From positions 20,989-84,988 of the forward strand of contig JADYZV010000052.1 of assembly GCA_020852965.1 (NCBI GenBank): a stretch of 64,000 nucleotides of DNA, given 5' to 3'. This stretch comes from Pirellulaceae bacterium (GTDB lineage: Bacteria > Planctomycetota > Planctomycetia > Pirellulales > Pirellulaceae). Positions within the stretch are counted from its first letter, which is position 1, and each line of letters opens with the position of its first letter. Of the stretch, positions 1-64,000 are shown piece after piece. The notes beneath the pieces were generated by a model, which had not been told where the DNA came from, did not search any database, and was given only the letters and a program-made list of their open reading frames with translations. The translations under genes and the position numbers were made by a program.

Positions 1-38
1 GGGAGTGTTACATCGATTGCCATATCTGGTTCAGTGCC

Positions 39-2765
39 TTATGCGAACAACGGATTTATTTTTTCAGGGTTGTAGTCCAAGTCCTTGATTGCCTGGGCTA
101 CGTCAGTCATCGACAGTACATCTTGCTTGGCCAGTCGGTAGAGGGCGGCGAGCGTCACCGATTCAGCATCGACTTCAAAGTGCCGCCGGAGCGCTTCGCG
201 CGTTTCACTGCGGCCCATGCCGTCAGTGCCCAGCACAAAGTAGTCGCCGGGAATGTATCGCCACAATTGCTCGGGGAGCGCGCGCACGTGATCGCTGGCT
301 GCAATGAATGGTCCTTCGACACCACGGAGCACTTGCTCAATGTAGCTCGCCTTGGGCGTTTCCGTCGGATGCAAGTAGTTCCAGCGCTCGGTCGTCTGGG
401 CGTCGCGGCGCAATTGTGTGTAGCTGGTAACGCTCCACACATCGCTGGCGATCTTGTATTTATCCGCCAGTAGTTCTTGAGCTTTAAGCACGCTGCGCAG
501 AATGGGGCCGGTGCCGAACAACTGCACCCGCGCCTTGGCCCCCTGTACTTCGCGGCTGGAGAGTTTGTAGATCCCTTTTACAATTCCTTCTTCGACACCC
601 TTGGGCATTGCGGGCATGTCGTAGTTCTCGTTCTCTACTGAGATGTAATAGATGCCCGTTTCATCTTCCTGGTAGAGCCGCTTTAGGCCATCCATGATGA
701 TCACGGTCGTCTCATAAGCGTAAGCCGGATCATAAGCGCGGATTAGAGGGAAGGCCATCGCGTTGAGTTGGCTGTGGCCATCTTGGTGTTGCAACCCCTC
801 GCCATTGAGCGTGGTGCGCCCCGAGGTGCCGCCGAGCATAAAACCTTTGGCCCGCATGTCGCAAGCGGCCCAAATCAAATCGCCCACGCGCTGAAATCCG
901 AACATCGAGTAGTAGATGTAGAATGGAATCATATTGACACCGTGCGTCGAGTAGGCGGTGCCCGCCGCATTGAAGCTCGACATCGAACCTGCTTCGGTGA
1001 TGCCCTCTTCGAGGATCTGCCCGTCGCGCGCCTCCTTGTAATACATCAGGTTGCCGTCTTTGCGATCGACCGGGTCGTAGAGCTGGCCTCCGTGAGCGTA
1101 GATGCCGACGGAGACGAACATGCCCTCCATACCAAAGGTCCGCGATTCATCGGGAACGATGGGCACGACATGCTTGCCAATCTTCTTGTCTTTACAGAGC
1201 TTGGCGAGCAAACGCACAAAGCCCATCGTGGTGCTCATCTCACCTTTACTGGCTTCAGTAAACGCGGAGTATTCCGCCAATGTGGGCACTTCGGTAACCG
1301 GATGGACGGTCGGGCGACTCGGGGTTGGGCCGCCGAGCGCCTTGCGACGCTCCTTCAAGTACTTGATCTCGACGCTCGACTCGGGCGGTCGATAGAACGG
1401 TGCGCTGCCGACCTCTTCGTCGCTGATCGGAATGCCGAAGCGACTGCGGAACTCGAGCAGTTCCTGTTCGTTGAGCTTCTTCTGATTGTGAGCGATGTTG
1501 CGACCCTCGCCCGCTTCGCCCAGGCCGTATCCCTTGATGGTCTTGGCCAGGATCACGGTCGGCTGTCCCTTGTGCTCAACGGCTGCTTTGTACGCCGCGT
1601 AGACCTTATCGGGGTCGTGACCACCACGGCGCAATTTTTCGAGCTTCTCATCGGAGTAATTGGCGACCAATTCGGCCACGTCGGGGTATTTGCCGAAGAA
1701 GTGTTCGCGGATGTACGAGCCCGGCATACCGGTGTACTTCTGATACTGGCCATCGACGACTTCATTCATGCGCTGAGCTAAATTGCCGGTTTCATCTTTT
1801 TCCAGCAACGCATCCCAATCGCCACCCCACACAACTTTGATGACATTCCAGCCCGAACCGCGGAAGACCGCTTCGAGCTCTTGGATGATTTTGCTGTTGC
1901 CACGCACGGGACCGTCGAGCCGTTGCAGGTTGCAGTTGACGACGAAAGTCAGATTGTCGAGCCGCTCGCGCGCCGCCAAGTGCAATGCGCCTAGCGTTTC
2001 TGGCTCGTCGCACTCACCGTCACCCACGAAGGCCCACACGCGTTGATTCGATGTGTCTTTGATACCTCGATCGCGCAGGTACTCGTTGAACCGCGCTTGG
2101 TAGATGGCCATGATCGGCCCCAGTCCCATCGAGACGGTGGGGAATTCCCAGAAGTCAGGCATCAGCCATGGGTGAGGATAGCTGCTCAGTCCGCGCTCGG
2201 ATTGTAGCTCACGGCGGAAGTTCTCCAGGTTTTCTGTTTTTAAGCGACCTTCCATGAAGGCTCGCGAGTACATACCTGGCGAAGCATGACCTTGGAAATA
2301 AATCAGGTCTCCGTCATAGCCGCTTTCGCCGCGACCTTTGAAGAAGTGGTTGAAGCCCACTTCATACAGTGTGGCGCTCGAAGCAAACGTGCTGATGTGA
2401 CCACCGATCCCATCGTGCTTCTTGTTGCTGCGAGTCACCATGGCCATCGCGTTCCAACGGATCAAGCTCTTGATGCGTCGTTCGAGTTCGCGATTGCCAG
2501 GGTAGGGGGGCTGCTTGTGGGGCGGGATCGTGTTGACGTAGGGAGTATTGACCTCCAGTGGCACATCGACCCCTTCGCGTCGCGCTCGCGTGTCGATCGC
2601 TTTGAGCAAGTACTTGACTCGCTCGGGGCCTTTGCTCTTGAGCACATAGTCGAGCGAACTGAGCCACTCGGCCGTCTCGGCAGGATCGGCATCGATTGGT
2701 ATCGGTAATTGTCCACCAGCCACCACGGCTGCTTCTTCGTCGCTCAATGTTTTTACCTCTGCCAT
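39..2765 (-). CDS. aceE: Pyruvate dehydrogenase E1 component, homodimeric AceE type
   Basis: ~910-aa ORF with GGHISTFASSA, FQGHASPG, the TPP-binding motif GDGECDEPE...N and TTLNGEGLQHQDG. Start placed at MAEVKT (2765). Confidence 0.97.
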   Translation of the reverse strand: MAEVKTLSDEEAAVVAGGQLPIPIDADPAETAEWLSSLDYVLKSKGPERVKYLLKAIDTRARREGVDVPLEVNTPYVNTIPPHKQPPYPGNRELERRIKSLIRWNAMAMVTRSNKKHDGIGGHISTFASSATLYEVGFNHFFKGRGESGYDGDLIYFQGHASPGMYSRAFMEGRLKTENLENFRRELQSERGLSSYPHPWLMPDFWEFPTVSMGLGPIMAIYQARFNEYLRDRGIKDTSNQRVWAFVGDGECDEPETLGALHLAARERLDNLTFVVNCNLQRLDGPVRGNSKIIQELEAVFRGSGWNVIKVVWGGDWDALLEKDETGNLAQRMNEVVDGQYQKYTGMPGSYIREHFFGKYPDVAELVANYSDEKLEKLRRGGHDPDKVYAAYKAAVEHKGQPTVILAKTIKGYGLGEAGEGRNIAHNQKKLNEQELLEFRSRFGIPISDEEVGSAPFYRPPESSVEIKYLKERRKALGGPTPSRPTVHPVTEVPTLAEYSAFTEASKGEMSTTMGFVRLLAKLCKDKKIGKHVVPIVPDESRTFGMEGMFVSVGIYAHGGQLYDPVDRKDGNLMYYKEARDGQILEEGITEAGSMSSFNAAGTAYSTHGVNMIPFYIYYSMFGFQRVGDLIWAACDMRAKGFMLGGTSGRTTLNGEGLQHQDGHSQLNAMAFPLIRAYDPAYAYETTVIIMDGLKRLYQEDETGIYYISVENENYDMPAMPKGVEEGIVKGIYKLSSREVQGAKARVQLFGTGPILRSVLKAQELLADKYKIASDVWSVTSYTQLRRDAQTTERWNYLHPTETPKASYIEQVLRGVEGPFIAASDHVRALPEQLWRYIPGDYFVLGTDGMGRSETREALRRHFEVDAESVTLAALYRLAKQDVLSMTDVAQAIKDLDYNPEKINPLFA

Positions 2766-3067
2766 TGTTTCACTCTCCACTTGCCAGCTTCATCAACAAC
2801 TATTTTAGTGCTTGCCACCGAGATTCTGAACTAAATTGGCCGATTCTCCAAGCCACGTTTGCGGTTAGGCTATCTGCCGAACTTAGCGAGGTGTCGGTAT
2901 GGTCGTAATGCGCCCCGTAGGTCCGGTGTTAGGGTGTGGTTGGTAGTGTTGTATGCGGTGCTTTGGCAAAGGCATTTGCAGGAAAACCAACAAAACTCCG
3001 TAGTTACTGTCGCCAGGCAAGCCGCATTGCTCGAGGCCCCTTCGCGGGGGGCGTGAATAGCTTGGGT

Positions 3068-4105
3068 TTAACCATTTGGCTGCAGGACCACTTTCATCGC
3101 CCCTGGCTCACCGGCATATAACCTAGCGAACCAGCTCGGCCCTTCGTCCAGCGTCGCCTTGGCGGTGATGAGCGCATCGACGCGAATGTCACCGCGTCTG
3201 AGATACTCGATGCACTCAGGGTACTCGCCGTTCGACGCACAGCTACCGTAGACCGACAGTTCTCGCGTCACCACCGCTTGCAATGGCAGTTCAACGTTGG
3301 GTGCAAGATTGCCGACTAGCGTGATGGCGCCTCCTTTGCGAGTACACTCGATTGCCATTCTCACTGTGGGGGTGGCCCCGACGACTTCTAGCGACACGTC
3401 GGCGCCTCGACCACCGGTCAATCGCTTGACCTCCGCCACCACATCGCATTTTTTTGGATTGAGCCCTTCGTCGGCCCCTAGGCTCTTTGCCAATTCGAGC
3501 TTGTTGTCCTCCAGATCGACGGCGATAACGCGGGCGGCTCCGGCCAGTCGAATGGCTTGGACGACCAGCAGACCGATCATTCCGCTACCGACCACGACGG
3601 CGGTGTCTCCGAGCTTAACTGGCGTGCGATTGGACGCATGCACGGCGATCGAGACCGCTTCGATCAGCGCCGCATGTTCGAAGGCCAATTCATCAGGTAG
3701 CTTATACGAGATATTTTGTGGCACGACCACGTATTGAGCGAACGCACCGTGCCGGCGGAATTCGCTACAAGAGACACCGAGAACTTGGCGGTTTTCGCAC
3801 AGATTGATCGAGCCCTTACGACACGATGCACAGCGACCACACGACACGGTCGAATCAAACGTGACACGGTCGCCGACTTGAAAGCCCTTCACGGCTGAGC
3901 CAATCTGGTGGACGATGCCAGCCGCTTCGTGTCCCATGACAAGCGGTGGGACACGTCGGCCCGACGAGCCATCCCAGCCGTGGATATCGCTGCCGCAAAT
4001 GCCACAAGCTTTCACTTCTACAAGCAAATCATTCGGCCCCACTTCAGGTATCGGCATGTCGACCACTTCTAGTTTCTTATACTCGCTGAGCAGCATCGCT
4101 TTCAT
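3068..4105 (-). CDS. Zinc-dependent medium-chain dehydrogenase (sorbitol/galactitol-1-P dehydrogenase-like)
   Basis: CGICGSD, GHE, structural Zn motif CGRCASC...C and a GxGxxG Rossmann motif. Substrate cannot be assigned. Confidence 0.9.
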   Translation of the reverse strand: MKAMLLSEYKKLEVVDMPIPEVGPNDLLVEVKACGICGSDIHGWDGSSGRRVPPLVMGHEAAGIVHQIGSAVKGFQVGDRVTFDSTVSCGRCASCRKGSINLCENRQVLGVSCSEFRRHGAFAQYVVVPQNISYKLPDELAFEHAALIEAVSIAVHASNRTPVKLGDTAVVVGSGMIGLLVVQAIRLAGAARVIAVDLEDNKLELAKSLGADEGLNPKKCDVVAEVKRLTGGRGADVSLEVVGATPTVRMAIECTRKGGAITLVGNLAPNVELPLQAVVTRELSVYGSCASNGEYPECIEYLRRGDIRVDALITAKATLDEGPSWFARLYAGEPGAMKVVLQPNG

Positions 4106-4116
4106 GGTCACCCTTT

Positions 4117-4180
4117 AATGTGGCCCGACGCTCCGCGTCGGTGTTCTCTTTTCTAATGTGGCCCGACGCTCCGCCGTCGG
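4117..4180 (+). repeat. Two copies of a REP-like hairpin, AATGTGG-C-CCGACGC-TCC-GCGTCGG
   Basis: Copies at 4117-4141 and 4155-4180; further copies at 16430-16453 (-), 16464-16487 (-) and 18664-18688 (+). Confidence 0.85.
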
Positions 4181-4183
4181 CAA

Positions 4184-4223
4184 TCTCTTATTCTCTTATT
4201 CTCTTATTCTCTTATTCTCTTAT
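4184..4223. repeat. Octamer tandem repeat (TCTCTTAT)x5
   Basis: Read directly from the sequence. Confidence 0.9.
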
Positions 4224-4250
4224 CTACTATCGTTCACTTCATCGCCCCTG

Positions 4251-4332
4251 GTAGTGGACGATGCAACGAGTCCCTTAAGCTGTAATTTATTTTATTCGAT
4301 ATTCGAAAGGGACTCGTAACCTCGTCCACTAC
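4251..4332. repeat. GTAG-type REP doublet (REPIN-like inverted pair)
   Basis: GTAGTGGACGA..ACGAGTCCC-spacer-GGGACTCGTAACCTCGTCCACTAC; related copies at 43317, 52759 and 54912. Confidence 0.85.
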
Positions 4333-4336
4333 GAAG

Positions 4337-5758
4337 CTAGCGTTTCGGCTTGTATATTTCGGTCGCCGTCCCGAAGTGAACTTCACCTGCGTTCATGAGT
4401 GTTTCGCTCAAAGTTGGGTGGGGGTGGATCGACTCCGTCAAATCGCGAACTTCGCATCCCATCTCGATCGCCAATACCGCTTCGGCGATCAGCTCGCCAG
4501 CTCCGGCGCCGACGATACCACAGCCGAGTACGCGATGCGTTTCGGGATCGACCAACCACTTGGTCAGCCCCTCGGTTCGCCCGATGGCTTGCGCGCGGCC
4601 ACTGGCCGCCCATGGGTAGACTGCAACCTCAACCGCGCGTCCGGTTTTCTTGGCTTCCTCTTCGGTCAGACCCGCCCAGGCGATCTCGGGATCGGTGAAG
4701 ACTACCGCCGGTATGGCCGCTTTGCTAAAGGTGACATCTTCCCCAAGCAGAACTTCGACCGCCACTTTGCCTTCGTGAGACGCTTTGTGGGCCAACATCG
4801 GCTCGCCTGCCACATCGCCGATAGCGAAGATATGCGGGTCGGTGGTGCGTTGCTGGCTATCGCAAATCGCAAAGCCCCGTGCATCCAATTGCACACGAGT
4901 GTTTTCCAGTCCGATTCCGCGACTGACCGGGCGTCTGCCGACGCTGACCAGCACGCGATCGAATTGCTCGTGCCCGTACTTGCCAGGGCCTTCAAAAGTG
5001 ACTTCGATTTTATCGCCGACTTCGGATAGCGAGCCGACTTTGGTGTTGAGGTAAATCCGCTTGTTGAATAGTTTTTCCATCCGTTTGTGGAGCGGTTTCA
5101 CGAGGTCGCGATCGGCTCCCATCAGCAGGCCATCGAGCAGCTCGACGACGCTGACCTTGGTTCCTAAACTGGCGTACACCGAGCCCATTTCCAATCCGAT
5201 GTAACCGCCACCGACAACCAGCAAGCTTTCGGGAATGTCGACCAGAGCCAGCGCGCCGGTCGAGTCCATCACGCGGTCGCTACCGATATTGAAACTCGGT
5301 GGCATGGTGGGCACGCTGCCTGTCGCCAATATGCAGTGCTCGAAGGTCAGTTGTTTTTCGGCAGGGATCGATTCGTGGTCCCCTTCCAGTCGCAGCGTTG
5401 TGCTGTTTTCGAAAACGCCCTTGGCTTGGATGATGGTCACATTGCGGCGCTTGGCCAACTGAGCCAAACCGCCGCTGAGCGTCGAGATCACTTTTTCTTT
5501 ACGAGCGCGAACTTTGTCGACATCGATAGTGGGCTGAGCGTAGGTGATGCCCCAATCCTCGCGCATTTCGTCGACTTCGGAGATGACGCGAGCCACGTGC
5601 AGCAGAGCTTTCGAAGGAATGCACCCTCGCAGTAAACAGGTCCCGCCGAGCCGTTTTTCCGACTCGACCAAGGTGACTTGCAGCCCTTCGTCGGCAGCCA
5701 GAAATGCGGCCGCGTAACCGCCTGGACCTCCACCCAAAACCACTAGATCGCTATGCAT
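4337..5758 (-). CDS. lpdA: Dihydrolipoamide dehydrogenase (E3)
   Basis: GGGPGGY FAD motif, redox-active [13 protein letters not shown] and C-terminal HPHPTLSE. Confidence 0.96.
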
Positions 5759-5864
5759 GAAATTACCCTACTACAGACGTACGTTGGGATCGCATCGGCC
5801 CCACGCCAGCTTGTCTGGCATGAGCCAAGTTTTAGGAGTTAGTTGTCGCGGCATGCGTCGTACC

Positions 5865-5921
5865 CATCCAACTTTCCGTCGAATTGTCGCTTCCAGCGGC
5901 AATTCGACGGAAAGTTGGATG
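5865..5921. other. 27-bp near-perfect hairpin with TCC/GGA triloop between rpsD and lpdA
   Basis: Arm 5865-5891 pairs with arm 5895-5921 with one G-U wobble. No U-tract follows on the minus strand. Confidence 0.8.
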
Positions 5922-6002
5922 CACCGAGACAACATCTGCCTTCAAACTTCTTCACCTGCGAGGCAAGCTCGCAGGGGTCTGGCTTGTGCCTGCTACCGTC
6001 GC

Positions 6003-6611
6003 TTAGCGCGACAAGAATTCGACCACGACGTTGGCGTCTACCGGCAGGCTGATATCGGTCGCGGTAGGCTGACTTAGCAGCGTGGCTTGCAAGCCTTCGG
6101 AATCGAATGTCAGCCAATCGAGCGACTGGGGTGGGTTGTTGGCGATAACACCACGATAGAGGTTCTTCAAGTTTTCTCGCCCACGCAGCTCGACCACATC
6201 ACCGGCTCGCAGGATATAACCAGGCTTGGTGACCTTGACGCCATTGACGCGGAAGTGACCATGCACGATGCCTTGACGGGCTTGCGGTCGAGTCTTGGTA
6301 AAGCCGGCGCGACGCACGACGTTGTCCAATCGTCGCTCGCACATCAACAGTAGATTCTGAGCCGTATTGCCCTTGGCGCTCGTGGCGGCGACGAAGTAAC
6401 GGCGCAATTGTCGCTCGCCCAACCCGTAGTAGTGCTTGATCTTCTGCTTTTCGGTCAAGGCCGTTCCGTAGTTACTGGTGCGGCGTCCACGTGGGTGCAT
6501 GCCCGGCGGAGTATCGCGGCGTTCGAGCGCTCGCGCAGCTCCGGCGCTCTCGTAAACCAACATGCTCAAACGACGATTGACGCGGGCTTTAGGACCAGTA
6601 TATCTAGCCAT
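6003..6611 (-). CDS. rpsD: 30S ribosomal protein S4
   Basis: MARYTGPK start, EKQKIKHYYGLGERQ and ERRLDNVVRRAGF..TRPQARQ (S4 domain). Confidence 0.97.
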   Translation of the reverse strand: MARYTGPKARVNRRLSMLVYESAGAARALERRDTPPGMHPRGRRTSNYGTALTEKQKIKHYYGLGERQLRRYFVAATSAKGNTAQNLLLMCERRLDNVVRRAGFTKTRPQARQGIVHGHFRVNGVKVTKPGYILRAGDVVELRGRENLKNLYRGVIANNPPQSLDWLTFDSEGLQATLLSQPTATDISLPVDANVVVEFLSR

Positions 6612-6975
6612 AACTCTACGAAACTCCAGCAAAAACTACGTTGAATTCATCCCTTTCGCCGCGTTGCGACGGGCCCAATCCCTGAACGACCATTCACCAA
6701 GAATGGGTAGGTTGAGCCAATATCTGGGGCAAGCAAGCGGGCCAGTATCCCGGAATGAACAGTTTTTCACAAGTGCTAATGAGAGTTTGAGGCGTCGAGA
6801 GCAATGATCGGAACGCCGAGTTCTAGGTTGGTTGCACGCGTCCCCTCGTTTCAAACTTCACACTTCAAACTTCCAACTTCACACCCCTGGCACCTATGAG
6901 ACCTAAAGGAGCTATGCGACAATAGTCGCTTGGAATACAGGAATTTTGTCAGTTTTTCCCCTCAGGCAGCCCCGC

Positions 6976-8799
6976 ATGCGCAGAAGCGACATCCGCAACA
7001 TCGTCATTATCGCTCACGTTGACCACGGCAAGACGTCGCTGGTCGATTGCCTGCTCAAGCAAAGCGGCCAATTCCGTGACTCGCAGCTCCAGGGACACCA
7101 AATCCTGGACAGCAACGATCTGGAACGCGAACGGGGCATTACGATCCTCAGCAAAAACATCGCGCTCCCCTACAAGGGGATCAAGATCAACATTATCGAC
7201 ACGCCCGGTCACGCCGACTTTGGTGGTGAAGTCGAGCGGGTAGTACGCATGGCCGATGGCGCCCTGGTATTGATGGATGCCGCTGAAGGCCCCATGCCCC
7301 AAACTCGCTTTGTGCTCTCCAAGGCGCTCGAAGCAGGGGTGCGGCCTATCGTGGTCATCAACAAGATCGACCGCCCCGACTCGCGAGCCCTCGAAGTGGT
7401 CGATGAAGCGCTCGAACTGCTGATCGATCTCGGTGGCGAGCACTTCATGGATGACTTCGACTACATTTTTACGTCGGCCAAAGAGGGCTATGCGACCCAC
7501 GACCCGAGTGTGCCTGGCACCTCGATGGCACCGCTGCTCGACCTCGTGCTGGAAAAAATCCCTGGCCCCGAAGTCGAGCCGGACGCGCCACTGCAACTAC
7601 TGGTCACCAATCTCGATTGGTCGGAATACGTGGGGCGTATTGGAGTTGGACGCATCCAAGCGGGCACGCTCAAATCCGGCCAACAGATCGATATGGCCAA
7701 GAGTGGCGACCGCGTTGTGCAAGCACAAATCGCCTCGGTCTCGGTCTTTGATCGCTTGGGGCGCACCGAAGTGCCCGAAGCGACGGCTGGTGACATTGCC
7801 GCAATCGTTGGACTTGAGGAGGTCGAGATAGGCGACACGATTTGCGAGCGAGGCATACTGCGCCCGCTTCCACGTTTGACGGTCGACGAACCGACGCTCG
7901 AAATGGTATTCAGTATCAACAGCTCGCCACTGGTAGGCCGCGAAGGCAAATACGTGACCAACCGGCAGCTCCGCACTCGCTTGGAAAAAGAGCTCGAACG
8001 CAACGTCGCCCTGCGCGTGGCTCCGATCGAAGGTGCCGATGGATACGCAGTGCGCGGTCGCGGTGTATTGCACTTAGCGGTCTTGATCGAGACCATGCGC
8101 CGCGAAGGCTTTGAGTTGTCGGTTGGCAAGCCTCGCGTGGTCACTCGCGAAATCGATGGCCAAAAGCAAGAACCCTTCGAAACGCTTAACGTCGAGGTCC
8201 CGCAGGAAAAAGTCGGTCCCGTGATGGAACTGGTCGGCTTGCGTCGTGGTACGCTCGATGCAATGACTCCGCGTGGAAGCTACTGCTTGCTCAAGTTTGA
8301 CATTCCCGCGCGCGGGCTGATCGGCCTTCGCACGCGTTTGCTCAATGCCACGCAAGGCACCGCCGTCATTCACCATCGCTTCAATGGTTACAAAGTGCGT
8401 GAAGGGGAAGTACCCGCTCGTGCCAATGGCGTGCTCGTATCGATGGTCAGTGGCAAAGCCATTCCGTTTGCTCTGTTCGGTTTGCAGGATCGCAGCGATC
8501 TCTTTGTCGCTCCCGGTGATGAAATCTACGAAGGCATGATCGTTGGGGAAAACGCGCGGGAGTCGGACATGGTTGTCAATCCATGTCGCGAGAAGAAACT
8601 GACGAACATCCGTGCCGCCGGCTCGGACGAAAATGTCATTCTCAAGCCGCCTCGTATGCTTTCCCTCGAAGCCGCGTTGGAATATATCGAAGACGATGAG
8701 CTGGTGGAAATTACCCCGCATTCGATTCGCTTGCGCAAAATCGGCCTACGCGAGGCCGATCGTCGGCGCGGTGGCCGCGCCGCTAGCCTAGCTAAATAG
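6976..8799 (+). CDS. typA: Translational GTPase TypA/BipA
   Basis: [36 protein letters not shown] and C-terminal [12 protein letters not shown]...[14 protein letters not shown]. Confidence 0.97.
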
Positions 8800-8824
8800 T
8801 TGCGATTTGTCGTCCCCACTTCGG

Positions 8825-8946
8825 CCCCTACGAGCTTGCCTCGCCGTGATTCTTAGACCCCAACGATCTTGCCTCGCCGTGATTCTTAGACCCCAACGAT
8901 CTTGCCTCGCCGTGATTCTTAAACCCCTACGAGCTTGCCTCGTAGG
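8825..8946. repeat. 33-bp tandem repeat, ~3.7 copies, ending in the palindrome CCTACGAG-CTTGC-CTCGTAGG
   Basis: Unit CCCC(T/A)ACGA(G/T)CTTGCCTCGCCGTGATTCTTAGA, repeated head to tail between the convergent typA and leuA genes. Confidence 0.9.
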
Positions 8947-9017
8947 TGAATCAGTTTTGTACCTAGACCGCGCCCCTACGCGCGCCACCTCCAGTCCTTC
9001 TTCATCGTCCTCACTAC

Positions 9018-10688
9018 CTAACCACTCTCGCTCAGAAGCAAACTGCGATTGATCGCGGCCACCAAACCCAAAATCGACGCTTTGGTAATGGACTTGTGCT
9101 GGCCGACGCCAAACAGTTCTTGCCCATCGGCAGTCTTCACTAATACATAGGCGGCGGCAGAGCTATCGCTGCCCGCCTCCATGGCGTGTTCGTGATAGTC
9201 TTGAATGTCGACCGCCAAACCGAATCGTTCGGTCAAGGCATGGACCAAGGCGTCCAGAGGGCCGGCACCTTGGCCGGTAATCTCCTGCTTGTCACCTTGG
9301 TAGCTGACCGTGAAGCGATGCCGCTCTTGATCTTCGATGTCACAGTCGACAGGTGCGTGCGCGTGATAGATCAGCGTCTGCGTAGGTTTCATGTACGTTT
9401 CGACAAACTTGGCCGCCACATCGCGGGCTGACATCTCTTGGCCTGTCGCATCGGTGACCTTCTGAACGACTTGACTAAAGGCGATTTGCAAGCGGCGTGG
9501 CAGGTGGAAACCCAGTTGGTTCTCGACCAGGTAGGCCACCCCCCCTTTGCCAGACTGAGAATTGACGCGAATGACCGGATCGTATTGTCGACCAATGTCG
9601 ACTGGGTCAATTGTCAAATAGGGAACCTCGAAGCGCTCTTGCCCCGACTCCTTCAACGCCGCAAAACCCTTCTTAATTGCATCTTGGTGTGATCCGGAAA
9701 ATGCGGTGAAGACCAAGTCGCCAGAGTAGGGTGTGCGCTCGTGAACTCTCAATTCCGTGCAGAATTCTGCGATACGGCGGATCTCTTTCAAGTTCGAGAA
9801 ATCGAGTCCCGAATCGACACCTTGCGTCGTCAAGTTTAAAGCCATGGTAACGATATCCAGATTCCCTGTCCGTTCACCATTGCCGAACAGCGTTCCCTCG
9901 ACCCGCTCGCCACCAGCCAACATGCCCAGCTCGGAAGCTGCGATGCCGGTTCCGCGATCGTTGTGAGTATGCAGTGAAATGATCGTCTGCTGTCGATAGT
10001 TGAAGCTACGACAGAACAGTTCAATTTGATCGGCATACACGTTCGGCGTCGTCAATTCGACGGTGGAGGGCAAGTTGATGATCGTCTTGTTGTCCACGGT
10101 AGGCTGCCACACATCGCACACCGCCTCGCAGATCTCGACCGCAAAATCGATTTCGGTTCCCGTGAAACTTTCGGGAGAATACTGGAAGCGGATCTGTCCC
10201 GATCCACGCTCGGCTTTGGCCAGTTCGTCGATCCATCGCGCGCCATCGACGGCCATGCGCACAATATCCGCTTTTTCTGCATGGAAGACCACGCGACGTT
10301 GCAGGGTGGATGTCGAATTGTACAAATGCACAATCGCCGACTTGGCACCGCGTATCGCCTCGAAGGTACGCTCGATTAGTGGTCGGCGAGCTTGGACCAG
10401 AACTTGAATCGTGACGTCGTCCGGAATCAATTGCTGGTCGATCAGTTCGCGGACAAAGGTAAAGTCGGTCTCGGAGGCGGCAGGGAAACCGACTTCGATT
10501 TCCTTGAAGCCGATTTGTAACAGAGTACGAAACAGCTCCATCTTTTTGACAGGTCCCATCGGATTGATTAGCGCCTGATTACCATCGCGCAAATCGACCG
10601 AGCACCAAATCGGAGCCCGCGTCAGAGTCCGGTTGGGCCATGTGCGGTCGGGCAAACTTATCGGCGGAAAGGGGACGTATTTGGCCAT
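9018..10688 (-). CDS. leuA: 2-isopropylmalate synthase (yeast/actinobacterial LeuA type)
   Basis: PIWCSVDLRDGNQAL, EIEVGFP, SLHTHNDRGT, LFGNGERTGN, AFSGSHQDAIKKG and a C-terminal regulatory domain. Confidence 0.96.
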   Translation of the reverse strand: MAKYVPFPPISLPDRTWPNRTLTRAPIWCSVDLRDGNQALINPMGPVKKMELFRTLLQIGFKEIEVGFPAASETDFTFVRELIDQQLIPDDVTIQVLVQARRPLIERTFEAIRGAKSAIVHLYNSTSTLQRRVVFHAEKADIVRMAVDGARWIDELAKAERGSGQIRFQYSPESFTGTEIDFAVEICEAVCDVWQPTVDNKTIINLPSTVELTTPNVYADQIELFCRSFNYRQQTIISLHTHNDRGTGIAASELGMLAGGERVEGTLFGNGERTGNLDIVTMALNLTTQGVDSGLDFSNLKEIRRIAEFCTELRVHERTPYSGDLVFTAFSGSHQDAIKKGFAALKESGQERFEVPYLTIDPVDIGRQYDPVIRVNSQSGKGGVAYLVENQLGFHLPRRLQIAFSQVVQKVTDATGQEMSARDVAAKFVETYMKPTQTLIYHAHAPVDCDIEDQERHRFTVSYQGDKQEITGQGAGPLDALVHALTERFGLAVDIQDYHEHAMEAGSDSSAAAYVLVKTADGQELFGVGQHKSITKASILGLVAAINRSLLLSESG

Positions 10689-10737
10689 GACAGTTCTCGT
10701 GATTGACTGATGAAACGGTGATTTGTGGAAGCCTATT

Positions 10738-10780
10738 AAAACAAAAAACCCTGAAACTCGGCAGTGCGAGTTTCAGGGTT
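10738..10780 (-). terminator. Attenuator terminator upstream of leuA
   Basis: 14-bp perfect stem AACCCTGAAACTCG/CGAGTTTCAGGGTT with a 6-nt loop, followed on the minus strand by TTTTGTTTT; ~50 nt before the leuA ATG. Confidence 0.9.
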
Positions 10781-10825
10781 GGTGTGGATCTTCAATGTTG
10801 GTTTGAAGCGAACGAGACCGTACCC

Positions 10826-10888
10826 CTACCACTCGCTGGCGGCGAGCGTAAGTCGAAGCAAATTGTGGATGCGGTTCGCAGGTGTCAT
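10826..10888 (-). CDS. leuL: leuA leader peptide MTPANRIHNLLRLTLAASEW (alternative upstream ATG at 10924)
   Basis: Translated by hand. Leu codons TTG CTT CGA CTT ACG CTC give 4 Leu in 6 codons. TAG lies 45 nt before the terminator stem. Confidence 0.8.
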   Translation of the reverse strand: MTPANRIHNLLRLTLAASEW

Positions 10889-10949
10889 CGGATTGAGTAT
10901 AACTCGGAAAGGTAGTTGAAGCATTTGACTTGACAACATCAATGACTCC

Positions 10950-10979
10950 AGGATAAACCGTCCCTTAGCCGCCTGTCAA
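10950..10979 (-). promoter_or_regulatory. Sigma70-type promoter of the leu leader
   Basis: Minus strand TTGACA-N18-TATCCT. Confidence 0.6.
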
Positions 10980-11028
10980 TGCTAGTGCAATTTAGGACGT
11001 TTTCCACCCGCATTGGGTTCGCGCAGCT

Positions 11029-11062
11029 TTGGAGTGCGGGAATTTATTACCGCTTTGGCCCT
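11029..11062 (+). repeat. REP-like element TTGGAGT-GCGG..loop..CCGC-TTTGGCC
   Basis: Related copies at 12657-12688 (-) and 43221-43254 (+). Confidence 0.75.
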
Positions 11063-11194
11063 CCCAATAGTCAGCAGTGAGTTGAAACGTCGAGGTATAC
11101 GCCCCGTTCGAATCAAACTTGCTACAGCGCTGCGCGGTTAAACAGAATTTTTCTTCGGCAACGTTTACACGCGACCTGAGAACGAAACGAGCTC

Positions 11195-11740
11195 ATGATC
11201 AAGACATTTGAACAAGCGTACCAATTCGTTATCGACCACAAGGTTTGCACGGTTTTCGGCAGCAAGAACTCGCCCTACCCTTCGTTGTGGGACAACACAG
11301 GACTTTCCGAAAAGAAGCCCAAGGCCGGAGGTTGGAGCCCCAAGGTCGTGGCCGTTTGGGATTGGAAGACTCGCATACCGCAGACCTATCCTGACTCGAT
11401 CTTCTATGGAAAGGTCCCGGGAGGCGATGCAGTGCTCATGGAAATGCAATACTTCCGAAACGTGCATTATCCCGAAGCGTATCAGCCTTTAAGCGAGTTG
11501 GACCCGCTTAGTCAGCAAGTCTACGAGTTCATCCGCTTAGAGCCTGGATTCACCGGCACGCTACGCAAACGAACCCTTGAACGTCTGTCTTGCACGAAGA
11601 GCCAGTTCGAAACAGCGCTGAAGAGGCTGCAAGTAAGTTTGAACATCGTTCGTTCGAATGACCCAAAACTAAAAAATGACTTCTGGCTTCCAATGCGCGA
11701 AGTGCATTTGGATATTGTTCAAGCTACGAAAAAGGATTGA
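11195..11740 (+). CDS. Hypothetical protein, possibly AlkZ-related winged-helix family
   Basis: 181-aa ORF with convincing codon usage. SLW...W.WK..IP..Y...FYGK and a C-terminal HTH-like segment recall AlkZ-related proteins (from memory, not searched). Confidence 0.55.
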   Translation: MIKTFEQAYQFVIDHKVCTVFGSKNSPYPSLWDNTGLSEKKPKAGGWSPKVVAVWDWKTRIPQTYPDSIFYGKVPGGDAVLMEMQYFRNVHYPEAYQPLSELDPLSQQVYEFIRLEPGFTGTLRKRTLERLSCTKSQFETALKRLQVSLNIVRSNDPKLKNDFWLPMREVHLDIVQATKKD

Positions 11741-11989
11741 AGCCTCGAAGATAAATCGCGTTGCTACGCCACCGCCGGACTGTGTTGCCCTAGCTTCAAT
11801 ATTTTCTTGCCAACTCAGAGTCAGGTGGGGCACGAAAATGGAGCAACACTCTGACAACTGGCCTCCTTCGAAGCTAGTCTGCCCCCACGTGGCCCGATAC
11901 GGCGCGGTCAAGTCGAAGTTTTCTTCGCTAACCGTTTCGAGTGGCCGGAGAACTGGTCTGCTTAACCGCTGAAAGCGCTCGGCGCGCGT

Positions 11990-12480
11990 TCATGCCAGAG
12001 GGCTTGCTACACGTAAAGCGCGCAGCCGATCCCAACCTCGTTCACTCGCAACTAGGTGACGTGGCAGGTGGTAGGGCTGGCCGTTCTTTAAGGTCAACAC
12101 AACGCTGTCTGGGCTATCTGCTTTCGATGCGACGTCGCTAAAGGGCATTCGTGCAGCGGCGAAAATATTGCAGGTGGCGAACTCCTGCTGGCTGATCCAA
12201 GTGCTGCCAAGATCAGAACACAAAAGCCAAGCAGCACAATTGCATCGACGACTTTTCCCTTGGAGATCGCAAGCAACACACTCACCGGTGCGAGTACAAG
12301 AAAGATAATCCCTAGTAGAACTGCCAGCACCACAATGAGCCACCACTCCTGGTCGCGCGGCAGCATATCTTGGTAGTCGGATCGTTCAATTGTGCCGTTG
12401 AATTTTAGCGGCTCACTCGGTAGAGGAGCAGCAGCCGTGTGGGAGGTGGGTTCGTAGGGATTGATGGTCGGCTGTGTCAT
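11990..12480 (-). pseudogene. Frameshifted YcxB-like membrane protein
   Basis: The N-terminus (NPYEP motif + 2 TM helices) is in one frame. A YcxB-like C-terminus (MPFSDV..DSVVLTLKNGQPYHLPRHLV) is in another frame. The switch lies near 12200. Confidence 0.55.
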
Positions 12481-12695
12481 CGGATTGAGAAAGCGGGGGG
12501 AATCTTCGGCGTCCCCAAAGCCCCTTGGAGACTGCTACTTGTCGCATTTTGGGCGTTCAGTGTGGCCGCTACCAAGCGGAAAGCAGCCAGGCGAGAAACG
12601 CTTGCGCCAACGATATCCTTGCCGATAGATATTCTGGTGCTACAAACTATTGGACAGGCCAAAGCGGGGATCAATCCCCGCACTCCAAAAAAAGG

Positions 12696-15600
12696 CTAGT
12701 TCTGTGTGGCCAACAACTCTTTCAAAGCGGCTTGTTTGGCGTCACCGGAGTGGAAGTCGAAGGCGCGAAAGTAGCGCAGTTGTTCCTGCTCGCTGGGAGT
12801 GGTGGCGATAATCTCAGCCAAGTAGTGACACGCCTTGGGCGAGCGGCAGCGCCAAACGATATCGCGGCCGCCCGGCGTATTCCATTTGTCTCCAACTCGG
12901 CCTAGCCAAGCTTGGAAGAAGCTATCCCATTGCTTGTCGGCACCGATGCCGAGCGATTCGATGTACCAGCGATCGCTGCCATCATGTTGCACGGCTAGTT
13001 CGGCCCATAGCTGGGCCGCTTGCGGATTTTTATTGTGCCGCAGGGCGATGGCCAATTCACGGCGCACTGCCGCCGACGGATCACGTTTCAACTGCTCGAC
13101 GATCGGCAGCACGTCGAGCCCATGCTCGCGAGCTATGCGGATACCAACGATACGTAGGTTCGCATCGGCGTCGGCCAGTGCCGTTTGCACCTGTTGCTGT
13201 GGATCGCCGCTGACGATGGCCAACTGCCATAGTGCGCGGGCTCGCAGCGAATCGTTTGGGGCAGAAGTCGAGGCTTCTTCAAGAGCGGCGGTTGCTGACT
13301 TGCCCATGCTCTGCAGCGCGCGCTGTGCTAGGAAGCGGGTAGCCAAATTCGGATTCATCAGCGACTCGGTGGCCGACTTGGCTGTCGAGAAGTCGGCCTT
13401 GGGAAATCGGTAGCCCTTGTGTCCGGTGGGAACGATGCGGAAAATGCGCCCATGCTGAGGGTCGCCCATGGCATGGCCACCGACGCCAGGGTCGTACCAG
13501 TCGGCTACGAACAACGAACCGTCGGGGGCGGCACAAACGTCTACGGGACGGAACCAAGGATCGTTGACACCCTGGACCATGTTCAGAATGGTCGCCGTGT
13601 AGCCCGCGCCATCTTGTTCGACTGGATACGCTCGGACCACATTGGGCCCTGGATCGGTGTGAATGATCTGATTTCGGAATTGTTTGGGGAGCAGCGTACC
13701 TTCGTAAAAACAAATTCCGGTTGGTGAGCCCGCACCGGTCTGCAAAATGTTTGGAACCACACCGGGGTCGTTCAAGTGCCAATGTTGCAGAGGAATCTCC
13801 GCCTCCAACCCGGTTCGCGGAACCTGCCATGCGTCACCGGTTAGTTCGTCGCGATATCCGTAGTTGCCGTACTCCATGACGAAGTTGATCCGCGTGCCGC
13901 GATTGCCATCGTCGTCGTTGTCCGATTGCCACATGTTTCCAAACGAATCGACGCACAGCTCCCAATTGTTGCGGAAATTCCAACCCAGAGTTTCCAGGTC
14001 GCTGCCATCCACGTTGCAGCGGAATACCATCCCCTGTTGATAGGGATGACGACTGTCGTCGACGACATTGCCAGCCTTGTCGACGATGGTATCGCCGCCT
14101 GCCGACTTGAGCTGCTTGCCTTCGTTGCCGAAATTGAAATAGAGTTTGCCATCGGGACCGACGTTAAAAGCATGGATGCCGTGATCGTGCTGAACCCCCG
14201 AGATACCGGTAAACAATGGGCGTTTGGAGTCGGGGATTAGATCGTTGTTTTCATCGGTGAAGACCAGCACTTGAGAGCCGGCTGAAACGAAGATCTGATT
14301 GCCGAGGACGGTGACTCCGTGTGGCGAGTCGATGTCGGTGCCTTGATAGAATACGGTTTGATGCTCAGCACTACCGTCGCCATCGCGATCTTCAAGGACC
14401 AAGATGCGATCACCTTCGCTTCGCTCTGGGTTGTTCGGATTGCGAAAGTGGCGATAGTTGACCGACTCGCAAACCCACACGCGTCCCAAGTGATCGACGT
14501 CGATGCTGGTGGGACTGAGCAACTGCGGCTCAGTTGCGAAGACTTGGACTTCGAGTCCATCAGCCACGTCGAAACCGGCCACTGCGCGACTCGGGTCGTG
14601 CGACGCATCAATGATGACAGATGCGGCTTGCTTCGCCGCTCGATTGCCTTCTGCCGGGTCGGATGGCTCTGCGTTGTCGCTGCGGCGCAGGCTGGCCGTG
14701 TACTCGACCACGTCGATGAGATTCTGCAGCGACAGTGCCTTCTGCAAATCGGCTGGCATCAACGACACCGACTGTTTCTTTAAGTCGTCGACATCGGCGC
14801 GCTCGACGGTCGTATCGATCCCTTCGGCATTGCGAATCGTTAGCGATTGGTCGTTCTGATTCATCAACAATCCCGTAAGCACCTGTCCGTCGGCGGTGAG
14901 GAGTGTGTACGTTTCATAGTTATGGCTGACTGCCGCGCTGGGATTGAGAATGGCTAGAAACATATCTTCACGCGCCAGCTTGCTACCGATCTCCGACAGG
15001 TCGGGCCCGATCTCTTTTCCTTCTCCATGGACCTTGTGGCATTTGCTACAAGTGCCGGTGGTGGTGAAGACCTGCTGGCCGGCTTCCGCGTTGCCGCGTC
15101 GTTTGGCTAGCTCTTGAATCGGCGGGATGGCTTCCGACGTAGCGGTGGCTGGTGGCTTGAGCAGCTTGGCGGCAGCGTTCTTGATTTGCTCATTGGTAGA
15201 ACCCAGTAGTGCGTCGGTCACAGCGAACTGGATATCTTCTGTCACTTGGCCGGTTTGGGCCATTTCAAGCAACGCTTGTTGGCCGGCTTCGGAACGCCCC
15301 AGCGCGGCGGCAGCGGAGCAGCGCAGTTGCCGATTGCGCGCGGTATCGTGGATGATCGACAAAAGGAATTCGCGCGCGGCGAGTTCGTTGACATAGCCCA
15401 ATGCACTGACTGCCGCAGCGGCTTGTGGCTCGTCGGCTTGCTCAATGGCTGATTGGATCGCGGGCAGCTTGTGTTGACTGACCAATATCTTGGCCGCTTC
15501 GACGCCTAGGGTATTGAAGGGGACCGCAGTTACCAACTTGAGCCATTGTTCGGTCTGGTCCAAGACTCCCAGTTTCTTGGCGACCTCCAAGTACTCCGGC

Positions 15601-15809
15601 GTCCCACTTTTGCGTTCGAGAAAGCGCAGCACCGCTGCGCGCTCGTTGGGGTACTGGGCTAACGTTCCGGAAGGCAGACGCAATAGTGCTTCCACGACGG
15701 CGTGATCGTGCGCCACGGTTGGCTCGTGAGCGCGGATGGCCGCAATGTTTGATAGGGCTGCTCCAAGCAGGAAGGCTAGGCTGCAAAGAGGGGCCAAGTT
15801 GAATCGCAT
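12696..15809 (-). CDS. PVC-type heme-binding CxxCH / membrane-bound dehydrogenase-domain protein with HEAT repeats
   Basis: Signal peptide, CSKCH heme domain (GPDLSEIG..LNPSA), beta-propeller dehydrogenase domain (FATEP..DHLGRVWV, DNDDDG, DWYDPGVGGH) and HEAT repeats. Confidence 0.9.
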   Translation of the reverse strand: MRFNLAPLCSLAFLLGAALSNIAAIRAHEPTVAHDHAVVEALLRLPSGTLAQYPNERAAVLRFLERKSGTPEYLEVAKKLGVLDQTEQWLKLVTAVPFNTLGVEAAKILVSQHKLPAIQSAIEQADEPQAAAAVSALGYVNELAAREFLLSIIHDTARNRQLRCSAAAALGRSEAGQQALLEMAQTGQVTEDIQFAVTDALLGSTNEQIKNAAAKLLKPPATATSEAIPPIQELAKRRGNAEAGQQVFTTTGTCSKCHKVHGEGKEIGPDLSEIGSKLAREDMFLAILNPSAAVSHNYETYTLLTADGQVLTGLLMNQNDQSLTIRNAEGIDTTVERADVDDLKKQSVSLMPADLQKALSLQNLIDVVEYTASLRRSDNAEPSDPAEGNRAAKQAASVIIDASHDPSRAVAGFDVADGLEVQVFATEPQLLSPTSIDVDHLGRVWVCESVNYRHFRNPNNPERSEGDRILVLEDRDGDGSAEHQTVFYQGTDIDSPHGVTVLGNQIFVSAGSQVLVFTDENNDLIPDSKRPLFTGISGVQHDHGIHAFNVGPDGKLYFNFGNEGKQLKSAGGDTIVDKAGNVVDDSRHPYQQGMVFRCNVDGSDLETLGWNFRNNWELCVDSFGNMWQSDNDDDGNRGTRINFVMEYGNYGYRDELTGDAWQVPRTGLEAEIPLQHWHLNDPGVVPNILQTGAGSPTGICFYEGTLLPKQFRNQIIHTDPGPNVVRAYPVEQDGAGYTATILNMVQGVNDPWFRPVDVCAAPDGSLFVADWYDPGVGGHAMGDPQHGRIFRIVPTGHKGYRFPKADFSTAKSATESLMNPNLATRFLAQRALQSMGKSATAALEEASTSAPNDSLRARALWQLAIVSGDPQQQVQTALADADANLRIVGIRIAREHGLDVLPIVEQLKRDPSAAVRRELAIALRHNKNPQAAQLWAELAVQHDGSDRWYIESLGIGADKQWDSFFQAWLGRVGDKWNTPGGRDIVWRCRSPKACHYLAEIIATTPSEQEQLRYFRAFDFHSGDAKQAALKELLATQN

Positions 15810-16021
15810 GCAAAAGCTACCTATGGAGGAGGAAACGGAGGATACGGGAGCGGTCCACGACAAGTTTGCTTAACTCGTGACGGGGTAGAATTGTAATCCA
15901 TTGTAAATTTTACAAGTCTTTTTTTCAAAAGTGCAGTAGCGACAAGCTGTTTGTTTTCACCAGCTTACCTAAGCCGGCGTTAAAACGGGCTTCGATCTGA
16001 AATTCTCAGGAGAATTCTCCT

Positions 16022-16038
16022 TTGGCACGCCGCGTGCT
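16022..16038 (+). promoter_or_regulatory. Sigma54 (-24/-12) promoter
   Basis: TTGGCACG-CCGC-GTGCT gives exact GG-N10-GC spacing with one mismatch to TTGC. Palindrome TTGTAAA-T-TTTACAA lies ~110 bp upstream (15901-15915). Confidence 0.7.
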
Positions 16039-16048
16039 TTACTGGAGT

Positions 16049-16412
16049 CCTCAGTGGCATAACACCGAGGCCCGTCGCGGAGCTAGGTTGCCACACCAAG
16101 AGTGCGGATGCATTTGACCAATGCCCGTTAAGTAGAATCGAGGGAACTCGACGAGCCGGTAATTCCTCCGCCGGTAGTCGATAGAGCGTTTGGAATTGCG
16201 AAGCTGGACGACAGCGAGCCACGGTCGGCCAGTTCGCAGGCAGGGTCCAAGCGACACGAACAGGGATGCCCCCCGTGACCTTAGAGGCAAAGTCGCCGGT
16301 GTATGGTGACAAATTAATTTAGCTGCTTGCAGCCTAGGCCCGCTTTTCACGGTTGGAAAGGGTCCGCTCGGGCGAGCCTTCAATGGAGGCTCTCCGAGCG
16401 GGCCCTTTTTCG
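16049..16412 (+). ncRNA. Candidate structured sigma54-dependent small RNA (~360 nt)
   Basis: Bounded by the sigma54 promoter and an intrinsic terminator. No plus-strand ORF. Many predicted stem-loops, two with clear GGA tetraloops. Confidence 0.55.
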
Positions 16413-16415
16413 TTT
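16357..16415 (+). terminator. Intrinsic terminator
   Basis: Stem AAAGGGTCCGCTCGG/CCGAGCGGGCCCTTT with an inner GAGCCT/AGGCTC hairpin, followed by TTTTTCGTTT. Confidence 0.85.
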
Positions 16416-16712
16416 CCTATCAGCACTTGCGACGCGGAGCGTCGAGCCACATTCACTCACTTGCGACGCGGAGCGTCGAGCCACATTCGCTGTGGCCCGT
16501 CGCGTCCCTACGAAGTACACAGCCAAAAATGCTATGGTCATCAGCAACATTGAGAAAAGATCCGCAGGGGTGACTATGGCTGCCAAGCACATACACCCAA
16601 CAATCGCCAACATCGGACGATAGTACCGTGATCGACCGATGAACATCATCAACGCGGCAGCCCCGACTACGAATGTCGCGGCAAGTTCTAGATATCCAAT
16701 TTGTAATAGCAT
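16380..16712 (-). CDS. Small membrane protein (3 TM); 3' end runs through a REP duplication
   Basis: Three hydrophobic segments. AAIVTPADLFSMLLM resembles the TatC C-terminal motif. The last ~35 codons are repeat- and terminator-derived. Confidence 0.6.
   Translation of the reverse strand: MLLQIGYLELAATFVVGAAALMMFIGRSRYYRPMLAIVGCMCLAAIVTPADLFSMLLMTIAFLAVYFVGTRRATANVARRSASQVSECGSTLRVASADRKRKRARSESLH
16424..16488 (-). repeat. 34-bp direct duplication containing REP hairpin CGACGC-GGA-GCGTCG
   Basis: Reverse complement of the family at 4117. Confidence 0.85.
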
Positions 16713-17129
16713 CGCATTCAGCTCCAGAAGTGACGGTTTTTGAAAAAACTCGCCGAATGCATTCCGTCGACCAATTCGTCACGGAGATGAAGCGATTGTT
16801 AGTTGCATTCTAGCAAACTGACTGAGCTGAAACAATTATTGGGTCCGACAGTCAACTGAACAAGAAGGACGCGTTTGCAGTTATGTTTGGGTTGGCAAAA
16901 CACTAATCTATTTAACTGCGCAACGTGGTCGCGCAGGTGATGAGCCAACCCAAACGATGCGGCGGCACCGTTGCGGGGTACCAACGGGAGATCAGCCCGT
17001 CCTGGCCACGCTAGCCTGACCTAGGCGCGCTGACTCGCATAAACTGACCACTCGCTGGGCATCAAAACAGATCCAAAAGTAGCTCGCTGGTCACCTTCCG
17101 AAAGTCACGTAGGGGACCAACGCACTACA

Positions 17130-17154
17130 AGAAGTTGCTATCATAGGAACTTCT
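17130..17154. promoter_or_regulatory. 25-bp operator-like palindrome overlapping an extended -10 of the MFS gene
   Basis: AGAAGTTGCTATCATAGGAACTTCT is 22/25 self-complementary and contains TG-C-TATCAT; 62 bp upstream of the ATG. Confidence 0.55.
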
Positions 17155-17216
17155 CGCGCGGACGGTCGTCGGTTTCTGCGTGCTTTTCGTCAACCTCCAA
17201 GCCCACCACTCAACGC

Positions 17217-18665
17217 ATGTCCCAACCAATTCAGTTACAAAAAGTAGTTTCGGTCGCTTGGTGGAAACACCTCAATAGCTATCACTGGTTCGTATTTGCC
17301 ATGGCCGCACTGGCTTGGCTGTTCGATTGTTTGGACCAGCAGATATTCATTCTCTTCCGCAACGATGCCTTGAAGACGCTGCTTCCGCCCGATTGGGACG
17401 TGAAGGCATACGGTGGTTACGCCACGTCGATCTTCGTGGCCGGCTGGGCTACAGGGGGCTTGATCTTCGGTTCGGTCGGAGATCGCATCGGTCGCGCCAA
17501 GACATTGACGCTAACCGTATTGCTGTACTCGGTCTTTACCGGTCTGACGGCGCTGTCGACGTCGTGGGTCGACTTTGCCATCTATCGCTTCATCACAGGA
17601 CTGGGAGTGGGTGGTGTGTTTGGTTTGGCGGTTGCACTTATCGCTGATACGCTGCCCGACGAGTCGCGACCCGGCGCTCTGGGAATGTTGCAGGCCCTCT
17701 CGGCAATTGGCAACATTACCGCTGGGCTGATCAGCATGTGGTTGGGCAGCCTGATTACCAGCGGCTCCAATTCCATCACCGCCGACACGGCATGGAAATA
17801 CGCATTCCTGTTCGGTGCCATTCCCGCCTTCTTGTGCGTGTTTATTCAATTGCGCATGAGAGAACCCGAAAAGTGGGTCAAGGCCAAGGAGGCAGGCAAG
17901 ATAACTGGTGTCAAGTTTGGCTCGTACGTTTCGCTGCTTGGCCCCGGTCGGTGGCGCAAGCCTGCTCTACTGGGCATGTTGCTGTGCATCGCAGGAGTGA
18001 TCGGGCTATGGGGGATCGGCTTCTTTGCTCCCGAGTTGGTCGGTGACGTCATCGCCACTTCGGTCCGTGCCGAAGCGCTCAAAGCTTCGGTAGCCTTATC
18101 GCCGGATGAGCTTGCCCAGCGCATATCGAGTCAATCGGCCTACTACAAAGGGCTCAATGGGATCATCCAAAACATCGGTGCATTTTTCGGTATGCTCGCC
18201 TTTTCGTGGTTAGCCCAGCGAGCTGGTCGCAAGCCAGCCTTTGTGGTTGCATTCATCGGTGCATTCATCGCCACCAACGTCTACTTCCAAATGTTCAAGA
18301 GCGTCGATCAGATTTGGATGAGTGGCGTGATGGGCTTTTTCCAACTGGCGCTATTCGCCGGCTTTGCAATTTACTTGCCGGAGCTTTTCCCGACGCGATT
18401 GCGCAGCACAGGAACCAGCTTTTGCTACAACGTCGGGCGATTTCTGGCAGCCACCGGTCCCTTTACCCTAGGGATGTTGCAGCACAATTTGGGCGAGTCG
18501 GCGATGGCCAAACTACCGGAGACGGCCGATGCGGCAGCCAAAGCCGCCGCCAAGCTTGGTGCGTTTCGCGAGGCCACTTCCTGGGTCAGCCTAGTGTTTA
18601 TCCTTGGGATTGTCGTCGTGTTCTTCTTGCCTGAAACCAAAGGCAAGCCGATGCCCGAAGACTAA
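17217..18665 (+). CDS. MFS transporter
   Basis: ~12 TM helices, GSVGDRIGRAK motif A, YRFITGLGVGG and ELFPTRLRSTG. Confidence 0.93.
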   Translation: MSQPIQLQKVVSVAWWKHLNSYHWFVFAMAALAWLFDCLDQQIFILFRNDALKTLLPPDWDVKAYGGYATSIFVAGWATGGLIFGSVGDRIGRAKTLTLTVLLYSVFTGLTALSTSWVDFAIYRFITGLGVGGVFGLAVALIADTLPDESRPGALGMLQALSAIGNITAGLISMWLGSLITSGSNSITADTAWKYAFLFGAIPAFLCVFIQLRMREPEKWVKAKEAGKITGVKFGSYVSLLGPGRWRKPALLGMLLCIAGVIGLWGIGFFAPELVGDVIATSVRAEALKASVALSPDELAQRISSQSAYYKGLNGIIQNIGAFFGMLAFSWLAQRAGRKPAFVVAFIGAFIATNVYFQMFKSVDQIWMSGVMGFFQLALFAGFAIYLPELFPTRLRSTGTSFCYNVGRFLAATGPFTLGMLQHNLGESAMAKLPETADAAAKAAAKLGAFREATSWVSLVFILGIVVVFFLPETKGKPMPED

Positions 18666-18789
18666 TGTGGCCCGACGCTCCGCGTCGGTATTCCCCTATT
18701 CCCCTATTCCCGGCCCTCAGCCCCCTGCCAGCTTGTCTGGCAGGAGCCAAAGTTTTGCAAATAGAAATTAGTTTTGAAATCGTCCGCCG

Positions 18790-18836
18790 GCCATCCTGGC
18801 CAATCACCGCCACCGGCGGTGATTGGCCAGGATGGC
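18790..18836. terminator. Perfect 22-bp hairpin between convergent genes
   Basis: GCCATCCTGGCCAATCACCGCC-ACC-GGCGGTGATTGGCCAGGATGGC. The terminator role is inferred from position. Confidence 0.55.
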
Positions 18837-18852
18837 GGCAGGGAAGTTGATC

Positions 18853-18967
18853 GCATCTAGCTACAAAACTGTTCACCAGCGAGCAAGCTCGCTGGGGCCT
18901 GAACAAAAAATGGGGAGCATCTAGCAACAAAACTGTTCACCAGCGAGCAAGCTCGCTGGGGTCTGAA
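18853..18967. repeat. 51-bp direct repeat x2 (period 64) carrying hairpin CCAGCGAGC-AA-GCTCGCTGG
   Basis: Copies at 18853-18903 and 18917-18967 differ at 2 positions. Confidence 0.9.
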
Positions 18968-18983
18968 GCAACGATACCGAGCC

Positions 18984-20873
18984 TTACAAGCCGGCTTTTT
19001 TAAGCATGCCCTGCGCTTCGGCGTCATCCTTGAGTTTTTCACCGATCTTCTGTGCAGCGGTTTTGGCTTCGTTGCGGAGATTGCCCGACTGAGTAGCTTC
19101 AATGGCTAGCTTCAGAGTGCCTCGGCTGGGATAGCGCTGCAAGACTTCGAGCACCATCTTGCGTTCGGTGTCCTGCTTACAAGCTTGCATGGCTTCGGCA
19201 CACATGGCTACGCGCTCGGACTCGGGCATGACAAATTGCCGAGCGATGCGGATGTAACCTCGCATAGCCCGAACTTGAAATTTATCCGCAGGACCTGTGG
19301 TGGCAAGTTTCAAGAGGACCGGTGCGGCGTCAGCGGTCATCCACTCGCCCATCAGTCTGCTGCTGACATCCTTCAAGTTCACGTTGTCACCGCCGCCGTA
19401 ACCCGCCAACGTCTTCAGGGCGTGTGGGCCACCCATGCTTCCGAGGATCTCCAAGATGGCGACCTGCGCAGCCGTCGGAGCGTCTTTCACAGCGGCAGAC
19501 AACTCACCGGCAGCAGCTTCGCGATCAGGCATGCGAATGGCACCGGTCTTGAGAGCGGTCACCGCCGCGTCGAAGTCCTCACTGTGCTTGGGCGAGACGA
19601 CTTGTTTGACGAGCAAGTCGAGTCGCTCGGGTGCCACGGTACGGCCTAGCGACTCGAGGGCTGCGTGACGTACGGCGGGGCGTGAGCTGTCGAGCGCTTT
19701 GACCAGTGCGTCGGTAGCTTCAATGCGGCGCAGTCCTACGACTTCGATCAACAACTGGGCGTCGACGTCGCCTTGGGCTTCCGGCAGGCGAGTGACGACC
19801 TCTTGATTGACAGCTTCGTCGGGAATGTTCACCAGTGCAGCTTTGACGGGAGCGACTAAGTCTTCGGATTCGGTGGCTATTTTCAATAAGGGGGCAACGC
19901 AGGACGCATCGCCGGTACGACCAATAGCATCGATCGCTGCCACTCGCACCTCTTTCGATCCGGCAGTAGCGGCCAGCTCGACGATGGTTTGCACATCGAC
20001 GGTGCCTGGCATGTCCGCCAGAGCTTGCACGATCAACGGAGCTCGATCGGGACTGGCCGAGGCGACCTCAGCCAGTAGCGCGGCGGCGAGCTCTTGGCTG
20101 GGCATTTCACGAGCCGTTTGCAGGGCGACGTAGAACAGCTTTCTCTCCTGCGAGCGAAGCGTCTCGACGAGCAGCGGGATGCCATCGGCACCCTGGGCGA
20201 TCATGGCACCGCGCGTGGCTTCGACGATACGTTGCTGAGGCACGTTAGCGCTGCGCACTTGATCGTAGACTTCGACGGCTCCTGTAGCGTCGCCCGCCGC
20301 GAGAGCTTGTTCGGCACAGAGCACACAGCCCGCAGCGACGGCTGACCGGACCGTTTCAGAGTCACTGGCCAAAGCGGCAAGCAGTGCGCTGGTAGCGTCC
20401 GCTCCGCCAATTTTCCCTAATGCGAAAGCTGCGGCCACGGCCGCTTGAGGATCGCTGTTTTTCAACTGGCCAGTGAGCATTTCTACGGCAGCCAGATCGC
20501 GGCGAACACCGATCGAGTTGATGGTACCAACGAGCAGTTTGCCAGTCAGCGAGGCGCAAGCGTCGCGCAGTGCCGAGTCGGCTTCGCTGCCTGGAATGGC
20601 CTCGAGCGCGATGCGCGTCCAGGACGCTAGTTCCGCGTCCGACAAAAGCTTGGCCAGCTCAGGCACGGCAGCGGGCGAGCCATATACGGTCAGTCGCTTG
20701 CAAGCCATCGCTTTATCGGCGCGAGGCGCATCATCACTAGCTAGAATCGCAATAAGTTCAGGCTCGGCACTGATTGTTTCTACTTGCGCAATACACGGCG
20801 AGGCAAACGAGCCGAGCGCGGCCGAAGCCGCTAAAACAATCGCAGGCAACTTTGATTTCAAGAAGTGGTGCAT
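18984..20873 (-). CDS. Secreted HEAT-repeat protein
   Basis: Signal peptide and repeated Ala/Leu-rich HEAT units (VAAAFALGKIG, VRVAAIDAIGRTG, VRHAALESLG). Confidence 0.85.
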   Translation of the reverse strand: MHHFLKSKLPAIVLAASAALGSFASPCIAQVETISAEPELIAILASDDAPRADKAMACKRLTVYGSPAAVPELAKLLSDAELASWTRIALEAIPGSEADSALRDACASLTGKLLVGTINSIGVRRDLAAVEMLTGQLKNSDPQAAVAAAFALGKIGGADATSALLAALASDSETVRSAVAAGCVLCAEQALAAGDATGAVEVYDQVRSANVPQQRIVEATRGAMIAQGADGIPLLVETLRSQERKLFYVALQTAREMPSQELAAALLAEVASASPDRAPLIVQALADMPGTVDVQTIVELAATAGSKEVRVAAIDAIGRTGDASCVAPLLKIATESEDLVAPVKAALVNIPDEAVNQEVVTRLPEAQGDVDAQLLIEVVGLRRIEATDALVKALDSSRPAVRHAALESLGRTVAPERLDLLVKQVVSPKHSEDFDAAVTALKTGAIRMPDREAAAGELSAAVKDAPTAAQVAILEILGSMGGPHALKTLAGYGGGDNVNLKDVSSRLMGEWMTADAAPVLLKLATTGPADKFQVRAMRGYIRIARQFVMPESERVAMCAEAMQACKQDTERKMVLEVLQRYPSRGTLKLAIEATQSGNLRNEAKTAAQKIGEKLKDDAEAQGMLKKAGL

Positions 20874-21119
20874 AGGTGATTTCCAATTTGGTATGTGTTT
20901 GAATGGGTGAAGGGCAATCCTGTTGGTATTGGCGACACTATTCGCTGTAGGCGACTGGGGCCCTGCGTAAACTCTGTGCCTCTGTGTTTAAATTCCCTGT
21001 CTATTGGGCCACATAACGGTCATGCGGCTCGTTTCGCAATTGAAACACAGAGTTCACAGAGAGTTTTGCCGTCAACGCCACTAGCGCGAAAACGGACAAT
21101 GCTCTTAACGATTTATTCA

Positions 21120-22406
21120 TTAGATGCGGTATGGCTCGCGCAGCGCTTCGGAGCGTAGGCGATTGGCTTCGACGTCGTCGATGAACTCCATCTTATCGGT
21201 GTCCAAGTTGACTTGGCGATCGAGGAACAGCGCCACGTTGGCGGCATGGCAGGCGATGTGCGCGCGCGCAGCCGCTTCGGGATTCCCCTTGGGTTGGCTG
21301 CGCGTTTTGACGCAGTCGAGGAAATCGCGGACGTGGAACGTCGCTGGATATCCGTCAACTTCTTCCACCGTGCGCCCGGCCAATAGTTCAGGTGAGCTGA
21401 GTACCATTTTACCGCTGTCACCCGCTTCAACCCAACCGGTTTCGCCTTCGAAGCGTACGGGGCAAGAGCCGAGTGGTATCCAGCCCTTTTCGCGGAAAAT
21501 CAACTCGGTTCCATTGGCGTAGGTAGAGACCAGCTCGTCATCTTTCTTGGCATTGTACTGGATCGGTGGTGGGCAATCGCCCATAGCCCATTGGCACAAG
21601 TCGACGCAGTGCGAGCCCCATTCGAGTACGCCACCACCAACGAGACCGCCCCCTTTTTCAAAGTGAAATCCATTGAGCAATTGTGGGTTGAAGGGACGCC
21701 ACGCAGCGGGGCCGAGATAGGTATCCCAGTCGATAACCTCTGGGTCCGGTGCAGGTTCGGCTGGTAGCCAGCCGCTGGTGACGGCTTGCATGCCGGCTGG
21801 GTGGGCATAGACTTTTTTGAGTTTGCCGAGCTTGCCCGTACGAGCTAGGTAGCAGGCGAAGGCGAAGTGGGGCAGATTTCTGCGCTGAGTGCCAGCTTGG
21901 AAAATGCGCGCGGTGCGTCGCATGGTGTCGGCCAACGCGAGACTCTGAATAATGTTTTTCGTACAAGGTTTTTCACAGTACATGTCTTTGCCCGCATGCG
22001 CGGCAGCGACCGCCATCGTGCAATGCCAGTTGGGGCCCGTGGCGATCAGCACGGCGTCGATATCACTGCGATCGAGCAGTTCGCGGAAATCGCGAATCAT
22101 AGCGCAGTTCTGATTGCCCTGTTTATCGTCGACGATTTTTTTGACTGCCAAGCGGCGTTGTTCTTTGATGTCACACACGGCCGCGAATTGCACGTCGGAT
22201 TGTTCGAGAAAGCAGCCTAGGTCGTAGGTGCCGCGATTGCCAATGCCGATACCACCTACCACAATACGTTCGCTGGGAGGTGTCGCGCCATCGCGACCGA
22301 TGGCGGAGCTGGGGATGATGGTCGGCAGGGCAACGGCCGCCGCCGCAGTCGAGGCGGATGCTTTCAAAAAGTTTCTGCGATTCCGCGTTTTGCCAAGGTG
22401 GGCCAT
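21120..22406 (-). CDS. Tat-exported Gfo/Idh/MocA family oxidoreductase
   Basis: RRNFLK twin-arginine signal, GIGNRG, IATGPNWH, YCEKP and FQAGTQRR. Confidence 0.93.
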   Translation of the reverse strand: MAHLGKTRNRRNFLKASASTAAAAVALPTIIPSSAIGRDGATPPSERIVVGGIGIGNRGTYDLGCFLEQSDVQFAAVCDIKEQRRLAVKKIVDDKQGNQNCAMIRDFRELLDRSDIDAVLIATGPNWHCTMAVAAAHAGKDMYCEKPCTKNIIQSLALADTMRRTARIFQAGTQRRNLPHFAFACYLARTGKLGKLKKVYAHPAGMQAVTSGWLPAEPAPDPEVIDWDTYLGPAAWRPFNPQLLNGFHFEKGGGLVGGGVLEWGSHCVDLCQWAMGDCPPPIQYNAKKDDELVSTYANGTELIFREKGWIPLGSCPVRFEGETGWVEAGDSGKMVLSSPELLAGRTVEEVDGYPATFHVRDFLDCVKTRSQPKGNPEAAARAHIACHAANVALFLDRQVNLDTDKMEFIDDVEANRLRSEALREPYRI

Positions 22407-22517
22407 AATGGTGCTCCTGTTCAGAGGGGTGGGATAGATACCATAGCATACAACAAATAAACCTCGGAATGAAACGTGGCATGAAAATCGACGAACGAAT
22501 AGCAGGGATTTGAGTTT

Positions 22518-23411
22518 ATGCAGTTTTCGGACAAAGCATCCACCGATTCGTGTGAAGTACCGTCTCTAGCAGTCGACGATATCGGATTGGTGTCAGGTGT
22601 AGTCGTCGTCGATCGACTGCGGACCATTGCGGGCAAGCTACTGGATGCGGCCGAACATCTGGAGAGGTTTCTACAGGGTTGCCGTGCAGTGGGGATCGAT
22701 CTACCCAGCCCCGAAGACTTACACGCTCGAGCCATCGAGTGTGTCGAGCGTGCGTGCAAGAGTTACGGCGGAGATGATTTTAATTTGGTTTTGTTGGCCA
22801 CGCCTGGGAGACTACACGCGCGCGAACGCCAACCGACGCTGATCATGCACACGCAGTCGATCCCTTGGGAGCGTTTGGCCCAGTGGTATCGTGACGGACA
22901 AACTTTGACCATCTCTACGAGCCGCAACGTACCGGAGTCGTGTTGGTCCCCTAAGATAAAAACTCGCGCTCGATTGCATTATTACTTAGCCGATCAAGAA
23001 GCCTTGGCTCGTACGCGCGATCCTTATTCGGCCGGTTTGCTGCTCGATCAATATGGCTTTGTGACTGAGACTTCATCGGCAAACGTGTTGATCGTCGAAG
23101 GGGAGAGCTTGATCTCTCCGCGGCGCGAGATGATCTTGGACGGGATCAGCTTGCGACGTACGTTGCGTTTGGCCGAGCGACGAAAGATGGAGGCTCGCTT
23201 CGAAAACATCAGTGTCGAGCGCGCAATGGCTGCTGATGCAATGTGGCTGTGCGGTTCGACCGGATGCTTATGGAAGTCGCAAAGTTTGGATGAGAGGAAG
23301 TACGCTGGCGGGAGGGCTGAGAGCATGTTCACGCAGTTGGTTGACGATTGGAAGCAGGATGTAGGGTTGGATTTTGTCGAACAAGCGATGGAGTGCGCGC
23401 GTTTAGGTTGA
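22518..23411 (+). CDS. Aminotransferase class IV family protein (BCAT / D-amino-acid AT / ADC-lyase fold)
   Basis: PLP lysine in PKIKTRARLHY, ETSSANV and ILDGISL. Confidence 0.85.
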   Translation: MQFSDKASTDSCEVPSLAVDDIGLVSGVVVVDRLRTIAGKLLDAAEHLERFLQGCRAVGIDLPSPEDLHARAIECVERACKSYGGDDFNLVLLATPGRLHARERQPTLIMHTQSIPWERLAQWYRDGQTLTISTSRNVPESCWSPKIKTRARLHYYLADQEALARTRDPYSAGLLLDQYGFVTETSSANVLIVEGESLISPRREMILDGISLRRTLRLAERRKMEARFENISVERAMAADAMWLCGSTGCLWKSQSLDERKYAGGRAESMFTQLVDDWKQDVGLDFVEQAMECARLG

Positions 23412-23457
23412 GGGTATTTGCGGCGGTACCCTAAAATCGTTTAACGCCGAGCCGGAT

Positions 23458-25235
23458 GAGAGTGCTGACTTAACGTCAATCTTACCGCATAATAGGAATA
23501 GGTGCTTGGCGTCTTATTTGGGAGGCATTGCGATGTTGATGGAGCAGCCCTGGCGTTATCGTTTGACTGAATTCGACCATAAGGTGTTCGATGCAATTGT
23601 GCCGCAGGAGCATTTGTTGATCGACGTTGACCGCGTAATCGATTGGTCGTCATTCACCGGCATTTTGGAAGAATATTATTCTCGAAATCGCGGCCAGCCA
23701 GCGATTCTGCCGGTGATTATGTTGAAATTGGAATTTTTGCGGTACATGTACAACTTGTCGGATCGTCAAGTAATGGAGCGAGCCGACACGGATATGATCT
23801 TCCGTTGGTTTCTGAAGGTTCCCATTAGCTTTCAATTGCCTGATGCTAGCGTGTTGTCCAAGTTCCGCGGTCGACTGGGTACGGATGGATTCAAGCGAGT
23901 TTTTAGCCAACTGGTGGTGTTGGCTCGTCAATCAGGCTTAGTTAAGGATCGCTTGCGACTAAAGGACGCGACCCATGTTATCGCCAATATCGCGGTACCT
24001 CCAGTAATCAAGTTGATCGCCCAAATTCGCGATCGACTTCTCAAAGACCTTGAATGTTTCGATCCCGAGTTAGCAACTGGATTTCGCGTGGCCGTAGAAT
24101 CGCTACGGGAATCGTGCAAGGGAGCCACGGTAGCTATCCAGCTTGAGCAGCGAGTAGGTCTTTTAGCTGATGTTGTGCAGGCCGCTGCCAAGCTGCCGAT
24201 TCCCGTTGATGTAGAGACCAACGTTGCTTGGCACAACTTACGTGAAACGCTGGCTGTTGCTCAGAAGATCTTGTACGACCAAGCGAATCCCAAGGAAGGG
24301 CGTCGGACAGTGAGTATCGTCGACAGCGAAGCGCGGCGAGGTCAACACGGCGATTGGTACGATGGCTATGTCGTCGATGTGATGATGGACGCAGATAGCG
24401 AGCTAATTACGGAAATACAGGTGCTCGAAGCTGGTGGCGACGAAGCAAAAAGTGCAGTGGAATTGATTCGCAATGAACAGTCCACGCATGGCAATAAAAT
24501 AGAACAGTTCTCCATTGACGGAGCGGGCTTCAATGGCAAGATGCTGCGTGCCTGCGAAGAACTCGATGTGGCAGTGATAGTTCCTCCGAAACCGATTCCG
24601 CAAGGCAGCGTATTTCCCAACACAGACTTTGCGTTATCTGAAGACGGCAAGACGGTAACTTGTCCGGCGGGCGAGCAATCAAGCTACGCACAGGATGACA
24701 AACGCAAGAACGGTACGATCTTTCGATTCAAGCGTGAACAGTGCGATAGCTGTCCGTTAGTTGCGCAGTGCATGCGCAAGCCAGGCACTGGCGCATTTGG
24801 AAGATCAGTACAGAAGAATGACTACCAAGGCGAATACGATCGCGCCCGCGCCAAGGCAGCGACCGACGAGTACCAGGCCGTTCGTCGCGAGCATCCTGCG
24901 ATAGAACGGAAACTCAACGATATCGCCAATCACCACAAGGGGCGTCGAGCGCGTTATTGGACGCGAGCAAAAGTCGCCGCTCAACAGTTCATGACGGCAT
25001 TCACTGTTAACGCAAAACGCATGACCAAACTACCAACCGAAGAGCTCCGTACTGTCACAGCCTAACGACTTCGATTAAGGGAAGATATATGCCCAAACAA
25101 AGAGGAACTGCTCCCTAAATACAGAAGAGTTGGCTACTGCCAACAGCAAAGGAGGTGCGCGACGGCGAAACCAAAAAATAAAATTAATAACCGTCTACAG
25201 GCACCCACACATATTGCTGTTAAGTCAGCACTCTC
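23458..25235 (+). mobile_element. IS1182-family insertion sequence, 1778 bp
   Basis: Perfect 17-bp terminal inverted repeats GAGAGTGCTGACTTAAC at 23458-23474 and 25219-25235 enclose one transposase. No flanking direct repeat is visible. Confidence 0.85.
23533..25065 (+). CDS. DDE transposase (DUF772-like N-terminus, Cys-rich DDE_Tnp_1_6-like C-terminus)
   Basis: MLKLEFLRYMYNLSDRQV, KDATH, IDGAG, CPAG..CDSCPL..C and RREHPAIERK; GGAGG lies upstream of ATG 23533. Confidence 0.9.
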   Translation: MLMEQPWRYRLTEFDHKVFDAIVPQEHLLIDVDRVIDWSSFTGILEEYYSRNRGQPAILPVIMLKLEFLRYMYNLSDRQVMERADTDMIFRWFLKVPISFQLPDASVLSKFRGRLGTDGFKRVFSQLVVLARQSGLVKDRLRLKDATHVIANIAVPPVIKLIAQIRDRLLKDLECFDPELATGFRVAVESLRESCKGATVAIQLEQRVGLLADVVQAAAKLPIPVDVETNVAWHNLRETLAVAQKILYDQANPKEGRRTVSIVDSEARRGQHGDWYDGYVVDVMMDADSELITEIQVLEAGGDEAKSAVELIRNEQSTHGNKIEQFSIDGAGFNGKMLRACEELDVAVIVPPKPIPQGSVFPNTDFALSEDGKTVTCPAGEQSSYAQDDKRKNGTIFRFKREQCDSCPLVAQCMRKPGTGAFGRSVQKNDYQGEYDRARAKAATDEYQAVRREHPAIERKLNDIANHHKGRRARYWTRAKVAAQQFMTAFTVNAKRMTKLPTEELRTVTA

Positions 25236-25431
25236 CGCAGCAGGCCGCGAGCCGCGTGATTGGCTAGTCAACACGTGAGCTCCTGACTGCGCCTGCGTAG
25301 CCGGGACAATCGCGCTGATGCTATCGCTGCCGCATCCTGCCACCTCGCCATTGTAGACTTTGCTCGCGGCCCACCGTCTATTTCGGCTAGTCGTTAAACA
25401 ATTTGCGCCGCTCGTTGATCAACAATGGCGA

Positions 25432-26565
25432 TTAGCGAGAAGGGCCGCTTTGGCGGCGGTCGCGGCGGGGAGTGCAACTGGTGGTGGCGCGATAGATCGC
25501 GCGCAGGGCTGCGTGCTTGAGCACTAAGGTAGTGGTCCAGGCATTGCGAACTAGTTGTCCGAGGGGGTCGACGGATTGGCACGGTGCGGAGTGCAAGTCG
25601 TCGGGGCCGTGTGGCCAATGCGATAAACGGTCAGCTAGCTTTTCGATCCATGCTGGACCGTGCGAAATACCGCTGATACCTTTTACCAATTCTGCGGGGA
25701 GACGGCGAACGCCTACGTGGGCACCGACCAAACCACCGACAATGGCGGCTACCGAATCGGTGTCGCCGCCGAGCATCACCGCCGACTCGACTGCGCGACG
25801 AAAGTCGCTCGGATAGCGCAGCCAGCAATAGGTGGCCATGATGGTCGTCGGGACGATGCATCCGCTGACCTGCTGATCCCAGCCGAAATGCCGCGCTACG
25901 GCGCGTGGGCTGCGCCGCTGTTCGAGGAAAACCTGCAGTTCGCGCAGCTTGTGCTGGAAATCTCTCGTTGAGCTGGCGTCAATCGCGACAGTGAGCGCGG
26001 CTTGTGGGTCAAAGTTGTTCGGTTTACACGTAGCTCCATGATCGGCCAAGGCGGCTAGGACTTGGCAGCCGTCGCTAGCCAGTGGGTGCGTATGAGTAAG
26101 CTTGGTAGATTCGTCCACCCAACGACTGAGTCGATGTCCTGTACCGTGGATGGCGAGGGCGTTGATCAGGGCGCGCGTGGCGGCACCATTGCCGGCTGAG
26201 TTCACTCCGCTTGGCACCCCCAGGCGCATGAGCCAGCATTTGGCCGCAGAGCGTAGCGTAGCCCTGCCCGCGCCGACAGGAAAACTCAGCAAGTACCAAC
26301 TGAGGCGCTTTTGAAAGATGCGCCGAAAGGATTTTCCGTCGCTGCGTGACTTGAGCAATGCCTGGGCGGTAAGAAACATCAACTGCGTGTCGTCGCTATA
26401 GATCCCGCGACCGCGAGAGAGCTGATAGCGCAAGGGACCGCGACCAAACATTTTCAATCCACGACGGCGGCATAAATTCTCACGAGGCAGCCCAAGGGCA
26501 TCGCCAATGGCGACACCCAGCAGTAAACCGTGAATATGTTCTCTGCGCAGAAAAGTCGAATGCAT
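25432..26565 (-). CDS. ADP-ribosylglycohydrolase family protein
   Basis: GVAIGDALG, YSDDTQ, SAGNGAATR and GGDTDSVAAIVG. Confidence 0.9.
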   Translation of the reverse strand: MHSTFLRREHIHGLLLGVAIGDALGLPRENLCRRRGLKMFGRGPLRYQLSRGRGIYSDDTQLMFLTAQALLKSRSDGKSFRRIFQKRLSWYLLSFPVGAGRATLRSAAKCWLMRLGVPSGVNSAGNGAATRALINALAIHGTGHRLSRWVDESTKLTHTHPLASDGCQVLAALADHGATCKPNNFDPQAALTVAIDASSTRDFQHKLRELQVFLEQRRSPRAVARHFGWDQQVSGCIVPTTIMATYCWLRYPSDFRRAVESAVMLGGDTDSVAAIVGGLVGAHVGVRRLPAELVKGISGISHGPAWIEKLADRLSHWPHGPDDLHSAPCQSVDPLGQLVRNAWTTTLVLKHAALRAIYRATTSCTPRRDRRQSGPSR

Positions 26566-26626
26566 GCGGACGTCAGCATTTCGCGAGGCACTTTCGTTCT
26601 TGCACACGAATGTCCCGCAGTCGGCA

Positions 26627-28171
26627 CTAACGAACACGGCAATCAAAGCTAATGACGCCACCGTCGCTCGGTTCGATGGGCTCTTCGATCTCCCATCGAA
26701 GCACCATCGAGCCGACTGGGTTTGGTTCGGCGGAGAAACGAACTCCGACACTGCACTGCTGGCTACCTTCAATATAGCTCAAACGTGGGGAAAGACTATC
26801 AATAATTACAGCGTTACCAAGTGGTTTCACCCCCGCGTTATCGAAGCGAATCGAAAAGCTAACGATATCTCCGGAATTAGCGATTGTATGGCTGGCCGCC
26901 TTGAAGATCCTCATCGCGCACTTGTCTGGCAGCTCGTATACGACGAAGTCCTGAGCAGCTTTGGTATCCTTGACCAGCAGAGCGGCTTGGTTGGAGATCT
27001 CCACTTCCAACGATTCGGGGATGACCCAAGTCTGAGCGTTGTGGATGAACTGTTGCATATCGACCAGTTCTTGGATAGTGATCAAGCCGGTGCGGGTCGG
27101 ATCAACCAGTTCAAACGGTACGCGGGCGGCACTCATGCGATAGAGCGGCTGGATTTGCTCCATCGGTGGTGTCACATAGTTCTCTTGAAAGGCATCGATC
27201 AAGCCGACTTGCTGCTCGCCATGCGGAGCCAACGGTTGAACCACGGTTCCGGCCAAATTATTCTCATCGAAGCGCTCAACACCGACGGGTGCCAATATGC
27301 GTTGCGTCCCTTGAGCTCGCATCGCCAACTGCAGACCAGATACTTGTCGAACGGCTCCGAAGCGCGGCGCGTAGATGGGTACTCGGTTCGTGGGTCGCAC
27401 GCACACGCTTCCTGCCAGCGTTTCGTAGTAGACGACCGTATCGGTTGGATCGACTCCGGCGGTCGACCAGTCCTCTTTGATGACAACCGCTGGTTGCTGA
27501 TCGCCACCATCGAAGATGTATTCTTGCGCATTGCGATAAGGTTCACGGAAGTTGTTGTGGGCGGTTGGTGCACAACAACTGTAGCCAGCAGCATGCACGC
27601 CAGTGGGGCAGCCTTGCACTGTCTCCAATTGTGCGGCGGGCACAATCTGCGCGTCGCTCAGGTAATAGTCATCCTCAGCAGATACGCTAGTGTCGTAGTT
27701 GGCATCACCGGAGGCAATTTCACCTACCGGAGTTTCGTAAGCGACCGGTACCACAGTCGCCAGGCTTGCTGCAGCGTCGGCCGCATGGTTCATCGAGCTT
27801 TGGCGCGCTGATGACAAGCTGGGGGTAGGTGTGATGTTGGCTGGCAGGTCGGCGAGCGGTGCACTGGCTGCTGAAGGCACTGTCTGCTGAGCCCACGGTG
27901 CTCCGCTGGGAAGTCCTCCGATCGATCCACAGCCCGCCAAAGTTGCCAACTGCGCAGCGAGCAGTGCGGCGAGTGTCTTCGCAAATATAGGGCGACTAGC
28001 TTGGCAATTTGAGCGGATTGGATGCGCGGTGCGGTCGCCGCGTCGACGCCGGTTTCGTTGTGCTGGTTCGTTGGGTTGCACTGGTCTCAGTCCTGATTGA
28101 TTGGCTGGCGAGTTGGGCCGGCAATTGTTCTTGAGTTTCTTCAATCCCCGCGATTCGGGGCAGGCTCGCAT
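26627..28171 (-). CDS. Putative lipoprotein with C-terminal DUF11-like domain (start uncertain)
   Basis: LAGC lipobox after a hydrophobic stretch. C-terminal SGDIVSFSIRFDNAG..IIDSLSPRLSYIEGS..LRWEI is DUF11-like. Confidence 0.75.
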   Translation of the reverse strand: MRACPESRGLKKLKNNCRPNSPANQSGLRPVQPNEPAQRNRRRRGDRTAHPIRSNCQASRPIFAKTLAALLAAQLATLAGCGSIGGLPSGAPWAQQTVPSAASAPLADLPANITPTPSLSSARQSSMNHAADAAASLATVVPVAYETPVGEIASGDANYDTSVSAEDDYYLSDAQIVPAAQLETVQGCPTGVHAAGYSCCAPTAHNNFREPYRNAQEYIFDGGDQQPAVVIKEDWSTAGVDPTDTVVYYETLAGSVCVRPTNRVPIYAPRFGAVRQVSGLQLAMRAQGTQRILAPVGVERFDENNLAGTVVQPLAPHGEQQVGLIDAFQENYVTPPMEQIQPLYRMSAARVPFELVDPTRTGLITIQELVDMQQFIHNAQTWVIPESLEVEISNQAALLVKDTKAAQDFVVYELPDKCAMRIFKAASHTIANSGDIVSFSIRFDNAGVKPLGNAVIIDSLSPRLSYIEGSQQCSVGVRFSAEPNPVGSMVLRWEIEEPIEPSDGGVISFDCRVR

Positions 28172-28190
28172 TGAGTTGAATAGCGAGTTT

Positions 28191-29015
28191 CTAAAATGGC
28201 AATCTGGGACTGTTTTCTAGTGGTGGTTCCGAGCGAGGCTTGTCGGTCGCTTCGCTGGGTATCACTTCAGGCCATTGCCCCGCTTCTAACAACGTTTGAC
28301 GATTGGGAGCGGTGATCAATGGAATCCATGGAGGGCAGCCGTATAGGAACTCTCGCAAATCGCCATTGGGATCGAGCGGAACGCGCGAACCTATGCGCAG
28401 GATGGCGACCGGCTTGCCAAGCTGATCGGCGACCTGCAAAGCGTTGTCCGAAGAAGGGACGTTGTACACGATTTGTGTCTCGGGCGTCGTGTCGGTCGGC
28501 TCGGCAATTTCGCTATCTTCCAAGTAGATCACGCGCGTGACCAAGCCGCCGTCGAGCGCCAAACGCAGGTCCTCTTCGGTCATGACAACTGGGATGGGAA
28601 AGCGATGCTCGCGTCCAGCCGGTGGGTAGATTCGATCGATGATTTCTAAGGTAGGATACAGTTCTTCACCGGGCCGAAACGGAATGTTGGTCACTCGGAA
28701 GCGATACACGCCGGCCACGAGCATCCCGGTGATAACCGGTGCATCGATCGGCTGAAGAAACTGTCCATCGCGGGCGAGTGCAATCTTCAATGCTTTAGGA
28801 CCCGAAAGCGACACGGCCTGGAAGGTCCCCACGCCTCGCGCACCCCGAGCGACTTGGGCTCCGGCGACAGCGCCGGGCGTCTGATTGGCATCCAGGAAAT
28901 AGTGTACGTTGGGTAGAGCTCGCGATTGCGCGGCTACGGTAGAGCAGAGCAGGGGGGGGATCGCCCCTACCAGGCAACACAACTTGACAAAATGCAAAAT
29001 GAGCAACTTGTGCAT
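28191..29015 (-). CDS. Secreted hypothetical protein, paralogous domain shared with the upstream gene
   Basis: Signal-like N-terminus at MHKLL; YRFRVTNIPFRPGEELYPTLE...VTRVIYLED. Confidence 0.75.
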   Translation of the reverse strand: MHKLLILHFVKLCCLVGAIPPLLCSTVAAQSRALPNVHYFLDANQTPGAVAGAQVARGARGVGTFQAVSLSGPKALKIALARDGQFLQPIDAPVITGMLVAGVYRFRVTNIPFRPGEELYPTLEIIDRIYPPAGREHRFPIPVVMTEEDLRLALDGGLVTRVIYLEDSEIAEPTDTTPETQIVYNVPSSDNALQVADQLGKPVAILRIGSRVPLDPNGDLREFLYGCPPWIPLITAPNRQTLLEAGQWPEVIPSEATDKPRSEPPLENSPRLPF

Positions 29016-29340
29016 GTTGGACCTCGGGTAATAGCCACTGTTTAAACAAAAAACTCTGCGCATGAACCCAACCCAGGTTATGCAGTTCGATAAGAAAAAG
29101 CGGTGCGAGAGGCAAAACCTCTCGACCGCCTCACTCATTGAACTTCGCTTGGCTGCTGTCTCGTCTGCATTGCTCTGTATTTTCTCTGCCGAACAGCGTG
29201 CGGTAGGTGTTCGTACGGCAAGTACAGTCACACCGTCGCTGATGGATCGAGCGCGTCTAAACATTGCAAACTGAACCCGCGTGCCACGCTCCGCCCGTCA
29301 GTCAGACCCAAACCAGACGGAGCGCGACGTTTACCATTTT

Positions 29341-30528
29341 CTATTCAGGGGGGCAGTAGGCTGCACCCGAAGCACCCGGTACCGCTTGGCTGCCGCGATT
29401 GTATGCGGGGACGCCAGTAGGAACGCCGGGATGAATATTCCGTTCGTGAATGTTCACGCGACTGACCGGTTGCGGATAGCTTTGGCCAGGCGTTTGACGC
29501 ACGTTGATCTTGACGTTCTTGACAGGATCGGGAATGTTCATCGAAGTGCGATTGCGCATCGTGTGGCTCATCAATCCTGCGGGCGAACCGAGTGGAATGT
29601 GAGGAGGACCAGGCAGTCCAATCGGAGTACCCGTGTAGGTCATGCCATACTCGGGTGCTGTAACACCGGCCACATAGCCAGGCAACGATGCAGGTACGCC
29701 ACCAGGTACCGGGCAGCCATCGGGACCGCACATCATGGGCATGCCACCCATCATGGCCATTCCGCCTTCGCTGACACCGGACAATTCGATGTCTTTATTG
29801 CCGACGCGGACGATGGCTAGGATCGATCCGCGACGATCCGCTTCGACGATTGGGTCGAGGCCTGGTTCGAGTCGATTGCTCACAAGCACATCGACACCTA
29901 CCAGCGCGTCACCTTGGAATTCAGGATCGGGCAGGTAGATAACTTTGGTAACGAAGTTCCCCGACAGGACTTGTTCGAAGTCGTCGGTGGTGAACTGAAC
30001 GGGAATTGCATTGTGAGCCAGGTAGGCTGCTGTGCGAGGATTGCCGTTGGCAACTTCGATCGTTGGGTAGAGCTCTACACCTTCACGACCTTGGATGTTG
30101 GTCAACTTCATACGGTAGATTCCCCCTTGCGGGAATTCGAGCCGGCCTGGGACGTATAGCGGTTCGCTACCGAAGCTACCGTCACCGGCCACATCGTAGA
30201 GAAGCTGCATACCTTCTGGCCGATTGAATAGCACTTGGACTTTGGCACCCAAGCCTCCACCCATCATCATGCCACCCATGCCCGGAGCACCGCCACCGTC
30301 GCCGGCACAGGCCACGCAGCTAGCAGGCACTACGCCCCCCATACCGGGGCCGCCGGGGCCCGTTCCTGGACCACCTTGCATACCAAGTACTCCCGGCCCT
30401 GGACCACCGACACCTGGGCCGGGCTCCAGCAGACGCTGTGCGGGCGGCAGGTTGTGCCTGACCGGAGTGCAGCCAGTAAAGCAGCCACAGGCCACCATGG
30501 CTAGCGTTAGGAAAACACGCATTTTCAT
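29341..30528 (-). CDS. Putative lipoprotein, Gly/Pro-rich, with the shared planctomycete-type domain
   Basis: FTGC lipobox; YRMKLTNIQGREGVELYPTIE...VTKVIYLPD. Confidence 0.75.
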   Translation of the reverse strand: MKMRVFLTLAMVACGCFTGCTPVRHNLPPAQRLLEPGPGVGGPGPGVLGMQGGPGTGPGGPGMGGVVPASCVACAGDGGGAPGMGGMMMGGGLGAKVQVLFNRPEGMQLLYDVAGDGSFGSEPLYVPGRLEFPQGGIYRMKLTNIQGREGVELYPTIEVANGNPRTAAYLAHNAIPVQFTTDDFEQVLSGNFVTKVIYLPDPEFQGDALVGVDVLVSNRLEPGLDPIVEADRRGSILAIVRVGNKDIELSGVSEGGMAMMGGMPMMCGPDGCPVPGGVPASLPGYVAGVTAPEYGMTYTGTPIGLPGPPHIPLGSPAGLMSHTMRNRTSMNIPDPVKNVKINVRQTPGQSYPQPVSRVNIHERNIHPGVPTGVPAYNRGSQAVPGASGAAYCPPE

Positions 30529-30813
30529 GCTCAACCCCCTAAATTTTGGCGAAACGACCGGTTTCGAGTCGGGCGTTCGCCGCCAATCGAAACGTTCCTG
30601 AGTGAGTTTCAAACATGGCAATCGGCCTGGAGTAGATCTCCGGGCTGATTCACCTGGACGTGCCACCGGCCCTGCGCTTAATATCCGCGCTGAGTGTAGG
30701 AGGCATGACCGCTGCTCACGAGGAAACGTAATTTCCGCGCTTGCGCTATGTCCGTGGCTATATGTTCGTCCTAGTAGTACCGTTTTCTTTGATAAATCCG
30801 GCATAACCCGACT

Positions 30814-31902
30814 ATGTGGAGCAGATTATCCATTGCGAATAGCAGCATTGACGCATCTCCTCGACGCGTTTGCGGCTCGCCATTCCGCCCAGTTTCGCAG
30901 ATTTATCGACCTGCCATCGTTCTGTTATTGCTAGCCATCTGGCAACTGCTTTTCGTCCAGCCGCCGGCTACTGCCCAAGAGCTCGCCCAGCAGTCATCCC
31001 ACGAGCCGTCCCAAAACCAAACAGAGACCCAGGCATCAGGCTCTCCGCGCCCGATCGCGGCGACGCATTCGGCGCGCCAGGTTGCAGCACAAATTCTGCA
31101 GCAGTCGATTTTGCAAAGTGTTTGGGGGCCACCCGCCTACTGTGTCGTGCGACAATCGGTAACCCTGTTCGACAAGCAGCTCAACGGAGTCGGCAAATAC
31201 GTCCGAGGAGGGCAGGGGAGTGGAAAGCTCAAATTCGACTTGCGCATGCCCGCCGGAGATCAAATCAATACGCTACTTCAAGTCAGTGATGGACAGCGGC
31301 TGCTCTCGATAGAAGCCATCGGTGACGTCCGTCGCCGCACCGAAGTCGACTTAGGCAAGGTTCGTCCACGCTTGGTGTTGACCAATGAGTCGCTGCGCGA
31401 CCCAGTAGTGGCCATGTACTTGGCCATCGGTGGGCAAGCCGAAACGCTGCGCAAGATCTATCAGAAGTACGATTGGGTGTCCGTTCGCGAAGGCAAGCTT
31501 GGAGATATTCCCGTTTGGTGGCTCGGAGGTCGCGTTCCACCGATCCCGGTCAACATTCGTTCCATTGCCGAGGTCGATAACTTGATGTTCGTCGAAAACA
31601 ACTCGGGGCTGCTGCCGACGCACATTGAGATCGCCATTGGTAAGGCCGATGCCCCTCTCCCTTTCTGGCTGTATCAAATGGAACAGGGGCGCGCATCCGA
31701 TGAACTAAGCCCGCTAGCGAGAAGTGAAAAACTGCGTATTGTTACCGAATGGGCGACTCCAATCGTGTTGACCGCCGATCAAATGCCCGACTCGCTGTTT
31801 GATCCTCCGTCGAGCAATGAACCTTTGTTCGACGAGACCGATCGCTATCTACCACCCGCCACCTCCGTGGCAGCCGCTCCCACCCCCGAAACTCTGCGCT
31901 AG
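30814..31902 (+). CDS. Exported hypothetical protein, possibly LolA-like fold
   Basis: Signal/TM segment followed by a beta-rich pattern (VRQSV..GKY..KFDLRM..QVSDGQ). The fold call is inference only. Confidence 0.65.
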   Translation: MWSRLSIANSSIDASPRRVCGSPFRPVSQIYRPAIVLLLLAIWQLLFVQPPATAQELAQQSSHEPSQNQTETQASGSPRPIAATHSARQVAAQILQQSILQSVWGPPAYCVVRQSVTLFDKQLNGVGKYVRGGQGSGKLKFDLRMPAGDQINTLLQVSDGQRLLSIEAIGDVRRRTEVDLGKVRPRLVLTNESLRDPVVAMYLAIGGQAETLRKIYQKYDWVSVREGKLGDIPVWWLGGRVPPIPVNIRSIAEVDNLMFVENNSGLLPTHIEIAIGKADAPLPFWLYQMEQGRASDELSPLARSEKLRIVTEWATPIVLTADQMPDSLFDPPSSNEPLFDETDRYLPPATSVAAAPTPETLR

Positions 31903-32061
31903 ACCTTGTCCGGGTATTCGAAACCGTTCACGAATTTAGTGATATGGAGCGATTTGAGAATACCGTGATCCGCTTGTAGGCTCGCCAGGCGTGCGAAAAA
32001 CGGTATCGTTATGAGGGTAACCAGGGGTAGCGAACAAGCCTGTCGAACGAAAAGCCCAACG

Positions 32062-33699
32062 ATGACGAACAACCATGGTCCCTCTCGCCGCGCCGATGCA
32101 GCAACCCAGCGGGGTTCGCTGCGACCAGGCCTAAGCATTTCTGCAAGTCTCTGTTTGATTCTGGCATGCGGGTTGATCATGGCCGCGGGTTGGGGAATTC
32201 GCGGGTCTTTTGGCCACTCACGCGGTGCAATGATGCCCGGTGCCATGTTGGGATTGACGCTGGCGGCTTGCTCCATGCGCAGCGATTGGTGGCAGCGCTC
32301 GGCTATCTTGGGCTTCTTGGCGATGATCGGATGGGGTTTTGGCGGAGTCAGCAGTTATGGTCTGCTAATTGGCTACAGTATGGGAGGAACCTATACCAAC
32401 AGTCTGTATGGACTTTCGAGTCTGTTCTTGGTGGGGAGTCTCTACTGCGGAATTGGTGCCGGCTTTCTAGCATTAGGCTTGACCGAGCGTCGTCGCCTGC
32501 TCGAGTCTGCCGTGATACCGATGGTCGCCATCTATGCTACCTGGCTGTTGCTCGAGTTCAGTGGAGCGACCGCCTGGGGACACGCACGCTTTGCAAAACC
32601 ATCGTCGGACTCCTTGCAAACCACTTGGCTCTACGACGTGCTATGGCTACCAAGCTTGGCGGCACTGCTCTATGGCGCGGTCTTCGCCATCGGCCCAGCA
32701 AAATATCGCGAGGTAGGTCGACTTGTCTTCCTGCTATCCGCTGGTTGGTGGCTCGCCACCGCCGTGCTGATCGGCCTGTTAGGACTGCGGATCAATCCGG
32801 GACGCAGCGATGCCTGGGCAGGTTGCTTGGGAGTTCAGTTGGCCCTGATCGTTTTTCTTTGGCGACGAAACAATCGGGCAGGACTAATGCTCACCAGCTA
32901 CGGCATGTTGTCGGGAGGTTTGGGTTTTGCTCTTGGTGATTTCATTCAGGCATTGGGACGTGCGAAGTGGGGGCCGATCGGACGGTTTCCAGCTTTGCAG
33001 GAGTTCGGCTACTGGACCGTCATGGAGCAGTTTTTTGGACTCTGCATGGGAGTCGGGGTCGGGCTAGCAGCCGTGCGCCTAATTCGAGGTCGACTTGCGC
33101 GCCCCGACGATGATAGTGACTCTCCCTGGTTGAATGGCTTTTCAGTTTTTTGTCTGCTGGGGCTATTATTCGCGATCAACTCCCGCACCAACATCGCCGC
33201 TTGGCTCAAGGCGGAAACAATGCCCGAATTGGCGATGGGCTATTCCTCGGTAGGCATTCTATGGGTATGTCGCGTGCTGGCTCTAGCTTGGCTGTTATTT
33301 GCTATCGTGCGGGTAATTCGCGGCAAGCTGGACTGTTTGCCGCCGAGTGCCATGGGTAGGTCTCAAACGCTATGCGTTTTGGTGACCGGCATGGTGCTCA
33401 GTTTGTATTTGATGCTGCCCGGTCTGCCCCTGCCAACAGTGTTGATGTTTTTCGTGGCCTTAGGGATAGGCTTGGCAATTGTGATCAGCCTCCCCAAGCA
33501 AGAACTGGAGGTTGAGGCGGCGGGGGTACAAGTTGCCGCAGATGCGCCCGCGTGGAATTTGGGGTGGAAGCACTGGGGGCTATGGTGCTTGACCCCAAGT
33601 GCGTTGCTTTTATTGGCTCGCGGTGTGATGCATCTGGACATACCGGTTAAGCAAATCCGTTTTCCTGTCCCGCTTCCCGATGGCCGACCTATCAATTAA
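32062..33699 (+). CDS. Polytopic membrane protein of unknown function
   Basis: More than 12 hydrophobic Gly-rich helices; GWGIRGSFGH..GAM.PG motif. Confidence 0.75.
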   Translation: MTNNHGPSRRADAATQRGSLRPGLSISASLCLILACGLIMAAGWGIRGSFGHSRGAMMPGAMLGLTLAACSMRSDWWQRSAILGFLAMIGWGFGGVSSYGLLIGYSMGGTYTNSLYGLSSLFLVGSLYCGIGAGFLALGLTERRRLLESAVIPMVAIYATWLLLEFSGATAWGHARFAKPSSDSLQTTWLYDVLWLPSLAALLYGAVFAIGPAKYREVGRLVFLLSAGWWLATAVLIGLLGLRINPGRSDAWAGCLGVQLALIVFLWRRNNRAGLMLTSYGMLSGGLGFALGDFIQALGRAKWGPIGRFPALQEFGYWTVMEQFFGLCMGVGVGLAAVRLIRGRLARPDDDSDSPWLNGFSVFCLLGLLFAINSRTNIAAWLKAETMPELAMGYSSVGILWVCRVLALAWLLFAIVRVIRGKLDCLPPSAMGRSQTLCVLVTGMVLSLYLMLPGLPLPTVLMFFVALGIGLAIVISLPKQELEVEAAGVQVAADAPAWNLGWKHWGLWCLTPSALLLLARGVMHLDIPVKQIRFPVPLPDGRPIN

Positions 33700-33747
33700 A
33701 CTTAGTGTCTGGGTAACTTAAACTGTTTATCTGTTGGAAATCGATCC

Positions 33748-34767
33748 GTGATTAAGACATTGGCTGTGGTAGGTGCGACCGGTGCGGTAGGCCAGATTGT
33801 GCTCGATGAAATCGTGCGTCAAGGGCTGCAATACGAGACGCTGCGGTTGCTGGCATCGAGCCGTTCGGCGGGGCAAGTGGTCACGGTAGCTGGTCGAGAC
33901 ATCACCGTGGAACGGCTCGCTCGCGAGTCGTTTGCCGGCGTCGACGTGGTTATCGCCAGTACCCCCGATGAAGTGGCGGCCGAATTCATTCCGTGGGCCG
34001 TAGAAGCGGGTGCCACCGTGGTCGACGAAAGTGGCTACTTCCGCATGGACCCCAAAGTCCCGTTGATCATTCCTGAGGTAAATGCCGAGGATGTCGACCA
34101 CCATCAAGGTATCATCTCCAGCCCCAATTGCAGTACGACCCAGATGGTCGTGGCCCTCAAGCCCTTGTATGACGCTGCGGGGCTGAAACGCGTTGTCGTC
34201 AGCACCTATCAGGCGGTCAGTGGTGCCGGCTTGGCCGCCCAACAAGAACTGCTCGACAACACGCAGGCCCGGATCAATGGACAACCTCTGGGCCCGAAGA
34301 TTTTTCAGCACGATATCGCGCTCAACCTCATTCCGCAAATCGGCTCGCATAAGCAGGACGGGTTCACTTCGGAAGAGATGAAGATGGTTCGCGAAACCCA
34401 TAAGATCCTGGGTGACGACACCATCGCTATCAACGCGACTTGCGTTCGCGTCCCCGTACTGATTGGGCATAGTGAATCGATCTATTGCGAAACCGATCAA
34501 CCGCTGTCGCTCGAACAGATTCGTGAATTGTTTCGCAACGCACCTGGTGTTAAGTTGATCGATGACTTGGCAGCCCAGCAGTATCCGATGCCGCGCGAGT
34601 GCGCCGCGAGCCCCGATGTTTTTGTCGGTCGCGTGCGGAAGGACCTGAACCATCCTTGTGGTATTAGCTTCTGGTGTGTCAGCGATAACTTGCGCAAAGG
34701 TGCGGCCACCAACGCGGTGCAGATCGGCAAGTTGCTGGCAGACAGATTTGCCAATGTCCTCAGTTGA
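33748..34767 (+). CDS. asd: Aspartate-semialdehyde dehydrogenase
   Basis: VGATGAVG, SPNCST, STYQAVSGAG, TCVRVPV..GHSE and DNLRKGAATNAVQI. Confidence 0.97.
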   Translation: MIKTLAVVGATGAVGQIVLDEIVRQGLQYETLRLLASSRSAGQVVTVAGRDITVERLARESFAGVDVVIASTPDEVAAEFIPWAVEAGATVVDESGYFRMDPKVPLIIPEVNAEDVDHHQGIISSPNCSTTQMVVALKPLYDAAGLKRVVVSTYQAVSGAGLAAQQELLDNTQARINGQPLGPKIFQHDIALNLIPQIGSHKQDGFTSEEMKMVRETHKILGDDTIAINATCVRVPVLIGHSESIYCETDQPLSLEQIRELFRNAPGVKLIDDLAAQQYPMPRECAASPDVFVGRVRKDLNHPCGISFWCVSDNLRKGAATNAVQIGKLLADRFANVLS

Positions 34768-35638
34768 ACCGATCCGCATGGTTTCAAACGGTGCGCCAGC
34801 TATTGGTAGCCCTAAATCTATTGGTGGCTCAGCCGCGATCGAAGCTGAAGTCATCGCGGCAGCGAGCGGCGGCGTGTCACCACCACAACGCTGTTTTCGA
34901 TTAACGCTAGCCTACGACGGCACCAACTACTTTGGCTGGCAGCGGCAACCGCGGCATCCTAGTGTCCAAGCTGCGGTGGAGAAGGCGATTTGCGCCATCA
35001 CGGGTGATAAGCAGACGCATGCTTGGGCGAGCAGTCGCACCGACACCGGCGTGCATGCCTTGGGGCAGTCGGCCGTATTCACCAGTGCCGGCTGGCCGGC
35101 TCCGGCTGACCGCATCCCACTGGCAATCAACACCAAGCTGCCGATGGATATCGTCGTGCGGGACGCCGTGGAAGTTCCCTTGCGTTTCAATCCACTTCGA
35201 TTGAGCACCGGCAAACGCTATCGCTATCAAGTCTATTCGGCGCGCAAGCCCGATCCAATCGGTGCGCGAACGCAGTGGTGGGTACCGCAGCTCATGCAAT
35301 TACCACCCATGCTCTCTGCGGCCCAACGGTTCCTGGGCGCGCATGACTTTGCCGCGTTTCAAACCTCCGGTAGTCCACGCTCGACGACCATTCGAGAAGT
35401 TCGCGAGCTGACAATCGAAGCGATCGAACACATGGACGGAACGCGGTATACCATCGAAGTCGAAGCGAGCGGCTTTCTCTACAACATGGTGCGCAATATT
35501 GTAGGAACTTTGGTCCAAATCGGCGTGGGGCGAAAGCCGCCCGAGTGGGTTACTGAGGTGTTGGCCTCGCGCGATCGTCGCCAGGCCGGACAGACGGCTC
35601 CAGCATGCGGCCTGTTCTTGTTGGAGGTTAAATACTAA
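34754..35638 (+). CDS. truA: tRNA pseudouridine(38-40) synthase (start uncertain)
   Basis: LAYDGTNYFGWQRQ, SRTDTGVHALGQ, GAHDFAAF and FLYNMVRNIVG. Confidence 0.95.
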   Translation: MSSVEPIRMVSNGAPAIGSPKSIGGSAAIEAEVIAAASGGVSPPQRCFRLTLAYDGTNYFGWQRQPRHPSVQAAVEKAICAITGDKQTHAWASSRTDTGVHALGQSAVFTSAGWPAPADRIPLAINTKLPMDIVVRDAVEVPLRFNPLRLSTGKRYRYQVYSARKPDPIGARTQWWVPQLMQLPPMLSAAQRFLGAHDFAAFQTSGSPRSTTIREVRELTIEAIEHMDGTRYTIEVEASGFLYNMVRNIVGTLVQIGVGRKPPEWVTEVLASRDRRQAGQTAPACGLFLLEVKY

Positions 35639-36798
35639 TGCGCGTCGCCCATATCATTACGCGCATGATCGTCGGCGGCGCTCAGGAGAACACGCTCTAC
35701 AATTGTCTCGACTTGATGGAGGACTTTAGAGACGAGGTGCTGTTGATTACTGGCCCAGCCCTTGGCCCCGAAGGCAAACTGCTGGAACAGGGGAGGGCAG
35801 GGGGGCTGCCGATCCGTTTCATCGACTCTCTGCGCCGCCAGATTCATCCACTGCGGGATATGGCCAGCTACCGTGCGCTCCAACAGGTGCTGCGCGAATT
35901 CAAGCCGGATGTGGTTCACACGCATAGCGCCAAAGCCGGCCTGCTGGGGCGCGCTGCCGCTTGGAGTATCCATGTTCCACTGGTGATTCATACCGTACAC
36001 GGTGCGCCATTCCATCCCTACCAAAATGCACTGGCACGTCAGACGTTCATGCGTTTGGAGCGCTGGGCCGGTCGCCGCTGCCATCACTTGATCAGTGTGG
36101 CCGATGCCATGACCGAGCTAATGGTCGCAGCACGCGTCGCGCCGCGCAGTAAGTTCACCACGATCTACTCCGGCATGGATGTCGAGCCGTTCATCGCTTG
36201 TCGCCAGTTGGCCGAAGCGGCTCGAGCCGAATTGCAATTTACCGATGAAGACATTGTGGTAGGGAAGATCGCCAGACTGTTTCATTTGAAAGGGCACGAG
36301 TACTTGATCGATGCGGCCCAATCGGTGGTGGCTCGCAATCCGCGTGTCCGCTTCCTGCTCGTCGGTGATGGCGTCTTGCGCGCACAGTACGAACGACGAA
36401 TCGCAGAGCTAGGATTAACCAAGCACTTCGTATTCACCGGCTTGGTTCCGCCCGAGCGTGTGCCCTATTATTTGAGCGCCATGGACGTGCTGGTGCATAC
36501 TAGCTTGAGAGAAGGACTAGCACGCACGTTGCCCCAAGCACTGATTGCCGGCAAGCCGGTTGTCAGCTACGACGTCGATGGAGCGCGTGAAGTAGTGCTG
36601 CCTGGGGAAACAGGTTTCCTGCTACCGCCCAAGAGCGTTGCACCGCTGGCCGAAGCCATTCTGGAGTTAGCCAGTGACAGCTCGCTGCGAAGCAGGCTAG
36701 GGGAGAGGGGCGCGACACGTTTTACGGAGCAATTTCGTCACCAGTTGATGAGCCAGCGTATACGGCAGTTGTACCTTGACAAGAGAGCCGAGAGCTAG
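35638..36798 (+). CDS. Glycosyltransferase family 4
   Basis: GGAQENT, VHTHSAKAG and EGLARTLPQA..GKPVV. Confidence 0.9.
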   Translation: MRVAHIITRMIVGGAQENTLYNCLDLMEDFRDEVLLITGPALGPEGKLLEQGRAGGLPIRFIDSLRRQIHPLRDMASYRALQQVLREFKPDVVHTHSAKAGLLGRAAAWSIHVPLVIHTVHGAPFHPYQNALARQTFMRLERWAGRRCHHLISVADAMTELMVAARVAPRSKFTTIYSGMDVEPFIACRQLAEAARAELQFTDEDIVVGKIARLFHLKGHEYLIDAAQSVVARNPRVRFLLVGDGVLRAQYERRIAELGLTKHFVFTGLVPPERVPYYLSAMDVLVHTSLREGLARTLPQALIAGKPVVSYDVDGAREVVLPGETGFLLPPKSVAPLAEAILELASDSSLRSRLGERGATRFTEQFRHQLMSQRIRQLYLDKRAES

Positions 36799-36886
36799 GA
36801 GTTGGGAGCTGGGAGTGGAGGAGCTGGGAGTCTCCACTCCTCCACTCCTCCCCTCCCAGCTCCCGGCACTCCCAGCTCCCGGCACT
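36793..36886. repeat. Inverted low-complexity heptamer block, (GGGAGCT)n ... (AGCTCCC)n
   Basis: Read directly; can fold into a long imperfect hairpin. Confidence 0.75.
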
Positions 36887-36947
36887 CAGCGATTTGACTT
36901 AGAATGAACGACCACCGAAACAGCCTTTACCAGCGATTGAACACCCC

Positions 36948-37922
36948 ATGACGAAAATACGTGACTTCCTTGGTCCCTATCGGTTGGCCCGCCTGATTCG
37001 TTTGGGGAGCTCTTGCCAAGTCTGGGAAGCGATCGAGACCGAGACGGGAGATCGATACGCCTTGAAAGTTCTGCGCGAAGATTTCCGCAGTAACAAGCAG
37101 GAGGTCTCTTTTTTGCGCAATGAGTATCATATAGCTCAGAGCATGAATCATCCTAACATCATCAAGATGTACGATTTGGTGCTGACCGGCCCTGCACCAT
37201 TTTTGGTGTTGGAGTTGTTTAGCGAATTGAATATGAAGCAAGCTCTCCGTCGCGGTTCGGAGTCGATTGCTTACATGCTCGGTAAGATCATCGCCGAGTC
37301 GATCAAGGGGCTATATCACATGCACGGCCACGGCTATGTTCACTGCGACATTAAGCCCGACAACTTTTTGGTTAGCCGCGACGGGGATGTGAAGCTGATC
37401 GACTTCACAATCTCTCAGAAAGTGAAGAAAGGGATAGTTAAATTTTTTGCGGGCAAGACCAAACAAATCCAAGGGACGCGGAGCTATATGTCTCCCGAAC
37501 AGATTCGCGGACTGCCACTCGACCCACGTTCGGATATTTATTCGTTCGGTTGCGTCATGTTTGAAATGGTCACTGGCAAACTGCCCTACACGGGGGAGAG
37601 TCCCAACGATTTACTCAACAAACATATTTCCGCGCCGCTGCCATCCCCCTTGGTTGCCAACGACAATGTCACCGCTGAGTTTGCTGCCGTCATTCGTTCG
37701 GCGATGGCCAAGCGCCCTGACGACCGTCCCAACTCGATGTGGGACTTGTTGAAAGTAGTTGAGAACACGCAGATATTCAAGAAGGCACCGCGCATACCAG
37801 AAAAAAGCATCTTCGATGACTTCCCCACTTCGGGGCGTATCATGAATCAAGAGCAGGCCGCACCCGAATCAGACAAAGAAGTGAGCGGTGACAAGAAGAG
37901 CAGGGGGGAGGAGGAAGATTGA
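36948..37922 (+). CDS. Hanks-type Ser/Thr protein kinase (cytoplasmic, DFT in place of DFG)
   Basis: YALK, HCDIKPDN, DFT, GTRSYMSPEQ and SDIYSFG. Confidence 0.9.
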   Translation: MTKIRDFLGPYRLARLIRLGSSCQVWEAIETETGDRYALKVLREDFRSNKQEVSFLRNEYHIAQSMNHPNIIKMYDLVLTGPAPFLVLELFSELNMKQALRRGSESIAYMLGKIIAESIKGLYHMHGHGYVHCDIKPDNFLVSRDGDVKLIDFTISQKVKKGIVKFFAGKTKQIQGTRSYMSPEQIRGLPLDPRSDIYSFGCVMFEMVTGKLPYTGESPNDLLNKHISAPLPSPLVANDNVTAEFAAVIRSAMAKRPDDRPNSMWDLLKVVENTQIFKKAPRIPEKSIFDDFPTSGRIMNQEQAAPESDKEVSGDKKSRGEEED

Positions 37923-38113
37923 TTTTTCAATCTCCAGAAGAATATCGAGGAGCCTACTCATTCTGCTAGATATGAAATCGCGCTCGTGCTCGTGCTCGGG
38001 CACCTTTGAATACTGATTACGCGTTGGCTTGTCGAGAGTGAGATCGAAAACAATACCCGAGCGCGAATGAGATTAATTTAAGTTTAATAACACATTAACC
38101 AAAATCTACGACT

Positions 38114-39109
38114 ATGTCCAAAATCCCTACTGGTCCGGATTTCGAGCAGCCCATGCTGGAGCTCGAGGTCAAGATCCAGGAACTGCTACAGCACACCCCG
38201 GGCAACGATGCGGTCGAGCAGCAGATTATCGCACTGCGCCGACAGTGGATCGACATCACCACTGGCATCTATGGCAATTTGTCACCCTGGCAAACAGTCC
38301 AAGTGGCTCGTCATAAAGACCGACCCTACACGCGCGACTATTTGAATTTGGCTTTCGACGAATTCGTCGAATTGCATGGCGATAAGCACTTCGGTGACGA
38401 CCGCGCGGTACTCACCGGTTTTGCCAAAATCGATCAGTTCAAAGTGATGGTCGTCGGTCACCAAAAGGGACGCACCTATCGCGAACGAACTACGTGCAAT
38501 TTCGGCTGCGCGCATCCCGAAGGCTATCGCAAGGCGATGAGCAAAATGCGCATGGCCGAAAAGTATCAGATGCCGATCATTTGCTTTATCGACACGCCGG
38601 GAGCCTACCCGGGCATTGGTGCCGAAGAACGCGGTCAGGCGCAAGTGATCGCGGAAAGTATGTTTCAGATGAGTCAAATTCGGACGCCGATCATCTGTGT
38701 CATTATTGGCGAAGGTGGCTCGGGAGGCGCGTTGGGAATCGGCGTCGGCGACCGCGTGGCCGTGCTGCAGTATGCCTATTACTCCGTCATCAGCCCCGAA
38801 GGCTGTGCGGGAATATTGTGGAAGAGCCACCAGCACGCCCCAAAGGCGGCAGACGCCTTGAAGTTTACCTCGCGACATTTGCTCGATCTGAAAGTGGTCG
38901 ACGATGTGATCGAGGAGCCTCTGGGGGGCGCGCATCGCGATCACCACAAAATGGCCGCGCGGATGAAAAGTTATCTCGTCCGCTCGCTCGGCGAATTGTG
39001 CGGACAGCCGAGCGAGAGTCTCATCGCGCAGCGCTACGAGAAGTTTCGTCGCATGGGTGCATTCATCGATCCTTCGCAACACGATCCACTGGAAGCAACC
39101 GTCAGTTGA
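38114..39109 (+). CDS. accA: Acetyl-CoA carboxylase carboxyltransferase alpha subunit
   Basis: VQVARHKDRP, FVELHGDKHFGDD, HPEGYRKA, IDTPGAYPG and GEGGSGGALG. Confidence 0.97.
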   Translation: MSKIPTGPDFEQPMLELEVKIQELLQHTPGNDAVEQQIIALRRQWIDITTGIYGNLSPWQTVQVARHKDRPYTRDYLNLAFDEFVELHGDKHFGDDRAVLTGFAKIDQFKVMVVGHQKGRTYRERTTCNFGCAHPEGYRKAMSKMRMAEKYQMPIICFIDTPGAYPGIGAEERGQAQVIAESMFQMSQIRTPIICVIIGEGGSGGALGIGVGDRVAVLQYAYYSVISPEGCAGILWKSHQHAPKAADALKFTSRHLLDLKVVDDVIEEPLGGAHRDHHKMAARMKSYLVRSLGELCGQPSESLIAQRYEKFRRMGAFIDPSQHDPLEATVS

Positions 39110-39304
39110 TCGACGACTGTTGTCTTCGTTCCGGTCGCAATCGAGTTCACCCAGAGTCTGCGAAGCGAGGGCCAAGCCTTGGTATTTCCTGCTTGGAATC
39201 GCCGGGGAGCAACGTCCGATAATGTTTCTTATGTTCGGTTTGAAGTGCCATTTTCCCTGGGAAACAAGCGTTTGCGCTTGTCACTACCCTATCCGCACTG
39301 TATT

Positions 39305-39346
<42 letters not shown>

Positions 39347-39371
39347 TCGATTCGAGCACCGTGCTACTCAG

Positions 39372-40349
39372 TTAACGCGGTAACACATATCCCGGTTGCT
39401 GGGCTTGCTGCGGTGCCATCGGCAAGCTGGGCCTCAGGCCATTGTCGTAGCCCGCTGGAGCAACGCGGCTACTCGGCAGCGGTGTATTCGAATTGGATGT
39501 TCCGAGCGGCGGAAAAATCTGTGGCGCAGCGTTGGCATTCTGCCCTTCGGCCGGCGGGAAAATGCTGCCAGCATCGAAGCTCGGCAAGCCCCCGGTTGAA
39601 TCCCAGTTTTCAGGCGCGGCAGAGTTCGAATTCGCCGAACCGACCCCAGGGAGAAGCTGCGGCAAGGCGTTGCGAATTCCATTTTGAATCGAGTTCTGAA
39701 TACCGTTTTGGATTTCGTTTTGCATGCCGGTCGGAAATCCTTCGAGTCCCGGAATCCCACCGCTGGGCCAAATCGAGTCGTTGGGAGCGCCGTTGCCGTC
39801 CGCGTTGTCATCCACAGCGCCATCGAAGGCGCCACCGTTTTTGAGTTTGTCGTCCAACCTCGCCAAATAAGGTCCGACCACGTCGTGGATTTCACTGGGG
39901 AGAATTCCCATGCTGTTGTCGAGCGCTTTGGCGATATAGTAGCCCGATCGTGAATGACAGATAGCCGCTTGTTGCTTGGGGCCCAGTAGGCTAGTCGCGA
40001 ACATGGTGATCAATAAACAGTAGACCAAGCCCTTAGCCAAACCGAAGGCGGCGCCTAAATGGCGATCGAATTCTTTCAGCCGCACACGATCGATACTGGT
40101 GCTGAGCAGCCGGAAGCCGACCCAGATCACGAACGAAGTGCCGACGTACAGAATCAACATCGCCAGGAATTGATTCCACGGAGGTTTGGCTTGAATCATC
40201 TCGGCCACGTCAAATCGAAAGCGATAGGCGACCACATAACTGACAATAATCGATGCCAGCGAAGCGACTTGCCAGGCAAAGCCCTTGATGGCACCGAAGA
40301 TGGTAGCCATGCCTAGCACGATCAGCATGATTAAGTCGTAACCTTGCAC
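39372..40349 (-). CDS. cvpA: CvpA family membrane protein with long low-complexity C-terminal tail
   Basis: YDLIML..GAIKGFAWQV..; FDRHLGAAFGLAKG..; SRSG. Confidence 0.8.
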   Translation of the reverse strand: MQGYDLIMLIVLGMATIFGAIKGFAWQVASLASIIVSYVVAYRFRFDVAEMIQAKPPWNQFLAMLILYVGTSFVIWVGFRLLSTSIDRVRLKEFDRHLGAAFGLAKGLVYCLLITMFATSLLGPKQQAAICHSRSGYYIAKALDNSMGILPSEIHDVVGPYLARLDDKLKNGGAFDGAVDDNADGNGAPNDSIWPSGGIPGLEGFPTGMQNEIQNGIQNSIQNGIRNALPQLLPGVGSANSNSAAPENWDSTGGLPSFDAGSIFPPAEGQNANAAPQIFPPLGTSNSNTPLPSSRVAPAGYDNGLRPSLPMAPQQAQQPGYVLPR

Positions 40350-40655
40350 CGGAACCTCACTCGCGCTTGTGGCGACAGTTTAAAGATAGTTAAGCTAATG
40401 CTAATTCGTTGAGCGAACAGTCGGCAGCGACTCTAGCAGATGGGCCACCATACGCGAAGAGCGTTTTGACGAAGAAAGCTCACGTATTTGCTAGCACTCG
40501 TTTTCGGGACATTCTTCGCTGAGCGCAAACACGTGACCAACCCATGACGTGCACTATTGCCCTTTTTCCCGAGCGTTGACATCGAGTAAAGTCGCTCCTT
40601 GAACGGCCCCTAAAAGGCATCTTCGCTTTTCGCTCAACGAGAACGATCGAGAATC

Positions 40656-41378
40656 ATGGCTGATTTTAAAACTCACATGACCGTTAGCACGGCCACGGGA
40701 GTCGTGTTGGCGGTGGCTGGTAGCCAAGTCGGCATGCATCCCACGACCTGTATTCTTGCCGGTGGCTTGTGCAGCGTTAGCGGTATGCTACCCGATTTGG
40801 ATAGCGACTCCGGACGACCACTGCGCGAAGCGACTACGTTGGGAGCGGCTGTGATTCCGATGTTGATGGTGGAGCGCTTCCAACGCTTGGACTTTGATCA
40901 CGAACAGATGGTGCTGGCAGCCGCCTTGGTCTATGTCACCATACGATTCTTCTTGGCTGAAATTTTCCGACGCTATACAGTTCATCGCGGCATGTGGCAT
41001 AGCGTGCCCGCCGCGCTAACTGCAGGCTTGGTTGCCTTTCTGGTCATGTCGTCGGAAGATATTGCACCACGCATGTTCAAGGCGTCCGCAGTGGTGGTTG
41101 GCTTCCTGAGCCACTTGATCCTCGACGAGATCTGGTCGGTCGACTTCCGTCGTGGCAAGTACGCGTTCAAGAGTTCGTTCGGCACCGCCTTGAAGTTGTG
41201 GGGTAACAATGCTTGGGCCAACTACATGACCTGGGGGAAACTTGGGCTGGTCAGCTTTCTCGTCTGGCAGGACGAAGGCTTTATGGCGCGATTTGGTTTT
41301 GAGAAAACCGATGTCCCGCACACAGCCACGCAGTTGTTCAATATTATTGTCGAACACAGTGAAGCCTGGTTGCGCTAA
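40656..41378 (+). CDS. Inner-membrane metal-dependent hydrolase (YdjM-like)
   Basis: FKTH, LPDLD, HRGMWHS and SHLILD motifs with TM helices. Confidence 0.85.
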   Translation: MADFKTHMTVSTATGVVLAVAGSQVGMHPTTCILAGGLCSVSGMLPDLDSDSGRPLREATTLGAAVIPMLMVERFQRLDFDHEQMVLAAALVYVTIRFFLAEIFRRYTVHRGMWHSVPAALTAGLVAFLVMSSEDIAPRMFKASAVVVGFLSHLILDEIWSVDFRRGKYAFKSSFGTALKLWGNNAWANYMTWGKLGLVSFLVWQDEGFMARFGFEKTDVPHTATQLFNIIVEHSEAWLR

Positions 41379-41626
41379 ATGAAGCTTGGTTGCGCCAAAT
41401 GAAGCTTGGTTGCGTTAAATATAGTAGGCACACTCCGTGTGCCGCAACCAAGGTACCCTCCCGCGCGCGGGAGGGTCGGGCTATCAGGCCCGGGGAGGGC
41501 CAGCCTCACACGCATTTCCCGCTCGAGCCCGTCCGCTGCTCGACCTCGCGCAGGCTGGCCGTTCTGGTGCCGCAGAGTCGTTTCGGTTGGCACATCACCT
41601 GCGCGATCGCGCTGCGCGGTTAAACA
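41377..41626. repeat. Cluster of small repeats: 22-bp direct duplication, GTAG-hairpin and GCGCTGCGCGGTTAAACA element
   Basis: AAATGAAGCTTGGTTGCG x2; GTAG-GCACAC-TCC-GTGTGC (41424-41444); 18-mer at 41609-41626 is identical to 11127-11144 and 61391-61408. Confidence 0.75.
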
Positions 41627-41677
41627 GACCCGTTTGCCGTCATCCCTAACGCGCTGCACAACGATCGCTATAGCAAC

Positions 41678-42127
41678 TTAAAATGCTTTGCGGCTGTCAA
41701 TTAGTATCGTGACCGGACCATCGTTGACTAACATGACTTGCATATCCGCTTGGAACCTCCCCTGCCCCACCGCGATGCCGGCGGCCATCAGTTTTTGGCA
41801 GTAACTTTCGTAAAGTTGATTGGCCTCTTCGGGCTGTGCAGCGGCCGTGAAACTTGGACGCCGACCGCGCCGTACGTCACCAAGCAGGGTGAATTGGCTG
41901 ACTACCAACACGGCACCGCCACACTCGATCACGCTACGGTTCATCAGTCCACCCTCGTCGGAGAAAATCCGCAGACCGCTCGTCTTGTCGGCCAGGTAGC
42001 GCGCATCGCTCTCGGTGTCTCCCTGCGCGACACCCAACAAGACAAGCAAGCCCTGCCCGATAGCTGCGACGGGTTGGTCTTCAATACGCACGCTGGCTTC
42101 CAGGACACGTTGTATGACTGCTCGCAT
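41678..42127 (-). CDS. dtd: D-aminoacyl-tRNA deacylase
   Basis: [20 protein letters not shown] and C-terminal NDGPVT. Confidence 0.96.
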
Positions 42128-42274
42128 GCTGGTCCTCTCCCCTGCTCTGCTGTTGGATAATCGTGGATCGCTCCGTCGATCCATATTTTTGATTCGTCGT
42201 GTGTTAGAATAGCTCTCCGAGCGCGGTAGCGATACAGCGCAGCTCGCTGTCTGTCTCAACGATTAGTGTGCCGT

Positions 42275-43213
42275 ATGCCTTTTCAATTTACCTGCCCCTA
42301 CTGTTTCAAAAAGACGCTGGTCGACGATGCGATCGCCGGCGAGAGTGGACCATGCGCCAGTTGTGGTAAGACAATCACGGTCCCCGAACCACCTGCTCGC
42401 CTGCCACATGCGACTGAACCCGTTGACCACCCGCCTTTGAAGGTTCGTTCGGTGCGGGTTCGGAGAAGAGTCTTGGCCTGGAGCGTGCAAGCAGTAGGCT
42501 TGATTGCGGCAGTGACCGTCGTTTTTGGCCTGTCGAGCTATCTATTGTGGCCGACGTTCCAAGGGCTCAAGGCGCGTCGCGATCGAGTGGCCAGTTTCAA
42601 TAACCTGCAACGTATTGCTGAAGCGCTCAACGCGTACGCGATCCAGCATGGCAGCTACCCTCCGCCGGTCGTTTCCGATGCGAGTGGCAAGCCGCTTTAC
42701 AGTTGGCGAGTACTGATACTCGAACAATTAGGTGAATCGCATTTGGCCAGCAAATTTCGTCGCGACTTGGCGTGGGATGCACCCGAAAATGCCAGCATTC
42801 TCTCCCAGTGCCCGTCCGTCTTCATGTGCCCTACGTTCAATCGGATGCAAGTCGCTGCGAGTGCAAATTACGCGCTAATTACGGGAACCAACACGCTCTT
42901 TCCGAGCGGCGGCCCGCTGTCGCCCGGTCAAGTGACCGATGGCCGCGATCGCACGCTGCTAGTCGTCGAAGTCGACACGGCAGGTGGCGAGTGGAGTCAG
43001 CCGTGGGACATCGACGTCGCTAAACTCAATACCAAGATCGGCTTTGGAGGAATCAATGCCATCGGAGGCAATCACGTTGGCGGCGCTGCGATCGCCTTTG
43101 CGGATGGCACGCCGGGTTGGTTGCCCGAAGCCCTCTCCCCTGCCCTGCTCCGCGGCTTGATCAGTCCAGCCGGCGGCGAACCGATCGACCCAGTCGAGTT
43201 TCAGCAAAAGTAG
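42275..43213 (+). CDS. DUF1559 domain protein with N-terminal zinc ribbon
   Basis: CPYC..CASC, one TM helix, NNLQRIAEAL..Y...HGSYPP, SWRVLIL, W..P and H.GG...AFADG. Confidence 0.88.
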   Translation: MPFQFTCPYCFKKTLVDDAIAGESGPCASCGKTITVPEPPARLPHATEPVDHPPLKVRSVRVRRRVLAWSVQAVGLIAAVTVVFGLSSYLLWPTFQGLKARRDRVASFNNLQRIAEALNAYAIQHGSYPPPVVSDASGKPLYSWRVLILEQLGESHLASKFRRDLAWDAPENASILSQCPSVFMCPTFNRMQVAASANYALITGTNTLFPSGGPLSPGQVTDGRDRTLLVVEVDTAGGEWSQPWDIDVAKLNTKIGFGGINAIGGNHVGGAAIAFADGTPGWLPEALSPALLRGLISPAGGEPIDPVEFQQK

Positions 43214-43316
43214 CAGGCCCTTGGAGTGCGGAGATTCATCCCCGCTTTGGCCCTACTCAAAGTTCGCACCAGCACAAATGCTAGTGGTCTGTTACAGCTA
43301 AGAATTAGGGTTGAAG

Positions 43317-43383
43317 GTAGTGGACGAAGTTACGAGTCCCCAACGTATTACGAATCATAGGGACTCGTAACCTCGTCCACTAC
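43317..43383. repeat. GTAG-type REP doublet
   Basis: Same family as 4251-4332. Confidence 0.85.
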
Positions 43384-43408
43384 CCTCAATTTAAATGTGG
43401 TTGATGCA

Positions 43409-43543
43409 CTAGGTTGCGCGTGGCATTCGTCGAAGATACATTTTGCGCCAAGCATGAGCCCATTCTTGCTCGCTCTCAATGGAGCGTTCGCAATCAATCT
43501 TGGCGTCTTCTTCAATGGCATCGCCGTTGTCTTGGTTCTTCAT
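43409..43543 (-). CDS. Possible 44-aa small protein (not in the ORF track)
   Basis: MKNQDNGDAIEEDAKIDCERSIESEQEWAHAWRKMYLRRMPRAT*, co-oriented 52 nt after the cfa-like stop. Confidence 0.4.
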   Translation of the reverse strand: MKNQDNGDAIEEDAKIDCERSIESEQEWAHAWRKMYLRRMPRAT

Positions 43544-43595
43544 CCGTCCGAAACGCTGACACCCGAGGTAGCATAAGTTTCAGTGAGCCAAAACT

Positions 43596-44948
43596 CTACG
43601 CGACACGAGGAAGTCGACGTGGGCTGTCAGTCGCATACAAGTGCTCCCGGGTCGGTGGCATCCCAGAATGACCTCGCTGCACTTGTTTGGTGGCAACAGT
43701 CTGGAAGATGCGTGCCGAGCCATCCTGCAAAGCCATGGCGACTCCGCCCAAGTAGAGCAACCACATGCGATATTTTTCCTCGCCAACCATGCGGATGGCC
43801 TCCGTCTTGTTGGCTTCCAGCCGCCGCGCCCAGTGTTCACAGGTGAGGCCGTAGTGGTCGCGCCAGCCTTCGACATCGTGTACTTCAAAGCCGCTGGATT
43901 CCATGCTGTCGAGCACATGTCCTTGGTGATCCAATTCACCGCCCGGGAAGATGTACTTGGTAAGCAAGCGACGTTCGGCGTTCTTCCGATTGAATTTCCG
44001 AGCGCTACTTTTTGCGGGGCGCGTGATGGCGTGATTCAGAAACAGTCCACCTGGTACCAACACGGAGCGAACTTTCTGCATATAGTTCGGCAGGTTCTTA
44101 ATACCGACATGTTCTGCCATTCCAACGGAAGAGACTTTGTCGTACTCCCCCTGCACATCGTTGTAGTCGCAGATGGCCGCCGTCACTCGACCTTGCAGCC
44201 CCCGCTCCTCGATGCGCTGGTGCGCAATTTCAAGTTGCGCGTCGGAAAGCGTAATCCCATGAGCTTTTACGCCGTAGTGCTCGGCCGCGTAGCAGATCAA
44301 CGCCCCCCAGCCGCAACCGATGTCAAGCATCCGGTCGCCAGGCTTGAGCTGCAGCTTGCGACAAATCATATCGAGTTTGTTCCGTTGCGCTTGCTCCAAG
44401 CTTTCGTCCCACGAGCGAAAGTATGCGCAACTGTAGACCATCTCTTTGTCGAGGAAAAGCTTGTAGAACTCGTTGCCGATATCGTAGTGGAATTTGATAA
44501 AGTCGCGATTGTCGGATTGCTTGCGATGGAATCCCTGGTCATCTCCCTGAAATCGCAGTTCGCTGGAGGCGTCCACGTTGCGCGCCAGCGCGAAGTTGAA
44601 GAAGGCCTTGGCGGCAAGTAGTTTGGGTATCGAGCGAGACCGTCGTCGGGAGCCTTTCACTCGTGCGGTCCTCATAAACTCGACGATGTTTGCTCCTTGG
44701 AAGTCGACGTGGCCGCGCGCGTAGAGGCACAGCAGATTCTCAGCGGTCGGGCGTCGAATCATGGCTCCAATAACGCCCGGCCCGGAGATCGAAATCTCGT
44801 AGCCTTCGAGCACATTGCTGCCTAGTGGATGAAGCGAGCCATCCCACAGGCGGAGCGAGATTCTGGCGTCAAGTTTCTCGGCCAGTCGCTGGCAAACTTC
44901 CTTGATGCTAGCAAGCTGCTTTTCGGATCGATTCGTTTTATTGACCAT
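43596..44948 (-). CDS. cfa: Cyclopropane-fatty-acyl-phospholipid synthase family SAM methyltransferase
   Basis: HYDIGNEFY, YSCAYF, LDIGCGWG, SVGMAEHVG and YIFPGGEL. Confidence 0.88.
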   Translation of the reverse strand: MVNKTNRSEKQLASIKEVCQRLAEKLDARISLRLWDGSLHPLGSNVLEGYEISISGPGVIGAMIRRPTAENLLCLYARGHVDFQGANIVEFMRTARVKGSRRRSRSIPKLLAAKAFFNFALARNVDASSELRFQGDDQGFHRKQSDNRDFIKFHYDIGNEFYKLFLDKEMVYSCAYFRSWDESLEQAQRNKLDMICRKLQLKPGDRMLDIGCGWGALICYAAEHYGVKAHGITLSDAQLEIAHQRIEERGLQGRVTAAICDYNDVQGEYDKVSSVGMAEHVGIKNLPNYMQKVRSVLVPGGLFLNHAITRPAKSSARKFNRKNAERRLLTKYIFPGGELDHQGHVLDSMESSGFEVHDVEGWRDHYGLTCEHWARRLEANKTEAIRMVGEEKYRMWLLYLGGVAMALQDGSARIFQTVATKQVQRGHSGMPPTREHLYATDSPRRLPRVA

Positions 44949-45168
44949 GCGCTGGACTCCCCGACTTTTCGAATATAGACTGCTAACTTAGAGCAATTTA
45001 GGCTGCCAGAAGTCAACCCGAATTCGAGCTCAAAACGCTGGAGTACTGTATTTAGGGGATACAGCTTGGGAAGTTTTTATTCCTAGCGGTCCAACTCGGA
45101 GGCTGTTCTATTTAACTCGAAATGCCCAGCTCAATGCTCGCGACGCGAGTGCGCGCATTTCTGTAGAG

Positions 45169-45432
45169 TTATCCCCAGGCAAGCACCTCATAGAACATCG
45201 GGTCACAGCCAAAATTGGCGACCGTGAATTCGACGAAGCGAATCAACTCTTCGTCGACGAAAAGCCGGTATCGACGGAGTCTGTCTTCAGTTATATGGGC
45301 CTTGTGGGAGCCGATGACGGATTCGTTCAGAACTTGAAGACCGGTGCTGTGGGAGAGCCATTCGTGATCGTGGCCAATGGCGGCATCCCAACACAAATAC
45401 CAGCTTGGATGTGGATCGAATAACTCGCACAC
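45169..45432 (-). CDS. Short hypothetical ORF, possibly a gene remnant
   Basis: 87-aa ORF in AT-richer DNA. An in-frame TGA lies two codons upstream and the frame is open beyond it. Confidence 0.3.
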   Translation of the reverse strand: MCELFDPHPSWYLCWDAAIGHDHEWLSHSTGLQVLNESVIGSHKAHITEDRLRRYRLFVDEELIRFVEFTVANFGCDPMFYEVLAWG

Positions 45433-45547
45433 AATTCAGCACAGCCTGCGGAAATGCGTCCCCCGTTTATCGTTTTGACAAAGAATTAGTAAGAAATTCT
45501 TGTTAAGCTGGAGGGAGTTCCACCAGCACTCGTTTTACGGCCAGCCA

Positions 45548-45751
45548 ATGGATGACATAATTGAAGTATACAAAAAAGATATCGATCGCAGCCTATTGCG
45601 TGAGAACTTGAAGCTCACGCCACAGCAACGCAGCGAGAGGTTCGAAGTTGCCATGCGGTTGATTTTTGAGCTGCGACGAGCGGCCGAACTAAGGCGAACC
45701 ACCAAACGTCTGCTCGAAGCGGAGTCGGCGAGCAAGCAACGCGAGGCATGA
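45548..45751 (+). CDS. Small helical protein, putative partner/antitoxin of the nucleotidyltransferase
   Basis: DIDRSLLRENLKLTPQQRSERF; stop lies 3 nt before the next ATG. Confidence 0.7.
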   Translation: MDDIIEVYKKDIDRSLLRENLKLTPQQRSERFEVAMRLIFELRRAAELRRTTKRLLEAESASKQREA

Positions 45752-45754
45752 TGC

Positions 45755-46240
45755 ATGACGGAAAAGGGATTTCGAGACATTCTTGGCGCATTGTGCTCTG
45801 GCAACGTCGAATTTATTTTAATTGGGGGGCTAGCAGCCATGGCGCATGGTTCGGCGCGTGCAACGGTCGATGTCGATGTCGTCTACAGACGCACATTGGA
45901 AAACATGCACCGTATCGAACAGACACTTGCGCCGTTTGCTCCCTACTTGCGCGGAGCACCACTCGGCTTGCCATTTCGCTTTGATGTGGCCACCATTTCG
46001 TCGGGTCTTAACTTCACGCTGCGCACCTCAATTGGCGACCTTGATTTATTAGGTGAAGTCGTGGGTGGTGGAGATTTCGAACGCTTGATCACACATAGCG
46101 AAACTATCAAACTTTTTGGAAACGATATGCAGTGTGTCACGTTGGCGAAGCTAATCGAACTCAAGCGAGCCGCTGGACGGCCGAAGGATTTAGACGCTAT
46201 CGCAGAGCTTGAAACGCTACAGGACGAACTAGAATCGTAG
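45755..46240 (+). CDS. Minimal nucleotidyltransferase-superfamily protein
   Basis: IGGLAA..HGSARATVDVD (GG-x-D-x-D NTase motif), DLDL and LIELKRAAGRPKD. Confidence 0.8.
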   Translation: MTEKGFRDILGALCSGNVEFILIGGLAAMAHGSARATVDVDVVYRRTLENMHRIEQTLAPFAPYLRGAPLGLPFRFDVATISSGLNFTLRTSIGDLDLLGEVVGGGDFERLITHSETIKLFGNDMQCVTLAKLIELKRAAGRPKDLDAIAELETLQDELES

Positions 46241-46332
46241 TCGGTGCGGCTACGCAAGAACTGTTAACGGTTGCGATCGCATGGCTGCCCACCTCTATAA
46301 CACAAAACATCGTCACCGGTGGGACACGTGTT

Positions 46333-46650
46333 TTAACTCGTTTGCGGCAAACGTGTGCGGATGATTTTCGTGGTTTGCTCGCTGGGCAAGATGGTGTCGC
46401 ACCACATCTCGCCTTCGAAGCGATAACGCACTTGGATGGCCTGCGCACTTCCGTCAGCAAAAGCAAGTTTGGCTTCGGCGAGCGTGGTGGTACGATCGTC
46501 TTTTGCGGCGCGCATTTGGACGTGCTCGACTTCCGCACCATCGCGCAAGTCGTCGAACAACTGCATCACTTGGTCCGCGCCCCACTCGGCTTGTAACAAC
46601 TCGGGAAGGGCGTCATCGATCGGCTGGTCGAATGGGTCGTCGATATTCAT
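46333..46650 (-). CDS. Acidic hypothetical protein, last gene of the nap operon
   Basis: ATGA overlap with the ferredoxin gene; no cofactor motifs. Confidence 0.75.
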   Translation of the reverse strand: MNIDDPFDQPIDDALPELLQAEWGADQVMQLFDDLRDGAEVEHVQMRAAKDDRTTTLAEAKLAFADGSAQAIQVRYRFEGEMWCDTILPSEQTTKIIRTRLPQTS

Positions 46651-47390
46651 GACTCGGGGAGCGTTGGTCGAGAGAAGGCGGGCATGAGTAATACTGCATT
46701 TTCAGGGGCGGGGCAGACGTAGCGACAAACGCCGCAACCGGTGCATATTTCTTCGCGAACCGTAGGTTTGCCCAGAGTGACTTCGATGGCTCCTTCGACA
46801 GGGCAACGCTCGCTGCAGACGGTGCAAGTCGTGCCGTGATGGGCCAAGCACAAGTGCTGAGTGATATGGGCAGTTCCCATGACGATGGGGATCGAGTGGC
46901 TGAGCACACCTGGCTCGCAGGCGGCGATACAGGGGAAGTCGCTGCACATCAGACAAGCGGCGTTATCCGCTTCAATGATCGGAGTGCCAGCCACGGCACC
47001 GAGTCGCTCAGGTGCCAAGCGGATCGCATCGTAGGGACAGGCAGTGATGCAGTCTCCGCAGCGAGTGCATCCAGCCAGGAACTGCCGCTCTTCGATGGCT
47101 CCCGGCGGACGAAACACGGGAATCGTACGGGGTGTAGCTCGACCGGACAGTCTGGTTGGAGCGACCGGATCGATTGCGATACCACCGATCGTTCTGGGAT
47201 GCGTCTTGGGAGCTTCACTATTTTGATGGTTGTTGTCCGCTTCGCTGAGTTGGCCTGAACCGTTCGGTAGGCTCAAATCGCCAGGGCGGGGATAGCGCAT
47301 GACCAGCGGCTTGTGTTTGGCTGGCGCGAGTAGCTTCCAGAGCTTGCCCTGCAGCAGATCGCGACGACTGATCTTCCGCCGAGGCGTCAC
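46647..47390 (-). CDS. napG: Polyferredoxin, NapG/NapF (MauM) family
   Basis: RPPGA..CTRCGDCITAC, CLMCSDFPCIAAC, CLAHHGTTCTVCSERC and CTGCGVCRYVC; NapF-like N-terminus. Confidence 0.75.
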   Translation of the reverse strand: MTPRRKISRRDLLQGKLWKLLAPAKHKPLVMRYPRPGDLSLPNGSGQLSEADNNHQNSEAPKTHPRTIGGIAIDPVAPTRLSGRATPRTIPVFRPPGAIEERQFLAGCTRCGDCITACPYDAIRLAPERLGAVAGTPIIEADNAACLMCSDFPCIAACEPGVLSHSIPIVMGTAHITQHLCLAHHGTTCTVCSERCPVEGAIEVTLGKPTVREEICTGCGVCRYVCPAPENAVLLMPAFSRPTLPES

Positions 47391-48238
47391 TGGCTAGCGA
47401 CCTCGAGCGGTGGGAGCATCGGCACAGCGCCGTCAACTGGGATGGCTTGATCGAGCTTGGCCGAAGGGGCGTGGCACTGTGTGCAGTTGGACCGCCAGGG
47501 GTGTGTCGACTCCATGCCTGCCCAGCCGTTGGGGCCGCCATGACAAGCGGTGCATTTTTCGCGCATCCATTGTGAGTGCGGGATCGTTGGTGGCGCTCCA
47601 GGAAAGGCTCGTTCGCCGGATTTAGGTGCTGGTAGGCCAACAAACGATGTTGCGACGCGCGCATCGACGTCCTGGAATGGGGCCGGCGGCGGCGATGCGT
47701 GGCACTGCGTGCAATTTGCCAGAAACTCGTGCGACATGACGCTGGCCTTCATGCCACCGAGTTGTGTACCTCCGGAATGGCACGCGTAGCAGGCGGCATC
47801 ATTCGTGTTTTGAATATCGTGTGGGATGACTGGTGGTGCTCCGTTGAACGCGCGGCGCGCAGCACGCAGCGCGCTGGAGGCTTCCTTGTCCGCTGCGCTC
47901 AGTTGGATCTCGGCGAACAGATCGTAGGGGCTGCTTGGCAATTCGACTAAGGTTGCTTGTAGGGCGGCCGTGGGGCCCATGGCGACTTGCGCAATCTCCG
48001 CGTAGCGAATGGCGGGAATGACTTTGTCGATAGCGGGGACGACCAGTGTTTGCGAATCTTCGCCTGATAGAGCATCTCGAACAACGGCGCGATGATGATG
48101 TCCGATTTCATCGAGAAGTCCGTGGCTGTGAAGCCCCTTGGGGGCGGGCACGCCATCGGCTAGTCCGACGAAGTAGCCGATCACAGCGACCGCGATAACC
48201 GCAGCGAGGAAGATAGTGGTGAGACGTCTCCAGATCAT
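47387..48238 (-). CDS. napB: NapB-like cytochrome c with duplicated diheme module (4 CxxCH)
   Basis: Two AF.GAPP.IPH modules; CYACH, CTQCH, CTACH, CTQCH. Confidence 0.85.
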   Translation of the reverse strand: MIWRRLTTIFLAAVIAVAVIGYFVGLADGVPAPKGLHSHGLLDEIGHHHRAVVRDALSGEDSQTLVVPAIDKVIPAIRYAEIAQVAMGPTAALQATLVELPSSPYDLFAEIQLSAADKEASSALRAARRAFNGAPPVIPHDIQNTNDAACYACHSGGTQLGGMKASVMSHEFLANCTQCHASPPPAPFQDVDARVATSFVGLPAPKSGERAFPGAPPTIPHSQWMREKCTACHGGPNGWAGMESTHPWRSNCTQCHAPSAKLDQAIPVDGAVPMLPPLEVASQ

Positions 48239-50652
48239 GACTGTACCTCAGACAATTTCCGCACGCGCACCGCACACTTCTTATAGTCGGGCTGTTTGGA
48301 AAAGGGATCGTGAGCTTCGAGCGTGCAATGGTTGATCAATTTGGTTTCGTCAAAGAACGGCACGAATACCGTTCCGCGCGGCGGTCGCCCACGGCCATCG
48401 ATCCACACGGGCAGCTCCGCTGTACCACGTCGTGATTCGATAATGATTTTTTCCCCTTGGCGAATATTGGCGGCTTGCGCATCGTCGCGATTCATTTCGA
48501 CATAGGCAGTCGGCATGGCGCGATTCAGCGGAGCGACGCGCCGAGTCATCGTGCCGGTGTGCCAGTGTTCGAGCACGCGTCCCGTGCATAACCAAAACGG
48601 ATACTGCTCGTCGGGCATCTCGGGTGGAGGCGCGTATTCGTGAAACCAAATCTGTGCTCGCCCATCGTTGGAAGACGAGTGATAAAAGTCGAATTCTTGC
48701 CCTTCGGCCACAAAGGGGTCGTCAAAAGCGGCGAAACGGAAGCGGGTCTCTCGCCACGAACCGTCAGGCTGTTCGACTACTGGCCAACGCAAACCCCGAG
48801 CTTTTACATATTCGTCGTACGGTGCTAGGTTCTTGTGCTTCATGGTGGTGAAGCGGCGATACTCTTCGAAGAGATGCTTGTCAACGTTCACATCGTAGTA
48901 ATGTTCGAACTCCCAAATGGGTACATCCTTGCCCGCCTCGTCTTTCACCGCAAAAATGAACTCGCCATCCTTGTCCTGCATCCCCTCGTGACCGAGTTCG
49001 AATAGCTTGTGCGCGATGGCGATAGTCATCCAACAATCGTCTCGCGCCTGGCCGGGGGGATCGACCATCTTGAACCATTGTTGAGTGCGGCGTTCGCTAT
49101 TGCCAAACATTCCGTTTTTCTCTACCCACAAGGCGGCAGGCAAAATCAAATCGGCCAGTCGCGTCGTGGCGGTTGGGTAGACTTCCGAGACGATCAGAAA
49201 CTTGTCTTCAAGCCCCTGCTTGTCGTTGAACAGGGCATTGAGGTTCGGCAGCGTTTGGCCTGGGTTGGTGACCTGCACGAACAGCGTGTCGATGTCACCT
49301 CCGTCGGCGGACGCTTTGGTGAACTGCTCGAACATCTTTACTGTGTGATAACCTGGGACCGCGTTGATGCTGTCGGATTTCAAATTCCACAGCTCTTCGC
49401 TCTGCTGACGGTGCTCTGGATTGGCCACCAGGCGTCCGCCAGGAAGTGCGTGCGCCAGTGTGCCCACTTCGCGCACGGTGCCACAGGCCGATGGTTGGCC
49501 CGTGAGACTGGTCGGTGCGTTGCCGGGGCGACCAAAGTGACCGCTGAGCAAGTGGACCCCATGCACGAGCGAATTGATCGCAGTTCCCATCGTGTGTTGA
49601 TTCATCCCCATGCACCACAGCGAGGTGATGCGGATGTTGCGATTGGCGAACAAGTCGGCCAGCATGCGAATCTTGTCGGCGGGCACACCGGAAAGCTCCT
49701 CGACGCGCTCCGGCGTGTAGGCCGCGATGCGTTTGCGAAATTCCTCTTCGCTGATCTGCTCGCCATGCAAAGTCGGCGTGTCGGCCTCTGCCCCGCGAAA
49801 ATTACAGTGCTTTTCGACGAATGCTTTATCGTAGTTTTCACTGGCGATCAACAGATGCATGATACCCAGCGAGATAGCCACATCGCCGTGTGGTTTCATT
49901 TCCAAGTACTCGGTGGCTGCGTCGGATGTACGCGTGCGCCGCGTGCTGATGTCAATTAACGTGACCTTGTCGCCGCGAGAACGCCGATCGATGAAACGTG
50001 AAAACAGAATCGGGTGCATTTCGGCTGGGTTGTTTCCCCAGGTGATGAGCACGTCGCATTCGTCGAGGTCTTGATAACAGCCGGCCGGTTCGTCGACTCC
50101 GTAGGTGGCCAAGAAGCCCGTCACGGCCGAAGCCATGCACAGTCGCGCGTTGGGATCGATGTGGTTGTTCCCCAACCCGCCCTTCATGAACTTTTGAGCT
50201 GCATAGCCTTCGGGAATCGTCCATTGACCGCTGCCGTAGAAAGCAAATCGCTCGGGGGCATGCATGATCCGCTGGGCGATCAAGGTGATCGCTTCGTCCC
50301 ATTCGATGGGAACCAACTCGCCGTCCTTTCGCAGCAGCGGTTGCGTGAGTCGGTCTTTTCCGTAGAGGATGCTACCGACGTGATAGCCTTTGACACACAA
50401 CAAACCTTTGTTGACATCGGCAGCTTTGTCTCCCGCGACGGCTACCACACGACCGTCTTCCACGCCAACCTGGACATGGCAACCGGTTCCGCAAAATCGA
50501 CAGGGAGCTTTATTCCACGTTACGTTGTCGCCTGTCGGCAGGCTATCAGCAGCGGCTATGACCGGCAGCGATCGGCTCGCACCGCTAACCACCATTGAAC
50601 CAGCGGCAGCCATAGCGGCCGATTTGAGAAAATTCCGGCGTTGGGTTTCCAT
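48235..50652 (-). CDS. napA: Periplasmic nitrate reductase catalytic subunit
   Basis: Tat signal RRNFLK, PCRFCGTGC..CVKG [4Fe-4S] motif, GSGQWT, NARLCMASA (Mo-Cys), MGMNQH, TGQPSACG and TGRVLEHWHTG. Confidence 0.95.
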   Translation of the reverse strand: METQRRNFLKSAAMAAAGSMVVSGASRSLPVIAAADSLPTGDNVTWNKAPCRFCGTGCHVQVGVEDGRVVAVAGDKAADVNKGLLCVKGYHVGSILYGKDRLTQPLLRKDGELVPIEWDEAITLIAQRIMHAPERFAFYGSGQWTIPEGYAAQKFMKGGLGNNHIDPNARLCMASAVTGFLATYGVDEPAGCYQDLDECDVLITWGNNPAEMHPILFSRFIDRRSRGDKVTLIDISTRRTRTSDAATEYLEMKPHGDVAISLGIMHLLIASENYDKAFVEKHCNFRGAEADTPTLHGEQISEEEFRKRIAAYTPERVEELSGVPADKIRMLADLFANRNIRITSLWCMGMNQHTMGTAINSLVHGVHLLSGHFGRPGNAPTSLTGQPSACGTVREVGTLAHALPGGRLVANPEHRQQSEELWNLKSDSINAVPGYHTVKMFEQFTKASADGGDIDTLFVQVTNPGQTLPNLNALFNDKQGLEDKFLIVSEVYPTATTRLADLILPAALWVEKNGMFGNSERRTQQWFKMVDPPGQARDDCWMTIAIAHKLFELGHEGMQDKDGEFIFAVKDEAGKDVPIWEFEHYYDVNVDKHLFEEYRRFTTMKHKNLAPYDEYVKARGLRWPVVEQPDGSWRETRFRFAAFDDPFVAEGQEFDFYHSSSNDGRAQIWFHEYAPPPEMPDEQYPFWLCTGRVLEHWHTGTMTRRVAPLNRAMPTAYVEMNRDDAQAANIRQGEKIIIESRRGTAELPVWIDGRGRPPRGTVFVPFFDETKLINHCTLEAHDPFSKQPDYKKCAVRVRKLSEVQS

Positions 50653-50782
50653 GTTCGCTTCGTTCACGAGTAATTAATGGTGTTGTTGGTTTCTAAACTG
50701 AATACTGGCCTGCGGCCCGGGCGTTGATCATATTCTATGAAATGGCAGCCGTTCAAGCGATATTATTCGGTCGCTCCGCCGA

Positions 50783-51034
50783 TCATTGCTCTTCGCTAGT
50801 GGCTTCGTCGAAGCCGACAAAGGCAATGCGGATGTCAAGCACACCTGGCAATTCTTGGACCCATTGCCAAATCTCTTGATCGTGTTGATTGGAAGTCGAA
50901 TCGACGACGATCGCAATATGGTTATCGGTAATTTCCCCAACGTCGATCGCCGCGTGGCCTCGCAGCGCTTGAAGTGTTCCCAGAAATGGCCCGTTAGGGG
51001 CGTCCAAAACAACGACAAGGCCACTGATCGGCAC
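50783..51034 (-). CDS. napD: NapD chaperone
   Basis: (M)PISGLVV...IVVDS...IQELPGV pattern; lies directly upstream of napA. GTG start inferred. Confidence 0.85.
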   Translation of the reverse strand: MPISGLVVVLDAPNGPFLGTLQALRGHAAIDVGEITDNHIAIVVDSTSNQHDQEIWQWVQELPGVLDIRIAFVGFDEATSEEQ

Positions 51035-51128
51035 TGCGCTTGCTCTCACAAACAGGGGTAGCAAATTAACTGTACTGTAGTCTATAGTTTATTACTCACT
51101 TGATAAACCTCATTTCAGGAAACTACGC

Positions 51129-51797
51129 GTGGTTCGACTCGCAAATCTTCTTTTCGCCGGAGTGGTTTGCGCAGTCATTTCGATGGTAATCGTGACTGTG
51201 ACGACTTCGGACAGGCGCGCTCCGTCGCACAGCGAGCGCGCTCATCCGCACAGTGGGCTAGCGAGCGCGACGACAGGAGTCTTGGCGAACCCCGCTACAT
51301 TTCCAATTGTGATTCGCAAGCCTGCAGGGCCGCCGCAAATCAAATTGGCAGGGACTGATCCGCAGGGGCGTTCTGCCAGCGTCGCCTGTGCTACCTGCCA
51401 CAGCGTTCGCCCTCCCAATTTCGACAACCAAACGGCTCAGTCGCTCGACGAATTCCACCAGGGTTTGCAGTTCAACCATGGCCAGCTCTCCTGTTATTCG
51501 TGCCACAATCCAGAGAATGCGGATGAATTGCGTTTGGCCGATGGAACAGCCGTCGAGTATGCCGACGTCATGACGCTGTGCACTCAGTGCCATTCGAAGC
51601 AAGCCGAATCGTTTGCACACGGAGCCCACGGTGGCATGAACGGTTTTTGGGATTTGTCGCGCGGCCCCCAAACCAAAAACAATTGCATCGACTGCCACGA
51701 TCCGCACGCACCGAACTATCCCAAAATGATTGTCGATTTCAAGCCTCGCGATCGTTTCCTGGATCTCCAAAGGGCCGAGCATGACAACCATAAATGA
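51129..51797 (+). CDS. Membrane-anchored or exported tetraheme cytochrome c
   Basis: N-terminal hydrophobic helix; CATCH, CYSCH, CTQCH, CIDCH. Confidence 0.9.
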   Translation: MVRLANLLFAGVVCAVISMVIVTVTTSDRRAPSHSERAHPHSGLASATTGVLANPATFPIVIRKPAGPPQIKLAGTDPQGRSASVACATCHSVRPPNFDNQTAQSLDEFHQGLQFNHGQLSCYSCHNPENADELRLADGTAVEYADVMTLCTQCHSKQAESFAHGAHGGMNGFWDLSRGPQTKNNCIDCHDPHAPNYPKMIVDFKPRDRFLDLQRAEHDNHK

Positions 51798-52731
51798 ACG
51801 GCCCGAAGCGGGCAATCGTGAGCTGCCGATCGTCGAGAACTTCTCGCGTCGCGCGGCGGTCAAAGGTGGATTTGCAACCCTGGGAGCGGCCGCCTTCGTC
51901 GCCGCTATATCACCACTGCGTCACGCTGCGCAAAATACGTCGGCAGCCGAGTTCTTGCAGAAGCACTACACCGAGCTCAGCGACGAGCAAAAAGCTGATG
52001 TGATTGCTCGCTTGGAAGCGGAAACCAAAAAGAACTACGGTGCCGAGGTGACCATCGGCGACGACCGCCCCATTCCCGGTACGAAGTTTGTCTACGCCAT
52101 CAATTTGAGTGTGTGCAACGGCAATGGTAAATGCGTCGAAGCCTGTCACAAAGAAAACAATCACGACCGAGCAACCCACCAGTCCTACATTCGCATTGTT
52201 GAAATGCCCAAGGGGACGCTCGATATGGAACAGGGCTCGACCACCTACACCGGTGTGGTCCCCAAAGATGACAAGTTCTATCTGCCGGTCCAGTGCCAGC
52301 AGTGCGATGAACCGCCTTGCGTCGACGTCTGCCCAGTGAAGGCGACATGGAAGGAGGAGGACGGCATCGTGGTGGTCGACTACAACTGGTGTATCGGTTG
52401 TCGCTACTGCGAAGCGGCTTGCCCCTATCACGCGCGACGATTCAATTGGAAAAAACCCGAAGTGCCTGCCGACCAGGTCAACCCTGATCAGAGTTATCTC
52501 AGCAACCGCATTCGCCCGGTTGGAGTGGTCGAGAAGTGTACCTACTGCTTACATCGCACGCGGCGCGGCCGCTTACCAGCTTGCTTAGAAGCCTGCCCAA
52601 CTGGGGCGCGCGTGTTTGGAAACATTCTCGACGAAGATTCCAATATTCGCTGGATCCTCGATAACAAGCGCGTCTATATTCTCAAGGAAGAACTCGGTAC
52701 CAAGCCGGCGTTCTTCTATTACTTCGATTAG
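51781..52731 (+). CDS. NrfC/DsrO-type 4Fe-4S protein with Tat signal
   Basis: SRRAAVKGG + hydrophobic stretch; CNGNGKCVEAC, CQQCDEPPCVDVCP, CIGCRYCEAACP and KCTYC..PACLEACP. Confidence 0.9.
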   Translation: MTTINERPEAGNRELPIVENFSRRAAVKGGFATLGAAAFVAAISPLRHAAQNTSAAEFLQKHYTELSDEQKADVIARLEAETKKNYGAEVTIGDDRPIPGTKFVYAINLSVCNGNGKCVEACHKENNHDRATHQSYIRIVEMPKGTLDMEQGSTTYTGVVPKDDKFYLPVQCQQCDEPPCVDVCPVKATWKEEDGIVVVDYNWCIGCRYCEAACPYHARRFNWKKPEVPADQVNPDQSYLSNRIRPVGVVEKCTYCLHRTRRGRLPACLEACPTGARVFGNILDEDSNIRWILDNKRVYILKEELGTKPAFFYYFD

Positions 52732-52758
52732 TGCTTCATTCCCACATTTGGTTTGGAG

Positions 52759-52786
52759 GTAGTGGACTCGCAACCTCGTCCACTAC
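52759..52786. repeat. Collapsed GTAG REP doublet
   Basis: GTAGTGGACTCGCAACCTCGTCCACTAC equals the left and right arms fused at GGAC. Confidence 0.8.
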
Positions 52787-52833
52787 CCCTGAAATTAAAG
52801 TTGGATGAAGCAGTAGTCGCCTCAGGAAAACGA

Positions 52834-54096
52834 ATGAGTAGCATCAGCACACCTCCGACCACCGACAGCACATCGCACATCACCTCTTATCCCAGGTTCA
52901 TCGGGCGATCGCTGTGGCTTGCGACCGAAGGCTCGTTCGGCTTCTACGCGTGGATGACCATGTTAACCGCGCTGTTTTTAGTCGGTGCCAATGCTTGGGC
53001 TCACCAAGTTGCTGGTGGCATGATCAGTACCCACATGACCGATCACGTCAGTTGGGGACTGTACATCGCCAATTTCACTTTTATGGTCGGACTGGCTGCC
53101 GGTGGTGTGATGATGGTCATCCCAGCCTATCTGTATCACGACCGCAAGATGCACGACGTAGTGATCATTGGTGAGCTGCTAGCGGTCTCCGCGATCGTGA
53201 TGTGCCTGATGTTCGTCGTGGCCGACCTGGGCCGTCCCGATCGCTTCTGGCACTTGATTCCCGGTTTGGGGAAATTTAATTTTCCGATCTCGATGCTGAC
53301 TTGGGACGTGATCGTCCTGAACGGCTATCTGGTATTGAACCTGCACATCTGTGGCTATCTGCTGTATATGCGCTTTCTTGGCCGGCAGCCAAATCCAGTG
53401 TGGTACGTGCCGTTCGTGATGTTGTCGATCGTGTGGGCCATCTCGATTCACACGGTCACCGCATTCTTATATTGCGGCCTTGGTGGTCGACCCTTTTGGA
53501 ACACCGCTTTGCTGGCTCCTCGGTTTCTCGCCTCAGCCTTTGTGTCTGGGCCATCGTTCATCATTGTCACGATGGTGTTGATGAAGAAGCTGACGAGCGT
53601 GCAAGGGCTCGAACAGCCGATCGCCACGCTGACCAAAATCATTCGCGTCACCATCCTGATCAACTTGCTGATGGTAGCCTCCGAGTTGTTTACGGAGTTC
53701 TACACCGGCGGAACACACGTCAGTTCGGCCAAGTACTTGTTCTTCGGGCTGCACGGCAAGACAGCCTTGGTACCCTGGACGTGGACCGCAATCGGTTTAA
53801 ATATCACGGCTGCCTGTTTGTTCCTCTGGCCGGGGCTGCTATCCCCCAAGTTCCGCCTGCTGCTCGTGGCGGCCTGCTTGATGGCCTTTGTCGGAACCTG
53901 GATCGAAAAGGGAATGGGGCTGATCATTCCTGGCTTTATCCCCAGCACGCTGCACGAGGTCGTCGAGTATGTCCCGAGTATGCTGGAATGGAAGGTTTCT
54001 GTCGGTGTGTGGGCCTTTGGGTTGATGGTCTTTACCATCGCCATCAAAGCAGCCCTACCTACGCTCCGTCAGCCGGCACAGAGCACCGATACCTAG
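52834..54096 (+). CDS. NrfD/DsrP/PsrC-family quinol-interacting membrane subunit
   Basis: ~10 TM helices; VSWGLYIANFTF.VGLAAG, DLGRPDRFW, SMLTWD and IHTVTAFL. Confidence 0.9.
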   Translation: MSSISTPPTTDSTSHITSYPRFIGRSLWLATEGSFGFYAWMTMLTALFLVGANAWAHQVAGGMISTHMTDHVSWGLYIANFTFMVGLAAGGVMMVIPAYLYHDRKMHDVVIIGELLAVSAIVMCLMFVVADLGRPDRFWHLIPGLGKFNFPISMLTWDVIVLNGYLVLNLHICGYLLYMRFLGRQPNPVWYVPFVMLSIVWAISIHTVTAFLYCGLGGRPFWNTALLAPRFLASAFVSGPSFIIVTMVLMKKLTSVQGLEQPIATLTKIIRVTILINLLMVASELFTEFYTGGTHVSSAKYLFFGLHGKTALVPWTWTAIGLNITAACLFLWPGLLSPKFRLLLVAACLMAFVGTWIEKGMGLIIPGFIPSTLHEVVEYVPSMLEWKVSVGVWAFGLMVFTIAIKAALPTLRQPAQSTDT

Positions 54097-54224
54097 CGTT
54101 GGTTCAGTTGACTAGTCAATTGTACTTCGCCAGCATCTCGGATCGTGGAGTAAAGATGCGCAGTACACTATTCCCTTGCTTTGGTCTGCCGTAACTGCGC
54201 ATTACTTGTTACGATTTGCGACAT

Positions 54225-54824
54225 CTACTCCGATACATCCGGTTCTTGCTCCGGCTCAAAGCTGACCTTGGCGTAGATTTGCTCCAACTGCAATTGGCAA
54301 TCGATCGATTCGAGAACGATTGGTTGAGTCGGTTCGTGGTAGACAATATATAGCCATTGCTCGTTAGCGGTCCGTCGGTAGATCTCGACGAGGGGACTCA
54401 CTTGCGAGGCGAGCACGTATTCGCGCAACGATGGCAGCGACTGATAGTGCCGCCATTTGGTTCCGCGATCGTAGCCTTCCGTGGTATTCGATAGTACTTC
54501 GACCAGCACGCGAGGATTGAGCAGCGTATCGAGTTCGGCATCCTCGAACTTGGGTTGTTCGCAAGCGACGACCACATCGGGGTAGACGTACAAGCCAGTC
54601 TCGCTGACCTTCACACGCATATCACCTTGGTAGACTTCGCAATCGCGATTGTCGAGTTGTCCATGAAGCTTGGCAAAGACGTTCCCCGCAATCAAGTTAT
54701 GTGACCTAGTGGCACCGGCCATGGCAAATGTCTCCCCGCGAAAGAACTCGCTTCGATACTCGGCCTTGCGCTCTTGCACCAAGTATTGTTCAGGAGTCAT
54801 GCGTGTTTTCGCAACAGAAGACAT
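54225..54824 (-). CDS. Uma2 (DUF820) family endonuclease-fold protein
   Basis: MTPEQYL..E...SE, MAG....HNLI, YPDVVV, VEVLSNTT..YDRG.K...Y and EYVL. Confidence 0.92.
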   Translation of the reverse strand: MSSVAKTRMTPEQYLVQERKAEYRSEFFRGETFAMAGATRSHNLIAGNVFAKLHGQLDNRDCEVYQGDMRVKVSETGLYVYPDVVVACEQPKFEDAELDTLLNPRVLVEVLSNTTEGYDRGTKWRHYQSLPSLREYVLASQVSPLVEIYRRTANEQWLYIVYHEPTQPIVLESIDCQLQLEQIYAKVSFEPEQEPDVSE

Positions 54825-54911
54825 AGCCGCCTCCGAAGGTATAGACATGAGTGCGTCGTCAAAATGAAGAACGAGGGACGCACTGGTGCTGTGTCCACAT
54901 TTAATTTGAGG

Positions 54912-54978
54912 GTAGTGGACGAGGTTACGAGTCCGAGTGATTCGTTAACCGCTTGGGGCACGTAACCTCGTCCACTAC
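54912..54978. repeat. GTAG-type REP doublet
   Basis: Same family as 4251-4332. Confidence 0.85.
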
Positions 54979-55052
54979 AACCAACCCCAAAATTTAATGT
55001 GGTTGAAGCACCATATCAGTATACCGCTCAATCTATCCAGACGAAAGCTTGC

Positions 55053-57503
55053 CTAACGGCGGAGGTTGAGAAGTTCGTCGAACAACTGCTGCGTGGCAGT
55101 TATAACGCGAGAATTGCTTCTGTACTGTGTCGACGCCAGTACGAGCGTCACCAAGTCCTTGCCGATATCGGTGTTGGATAGCTCGCGGGCACCGGCCACC
55201 ACGGTGCCAATACCGTTCTCGCCTGGCCTGCCTTGAATGGGCAAGCCTGTGTTGACTCCTTGGGCGTACAAGTTCTGACCACGCTGTTCAAGCCCTTCAG
55301 GGTTGGTGAAGCGGGCTAGTTGTATCTGCCCAAGATCTCGGGAGATACCATTGCTGAACACCCCGCGAACCGTGCCGTCTTCACCGATGACGTAGCTGGT
55401 GAGCGAACCGGGAGGCGAACCGTCCTGTCGAGCTGCGGCCAGACTGGCTTTGTCCGTTGCCAAGCCAGAAACCGATGAGAAATCAAGTTCAAACTGCATC
55501 GGCGACACGCTCGGCGTGTTGTATCGGTCGATCGACACCGTCGAATTGGTCGATGATATGAAATTGCCGTTGCCATCAAAAGTGAGCACGCCGCTGCCGA
55601 CGGAAATGCCCGTCCCCGTGCGGGACGAGTTATCAGCCGAATCTGCATACCAACGGTAGGTCGTCGCCGAGTCGGTGCGTTTTTCAAGTACCGCCGTAAC
55701 GCGCGTACGGATTGGCTGACCAAGCGTGTCGTACGTAACGAAGTCCGAAACCGCGCTTTGTCCCTTAGCCTCTTGGACTGTACCGAATGCCAAGTTCGGG
55801 ACATCGACGACGCCGTTTTGATCCGTGATGCGGAAGCTGGTCAAATCGACGTCAACCGCATTGTCGACGCCGTTGTTCGATACGAAGCGTATCTGCCCAT
55901 TGCGAATATAGGCACCCGGTGCAAGCGTCCCCGTTTCGCCTTGAATGGTATTCTTGGAAACCGGTAAGGGATGCGTCGCATCGGTCGTGGTCGTTTGAAT
56001 TCCCATCGAACTTTGCATGAAACTTACCAAGTCTTGCACGGTTGAACTGGCCGTAATCGTGAAGTTCTTGGCCTCCAAGCTACGCCCACCCTTGCGAGCA
56101 CTGAACGACAGATTGCCAACTTTGAACGGCTCAGAGTACTCCAAGCCATCGCGGCGCGTGACGTTGACCAGCAATGTGTTACTGTCGATTGCAGGACCAT
56201 CCAAGTCGACCTGCTGATTGCCAACGATGGCCAAATTGCTGATCTCGGCGTCCGTCTTCGAATCGGTATAGTCCTGCCCCGGCGAAATTGAATCTACCAA
56301 GTAGAATGAATTCTGGTCGGTGGCGGTATTGCGATAAATGCGAATCGTATCGTAGGCGGGAAAACCTCCCGTCGCAGGCGGGACGGGAGGCGTCGGCAAA
56401 TTCGTCAAGTGAATTCGACCGTCGACAATATTTTGCGGGCCAACCAAGATCGAGGGTTTGGTCTCCGGATCTCCGGCGTGTTGATAGGTGATCATGTACG
56501 AGTAGTTGCCATTGAGCACGCCGTCGTCGAGCGTTGGGCCACCGACTACGCTGCCATCATCGTCGTAAGTACTTCCAGTCGCAACGGTTGCCAGTTGAAA
56601 GAACTCGCTCCCATTGGCGTCGGTGCGATAGATGCGAACCTGTGAGTACTGGCCAGGCGCGGTGGGGAGATTGGCCAACTGAATCTCGTTGTCAGGCAAT
56701 CCATTGCCGGTGGGAACGGTGACCGACAATGCTGCGCTGGGCACGCTCTCTTGGCCTGCCGCGTCGACGAAGGCAAAACGATATTGATACACAGCTCCCT
56801 CGACCAGCGTGCCCGATCCCTGGTTGTGCGAAACCGTGATGCCTGAAGTGGTGGCCGTATTACCGCTGGCGAGAAGTACGCCGCTGGCGTCGGGGCGTGG
56901 TATGGCCGCATCACCCAATACGCCACTTTGGATCACCTCGGCCGTGTCGGCAATGTCTCCGTTGGGAGTCAGCGAGCCTTCCATCGCAACGTTCTTGGTC
57001 GCTTGGGCGACCGATTCACTTCCCAAGGGAATGGCCAGTGGAGTCAATTGTGTCGTTTGAATTTTGAATTTATCGTCGATGCCGAAGCCCATCAGCCGGT
57101 TTCCCGTGGGGGTCACCAATTCGTTGGCGCTATTCAGGCTGAAAATTCCGGCGCGCGTGTACAATTGCTCATTTCCCGCCCCCTGCACGATGAACAGTCC
57201 ATCCCCTTGAATGGCTAGGTCGGATGGGCTGGAACTAATCTCGACCGTTCCTTGAGAGAAGTTGGGAGTGACAGCAGCAACTCGGACGCCCAACCCAGTT
57301 TGCCGCGGGTCAGTACCCCCATTGTCCGCAGTCGGGGAAGCGCCCAGAGAGAGCGTTTGCAAGAACTGTGTGGCAAAGACGACTTCCGAAGATTTGAAGC
57401 CGACGGTTTGCGAGTTGGCGAGATTGTTTCCCAACACATCGATCTGTTTCTCAGCCGCGTTGAGCCCAGTGAGCGATGTGCTGAGTGACGATGCAAGACC
57501 CAT
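55053..57503 (-). CDS. flgE: Flagellar hook protein FlgE with a large internal insertion
   Basis: N-terminal GNNLANSQTVGFK, DLAIQGDGLF, YTRAG.F; C-terminal ELSNTD...Q..Y..NSRVI; 816 aa; follows flgD. Confidence 0.92.
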   Translation of the reverse strand: MGLASSLSTSLTGLNAAEKQIDVLGNNLANSQTVGFKSSEVVFATQFLQTLSLGASPTADNGGTDPRQTGLGVRVAAVTPNFSQGTVEISSSPSDLAIQGDGLFIVQGAGNEQLYTRAGIFSLNSANELVTPTGNRLMGFGIDDKFKIQTTQLTPLAIPLGSESVAQATKNVAMEGSLTPNGDIADTAEVIQSGVLGDAAIPRPDASGVLLASGNTATTSGITVSHNQGSGTLVEGAVYQYRFAFVDAAGQESVPSAALSVTVPTGNGLPDNEIQLANLPTAPGQYSQVRIYRTDANGSEFFQLATVATGSTYDDDGSVVGGPTLDDGVLNGNYSYMITYQHAGDPETKPSILVGPQNIVDGRIHLTNLPTPPVPPATGGFPAYDTIRIYRNTATDQNSFYLVDSISPGQDYTDSKTDAEISNLAIVGNQQVDLDGPAIDSNTLLVNVTRRDGLEYSEPFKVGNLSFSARKGGRSLEAKNFTITASSTVQDLVSFMQSSMGIQTTTTDATHPLPVSKNTIQGETGTLAPGAYIRNGQIRFVSNNGVDNAVDVDLTSFRITDQNGVVDVPNLAFGTVQEAKGQSAVSDFVTYDTLGQPIRTRVTAVLEKRTDSATTYRWYADSADNSSRTGTGISVGSGVLTFDGNGNFISSTNSTVSIDRYNTPSVSPMQFELDFSSVSGLATDKASLAAARQDGSPPGSLTSYVIGEDGTVRGVFSNGISRDLGQIQLARFTNPEGLEQRGQNLYAQGVNTGLPIQGRPGENGIGTVVAGARELSNTDIGKDLVTLVLASTQYRSNSRVITATQQLFDELLNLRR

Positions 57504-57566
57504 CGCAGTTCCCTCGTTGTAATTGGAGCGAGGTGCCTGCTAATGGCGCAATGCCAGCATCCTCGA

Positions 57567-58001
57567 TTACGTTTCGACAATTTCACGAATGTTAGAGATA
57601 TCGACCACTGAGTCTCCAATGTGTACTGATACTGTGCGTTTGCTGGAATCTTTTGCGTCGGTTTGAACCGACACGCGATCGACCTTCCCCTCGACGTCTT
57701 TCGCGTTACTGTCGAGCGCCTTGACGGTTTTCCCAATCATCGAGCTAGCCATCGAGAGCTCTTGCCCGGCTGCTAGATTGGACAAAGTAGAAGTGAGGCG
57801 GTCGTTCGAGCCAATTTCGCGGATTTGGCTCATTTGAGTCAACATCTGCGAATTGTCCATCGGTTGCAACGGATCTTGATTCTGCATTTCGGTGAGCAGT
57901 AGACCTAGAAACTGGTCAGTGTCTAGGTCAGCCATCCCGTTCCCATTGCTTTTGGTAGCCAAACTACTGGAGGAACCGCCTACGCCTGGAATGCTAGTCA
58001 T
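57567..58001 (-). CDS. flgD: Flagellar hook capping protein FlgD
   Basis: DQFLGLLLTEMQNQDPLQPMDNSQMLTQMSQ. Confidence 0.95.
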   Translation of the reverse strand: MTSIPGVGGSSSSLATKSNGNGMADLDTDQFLGLLLTEMQNQDPLQPMDNSQMLTQMSQIREIGSNDRLTSTLSNLAAGQELSMASSMIGKTVKALDSNAKDVEGKVDRVSVQTDAKDSSKRTVSVHIGDSVVDISNIREIVET

Positions 58002-58091
58002 CGTTCATGTTTCCTGAGAATTGGATGCGTCACCAAGCTTGAATCCATAGGTGTTATGTGACGCTTAAGTCAAGAGATAATCGCTATGGGC

Positions 58092-58150
58092 TGGTGCTTG
58101 GTGCTTGGTGCTTGGTGCTTGGTGCTTAGTGCTTGGTGCTTGGTGTTTGG
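58092..58150. repeat. Heptamer array (TGGTGCT)~8
   Basis: Read directly; between fliK and flgD. Confidence 0.92.
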
Positions 58151-58260
58151 GCGACGACGTCACTTTGAATTTGCCACTTGGACGTTAGCCTCAGCTTAAC
58201 TCGGGAGCCGTGGCTACCGACAAAACGGTTAAAGCACGGAACGACTCCAGAGAGGCCTGC

Positions 58261-60051
58261 TTACGCTTGTAAATCGACACCTGCTAGCATTTGCCACGCT
58301 AGTTCACGTGGGGCGATACCATCGATCGCGGCATCATATCGTCCAGGGCGTTGCTGCTGCGCGGCCAAGCGGCGATAGTCCACTTCGCGGCTCGTTTGCT
58401 GCCCGCCTTCTCCGCCATGGGATTGGTCATACGACGCTTGCGGATTGCCATTTCCGCTGGCTGCATCGGCATTGTTGTCTGCAACTTCAACGTGAAAGGA
58501 ACTAATCTGGAAGCCCTGCTCTGCCAGTCGACTACGCAAACTAGGCAGGCTCTCCAGAATGACATCGCGCGCGGTGCTTGTTTCCGTGGTCAGTTTGGCC
58601 GTCATCGTACGCCCCTCCATACGGACCTGGACATTGAGCGACCCCAGTTGCGGAGGGTGGAGTCTGATATTGATTTGCCCACCCATCGGTCCCAACCGAG
58701 AAAAGCTGCGCGAGACACGCTGCACCAATCGCACACGCTCGGCTTGCGTAAGCGCATCGGGACGCTGCGTTTCGTTGGTAGCCGGCTTGGCGTCTGCACG
58801 CTGAGCCGCTGTGGCATTGCTCTTCGTTTCGACACCCTCGGGAGCCGTGGTCGAGTTTGCACCCAGATCACCACCAAGCGAGCTCGCCGAGTCCATTGGG
58901 ATGACCGCTGAGGATGCGTTGGCAACACTGGCGACCGCAGTTTCTGCCGCAGTCATTGACGCACCTACGGGGACGATCGCAGAATCTAGTGACTGGCTGA
59001 CGGAATCGGCTGGATGATTAGGCTGCTCCATTGCAGCAGCGCTATCCGCAGTTGCCGCAGCGGTGTCGTCTTCGCCGCCGTGATTGTCGGGCGTTGGGGC
59101 AGCCTGGCCTGCTTCGTTGGCGGAATTATGCTGTGCACCGAACGTTGAGGGCCTATCGGCAGCGCGTTCAAACCACTTCTCCCTGCGATCGCCACGCGAC
59201 TTTCCCTCGCCTGAGGTGGCTACGGCGAAAGCTTTTTGACCGTTTTGAGATTCGCCTGCATCGGCGGCAAAATGCGAACCAGACTCAGCATGGACTCGCT
59301 CGCCTTCGCGTGCACTAGGCGCCTCGGCTGAGTCGTTGGTGAGGAGCTCGGCCTGCTCTGGCGTTTGCGCCTGCGCTACTTGATACCCTCCCTGGTCGCC
59401 CCCCTGCCCTTCCCCTGAATGAGTCGACGAAACACTGACCGACTGTCCGTCGGCGCTGGGCGCTGTTGTGCCAGCACCTTCAGCCTCAAGACCCTTTTGC
59501 GGTTGGTCGGTGGCAGAATCAGCCTCGTTTGCCTGCAATGTCGATCGTTTACTGGCGTTTCCAGTATCCTTCGAGTTCTGAGCGGATTGCTCCTTGGGGA
59601 CAGCTAAGGCATCGATGGTGCCATCTGCCGTCGCGTCGTCGTCCGTTGTTTGGATCGCAGCGGGTTCAATGGCGGGAGTGGTGTTTAGCAGAGCGAGCTG
59701 TCCTTCAGTCGCTCCGTTTTCCGCCTTATCTTCAGCGGTCGACTCCACGTCATCAGTTTCGTTTTCGCTCCGCTCATCTACCGAACTTGACTTCGCGGCG
59801 GATGTGCTATCACTCGCCGACTGGTTTGCCGAATCACTTCGATGATTTGACCTGCTCGGGGGATCGATGTCGCTGGACCGAGCTGCGGAAGTCGGCTCGC
59901 GCTGCGCACTCAGCGGCGCAGGTAGGCTCAACAATTGTTCAAACAGACTCGACTGAAGCGATTGCGCGCTGCCGGCGCTGGAGCTCAGATGAAAGCGCGC
60001 AGAAGTCCTGCGCGTGGAATCAGCGCTCAATGATGGTATTGCCCCGTCCAT
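58261..60051 (-). CDS. fliK: Flagellar hook-length control protein FliK
   Basis: Long Ala/Ser/Asp-rich region, then IRLHPPQLGSLNVQV...L..LRSRLAEQGFQI. Confidence 0.92.
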   Translation of the reverse strand: MDGAIPSLSADSTRRTSARFHLSSSAGSAQSLQSSLFEQLLSLPAPLSAQREPTSAARSSDIDPPSRSNHRSDSANQSASDSTSAAKSSSVDERSENETDDVESTAEDKAENGATEGQLALLNTTPAIEPAAIQTTDDDATADGTIDALAVPKEQSAQNSKDTGNASKRSTLQANEADSATDQPQKGLEAEGAGTTAPSADGQSVSVSSTHSGEGQGGDQGGYQVAQAQTPEQAELLTNDSAEAPSAREGERVHAESGSHFAADAGESQNGQKAFAVATSGEGKSRGDRREKWFERAADRPSTFGAQHNSANEAGQAAPTPDNHGGEDDTAAATADSAAAMEQPNHPADSVSQSLDSAIVPVGASMTAAETAVASVANASSAVIPMDSASSLGGDLGANSTTAPEGVETKSNATAAQRADAKPATNETQRPDALTQAERVRLVQRVSRSFSRLGPMGGQINIRLHPPQLGSLNVQVRMEGRTMTAKLTTETSTARDVILESLPSLRSRLAEQGFQISSFHVEVADNNADAASGNGNPQASYDQSHGGEGGQQTSREVDYRRLAAQQQRPGRYDAAIDGIAPRELAWQMLAGVDLQA

Positions 60052-60121
60052 AACGTCCCCCCGGACTTTGGAATTTCAACGCACCTGCCAATTCAACATC
60101 GGCTTATGCGGGTGGGGAAGT

Positions 60122-60784
60122 CTAGTCGAACGCGTTTTCTGCCCGCGCCTTTTCAATTAAACTAGCCTTGGGGTCGCCCCGCCGCAGCGTGCTGAGGATT
60201 TCATTCAGCTTGGCGGTCTCTTCGGGGGTGGTGAACTCCCCCAGTACTTTCTTGCGTTTATCCAGAGGCATGCCTTTAACAATCGCGACTACGTCATCCA
60301 TTTTATCGTCATTCAGAAATGTGATGAGCTGGTCCTTGGCCAGTTCTGGGGACAGTATTTCAAGCGTGCGTTGGACCTCCTTTAGGCTTTCATTGGCCAA
60401 ATCCTGTTGAGTCGTTTCAAGAAAACGGTAGAAATCGTTTTTGCGTCGATCAAAATTGGCAATTACCAGTTTGTGCTCGCTCAGCAACTCTTCCACTTGA
60501 CGTTTGTACTGCAGGATGGAACGCTCGCGCATATCGAGGCTCTTGCTCTGGCTGGCCCGCTCCGATTCGACATCTTCGTAGGTTGGATTGGGAGACTGCT
60601 TGGACTGCTCGAGCATTTTCTGCAATTGGTCGCCGGTAATGTCGACTCCATTGAGTAGCGCGATCGCCTTGAGAATAGTCACCTTATTCAGATTTCCGCG
60701 CACGGCTGCCATCGCCAAGACTATTCCCTGGGCGAGTACCGTCCCAATGCAGAACGCGACGAAGAGTTTAGTGAGCATGCGCAT
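60122..60784 (-). CDS. MotE/YlxF-like flagellar protein
   Basis: N-terminal TM helix, coiled coil and MgtE_N-like repeats (L..LSPELAK..; VKGMPLDKRKKVL); sits between fliJ and fliK as ylxF does in Bacillus. Confidence 0.65.
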   Translation of the reverse strand: MRMLTKLFVAFCIGTVLAQGIVLAMAAVRGNLNKVTILKAIALLNGVDITGDQLQKMLEQSKQSPNPTYEDVESERASQSKSLDMRERSILQYKRQVEELLSEHKLVIANFDRRKNDFYRFLETTQQDLANESLKEVQRTLEILSPELAKDQLITFLNDDKMDDVVAIVKGMPLDKRKKVLGEFTTPEETAKLNEILSTLRRGDPKASLIEKARAENAFD

Positions 60785-60799
60785 GTCGGCACTCCGCAA

Positions 60800-61252
60800 T
60801 TAGGACGATTGTGATTCTTTCCAATACTTGAAGCCGGCCCATTGGTCGATCGCAGTTTGTTCGCGCTGCGCCTCTAACGTATTCCATTGGGCTCGCTGTT
60901 TGTCGCGCAGCTTTTCGAGCGATCGCAGCGCTTGCTCCTGATTGACCAGTTTCAATCGCCGCTTTTCGCACTCGGTCTCGATCAGAGCGATCTGCTCTCG
61001 AAGCTGGCTGACTTGTTGTAGTAAGTGCAATTGATAGCGTTGTGATTCGATCAGTCGCTGCGTGTTGATGGCTCCGACACTCGACGCCGACTGAAGCGGT
61101 ACTTGCTGCGCATGTTCCCGCAACAGCTCGTCGACTTGTCCCTCTACTTTGGTCTTGGCTGCCAGCGCTTCTTTGTACGAACCCGCTGCCGCATCGCGCT
61201 CCCGCTCTCGCAGGCCGACGATGTTCTGCATGCGAAACTTAAAATGCGACAT
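60800..61252 (-). CDS. fliJ: Flagellar export chaperone FliJ
   Basis: FKFRMQNIVGLRERE; LEKLRDKQ...E..EQ..ID; follows fliI. Confidence 0.88.
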   Translation of the reverse strand: MSHFKFRMQNIVGLRERERDAAAGSYKEALAAKTKVEGQVDELLREHAQQVPLQSASSVGAINTQRLIESQRYQLHLLQQVSQLREQIALIETECEKRRLKLVNQEQALRSLEKLRDKQRAQWNTLEAQREQTAIDQWAGFKYWKESQSS

Positions 61253-61254
61253 GG

Positions 61255-61370
61255 CTTGGTTCTTGGTTCTTAGTTCTTAGTTCTTAGTTCTTAGTTCTTG
61301 GTTCTTGGTTCTTGGTTCTTAGTTCTTAGTTCTTGGTTCTTGGTTCTTAGTTCTAGTTCTAGTTCTAGTT
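61255..61370. repeat. Mixed heptamer array (TTCTTGG/TTCTTAG)~14 plus (TAGTTC)x3
   Basis: Read directly; ends 2 nt upstream of the fliJ ATG. Confidence 0.92.
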
Positions 61371-61569
61371 TCTCTATCGACTTGTCGTGCGCGCTGCGCG
61401 GTTAAACATTCGATCGCTTCGACAAGCATACCTGGCTGCCGAAGAGCTCAGCCCTCACAGGTCATTTCGAATCACAAACTGATGAACTTAAGGTTGTTGG
61501 CGTTAGCCAAGGTTGACTGTGTACGAGCCGTGGCAATCGCCAAACCGGCTAGTACAGGAGTGCGATGCA

Positions 61570-62937
61570 CTATTTTTTGTCGGCTTGCATGGCTGGTGGA
61601 GCGTTGCATTGCGTACCCAACTGGTTTAAGGCGGCGAGGCTGACGTTCCACGGAGCGATCTCACGGGCAGGTTGACTGAGGAACTGCTCGATCTGAGGCT
61701 GCATGGTAATGGCGCGATCAATCTGCGGGTTGGAGCCGCGCTGATAAGCGCCGATGGAAATGAGATCTTCGTTGTCGCGAAAGACAGAGATCGAATTGCG
61801 TAGGGCCGTAGCCGACTTGAGCTGTATTTCATCAGCCAAGTGGCTTTGCAAACGACTGAGCGAGCTCAGGACGTCGATAGCTGGATAGCGACCGCGATGT
61901 GCAATATCGCGCGAAAGGACGAAGTGACCGTCGAGCAGTCCGCGCAGGGTATCGCTAATCGGTTCGTTGTTGTCATCCCCTTCGACGAGTACGGTGTAGA
62001 TGCCCGTGATGGTGCCACGCGGGCCAGTCCCCGAGCGTTCGACCAATCGCGGCAACATCGAGAATACGCTCGGTGGATACCCTCGCGTCGTTGGAGCTTC
62101 ACCGGCAGCCAGACCGATCTCGCGTTGAGCCATGGCAAAGCGCGTGACGGAGTCCATCATCAACAGCACGTTCTTACCTTGATCACGAAAGTACTCGGCG
62201 ATGGCCGTCGAAGTCATAGCAGCATGTACGCGACGCAACGCGGGTTGATCGCTGGTGGCCACGACCGTGACACATTTTTTACGAGTCACTTCGTCGAGTT
62301 CTCGCTGCAAGTACTCTTGGACTTCACGACCGCGTTCGCCCACGAGTCCGATGACGACGACTTCGGCATCGGTACCGCGCGCCATCATACCCAGCAGCGT
62401 GCTCTTGCCGACGCCCGAGCCAGCAAAGATGCCAATGCGTTGGCCACGCCCGAGTGTCAATAGGGTGTCAATCGTACGCACCCCCGTCGTCAACACTTGG
62501 TCGATGGGAGGACGCTGCATCGCGGTGATGGGTGGCGCATCCAGAGGGACTTTGGTCAGGGTCGGGATCGGCCCGAGATCATCGATAGGGTTCCCCGAGG
62601 CATCGATCACTCGGCCGATCATGCCAGGCCCGACTCGAAGGGTTGCGATCGAATCACGCAGCACAACCTTGTCGCCCGGTGCGATGCCATCGGAGCCATC
62701 GAGCGAAGCCAATAACGTGATAGCGCCTTGGAAACCGATCACTTCGGCTGGTATGGCCGCGCGGCCGCGGCGTTGAATCTGGCAGACGGCACCGACGGGA
62801 ACGGGCAGGGCAACGGCTTCGATCGCGTTGCGTCCGACCGACCAGATCGTCCCTTCGACTCCGCTCGGAATTGCATTGTCGAGTGCATGGACGAGCCGCT
62901 CGAGCTCGACATGTTGTGGAAGCGTTAACGCTGTCAT
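61570..62937 (-). CDS. fliI: Flagellar type III export ATPase FliI
   Basis: GQRIGIFAGSGVGKST, GERGREV, MDSVTRFAMAQRE and YPAIDVLSSLSR. Confidence 0.95.
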   Translation of the reverse strand: MTALTLPQHVELERLVHALDNAIPSGVEGTIWSVGRNAIEAVALPVPVGAVCQIQRRGRAAIPAEVIGFQGAITLLASLDGSDGIAPGDKVVLRDSIATLRVGPGMIGRVIDASGNPIDDLGPIPTLTKVPLDAPPITAMQRPPIDQVLTTGVRTIDTLLTLGRGQRIGIFAGSGVGKSTLLGMMARGTDAEVVVIGLVGERGREVQEYLQRELDEVTRKKCVTVVATSDQPALRRVHAAMTSTAIAEYFRDQGKNVLLMMDSVTRFAMAQREIGLAAGEAPTTRGYPPSVFSMLPRLVERSGTGPRGTITGIYTVLVEGDDNNEPISDTLRGLLDGHFVLSRDIAHRGRYPAIDVLSSLSRLQSHLADEIQLKSATALRNSISVFRDNEDLISIGAYQRGSNPQIDRAITMQPQIEQFLSQPAREIAPWNVSLAALNQLGTQCNAPPAMQADKK

Positions 62938-63608
62938 TGGAGTTGTTCGACTAGTCGTTGGAGTTGGGCTTCGAGCTGTTGGTCGAGCTGACCATGGGAG
63001 GAGCGAACAACGCAGCCACCGAGGCTTATTTCAGGATCGGGGATGATCTCGACACCGACTGCCTGCGGTACCGACTTGGACATTTGTTGTAAGAATCTTC
63101 CAGCCACCGCAAAATCATCTGGATGGACCAGCACGCGCAGCTCGCGAACTTCACGCATGGCCACAATGGCTTCCTCCATCCACACCCGGAGTGTTTCGTC
63201 GTGATCTTGAGTTTCACGCCGCAAGATCTTCTCGGCCATGCGCGCGGCGAGTTGCACTGTTTGATTGCGCCATAGAGCGAGCCAGCCGCTGGTCTCTTGC
63301 GTCAACTGCTCGACGGTGGCCTGGCAAGCGGCAATGGCGGTCTTGCAACGCGAGTCGCTAAGCTGCTGCGCAGTGGTTTGAATATTCTGTTCGATCGTCG
63401 CTTTGGCCTGTGCGACTCCGTCCGCCTTGGCCTGTTCGCGAATGCCGTGCGCATCCTGCTTGGCTTGGGCTAAAATCGCCGCCGCTTCTTGCTGAATCTG
63501 TTCGAAGTAGTCGCGCGCTCGGCTCTGTACATCTTCAAGGTTGTACACGGCCGCTTGCGGATAGTCGCTGCCGCGCGCGAGTTGTTCGGATTTTAAGACT
63601 GCCGCCAT
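62934..63608 (-). CDS. fliH: Flagellar assembly protein FliH
   Basis: AxxxG(xxxG) coiled region, V.VHPDD and DPEISLGGCVVRS..G.LD; overlaps the fliI start. Confidence 0.9.
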   Translation of the reverse strand: MAAVLKSEQLARGSDYPQAAVYNLEDVQSRARDYFEQIQQEAAAILAQAKQDAHGIREQAKADGVAQAKATIEQNIQTTAQQLSDSRCKTAIAACQATVEQLTQETSGWLALWRNQTVQLAARMAEKILRRETQDHDETLRVWMEEAIVAMREVRELRVLVHPDDFAVAGRFLQQMSKSVPQAVGVEIIPDPEISLGGCVVRSSHGQLDQQLEAQLQRLVEQLQ

Positions 63609-63611
63609 ACG

Positions 63612-63804
63612 GGTTCTTGGTTCTTGGTTCTTGGTTCTTAGTTCTTGGTTCTTGGTTCTTGGTTCTTGGTTCTTGGTTCTTGGTTCTTGGTTCTTGGTGC
63701 TTGGTGCTTAGTTCTTAGTTCTTGGTGCTTAGTTCTTAGTTCTTAGTTCTTAGTTCTTGGCTCTTGGTGCTTGGCTCTTCGTGCTTGGTGCTTGGTGCTT
63801 GGTG
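63612..63804. repeat. Mixed heptamer array (TTCTTGG/TTCTTAG/TGCTTGG/TGCTTAG), ~27 units
   Basis: Read directly; ends 3 nt upstream of the fliH ATG. Confidence 0.92.
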
Positions 63805-63853
63805 AATCGGGAGCAAGATGTCAGCTCTATGTAGGAACGACCGACCATACCGC

Positions 63854-64000
63854 TCACGCTGCACGGCGAGCCGGCCTTGTACTGGACTCAAGGCCGTGTC
63901 GGGCATGTTCGAGTCGTGAGGCGTTCTCAACAATTCGTCGTTGGGCCTCGTCGACATCATTCAGTTGGATTGCACCGATTCGCTGCAGCCGCGACTCCAA
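63854..64000 (-). CDS. fliG: FliG-like C-terminal end (partial, gene continues beyond the window)
   Basis: Hand translation LESRLQRIGAIQLNDVDEAQRRIVENASRLE...* matches the FliG-C pattern G.V.L.DVE.AQ..IV...LE; position upstream of fliH. Confidence 0.7.
   Translation of the reverse strand: MESRLQRIGAIQLNDVDEAQRRIVENASRLEHARHGLESSTRPARRAA

Follow-up and report, generated by a model that had tools for sequence, protein, structure and literature searches.

A putative leucine-sensing transcription attenuator upstream of leuA in Planctomycetota

The leuA gene of the Pirellulaceae bacterium studied here is very probably controlled by a ribosome-mediated, leader-peptide transcription attenuator, which would couple leuA transcription to the supply of charged tRNA-Leu. 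The 64-kb stretch of DNA that was analyzed, referred to as “the window” in this study, carries a promoter-like motif, a short leucine-rich open reading frame (ORF) and a set of mutually exclusive RNA pairings ending in a terminator, all on the minus strand ahead of leuA. A leucine-sensing attenuator was what the original prediction had proposed for this region. Each sequence element listed there was confirmed at its given coordinates, and the proposed reading is supported by the occurrence of the same architecture at 17 other loci of differing sequence, with compensatory changes in the pairing segments. RNA corresponding to the leader by itself is also present in metatranscriptomes.

Elements of the leuA leader in the window

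The leuA gene (9018..10688, minus strand; ATG at 10688) encodes a long-form 2-isopropylmalate synthase of 556 amino acids, which matches NF002991 with 826 bits and TIGR00970 with 747 bits. The upstream neighbor, an AlkZ-related gene (11195-11740, plus strand), is divergent from leuA, and the downstream neighbor, typA (6946-8799, plus strand), is convergent with it. Hence, leuA is monocistronic. The start of leuA lies 55 nt beyond a terminator hairpin and its U-tract, and since the upstream neighbor is divergent, this hairpin does not serve to terminate any preceding gene. The organism is contained in wastewater and activated-sludge metagenomes.

The promoter originally claimed, TTGACA-N18-TATCCT, was located on the minus strand, with the −35-like hexamer TTGACA at 10974..10979 and, across an 18-nt spacer, the −10-like hexamer TATCCT at 10950..10955. 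From these positions, transcription is predicted to start near 10943. A consensus scan picks out precisely this promoter and the terminator described below. Taken by itself, the simple promoter scan performs at chance level (1 found versus 0.8 expected), and the weight of the promoter call therefore comes solely from conservation in relatives: a TTGACN-N17/18-TAnnnT motif is present once per locus upstream of the leader ORF at all of the loci with enough sequence (17 of 17, window included). The start position is uncertain, as RNA contigs from the runs X33 and X26 (see below) reach 10964 and 10973, which is 20-30 nt upstream of the predicted position. An additional start, or a different one, further upstream is possible.

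The leader ORF, MTPANRIHNLLRLTLAASEW, consists of 20 codons plus TAG (10826..10888, minus strand; ATG at 10888, TAG at 10828-10826). In-frame ATGs at 10939 and 10924 would give alternative versions of 37 or 32 amino acids. As had been claimed, four Leu codons fall within six codons (10844..10861, minus strand): UUG (10861-10859), CUU (10858-10856), CUU (10852-10850) and CUC (10846-10844), with CGA preceding the third and ACG preceding the fourth. This short gene is apparently absent from the gene calls, which would be a correction to the annotation, and in at least one relative (L109) the called leuA start even reaches across the terminator.

Four segments of the leader can pair with one another. 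Segment 1, CGCUCGC (10842..10848, minus strand), overlaps the fourth Leu codon and is the 5′ arm of a putative 1:2 anti-antiterminator. Segment 2, GCGAGUGGUAGGG (10824..10836, minus strand), contains the leader stop codon UAG (10828-10826), and its partner is either segment 1 or segment 3. The 1:2 hairpin predicted earlier as CUCGC/GCGAG was found, and it grows to 7 bp in the minimum free energy (MFE) fold, in which CGCUCGC (10848-10842) pairs with GCGAGUG (10836-10830). Segment 3, AACCCUGAAACUCG (10780-10767, minus strand), and segment 4, CGAGUUUCAGGGUU (10747..10760, minus strand), are the 5′ and 3′ arms of the terminator, a perfect 14-bp stem (10780-10767 with 10760-10747) closed by a 6-nt loop (−22 kcal/mol), and the U-tract, U6GU4 (10738..10748, minus strand), follows the stem. 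Both the 14-bp stem and the U-tract had been anticipated. The antiterminator likewise has the proposed form: segment 2 (10836-10824) pairs with CCCUGAAACUCGC (10778-10766) as 6 bp, 2 mismatches and 5 bp, with a duplex energy of −19.6 kcal/mol. Inside the antiterminator lies a spacer hairpin, CUUCAA-N7-UUGAAG (10790..10808, minus strand), the sequence of which is not conserved among relatives.

The 211-nt leader folds with z = −3.0 relative to its shuffles, and the terminator wins every time in equilibrium folds of the full-length leader. The switch model consequently rests on kinetics, and such an outcome is expected of a kinetic switch. The alternative structures were then folded as nascent RNA, that is, as RNA before the terminator 3′ arm exists, with the ribosome footprint masked at a chosen codon. 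With the ribosome on Leu codon 1, 2 or 3, the MFE structure is the proposed 2:3 antiterminator (−24.1 kcal/mol versus −22 for the terminator), in which GCGAGU..UAGGG (10836-10824) pairs with CCCUG..ACUCGC (10778-10766) and a small hairpin is enclosed. A ribosome that has reached the stop codon fully masks segment 2, and segment 3 is then left unheld. With no ribosome, segment 2 is paired with CGCUCGC (10848-10842) in the 7-bp 1:2 stem. The classic leu/trp geometry that had been claimed thus holds for Leu codons 1 to 3, which leave segment 2 free, but not for the fourth (CUC), as a ribosome on this codon already covers the start of segment 2.

Based on these folds, we propose the following course of events. 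Transcription would begin about 200 nt upstream of leuA, and a ribosome would translate the 20-codon leader ORF behind the advancing RNA polymerase. With ample Leu-tRNA, this ribosome would reach the UAG inside segment 2 and cover this segment; segments 3 and 4 would then pair, the hairpin and U-tract would form, and transcription would terminate near 10743-10738, before leuA. With Leu-tRNA in short supply, the ribosome would stall on UUG, CUU or CUU, covering segment 1 and leaving segment 2 free to pair with segment 3 before segment 4 is made, and the polymerase would enter leuA. With no ribosome at all, the 1:2 pairing would prevail and the terminator would form. We infer that the leader is translated, that ribosome and polymerase are synchronized, and that the outcome responds to leucine.

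Conservation and covariation among planctomycete leuA loci

Relatives were gathered in several ways. A genome scan with whole LeuA was dominated by other phyla, with at least one Pirellulaceae locus (L012) among the matches listed. A metagenome scan with a lineage-specific 61-amino-acid piece of LeuA provided L081-L086 and L092 (a duplicate of L085), and a protein search with contig look-ups gave 11 further distinct loci, with L107 being on the same contig as L012. The resulting comparison set holds 19 distinct planctomycete loci including the window, with LeuA 70-94% identical to that of the window, and includes Pirellula sp. SH-Sr6A (L101), Aureliella helgolandensis (L102) and a Rubripirellula metagenome-assembled genome (L104). 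The promoter-like motif, the Leu-rich short ORF, the strong terminator and the stop-overlapping antiterminator are all present at 18 of the 19 loci, window included, and the leader sequences differ widely among these 18 carriers. The remaining locus, L110 (LeuA 78% identical), lacks the attenuator unit upstream of leuA.

Leader ORFs at the 18 loci have 15-24 codons, and Leu accounts for 33% of all leader residues. The peptides among relatives include MLNHSRTPELLRLTLASSEW, MSLKDLDLLPLLLLPASRSE, MFNSAVLLTRLLPLVTVLLLVTGE, MKIQLLSNLMALLLRLV, MLLSNLLLLLLANRE, MSRNYSPSLALLILLASGKR, MMVFLLLPFDLLLGLQVRL and MQFHDLLLPILLLQRRHGGR. The two closest orthologues likewise have a 20-codon leader, in which the N-terminus has diverged and the LLRLTLA core is conserved. 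Close pairs of leaders differ freely outside the Leu positions, and an in-frame 18-nt indel separates the leader of L082 from that of L083. CUU and CUA are the preferred Leu codons in leaders (26% and 22%, versus 7.8% and 8.9% in the window's long ORFs), in parallel with the enterobacterial leader, which likewise uses rare Leu codons. Neither the window nor the relatives have a Shine-Dalgarno sequence ahead of the leader ATG. In five relatives, the ATG lies 6-7 nt past the −10 hexamer, which implies a leaderless mRNA and thus links promoter and ORF.

The spacing of the elements is also kept within limits. In the relatives, the Leu runs precede the stop codon by 15-45 nt, the distance from stop codon to T-run is 54-83 nt at the 18 loci, and the gap between terminator and leuA is 19-97 nt in relatives. 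All 18 loci have a terminator with a T-run (−15.7 to −26.4 kcal/mol). Neighboring genes vary among the relatives, and the leader stays with leuA throughout.

Alignments of the leaders made with MAFFT misplace segment 2, and RNAalifold predicts no structure from them. Because sequence-only alignment misplaces this segment, we used alignment-free tests and a covariance model instead. In the alignment-free scan, a 16-nt window was slid from the ORF start to the terminator, and the position pairing best with the terminator 5′ arm was recorded. This best-pairing position overlaps the leader stop codon at 18 of 18 loci (with segment 2 starting at −15 to +1 relative to the stop), although such an overlap is expected at only about 0.2 per locus, which amounts to ~1e-6 over nine clearly distinct sequence types. 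The partners change together across lineages: GCGAG..GGG/CCC..CUCGC, AGGCUUUGAGGGU/ACCCCGAAGCCU in L012, AAGCGUUAGGGGG/GCCCCGACGCUU in L105 and ACGAGCCGGGG/CCCUGAAGCUCGU in L084. When terminators were permuted among nine representatives, the observed total pairing energy was matched in 30 of 20000 trials. The underlying comparison of cognate with swapped duplexes is informative only as such a permutation over representatives, since the full matrix is blurred by GGGG/CCCC common to all loci and by differing arm lengths.

A covariance model, started from four sequences and then rebuilt, correctly locates 13 of the 18 leaders; at 79 loci from other phyla, it has no match in the region upstream of leuA. 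In its alignment, which is fitted to the structure, 94% of the cells pair, versus 28-47% with slid partners, and three pairs have compensatory double changes on this same structure-fitted alignment. The MFE structure of the nascent RNA is the antiterminator at 16 of the 18 loci, with L103 and L109 folding otherwise. The antiterminator is weak or non-significant in L106, L086, L104 and L109. Segment 2 pairs back onto the Leu-codon region at all 18 loci, but the local 1:2 energies are not individually better than those of shuffles (z from +0.1 to −2.6).

These comparisons bear on the possibility that a small ORF and a hairpin have come together by chance in a long intergenic region. The chance-level outcome of the promoter scan is what such a reading would lead one to expect. 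However, an ORF with at least four Leu in six codons occurs in 0.8% of the dinucleotide shuffles of the window's leader region and in 1.4% of shuffles per locus on average, yet such an ORF is found at 18 of 18 loci. Moreover, the 64-kb window has only two convincing hairpin-plus-T-run terminators on both strands together, that of the leuA leader being one of them, and the whole architecture is conserved with covariation. A chance combination is therefore extremely improbable, and as far as sequence comparison can decide, it is refuted.

Leader RNA in metatranscriptomes

Words from the leader are present in 12 metatranscriptome runs, versus 4 runs for a search also covering leuA. Leader contigs come from four of the runs: X26 (10785-10973, depth 12.9), X28 (10783-10921), X33 (10823-10964) and X35 (10743-10926), the contig from X35 stopping on the final U of the U6 run. 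None of these contigs crosses the terminator, and the body of leuA is covered by no contig in the same four runs. Other runs (X25, X27 and X31) contain pieces of leuA without the leader, and one leuA contig from X25 begins at 10716, past the U-tract. Contigs from DNA runs cross leader and terminator at even depth, and the RNA pattern is thus not an effect of assembly. As assembler contigs, the RNA data can show that a sequence is present but not that it is absent, and the contig ends are not transcript ends; read in this way, the data fit a short, terminated leader RNA that is more abundant than the full-length mRNA.

The same separation of leader contigs from leuA contigs, including the start of the X25 contig beyond the U-tract, could also arise if the leader were a constitutive short transcript (a small RNA or a small-protein gene) with an ordinary terminator, with leuA having its own downstream promoter and there being no leucine switch. 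We consider this very unlikely. No promoter-like site is present between terminator and leuA, an interval of only 19-97 nt in the relatives, and the unit is always directly upstream of leuA despite its changing neighbors. A covarying antiterminator that overlaps the stop codon would have no role in a simple small RNA gene, and the contig boundaries on which this explanation draws do not mark transcript ends.

Relation to known regulators and significance

The enterobacterial leu attenuator (leuL; Leu_leader, RF00512) and the trp, his, thr and ilv attenuators of E. coli and Salmonella are well known. The planctomycete element resembles them in having a short ORF with clustered regulatory codons, some of them rare, in its alternative 2:3 and 3:4 pairings and a predicted 1:2 pairing, in the placement of a terminator before the first biosynthetic gene, and in the logic by which ribosome position decides the outcome. 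However, it has no sequence or structure similarity to the enterobacterial leu attenuator that Rfam would recognize. A search of 10500-11300 gave no family match even at E values up to 10, Leu_leader RF00512 included, and no match at the gathering score was obtained in the window or at 16 related loci. There are further differences from the enterobacterial systems. The planctomycete element has a monocistronic, long-form leuA as its target instead of a leuABCD operon, its stop codon is inside segment 2, its antiterminator is a long-range, two-part helix enclosing 40-60 nt, and its leader has no Shine-Dalgarno sequence, with several relatives having leaderless leader mRNAs.

Closer in its target is the actinobacterial LEU element, which also precedes a long-form LeuA (~55% identical) and has an upstream ORF with a Leu run, e.g., MLRGLLLSCRGGGL in our scan. 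As described by Seliverstov et al. 2005 (PMC1262725), this LEU element lacks a terminator, forms a pseudoknot, and has a base stem in which the Leu codons pair with the leuA Shine-Dalgarno box. This structure suggests translational or protein-mediated control (PMC1262725). By contrast, a canonical terminator and its U-tract are part of the planctomycete element. In the window, the Leu run and the leuA ribosome-binding region form a weak, interrupted duplex (−8.4 kcal/mol, 7 bp in two blocks, a value without a shuffle control). Membership in the LEU element was therefore rejected, as a terminator is present and the Leu run pairs only weakly with the ribosome-binding region. A reason for caution comes from Streptomyces coelicolor, in which mutation of the Leu codons in the leuA leader reportedly did not have the consequences that classical attenuation predicts (PMC1262725).

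The LEU element has been argued to be non-classical, with a protein factor proposed (PMC1262725), and this raises the question of whether the planctomycete switch is real but set by a protein, by uncharged tRNA in the manner of a T-box, or by a small ligand, with the Leu-rich ORF being incidental or modulatory. The lack of a Shine-Dalgarno sequence before the window's leader would agree with such a scheme. We nevertheless regard it as very unlikely, about as much so as a constitutive short transcript. No T-box, riboswitch or other family matched in the permissive Rfam search, on which ground a T-box or riboswitch was rejected, and no conserved unpaired nucleotides that would suggest a ligand pocket were seen among the 18 leaders. 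Beyond the pairing segments, what the 18 divergent leaders have in common is their Leu codons, their reading frame and a stop codon positioned inside the antiterminator, and the leaderless leader ORFs of five relatives argue for translation.

Leu-rich candidate leaders are also found before long-form leuA in Alpha-, Beta- and Gammaproteobacteria, Verrucomicrobiota and Acidobacteriota. They resemble the planctomycete leaders in having a Leu-rich short ORF before leuA, and they share a CUN-CGA-CUU core with the window's clade. Two of them, in Verrucomicrobiota (L065) and Acidobacteriota (L024), have strong terminators as well, but most proteobacterial candidates are 230-350 nt from leuA and have no obvious U-tract terminator in our scan. 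The candidates sampled from other phyla had no Rfam family match. Comparative predictions for proteobacterial leaders were reportedly made by Vitreschak et al. in 2004.

The core appears as CUU CGA CUU in the window's leader, and the motif recurs in the L084/L085 clade. Among 78 candidate leaders, 24 have a Leu-Arg-Leu core (in Alpha- and Gammaproteobacteria, Verrucomicrobiota, Eremiobacterota, Actinomycetota and Clostridia), and the Arg codon is CGA in 19 of these 24. Among the G+C-rich members of this set, CGA is presumably a rare codon for Arg. A rather doubtful, though not negligible, extension is that long-form leuA has carried a leader sensor with a fixed CUN-CGA-CUU core since before the divergence of several phyla, or has spread it by transfer between them. 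If so, CGA could act as a built-in slow codon making the Leu sensor more sensitive, and the leader would have accompanied leuA since ancient times instead of being a lineage-specific invention.

Full-text literature searches returned no report of attenuators in Planctomycetota, in keeping with the earlier remark that such elements are little studied in this phylum; one paper touching both topics concerns leader-gene spacing in general (PMC4833913). Apparently, the attenuator has not been described before in Planctomycetota. That it is a new example of a very well-known kind of regulator, and a mechanistically ordinary one, is well supported. As the mechanism is a textbook one, the gain is one of breadth and not of principle. 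The element is a testable and well-supported cis-regulator for a phylum with very few known regulatory RNAs, and it could serve as the seed of a new RNA family, since it falls outside the existing Rfam models. An attenuator of this kind needs the first ribosome to be close behind RNA polymerase. That the element is conserved thus provides indirect evidence, at the genomic level, that transcription and translation are coupled in Pirellulaceae; the compartmentation of planctomycete cells was for a long time a matter of debate (PMC6212462, PMC6554331, PMC5394234).

Transcription and translation starts of the leader in the window

The promoter predicted on the minus strand, TTGACA (10974-10979) with TATCCT (10950-10955), would start transcription near 10943. 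RNA contigs, assembled from metatranscriptome runs and aligned to the window, extend to 10964 and 10973, upstream of that predicted start, within the stretch 10964-10984 of the minus strand. An alternative candidate promoter on the same strand, TGGAAA-N16-TAGCAT (11006-10979), would place the start near 10972. Upstream of the 20-codon, leucine-rich leader ORF (10826-10888, minus strand), the stretch 10924-10942 of that strand contains a TTG, at 10942, as well as two in-frame ATG codons, one at 10939 and the other at 10924. As the ATG at 10939 lies just 10 nt past the -10 hexamer, it is possible, judging from the sequence, that a 37-aa leader is translated in the same frame from this codon. The leaders of two related planctomycete leuA loci, L099 and L100, are also 20 codons long, equal to the short form, and the short form is therefore favoured for the window.

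The short leader carries a Leu-Arg-Leu core, CUU CGA CUU, at 10850-10858, and the related loci L084 and L085 have CUU CGA CUC. Such a core (CUN-CGA-CUU) was present in 24 of the 78 candidate leaders of long-form leuA genes from several phyla (L001-L080), a raw count that ignores kinship, and CGA was the arginine codon in 19 of these 24.

Repeated elements and a second terminator in the window

Between leuA and the convergent typA gene, a tandem repeat with a 33-nt unit is present in 3.6 copies with 94% matches (8825-8942). After its last unit there is a hairpin, CCUACGAG-CUUGC-CUCGUAGG. In metagenomes, the segment 8923-8960 is multi-copy (depth 87 versus about 5), and it was found in RNA contigs with varying flanks. 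On the other side of leuA, the intergenic region shared with the divergent AlkZ-like gene carries a roughly 40-nt element, TGGAGTGCGGGAATTTATTACCGCTTTGGCCCTCCCA (11025-11071), which occurs once in the window and was not found in the related loci. It is multi-copy in DNA metagenomes (depth 27.6 versus 4.8) and is present in many RNA contigs, with unrelated flanks.

Besides the leuA-leader terminator, the window contains only one other strong canonical terminator (29095-29135, minus strand; -23.8 kcal/mol plus T5), located about 240 nt past the stop codon of the ORF at 29341-30804 and about 80 nt ahead of a likely start at 29014.

Leader regions of related loci

Within L110:870-1200, upstream of a leuA whose product is 78% identical to that of the window, neither a Leu-rich ORF nor a U-tract terminator was found; only a 10-bp hairpin without a T-run, GUUCCCAAGC...GCUUGGGAAC, is present. 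In L109, the called leuA start falls within the attenuator terminator hairpin, before the T-run at 1211-1217 (L109:1201-1217), and the annotated start is thus probably too far upstream.

In L084, L085, L104, L106 and L108, the ATG of the leader peptide lies 6-7 nt downstream of the -10 hexamer; in L109, the same spacing applies to an in-frame ATG located upstream. Because of this short spacing, the leader mRNAs of these loci, that of L109 if read from the upstream ATG, are probably leaderless.

Follow-up and report, generated by a model that had tools for sequence, protein, structure and literature searches.

A candidate sigma-54-dependent, structured non-coding RNA family in Pirellulaceae

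The locus described here lies within a 64 kb stretch of Pirellulaceae DNA, which as a whole we refer to as the window, and the features of interest all read on its plus strand. The most upstream of them is a candidate upstream activator site (15891–15915), composed of a half-site TTGTAA (15891–15896), 4 nt of spacing and the palindrome TTGTAAATTTTACAA (15901–15915). About 117 bp separate the centre of this palindrome from the -24 GG of a downstream sigma-54-type promoter, TGGCACGCCGCGTGCT (16023–16038); the -24 GG and -12 GC of this promoter occupy positions 16024–16025 and 16036–16037, respectively. In sigma-54 promoters the GG and the GC are ten bases apart within TGGCAC-N5-TTGCW, and transcription starts ~11–13 nt after the -12 GC, a spacing that predicts a primary start at ~16048–16050. 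From there, a putative 5' leader (16049–16064) would precede a mature RNA of ~350 nt (16065–16413), which ends in the U-tract of an intrinsic terminator (16357–16415), a long G+C-rich hairpin with arms at 16357–16371 and 16394–16408 followed by TTTTTCGTTT. The original prediction had proposed a sigma-54-driven structured RNA in this region, and the sequence features that it listed are all present in the window. Further downstream, a 34-nt REP-like element that is present as a tandem pair (16424–16491) lies outside the RNA family described below; related copies occur at 4116 and 18663, and the element was found in none of 115 loci and is specific to the genome of the window.

Judged from the single sequence alone, the case for an RNA gene is suggestive, not compelling. 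The promoter is the sole perfect match to TGGCAC-N5-KTGCW in the window; matches with one mismatch, on the other hand, occur at chance level (4 found versus 5.5 expected), and the promoter is therefore unproven from one sequence and is instead proven by its conservation in homologues. The pattern TTGTAA-N3-TTACAA likewise has a single match in the 64 kb, where 0.04 would be expected by chance. The folding energy of the whole stretch appeared low (z = -4.3), but most of this signal comes from the terminator, since the value rose to z = -0.6 once the terminator was removed. The thermodynamic stability of the RNA body is thus not unusual and is uninformative.

The search for homologues started from the exact 16-mer CCGTGACCTTAGAGGC, which is common to the window and to one homologous contig from RNA data. 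Scanning one genome per species with this 16-mer returned 112 loci, 20 of which align with the RNA; these all belong to Pirellulaceae or to Planctomycetia MAGs, and three are from Aureliella. When the conserved 5' block of the RNA served as an independent query in a metagenome scan, only 3 further loci were found, and a covariance model of the 3' domain (R1, which scores 143 bits on the 3' domain of the window) added 3 more divergent loci (L100, L032 and L048; 72–74 bits). The resulting non-coding RNA family comprises the window locus and 26 homologous loci, from at least 27 Pirellulaceae (Planctomycetota) genomes. Its 27 members split into three subfamilies, namely the window type (subfamily A, 14 members), a compact type with a mature RNA of ~306 nt (subfamily B, 10 members) and a Lake-type (subfamily C, 3 members).

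The RNA is outside every described family, including RNase P RNA, tmRNA, 6S, SRP, Qrr, GlmY/Z, CrcZ and the ribozymes. Indeed, a scan of the window and of 10 homologous loci against the Rfam 15 covariance models matched no family at gathering score, relaxing the threshold to E-values of up to 10 in region 15700–16600 returned nothing but terminator-like noise, and ARAGORN detected no tRNA or tmRNA, all of which agrees with the earlier impression that no known RNA family is present. Literature searches for a described Planctomycete sRNA found none, and the words sRNA, non-coding and riboswitch are all absent from a 2025 review of Planctomycetota. It thus seems that no regulatory RNA candidate had been described for this phylum before this family. 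Sigma-54-dependent sRNAs are already known as a kind (Qrr, GlmY, CrcZ); it is the Pirellulaceae family itself that is new.

Comparison of the relatives showed that both the predicted promoter and the predicted palindrome are kept. The promoter pattern TGGCAY-N6-TGCW was retained in 25/25 homologues for which upstream sequence was available, with T1, G2, G3, A5, T13, G14 and C15 invariant in all 25 and C4 in 24, while spacer positions 7–12 varied freely; the element was covered by none of the RNA-run contigs. As read from the alignment, such invariant ends around a free spacer are the signature of sigma-54 contacts and not of a transcribed element. The exact sequence TTGTAA-N3-TTACAA occurred once per locus in 19 homologous loci, compared to 0 of the 89 unrelated loci from the same scan. 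Overall, the palindrome is present in 20 genes and a variant in 3 more, and the three loci of subfamily C carry the palindrome variant TTGCAAAGATTACAA. In most homologues the palindrome lies 113–145 bp upstream of the GG, within the 80–150 bp that are typical of activator sites, and in many of them, as at 15891–15896 in the window, a third half-site TTGYAA is found 4 nt further upstream.

Based on this arrangement, we consider it very probable that sigma-54 RNA polymerase would start transcription at ~16049 after an enhancer-binding protein has bound to TTGTAA-N3-TTACAA and the third half-site. Signature motifs of RpoN, an enhancer-binding protein, CsrA or Hfq were found in none of the ORFs of the window and of the homologous loci. 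Sigma-54, enhancer-binding proteins and csrA are mentioned for Pirellula and Planctomycetia in PMC12316311, which cites Studholme and Dixon 2004.

The universal core of the family is the 3' domain, in which a predicted three-way junction formed by helices Pa and Pb and hairpins H1 and H2 is followed by the terminator. In the window, the core described by covariance model R1 spans 16253–16356 and carries compensatory changes among the homologues. Near its start lies ACAGGGATG (16260–16268), followed by helix Pa (CCGTGA at 16273–16278 with TCACGG at 16347–16352), helix Pb (G84 and G86–C88 with G38–C41, that is, GAGGC with the GCCC of AGGCCCG), hairpin H1 (16292–16310), an A-rich linker, hairpin H2 (16322–16333) and the heptamer AGGCCCG (16336–16342). 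In the alignment of all 27 sequences, 96.3% of the cells in paired columns could pair, versus 86.0% in shuffled alignments, and 22 of the 36 pairs showed compensatory change, a number reached by 0 of 500 shuffles; fitting this alignment to the model works in the model's favour, and an unfitted MAFFT alignment gave 14/36. The covariation score was 0.334, compared to 0.133 for the shuffles and at most 0.085 when partners were slid, and sliding the partners by 1–3 columns reduced pairing to 32–49%. Given an effective sequence number of 2.14, this covariation rests on few independent events.

The compensatory changes were concentrated in H1 (6/6 pairs), H2 (5/5) and the terminator (9/15), with single changes in Pa (1/6) and Pb (1/4). 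The search 16-mer covers Pa and Pb, so that the apparent invariance of these two helices is partly inflated by exact-match retrieval. The divergent locus L113, which was found via the 5' block, has 5 of the 16 search-mer bases changed and keeps all four helices. The strong intrinsic terminator foreseen in the original prediction was confirmed, not only by its covarying arms but also by a U-tract on the plus strand in 27/27 members. The comparative data thus show a covarying predicted 3' three-way junction together with an intrinsic terminator.

Other pairings were tried and rejected. A long-range helix between the 5' block and AGGCCCGCUUUUCACGG at the 3' side was proposed by the minimum-free-energy fold of the single sequence and by RNAalifold on five close relatives. 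Within it, the G-to-A change in CCRAGG (L074, L107 and L079) and the change from CCCGC to CCCAG (L107 and L069) are uncompensated; moreover, the helix draws in part on GCAGCC of the covarying H2, and the block is absent in subfamily C. In loci where the terminator changes (L107, L069 and L074), the two AGGCCCG repeats do not covary with its 3' arm, and a pairing between them was likewise rejected.

The position of a conserved junction directly next to a terminator raised the alternative that the RNA is a cis-acting leader, that is, a riboswitch or attenuator whose junction senses a ligand or protein and sets termination versus read-through into the next gene. In keeping with this, an anti-terminator pairing CCC..UUUUC/GGAAAGGG can be drawn, of the 8 loci with an MFS transporter gene close by, 7 have it downstream in the same orientation as the RNA, and one RNA contig (run X27) passes the terminator. 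However, the alternative pairing does not covary when the terminator changes (L107, L069 and L074), and in L107 and L074 it is broken without compensation where the terminator covaries. The downstream gene is convergent in ~11/25 loci, sometimes beginning as little as 2–70 nt past the terminator, and the neighbours, co-directional ones included, are functionally unrelated (MFS transporter, NDH-2, CobW-like GTPase, DciA and alkaline phosphatase). In the window, the next plus-strand gene is 800 nt away. Because the downstream genes are unrelated and so often convergent, the RNA is not a cis leader, a role to which we assign a low probability, and is a stand-alone RNA gene.

Expression data identified the transcript itself. 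This stretch of the window recurs in nearly identical form in many small metatranscriptomes of wastewater, activated-sludge and bioreactor origin. In 9 RNA runs from at least 6 studies, the contigs covered only the region from 16064/16069 to 16333/16365, without mismatches, at a word depth of 8–34 compared to 0–5 in the flanks, as read from Logan contigs, which are undirected and flattened in depth. The RNA was either 5–10 times deeper than any neighbouring transcript or the sole transcript in 20 kb. Indeed, between 6001 and 26000 it was the only contig in two runs, and in two other runs it was the deepest (16 versus 3 and 24 versus 2–5.5). In DNA runs, the coverage of the region was continuous and even. 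The only run available as raw reads (X69) had zero reads on the RNA, and a search for Nanopore RNA runs found none. In run X27, a contig extends from 16132 to ~16477 through the terminator, reflecting some read-through or DNA carry-over. A discrete RNA of ~300–350 nt thus accumulates far above its neighbours, and the discrete plus-strand non-coding RNA that had been postulated is both real and abundant.

The ends of the transcript could be placed from these contigs. Window-type contigs begin at 16064–16069 at any depth, and in one run the sequence from 16066 is joined directly to an Illumina read-2-type adapter. Such adapter fusion at the 5' end was seen in two studies, once for the window type and once for subfamily B (at L114 2571). 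Subfamily-B contigs from unrelated freshwater runs start at L114 2566–2568, which corresponds to the same first C of CCGAGG, and one such contig, from run X63 (of unrecorded library type), stops at the U-tract of the terminator. By these contigs, the abundant 5' end follows the -12 GC by 28 nt in the window and by 24 nt in L114, and the distance from the GC to the block ranges from 24 to 73 nt among the members.

Since contigs of the window and of its relatives start at the block, and one contig of a relative ends at the U-tract, we placed the mature RNA at 16065–16413, from the first C of CCGAGG to the terminator U-tract. The 5' end near 16049 of the original prediction may be the primary start, whereas the species that accumulates starts at 16064–16069. 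As the abundant species begins at CCGAGG, ~16 nt past the predicted start and at the same base in relatives, we infer 5' processing, and we think it reasonably probable that a leader of ~16 nt, which holds the 5' strand of stem P1 (GTGGCA, 16054–16059) and is outside the abundant species, would be removed to leave a stable species starting with the CCGAGG hairpin.

Promoter, U-tract and adapter orientation agree that the plus strand is the RNA strand. This bears on a further alternative, in which there is no RNA gene and the conservation instead reflects a minus-strand ORF (15980–16312 or 16051–16383) or the untranslated tail of the minus-strand ORF 16380–16712. Two 110-aa minus-strand ORFs do overlap the region, and antisense ORFs cluster among close relatives. 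However, the overlapping ORFs have no Pfam match, their frame is broken by non-triplet indels and by a variable middle of 100–350 nt, conservation follows base pairs, the orientation signals are all on the plus strand and the RNA contigs end short of 16380, so that we give this alternative hardly any chance. The overall explanation that we favour, with a confidence somewhat above even, is a stand-alone gene for a new, abundant and structured Pirellulaceae non-coding RNA.

At its 5' end, the mature RNA opens with the conserved block CCGAGGCCCGTCGCGGAGCTAGG (16065–16087), which is predicted to form a hairpin and is followed by the 3' strand of P1, TGCCAC (16089–16094). In 22 homologues that had been found via another part of the RNA, 18 of the 23 block positions were invariant, and variation was limited to the predicted loop and bulge. 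Subfamilies A and B have the block CCRAGGCCCRYNGCGGWGCTAGG in common, enclosed by stem P1, and the block is missing from subfamily C. P1 itself is exchanged between subfamilies, with GTGGCA/TGCCAC in A and GCGAGC/GCTCGC in B.

The middle of the RNA is variable (100–350 nt) and usually contains a hairpin with a C/U-rich loop and another with a GAGCCAC loop. In the window, the former corresponds to TCGAC-GAG-CCGG/CCGG-TA-GTCGA (16148–16181), with the C/U-rich loop TAATTCCTCCG at 16160–16170, and is conserved in the closest relatives. The latter is the hairpin GCGAAGCTGG/CCAGTTCGC (16198–16237), with GAGCCAC at 16216–16222, and subfamilies A and B both have a GAGCCAY-loop hairpin in the corresponding position. 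GAGCCAY occurs 26 times versus 2.2 expected. In subfamily B, P1 lacks TGCCAC, and the terminator loop carries GAGCCAC. Among the stems drawn earlier, GTGGCA/TGCCAC, GCGAAGCTGG/CCAGTTCGC, GTCGCC/GGTGAC and GCTGC/GCAGC are backed by homologues, whereas AGTGC-GGAT-GCATT and TCGAG-GGAA-CTCGA are not conserved, the latter also competing with the conserved helix TCGAC (16148–16152)/GTCGA (16177–16181).

The two unconserved stems are those with GGA tetraloops, which are specific to the window, and this touches on the proposal that the RNA is a CsrB/RsmZ-like sponge sequestering CsrA through many looped GGA motifs. The 8 GGA motifs counted earlier are there, including CAGGGATG (16261–16268). However, 7.6 would be expected in the RNA of the window, and over 24 homologues 147 GGA were observed versus 156 expected from dinucleotide shuffles (ANGGA, 48 versus 37). 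The sole conserved GGA site, ACAnGGAnG (16260–16268), is similar to the SELEX consensus of CsrA and persists in 26/27 members, and CsrA genes exist in Planctomycetia (PMC12316311). The site nevertheless lies outside any conserved loop and in subfamily B is predicted to be paired with UCCUUG, and a single site cannot make a sponge. With GGA at chance level and only one conserved site, we did not uphold the sponge interpretation, which we deem very unlikely.

How, then, might the RNA act? We consider it likely that it would work in trans as a riboregulator. Its most likely mode, which we put forward tentatively and on comparative grounds, is binding of a protein, which the RNA might thereby titrate or scaffold. 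The candidate contacts for such a protein are the sequence-invariant helices and junctions, the AGGCCC motif, which occurs twice, and the GAGCCAC loops; the partner is probably not CsrA. Protein binding is favoured over seed pairing because helices and junctions of fixed sequence and repeated motifs are conserved, while the parts between them tolerate large insertions.

Pairing via the C/U-rich loop is nevertheless a serious rival, although we give it a lower probability. In that case, the RNA would be a base-pairing regulatory sRNA, either Hfq-type or chaperone-independent, in which a conserved single-stranded element (TAATTCCTCCG, the 5' block or the GCCAC loops) pairs with target mRNAs and the 3' domain with its U-tail acts as a stability or chaperone module. 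Most known sigma-54-dependent sRNAs, for example Qrr, act by base pairing. Consistent with such a mode, CCTCC/TCCTC motifs are three-fold enriched in the homologues (34 observed versus 11.6 expected) and usually lie in a hairpin loop, an A/U-rich linker precedes a hairpin and the terminator has a U-tail. On the other hand, the C/U-rich loop is absent in L075, L101, L010, L070 and L045, subfamily C is without the 5' block, and the neighbouring gene lacks a Shine-Dalgarno-like GGAGG in its 5' UTR. Moreover, the strongest conservation falls on helices and junctions of invariant sequence and on no short free seed.

A less probable variant, which we regard as unlikely, is that the invariant three-way junction (Pa/Pb/H1/H2), in which CCUUAGAGGC and AGGCCCG are found, and the 5' hairpin together form a specific pocket for a metabolite or a dedicated protein, possibly with a new site-specific (self-)cleavage at the base of the 5' hairpin for which P1 would be the processing signal. 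If true, the RNA would define a new class, either of RNP or of ligand-sensing riboregulator.

Whichever mode applies, the family is a new structured RNA to add to Rfam. Its expression is high enough to dominate the locus in metatranscriptomes from wastewater, bioreactors and freshwater, and environmental RNA data could be searched for these bacteria with the RNA as a marker transcript. In addition, the family comes with a complete putative regulatory circuit that can be tested, from activator site and sigma-54 promoter through a predicted processing site to the terminator, and offers a way into a Pirellulaceae signalling pathway, as the palindrome could be used to fish out the enhancer-binding protein.

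Several known RNAs resemble this family in part. Like the CsrA sponges CsrB, RsmZ and RsmY, the Pirellulaceae RNA is abundant, structured and terminator-ended, and it has one CsrA-like site; unlike them, it has neither GGA enrichment nor conserved GGA loops, and their promoters are of the sigma-70 type, with GacA/UvrY boxes. The Vibrio Qrr RNAs are ~100 nt long, Hfq-dependent and equipped with a conserved single-stranded seed, and LuxO binds at TTGCA-N3-TGCAA. With these sigma-54- and LuxO-driven RNAs, the Pirellulaceae RNA shares the stand-alone sRNA gene, the -24/-12 promoter, the intrinsic terminator and a similarly arranged inverted repeat upstream as candidate activator site (TTGTAA-N3-TTACAA). 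It differs from Qrr in its size (~350 nt), its three-way-junction core, its putatively processed 5' end, the lack of an Rfam Qrr match and its occurrence in another phylum.

CrcZ and CrcY of Pseudomonas, which are driven by sigma-54 and CbrB and act as Hfq/Crc sponges, are similar in length (~400 nt), great abundance, repeated short motifs and sigma-54 dependence, the latter being predicted from the promoter sequence in the Pirellulaceae RNA. Their repeats, however, are A-rich CA motifs, as opposed to AGGCCC and GAGCCAC, and no Rfam match links the two. The orphan RNAs raiA, OLE, ROOL and GOLLD likewise combine a conserved multi-helix core and invariant junction nucleotides with high expression; compared to them, the Pirellulaceae RNA is smaller, has no Rfam match, is so far restricted to Pirellulaceae and has a defined promoter that is predicted to be inducible.

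The enterobacterial GlmY and GlmZ, which depend on sigma-54 and GlrR, differ in that Rfam gives no match, that the GlrR sites (TGTC-N10-GACA) are unlike the Pirellulaceae palindrome and that processing affects the 3' end of GlmY but would affect the 5' end of the Pirellulaceae RNA. They are nevertheless alike in being driven by sigma-54 and an enhancer-binding protein and in having a processed active form, both of which are predicted for the Pirellulaceae RNA. GlmY, moreover, serves as a decoy for RapZ and binds this protein by its structure, not by a seed, which is the kind of action that we favour for the Pirellulaceae RNA.

The palindrome of the RNA gene, TTGTAA-N3-TTACAA (15901-15915), a putative upstream activator site, is overlapped by a sigma-70-like promoter on the minus strand (TTGAAA-17-TACAAT, 15900-15928), which is directed at the divergent DUF7133/cytochrome c/HEAT gene (12696-15863). 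Because promoter and palindrome overlap, binding of an activator at the latter could, judging from this arrangement, affect the divergent gene as well. The ATG at 15809 is the likely start codon of this gene, being followed by a stretch that resembles a signal peptide; the gene's 5' UTR is rich in C/U and contains no GGAGG.

Among the loci fetched from other genomes, the RNA varied in size. In the Aureliella helgolandensis MAG (L084:761-1270), where it reaches approximately 510 nt, the conserved 5' block ACACCGAGGCCCATTGCGGAGCTAGGT is duplicated in tandem, while in L069 the variable middle is enlarged by an insertion of approximately 220 nt. The MAG JTS-AC147 carries the RNA gene twice, on separate contigs (L010 and L091), and a locus from another MAG (L025) is nearly identical to L091, including the neighboring genes; the pair in JTS-AC147 could be either a genuine second copy or a binning artefact.

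On the 3' side of the RNA gene, a hydrophobic ORF of 110 aa lies on the minus strand (16380-16712), the 3' part of which crosses REP-like repeats and reaches into the RNA's terminator hairpin. Its only domain match was weak and below the cut-off (TatC-like, E = 0.001), and RNA contigs of low depth covered 16533-16762. Elsewhere in the window, a transposase gene with DUF772 and DDE_Tnp_1_6 domains (23506-25065, plus strand) was found, with genes for a GFO/IDH/MocA oxidoreductase (21120-22406) and the 2-isopropylmalate synthase LeuA (9018-10688), both on the minus strand, in its vicinity.

The REP-like element, GCGACGCGGAGCGTCGAGCCACATTC, consists of a GACGC-GGA-GCGTC hairpin followed by GAGCCAC, and occurs four times within the window: as two tandem copies of a 34-nt unit directly 3' of the RNA terminator (16424-16491), and at 4116-4141 and 18663-18688 (both minus strand), with one copy located at the stop codon of an MFS gene. 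None of the 115 loci contained the element, but it was present in other, well-expressed metatranscriptome contigs. The GAGCCAC motif is common to the REP-like element and the loops of the RNA.

Follow-up and report, generated by a model that had tools for sequence, protein, structure and literature searches.

Gene Organization of the Locus

The window analyzed here is a 64,000-nt stretch of the genome of a Pirellulaceae bacterium (GCA_020852965.1, contig JADYZV010000052.1, positions 20,989-84,988 of the forward strand). Eight genes are located at positions 46333-54096 of the window, of which five on the minus strand constitute the nap side and three on the plus strand, hereafter the trio, encode a cytochrome, an NrfC-like protein and an NrfD-like protein. 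Their positions are summarized in Table 1. The original prediction described a minus-strand napD-A-B-G/F-orf operon that diverges from a cytochrome-NrfC-like-NrfD-like set, and all eight genes are indeed found in this arrangement. The genes 3' of napD (napA, napB, the ferredoxin gene and orf105) successively overlap by 4 nt, and the stop codon of the trio cytochrome gene is overlapped by the start codon of the nrfC-like gene (ATG 51781).

Table 1. Features of the nap-trio cluster, in window coordinates.
Feature	Position	Strand	Remarks
orf105	46333..46650	-	Terminal gene of the nap operon; small acidic protein without signal peptide
NapF/NapG-family ferredoxin, four Cys clusters	46647..47390	-	NCBIfam NapG/MauM and NapF matches, below cut-off
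Tandem (duplicated) NapB, 283 aa, four-heme cytochrome c	47387..48238	-	Four CxxCH motifs and Pfam NapB
NapA, catalytic molybdenum subunit	48235..50652	-	Likely start ATG 50652; ORF reaches GTG 50667
NapD, chaperone of the NapA signal peptide	50783..51034	-	Pfam NapD
Intergenic region of the divergent napD and cytochrome genes, presumed promoter	51035..51128	.	94 bp
Four-heme cytochrome c, first gene of the trio, N-terminal hydrophobic anchor	51129..51797	+	Four CxxCH motifs
NrfC/PsrB/DsrO-type FeS protein, TAT motif	51781..52731	+	ORF from 51730; likely start ATG 51781
NrfD-family membrane subunit, ActC/DsrP type, ten helices	52834..54096	+	ORF from TTG 52753; likely start ATG 52834

The two divergent starts are separated by 94 bp, the distance originally proposed, if napD is read from GTG 51034, the start in agreement with homologues; the separation is 64 bp from the earliest possible start, TTG 51064. 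The intergenic region contains a box, CTG[CT]AC-N4-5-AGT[GC]TATA, that is common to the window and its close relatives, and the element AAACCTCATTT of the same region recurs at three other loci (L002, L004, and L043). The flanks in the window (Uma2, flagellar genes and cyclopropane fatty acid synthase) are unrelated to the cluster, and the gene following the nrfD-like gene encodes a Uma2 nuclease on the opposite strand.

Proteins of the Nap Side

The solved structures closest to the window NapA are the NapA structures 3ML1, 2NYA, and 1OGY, with full-length alignment and E values of 2e-204 to 7e-197. The protein is 43% identical to E. coli NapA over the full length, and carries a TAT motif (QRRNFL), the N-terminal 4Fe-4S cysteine motif (CRFCGTGC), and the cysteine ligand to molybdenum within “ARLCMASA”; the latter two align to the C. 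necator enzyme (3ML1). Both NCBIfam cut-offs for NapA are narrowly missed, with 862 bits versus 904 for NF010055 and 828 versus 930 for TIGR01706; the NapA models lead formate dehydrogenase alpha, the runner-up family, by over 380 bits. Judged from the sequence, these scores are taken to mark a divergent clade of NapA, not another enzyme. As expected of a Nap system, napD is encoded alongside napA. The window NapD matches Pfam NapD with an E value of 2e-4, which is below the cut-off, and PF03927 (NapD) recognizes 21 of 35 orthologues drawn from related loci, at best with an E value of 4e-9.

The cytochrome partner differs from the expected NapB of ~150 residues with two hemes. In its place is a 283-residue protein composed of two NapB repeats (Pfam NapB, E 5e-9), in which the pattern GAPPxxPH...CxxCH...H...CxQCH occurs twice and CxxCH motifs are situated at residues 150, 176, 229, and 252. 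A single hydrophobic helix at the N-terminus, residues 9-27, is conserved, and its glycines G21 and G25 are invariant across phyla. The four hemes are retained in 63 of 66 homologues, in agreement with the tetraheme NapB that had been proposed.

The ferredoxin, designated “G/F” in the original prediction, is NapG-like in its core and NapF-like at its N-terminus. It scores 113 bits with the NCBIfam NapG model and 64 bits with NapF, both below cut-off, and is 38% and 28% identical to E. coli NapG and NapF, respectively. No hydrophobic stretch lies behind its conserved S-R-R-x-L-L motif, which is also the case in E. coli NapF but not in NapG, and there is no export signal. The protein is probably a cytoplasmic maturation factor rather than an electron carrier, as far as sequence features indicate. 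A homologue was detected at only 43 of 80 genome loci.

The product of orf105 has no match in Pfam and NCBIfam searches, and each of its 83 homologues is named “hypothetical”. The gene adjoins nap in 58 loci, and on this sequence evidence it is considered part of the conserved unit. Its AlphaFold model has an alpha/beta fold (pLDDT 84), and the comparison of this model with the PDB yielded nothing better than an E value of 0.02.

Proteins of the Trio

The trio cytochrome has CxxCH motifs at residues 87, 122, 151, and 186 and an N-terminal helix at residues 7-25. It matches Pfam Paired_CXXCH_1 (E 3e-12) and, weakly, the NrfB-like and MtrC-like families. Four hemes are present in 75 of 76 homologues.

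The NrfC-like protein, 317-333 residues in length, consists of FeS domains only (Pfam Fer4_11, E 3e-22) with four cysteine clusters, and carries the TAT motif SRRAAV. Its top NCBIfam match is DsrO, with 185 bits versus a cut-off of 200, and the closest solved structures are PsrB (2VPW_B) and ActB of alternative complex III (ACIII). Its 15 cysteines are conserved without exception in 74 homologues. In the first motif, CNGNGKC, asparagine takes the place of the second cysteine, and one of the clusters is probably 3Fe-4S in most Planctomycetota.

The NrfD-like protein matches Pfam NrfD (PF03916) with an E value of 2e-38 and 133 bits versus a cut-off of 25.8. This match, a model with the NrfD fold, and the adjacent four-cluster NrfC-type FeS protein place it in the NrfD/PsrC superfamily, whose members are integral membrane subunits free of heme. 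The AlphaFold model comprises ten long helices (pLDDT 64, pTM 0.68) and is closest to ActC of four ACIII structures, with E values of 1e-9 to 4e-8 and TM scores of 0.57-0.61, compared with a TM score of 0.32 for the eight-helix PsrC. In this model, the subunit looks most like ActC of ACIII. It is also the presumed quinol site. Identity across phyla is 64-88%, and many ionizable residues in the predicted helices are invariant: H134, E141, D158, D185, H198, H233, R257, R298, E311, E385, K386, and E412. With the NCBIfam DsrP model the score is 428 bits, which exceeds the cut-off of 350. Because the curated DsrP and DsrO models are the ones that score closest, the NCBI pipeline names planctomycete NrfD-like proteins DsrP; in the context of Nap this name is wrong. 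In a review of NrfD complexes, Nap goes unmentioned.

Absence of Canonical Partners

The absence of napC, napH, and nrfA, claimed in the original prediction, holds within the 64-kb window, where tblastn with E. coli NapC, NapH, NrfA, and NrfB as queries gave no match and NrfH was likewise not found. Only two ORFs in the entire window contain more than one CxxCH motif, and these are the two cytochromes of the cluster; there is no third multiheme ORF in the window. Among 161 sources, homologues of E. coli NapC and of NapH are each present in only two and absent from 159, and the NapC-like matches are nrfH genes adjoining nrfA.

Linkage and Conservation Across Genomes

The suggested co-occurrence of the trio with napA was examined in both directions. 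In genomes picked by the NrfD-like protein, NapA is found beside the trio in all 70 with enough flanking sequence; in the 10 loci that lack NapA, the sequence always breaks off within 650 bp upstream of the trio. Of the metagenome contigs picked by tandem NapB, 25 contain the complete trio and two a partial trio at the contig end; thus all 27 testable contigs contain the trio or as much of it as the contig end leaves room for, with no counter-example among them. The linked genes are found in at least five phyla (Planctomycetota, Verrucomicrobiota, Myxococcota, Methylomirabilota, and Sumerlaeia), and the linkage is kept through three gene orders. Most loci have the divergent order, five have a co-linear trio-napDAB order (L017, L019, L024, L032, and L050), and two have napDAB upstream of the trio on the same strand (L069 and L071). 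The adjacency of Nap and the trio has been remarked in passing in two earlier papers.

The mean pairwise identity is 70% for NapA, 73% for the NrfC-like protein, and 69% for the NrfD-like protein; the cytochromes diverge to ~30% identity. Pairwise distance matrices correlate, with r of 0.55-0.78, as would be expected of co-evolution. No further neighbor family recurs in the flanks of the 80 genome loci. The cluster is distributed patchily over distant phyla at 60-90% identity and with unrelated flanks, a combination that points to horizontal transfer as a block. The eight genes form a unit that is conserved over at least five bacterial phyla and has never been characterized.

Transcription and Physiology

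Metatranscriptome contigs from wastewater communities, which are fragmentary assemblies of low depth with unspecified strand and condition, cover napA and the genes of the trio cytochrome, the NrfC-like protein, and the NrfD-like protein; both halves of the cluster are transcribed in these communities. The depth in the same runs is zero at 44.9-46.6 kb.

Many of the hosts are described as strict aerobes, which counts against an explanation by nitrate respiration. In the 2026 description of a Novipirellula strain, anaerobic respiration is unsupported and the planctomycete napA is treated as belonging to an incomplete gene set (PMC12910023). A cultured strain of Phycisphaerae is able to reduce nitrate, and its napA and napB, which may or may not be of the cluster type described here, are up-regulated by nitrate (PMC10945688).

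Proposed Electron Transfer and Alternative Explanations

The eight genes probably make up a single, self-contained respiratory unit, in which Nap is fed from the quinol pool via an NrfD-type module in place of NapC or NapGH. Comparative genomics strongly supports the proposal that the trio supplies the quinol dehydrogenase otherwise lacking from this Nap: the linkage runs both ways, it persists over at least five phyla and in three different gene arrangements, no other neighbor is conserved, and NapC and NapH homologues are nearly absent from the 161 sources. In which direction and sequence the electrons move is inferred, as are the physical association of the components and any energy conservation. 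Menaquinol would be oxidized at the ten-helix NrfD-like subunit, from which electrons would travel via the NrfC-like subunit, exported by the TAT pathway, and its four FeS clusters to the membrane-anchored four-heme trio cytochrome, then to the membrane-anchored tandem four-heme NapB, and finally to NapA, where periplasmic nitrate would be reduced to nitrite. The resulting chain, with eight hemes and four FeS clusters, is a long one, which weighs against this path; that both cytochromes act in series is a guess. NapD and the NapF-like ferredoxin would function in the cytoplasm in the maturation of NapA, and the orf105 product may be an additional conserved cytoplasmic accessory factor.

The resemblance to ActC, which tops the structural matches, raises an alternative in which the trio serves as an all-purpose quinol:cytochrome c oxidoreductase, much like an ACIII in miniature. 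It would feed several periplasmic acceptors, for instance nitrite reductase, N2O reductase or oxidases, and would lie near nap through joint transfer only. ACIII-like six-gene clusters do adjoin Nar or oxidase genes in related planctomycete genomes (PMC10732223), and nrfHA-like genes are located a few kb from the cluster at two loci (L064 and L056). We regard this alternative as unlikely, since the linkage to nap held in every testable case in both directions despite rearrangement, no terminal enzyme other than Nap is recurrent in the flanks, and the Nap-specific tandem NapB co-varies with the trio. An outright frozen accident, in which one ancestral island spread horizontally and its adjacency is functionally meaningless, draws on the same patchy distribution, 60-90% identity and unrelated flanks that point to block transfer. 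It is the hardest of the alternatives to credit, as neutral adjacency would decay at a divergence where the cytochromes reach ~30% identity, and the linkage has been kept through at least two changes in gene order.

Tandem NapB resembles NapC in having a single N-terminal membrane helix and four hemes, and two glycines of the helix are invariant across phyla, so that NapB itself could be envisaged as the quinol dehydrogenase, in the manner of NapC or CymA, with the trio accessory or otherwise employed. This is improbable: there is no Pfam NapC/NirT match, E. coli NapC matches nothing in the window, the sequence is clearly two NapB-type repeats in tandem, and the constant presence of the trio would be left unexplained. 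It is slightly less probable still that the NapA-like enzyme reduces another oxyanion, such as chlorate, selenate or arsenate, or works oxidatively. The two missed NapA equivalog cut-offs would allow it; the lead of more than 380 bits over formate dehydrogenase alpha, the alignment of the whole protein to three solved NapA structures, in which the FeS motif and molybdenum-ligand cysteine are retained, and the presence of NapD and NapB-type partners argue against it, as do the reduction of nitrate by the Phycisphaerae strain and the induction of its napAB by nitrate, although those genes are not necessarily of this cluster type (PMC10945688).

A more far-reaching form of the respiratory unit proposed above would have the trio, tandem NapB, and NapA assembled in a single membrane-bound supercomplex, in which the ActC/DsrP-type subunit takes up protons or pumps them over the membrane, so that nitrate reduction in the periplasm of Planctomycetota, Verrucomicrobiota, and Myxococcota would conserve energy directly. 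We put this forward tentatively and consider it rather doubtful. The potential span from menaquinol to nitrate, ~0.5 V, fits such a supercomplex. So do the conservation of the membrane subunit to the same extent as the catalytic one (69% versus 70% mean identity), the invariant ionizable residues within the NrfD-like helices, and the two invariant glycines in the NapB anchor helix.

Significance

Nap is one of the two main bacterial routes of nitrate reduction. Its electrons are taught to be supplied by NapC or NapGH, with Qcr added recently, and the textbook enzyme is non-coupling and serves redox balancing; the energy-conserving supercomplex, if true, would contradict this view. The cluster represents a further and widespread Nap architecture, found in phyla that are dominant in soils, in wastewater, and on marine particles. 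In those phyla, surveys count napA as orphan or “incomplete” (PMC12910023). Recognizing the cluster alters the genome-based reading of nitrate-reducing potential in “aerobic” Planctomycetota, Verrucomicrobiota, and Myxococcota, and corrects the annotation of the NrfD-like partner, now labelled polysulfide reductase or, wrongly, the sulfate-reduction protein DsrP. The compact five-subunit system is also suited to asking whether NrfD/ActC-type subunits transduce energy, a question common to ACIII, Dsr, Qrc, and Nrf.

Comparison with Known Systems

E. coli NrfBCD, through which electrons enter the NrfABCD nitrite reductase, works as proposed here: the membrane quinol dehydrogenase NrfD, the four-cluster NrfC, exported by TAT, and a multiheme cytochrome pass electrons to a reductase that is soluble in the periplasm. 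The E. coli NrfC and the NrfC-like protein of the window share 33% identity, and NrfB is the closest solved structure to the trio cytochrome, albeit weakly (E 0.016). In contrast to Nrf, the terminal enzyme is NapAB, there being no NrfA in the window, and the trio cytochrome has four hemes rather than the five of NrfB. The ten-helix subunit is distant from E. coli NrfD, which has no tblastn match in the window, and the NCBIfam scores are far below cut-off for both NrfC (115 versus 378 bits) and NrfD (30 versus 348 bits).

ACIII is a quinol:cytochrome c oxidoreductase that reduces a periplasmic cytochrome, and its ActA is a membrane-anchored multiheme cytochrome. Among solved proteins, ActC is the top match to the NrfD-like protein in both sequence and structure, the FeS domain of ActB is among the top matches to the NrfC-like protein, and the trio cytochrome shares an N-terminal hydrophobic segment with ActA. 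Nevertheless, the trio lacks the molybdopterin-like ActB1 domain, the NrfC-like protein being FeS-only, and also lacks ActD, ActE, and ActF, no conserved genes following the nrfD-like gene. Furthermore, the trio cytochrome has four hemes and not five, the NrfD-like protein is only ~17-19% identical to ActC, and the acceptor is Nap instead of an oxidase.

DsrJOP, which makes up the half of the sulfur-metabolism complex DsrMKJOP that faces the periplasm, provides the nearest curated models, with DsrP above (428 versus 350) and DsrO below (185 versus 200) the respective cut-offs. DsrM (cytochrome b), DsrK (an FeS protein with CCG domain), the three-heme DsrJ, and DsrAB are, however, neither present in the window nor recurrent in the loci; the trio cytochrome has four hemes and no match to the DsrJ model, and the partner is NapA. 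Qrc (QrcABCD) has a molybdopterin-like QrcB and a six-heme QrcA. The Qrc models score well below cut-off (QrcC 150 versus 400, QrcD 33 versus 570), and only NapA itself is QrcB-like. Canonical Nap systems, NapABC or NapAB with NapGH, share NapA, NapD, a NapB-type cytochrome, and a NapF/G-type ferredoxin with the cluster, which differs in having no NapC or NapH in the window, a NapB that is duplicated, four-heme and membrane-anchored, and the additional orf105. Qcr, the menaquinol:cytochrome c reductase of Campylobacter jejuni, offers a precedent for an energy-conserving quinol:cytochrome c oxidoreductase that supplies Nap in place of NapC (PMC6195509). This Rieske/cytochrome b complex has no sequence relationship to the trio, and its genes lie apart from nap.

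Gene Organization of the Nap Unit

The Nap unit comprises eight genes in two divergent transcription units, as originally predicted, and the starts of the two units lie 94 bp apart when the GTG at 51034 is taken as the start of napD. Families were assigned with Pfam, NCBIfam, sequence searches against solved structures, and motif and hydropathy scans. The last four genes of the nap side, napA to orf105, overlap one another by 4 nt. The window genes flanking the unit, which encode a Uma2 nuclease, flagellar hook and export proteins, a cyclopropane fatty acid synthase and a DUF1559 protein, are all unrelated to it. In other genomes neither of the two bordering genes is kept beside the cluster, as would be expected if the Nap unit was acquired as a block.

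Features of the Nap unit and of the surrounding window
Feature	Position	Strand	Remarks
1055-aa ORF	12696-15863	-	one CxxCH motif
161-aa ORF	45755-46240		no family match; borders the Nap unit
orf105	46333-46650	-	105 aa, acidic; no family match
Ferredoxin	46647-47390	-	247 aa; four Cys clusters
Tandem NapB	47387-48238	-	283 aa; four CxxCH; one N-terminal hydrophobic helix
NapA	48235-50652	-	second gene of the nap side
NapD	50783-51034	-	first in order of transcription
napD-cytochrome intergenic region	51035-51128
Trio cytochrome	51129-51797	+	222 aa; four CxxCH; N-terminal hydrophobic helix
NrfC/PsrB-type FeS protein	from 51781 (likely start)	+	TAT signal
First FeS motif of NrfC-like protein	52114-52146	+	residues 129-139
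ORF of NrfD-like gene	52753-54096	+	447 aa
NrfD-family membrane protein	52834 (likely start)-54096	+
Uma2-family putative endonuclease	54225-54848		borders the Nap unit
Flagellar group	55053-63608	-	816-aa FlgE-like hook, FliK-like hook-length protein, FliI ATPase, FliH; unrelated to nap

The absence of napC and napH from the operon and of nrfA from the window was borne out by tblastn with the E. coli MG1655 NapC, NapH, NrfA and NrfB sequences, none of which has a match in the 64 kb. Across all frames of the window, multiple CxxCH motifs occur only in the two cluster cytochromes.

Linkage of the Trio to Nap Across Genomes

The alignment of NrfD-like homologues was scanned against one genome per GTDB species, where at least 585 stretches encode relatives; the best 80 of these were retrieved with 10-kb flanks. 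By lineage, the 80 loci divide into 39 from Planctomycetota, 18 from Myxococcota (Sorangium and Archangium among them), 17 from Verrucomicrobiota, 2 from Methylomirabilota, 1 from Sumerlaeia and a few from unclassified genomes. All 70 loci with sufficient flanking sequence have NapA beside the trio, and in the ten loci lacking NapA the sequence ends within 650 bp upstream of the trio. Gene order takes three forms, each of which preserves the linkage. Most loci are divergent; L017, L019, L024, L032 and L050 are co-linear (trio-napD-napA-napB); and in L069 and L071 napDAB lies upstream of the trio and on its strand.

In the reverse direction, the tandem NapB alignment was scanned against metagenome contigs, and those of at least 6 kb were assessed. 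The complete trio is present on 25 contigs, 2 further contigs hold as much of it as fits before the contig end, and the remaining 7 stop at napA or just past it; counter-examples were not found among contigs of this length. Where flanking sequence suffices, the suggested pairing of the trio with napA holds both ways. When all flanking ORFs were clustered, 58 loci proved to have orf105 and 43 the ferredoxin, and no other gene family extends beyond a handful of loci. Mean pairwise identities are 70% for NapA, 73% for the NrfC-like protein, 69% for the NrfD-like protein, 49% for the trio cytochrome and 41% for NapB, and the distance matrices of the unit proteins are correlated (r 0.55-0.78).

Matches to E. 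coli NapC occur in only two of the loci, both being nrfH genes that adjoin nrfA, and matches to NapH likewise in only two. We also note that an Opitutaceae MAG (L064:14079-16121) and a Gemmatales MAG (L056:13007-14912) have genes resembling nrfH and nrfA a few kb past the trio; these two loci could take nitrate through to ammonium.

Subunits of the Nitrate Reductase Side

The window NapA can be aligned over its whole length to the solved NapA of C. necator, E. coli and R. sphaeroides (E 2e-204 to 7e-197), and keeps the N-terminal FeS motif and the context of the molybdenum-ligand cysteine. Its score lies slightly under the NCBI equivalog cut-off (862 vs 904), which points to a divergent clade. 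The window NapD alone is a weak match (E 2e-4), and 21 of 35 orthologues match the family, with a best E of 4e-9; the NapD assignment is solid for the family.

NapB consists of a NapB domain duplicated in tandem, and both halves display the pattern GAPPxxPH...CxxCH...H...CxQCH. Two glycines of its N-terminal helix do not vary across phyla, an argument for a helix retained as membrane anchor rather than a cleaved signal peptide. Four haems had been predicted for NapB and for the trio cytochrome; the count is correct for both and is conserved in 63 of 66 NapB homologues and 75 of 76 trio cytochromes.

The ferredoxin had been left between NapG and NapF. The closeness to NapG stands for its core, which is 38% identical to E. 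coli NapG vs 28% to NapF, whereas the N-terminus is NapF-like: throughout the family an S-R-R-x-L-L motif is followed by no hydrophobic region, as in E. coli NapF and unlike NapG. An exported NapG carrier was rejected on the basis of the lack of a hydrophobic signal region in the family together with the absence of NapH, and the protein is best read as a predicted cytoplasmic, NapF-like maturation factor.

The product of orf105 is a conserved cytoplasmic protein. Its homologues, all named hypothetical, are about 100 aa long, possess invariant W23, Q73, Y76, W83 and D85, and stand at the end of nap operons of this type. A fold search of its confident AlphaFold model against the PDB gave no significant match, the best being PA94/EagT6-type and PsbP-type folds (TM about 0.5, E about 0.09, non-significant).

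Subunits of the Trio

In its AlphaFold model the NrfD-like subunit, an NrfD-family protein, has ten helices. The model is only moderately confident (pLDDT 64), and nothing beyond helix count and fold class was taken from it. The best structural matches are ActC of four alternative complex III (ACIII) structures (E 1e-9 to 4e-8, TM 0.57-0.61), and the eight-helix PsrC is a much poorer match. Among curated sequence models, the nearest are DsrP for the NrfD-like protein (428 bits, which exceeds the cut-off) and DsrO for the NrfC-like protein (185 bits, slightly under its own cut-off). In Rubripirellula, Rhodopirellula, Roseimaritima and other genera, NCBI names the NrfD-like protein [quoted passage not shown] (homologues P0002, P0007, P0008, P0013 and P0014 of the protein collection), because model NF045798 passes its cut-off (428 vs 350). 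DsrM, DsrK, DsrJ and DsrAB do not accompany the Nap-linked protein; the name is therefore misleading and looks like a systematic misannotation. Feature-wise membership tests rejected assignment of the trio to Dsr, ACIII, Nrf or Qrc.

In the protein collection the window gene is represented by P0055 (311 aa, 100% identity, 70% coverage), and the deposited gene call appears to begin about 110 codons too far downstream. An exact-sequence look-up with the 447-aa ORF gave no match.

The NrfC-like subunit has 15 cysteines invariant among 74 homologues. In the window, as in 30 of 37 Planctomycetota overall, its first FeS motif reads CNGNGKC, with Asn for the second Cys. The four Cys are kept in every member of the Verrucomicrobiota and Myxococcota examined, where the first motif is CxGCxxC. 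This suggests a 3Fe-4S cluster in the proteins with CNGNGKC, through a lineage-specific change from 4Fe-4S. In a Myxococcales MAG (L073) the NrfC-like and NrfD-like parts form a single 738-aa ORF, which matches the operon described for Lacipirellula parvula, where NapA is accompanied by an FeS subunit fused to an NrfD-like subunit (PMC6995999). The trio cytochrome is weakly similar to solved structures, the nearest being NrfB (E 0.016).

Intergenic Region and Transcription

A box CTG[CT]AC-N4-5-AGT[GC]TATA between napD and the cytochrome gene is common to the window and its close relatives (regions of L001, L002, L004, L027 and L043 compared). The regions of L002, L004 and L043 contain a 10-bp inverted repeat, GAGGTTTCGC...GCGAAACCTC, and AAACCTCATTT is retained in the window. 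The box or repeat may be a promoter or operator. A generic scan of the region for sigma-70 promoters and terminators found no more sites than in shuffled sequence.

Wastewater and activated-sludge metagenomes contain near-exact matches to the window DNA. Contigs assembled from four wastewater metatranscriptomes span napA and the cytochrome, nrfC-like and nrfD-like genes in the same runs, and the depth is zero over 44.9-46.6 kb. This shows in situ transcription of both halves of the unit. As evidence for their co-regulation it is weak, since the contigs are fragments that lack strand and condition information.

Proposed Electron Transfer and Relation to Known Systems

Of the originally predicted chain, the parts and their gene linkage stand, and we infer which cytochrome comes first, that the parts associate physically and which way the electrons flow. 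The NrfD-like subunit would most likely oxidise menaquinol, and electrons would then most likely pass through the FeS subunit, the anchored four-haem cytochrome and the anchored tandem NapB to NapA. The unit may conserve energy. The NrfD-like subunit is conserved as much as NapA and has many invariant ionisable residues inside predicted helices. The gap between menaquinol and nitrate is about 0.5 V. In Campylobacter, Nap receives electrons from the electrogenic Qcr complex, which provides a precedent (PMC6195509).

A search of the literature for a four-haem NapB, or for an NrfCD-like or NrfD-like Nap partner, found only two passing mentions. A review of NrfD complexes covers Nrf, Psr, ACIII, Dms, Hyb, Arr, Ttr, Qrc, Sre, Nhc, Dsr, Mcc, Fqo and Soe, and the word Nap is absent (PMC8076601). 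For the tunnel-biofilm MAGs OFTM8 and OFTM33 (our L003 and L006), an NrfD-containing cluster “downstream of Nap” was reported, and it was suggested that such clusters are potentially novel complexes that translocate ions (PMC10732223). Nitrate reduction, with induction of napA and napB, is described for a Phycisphaerae isolate (PMC10945688). A 2026 description of a strictly aerobic Novipirellula placed napA in an “incomplete set” (PMC12910023); this is in contrast to the whole cluster present in N. maiorica SM1 (L058). For strain ZRK32, the supplementary data of the eLife paper do not cover NrfD-like genes. The NrfD genes of the Deferrivibrio paper are Psr-type and unrelated.

Gene content and linkage support the trio as the putative quinol module of Nap, and the variant is real, widespread and so far uncharacterised. 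It departs from canonical Nap in an NrfD/ActC-type quinol module instead of NapC or NapGH, in an anchored four-haem tandem NapB, and in the conserved orf105. Its recognition is of value for correcting annotation, calls for the nitrate-reducing potential of PVC bacteria and Myxococcota to be re-read, and offers a compact model in which to test energy transduction by NrfD-type subunits. The logic proposed for the trio and Nap is that of E. coli NrfBCD feeding NrfA and of ACIII, whose ActA/ActB/ActC core supplies an oxidase, here with Nap as the recipient.
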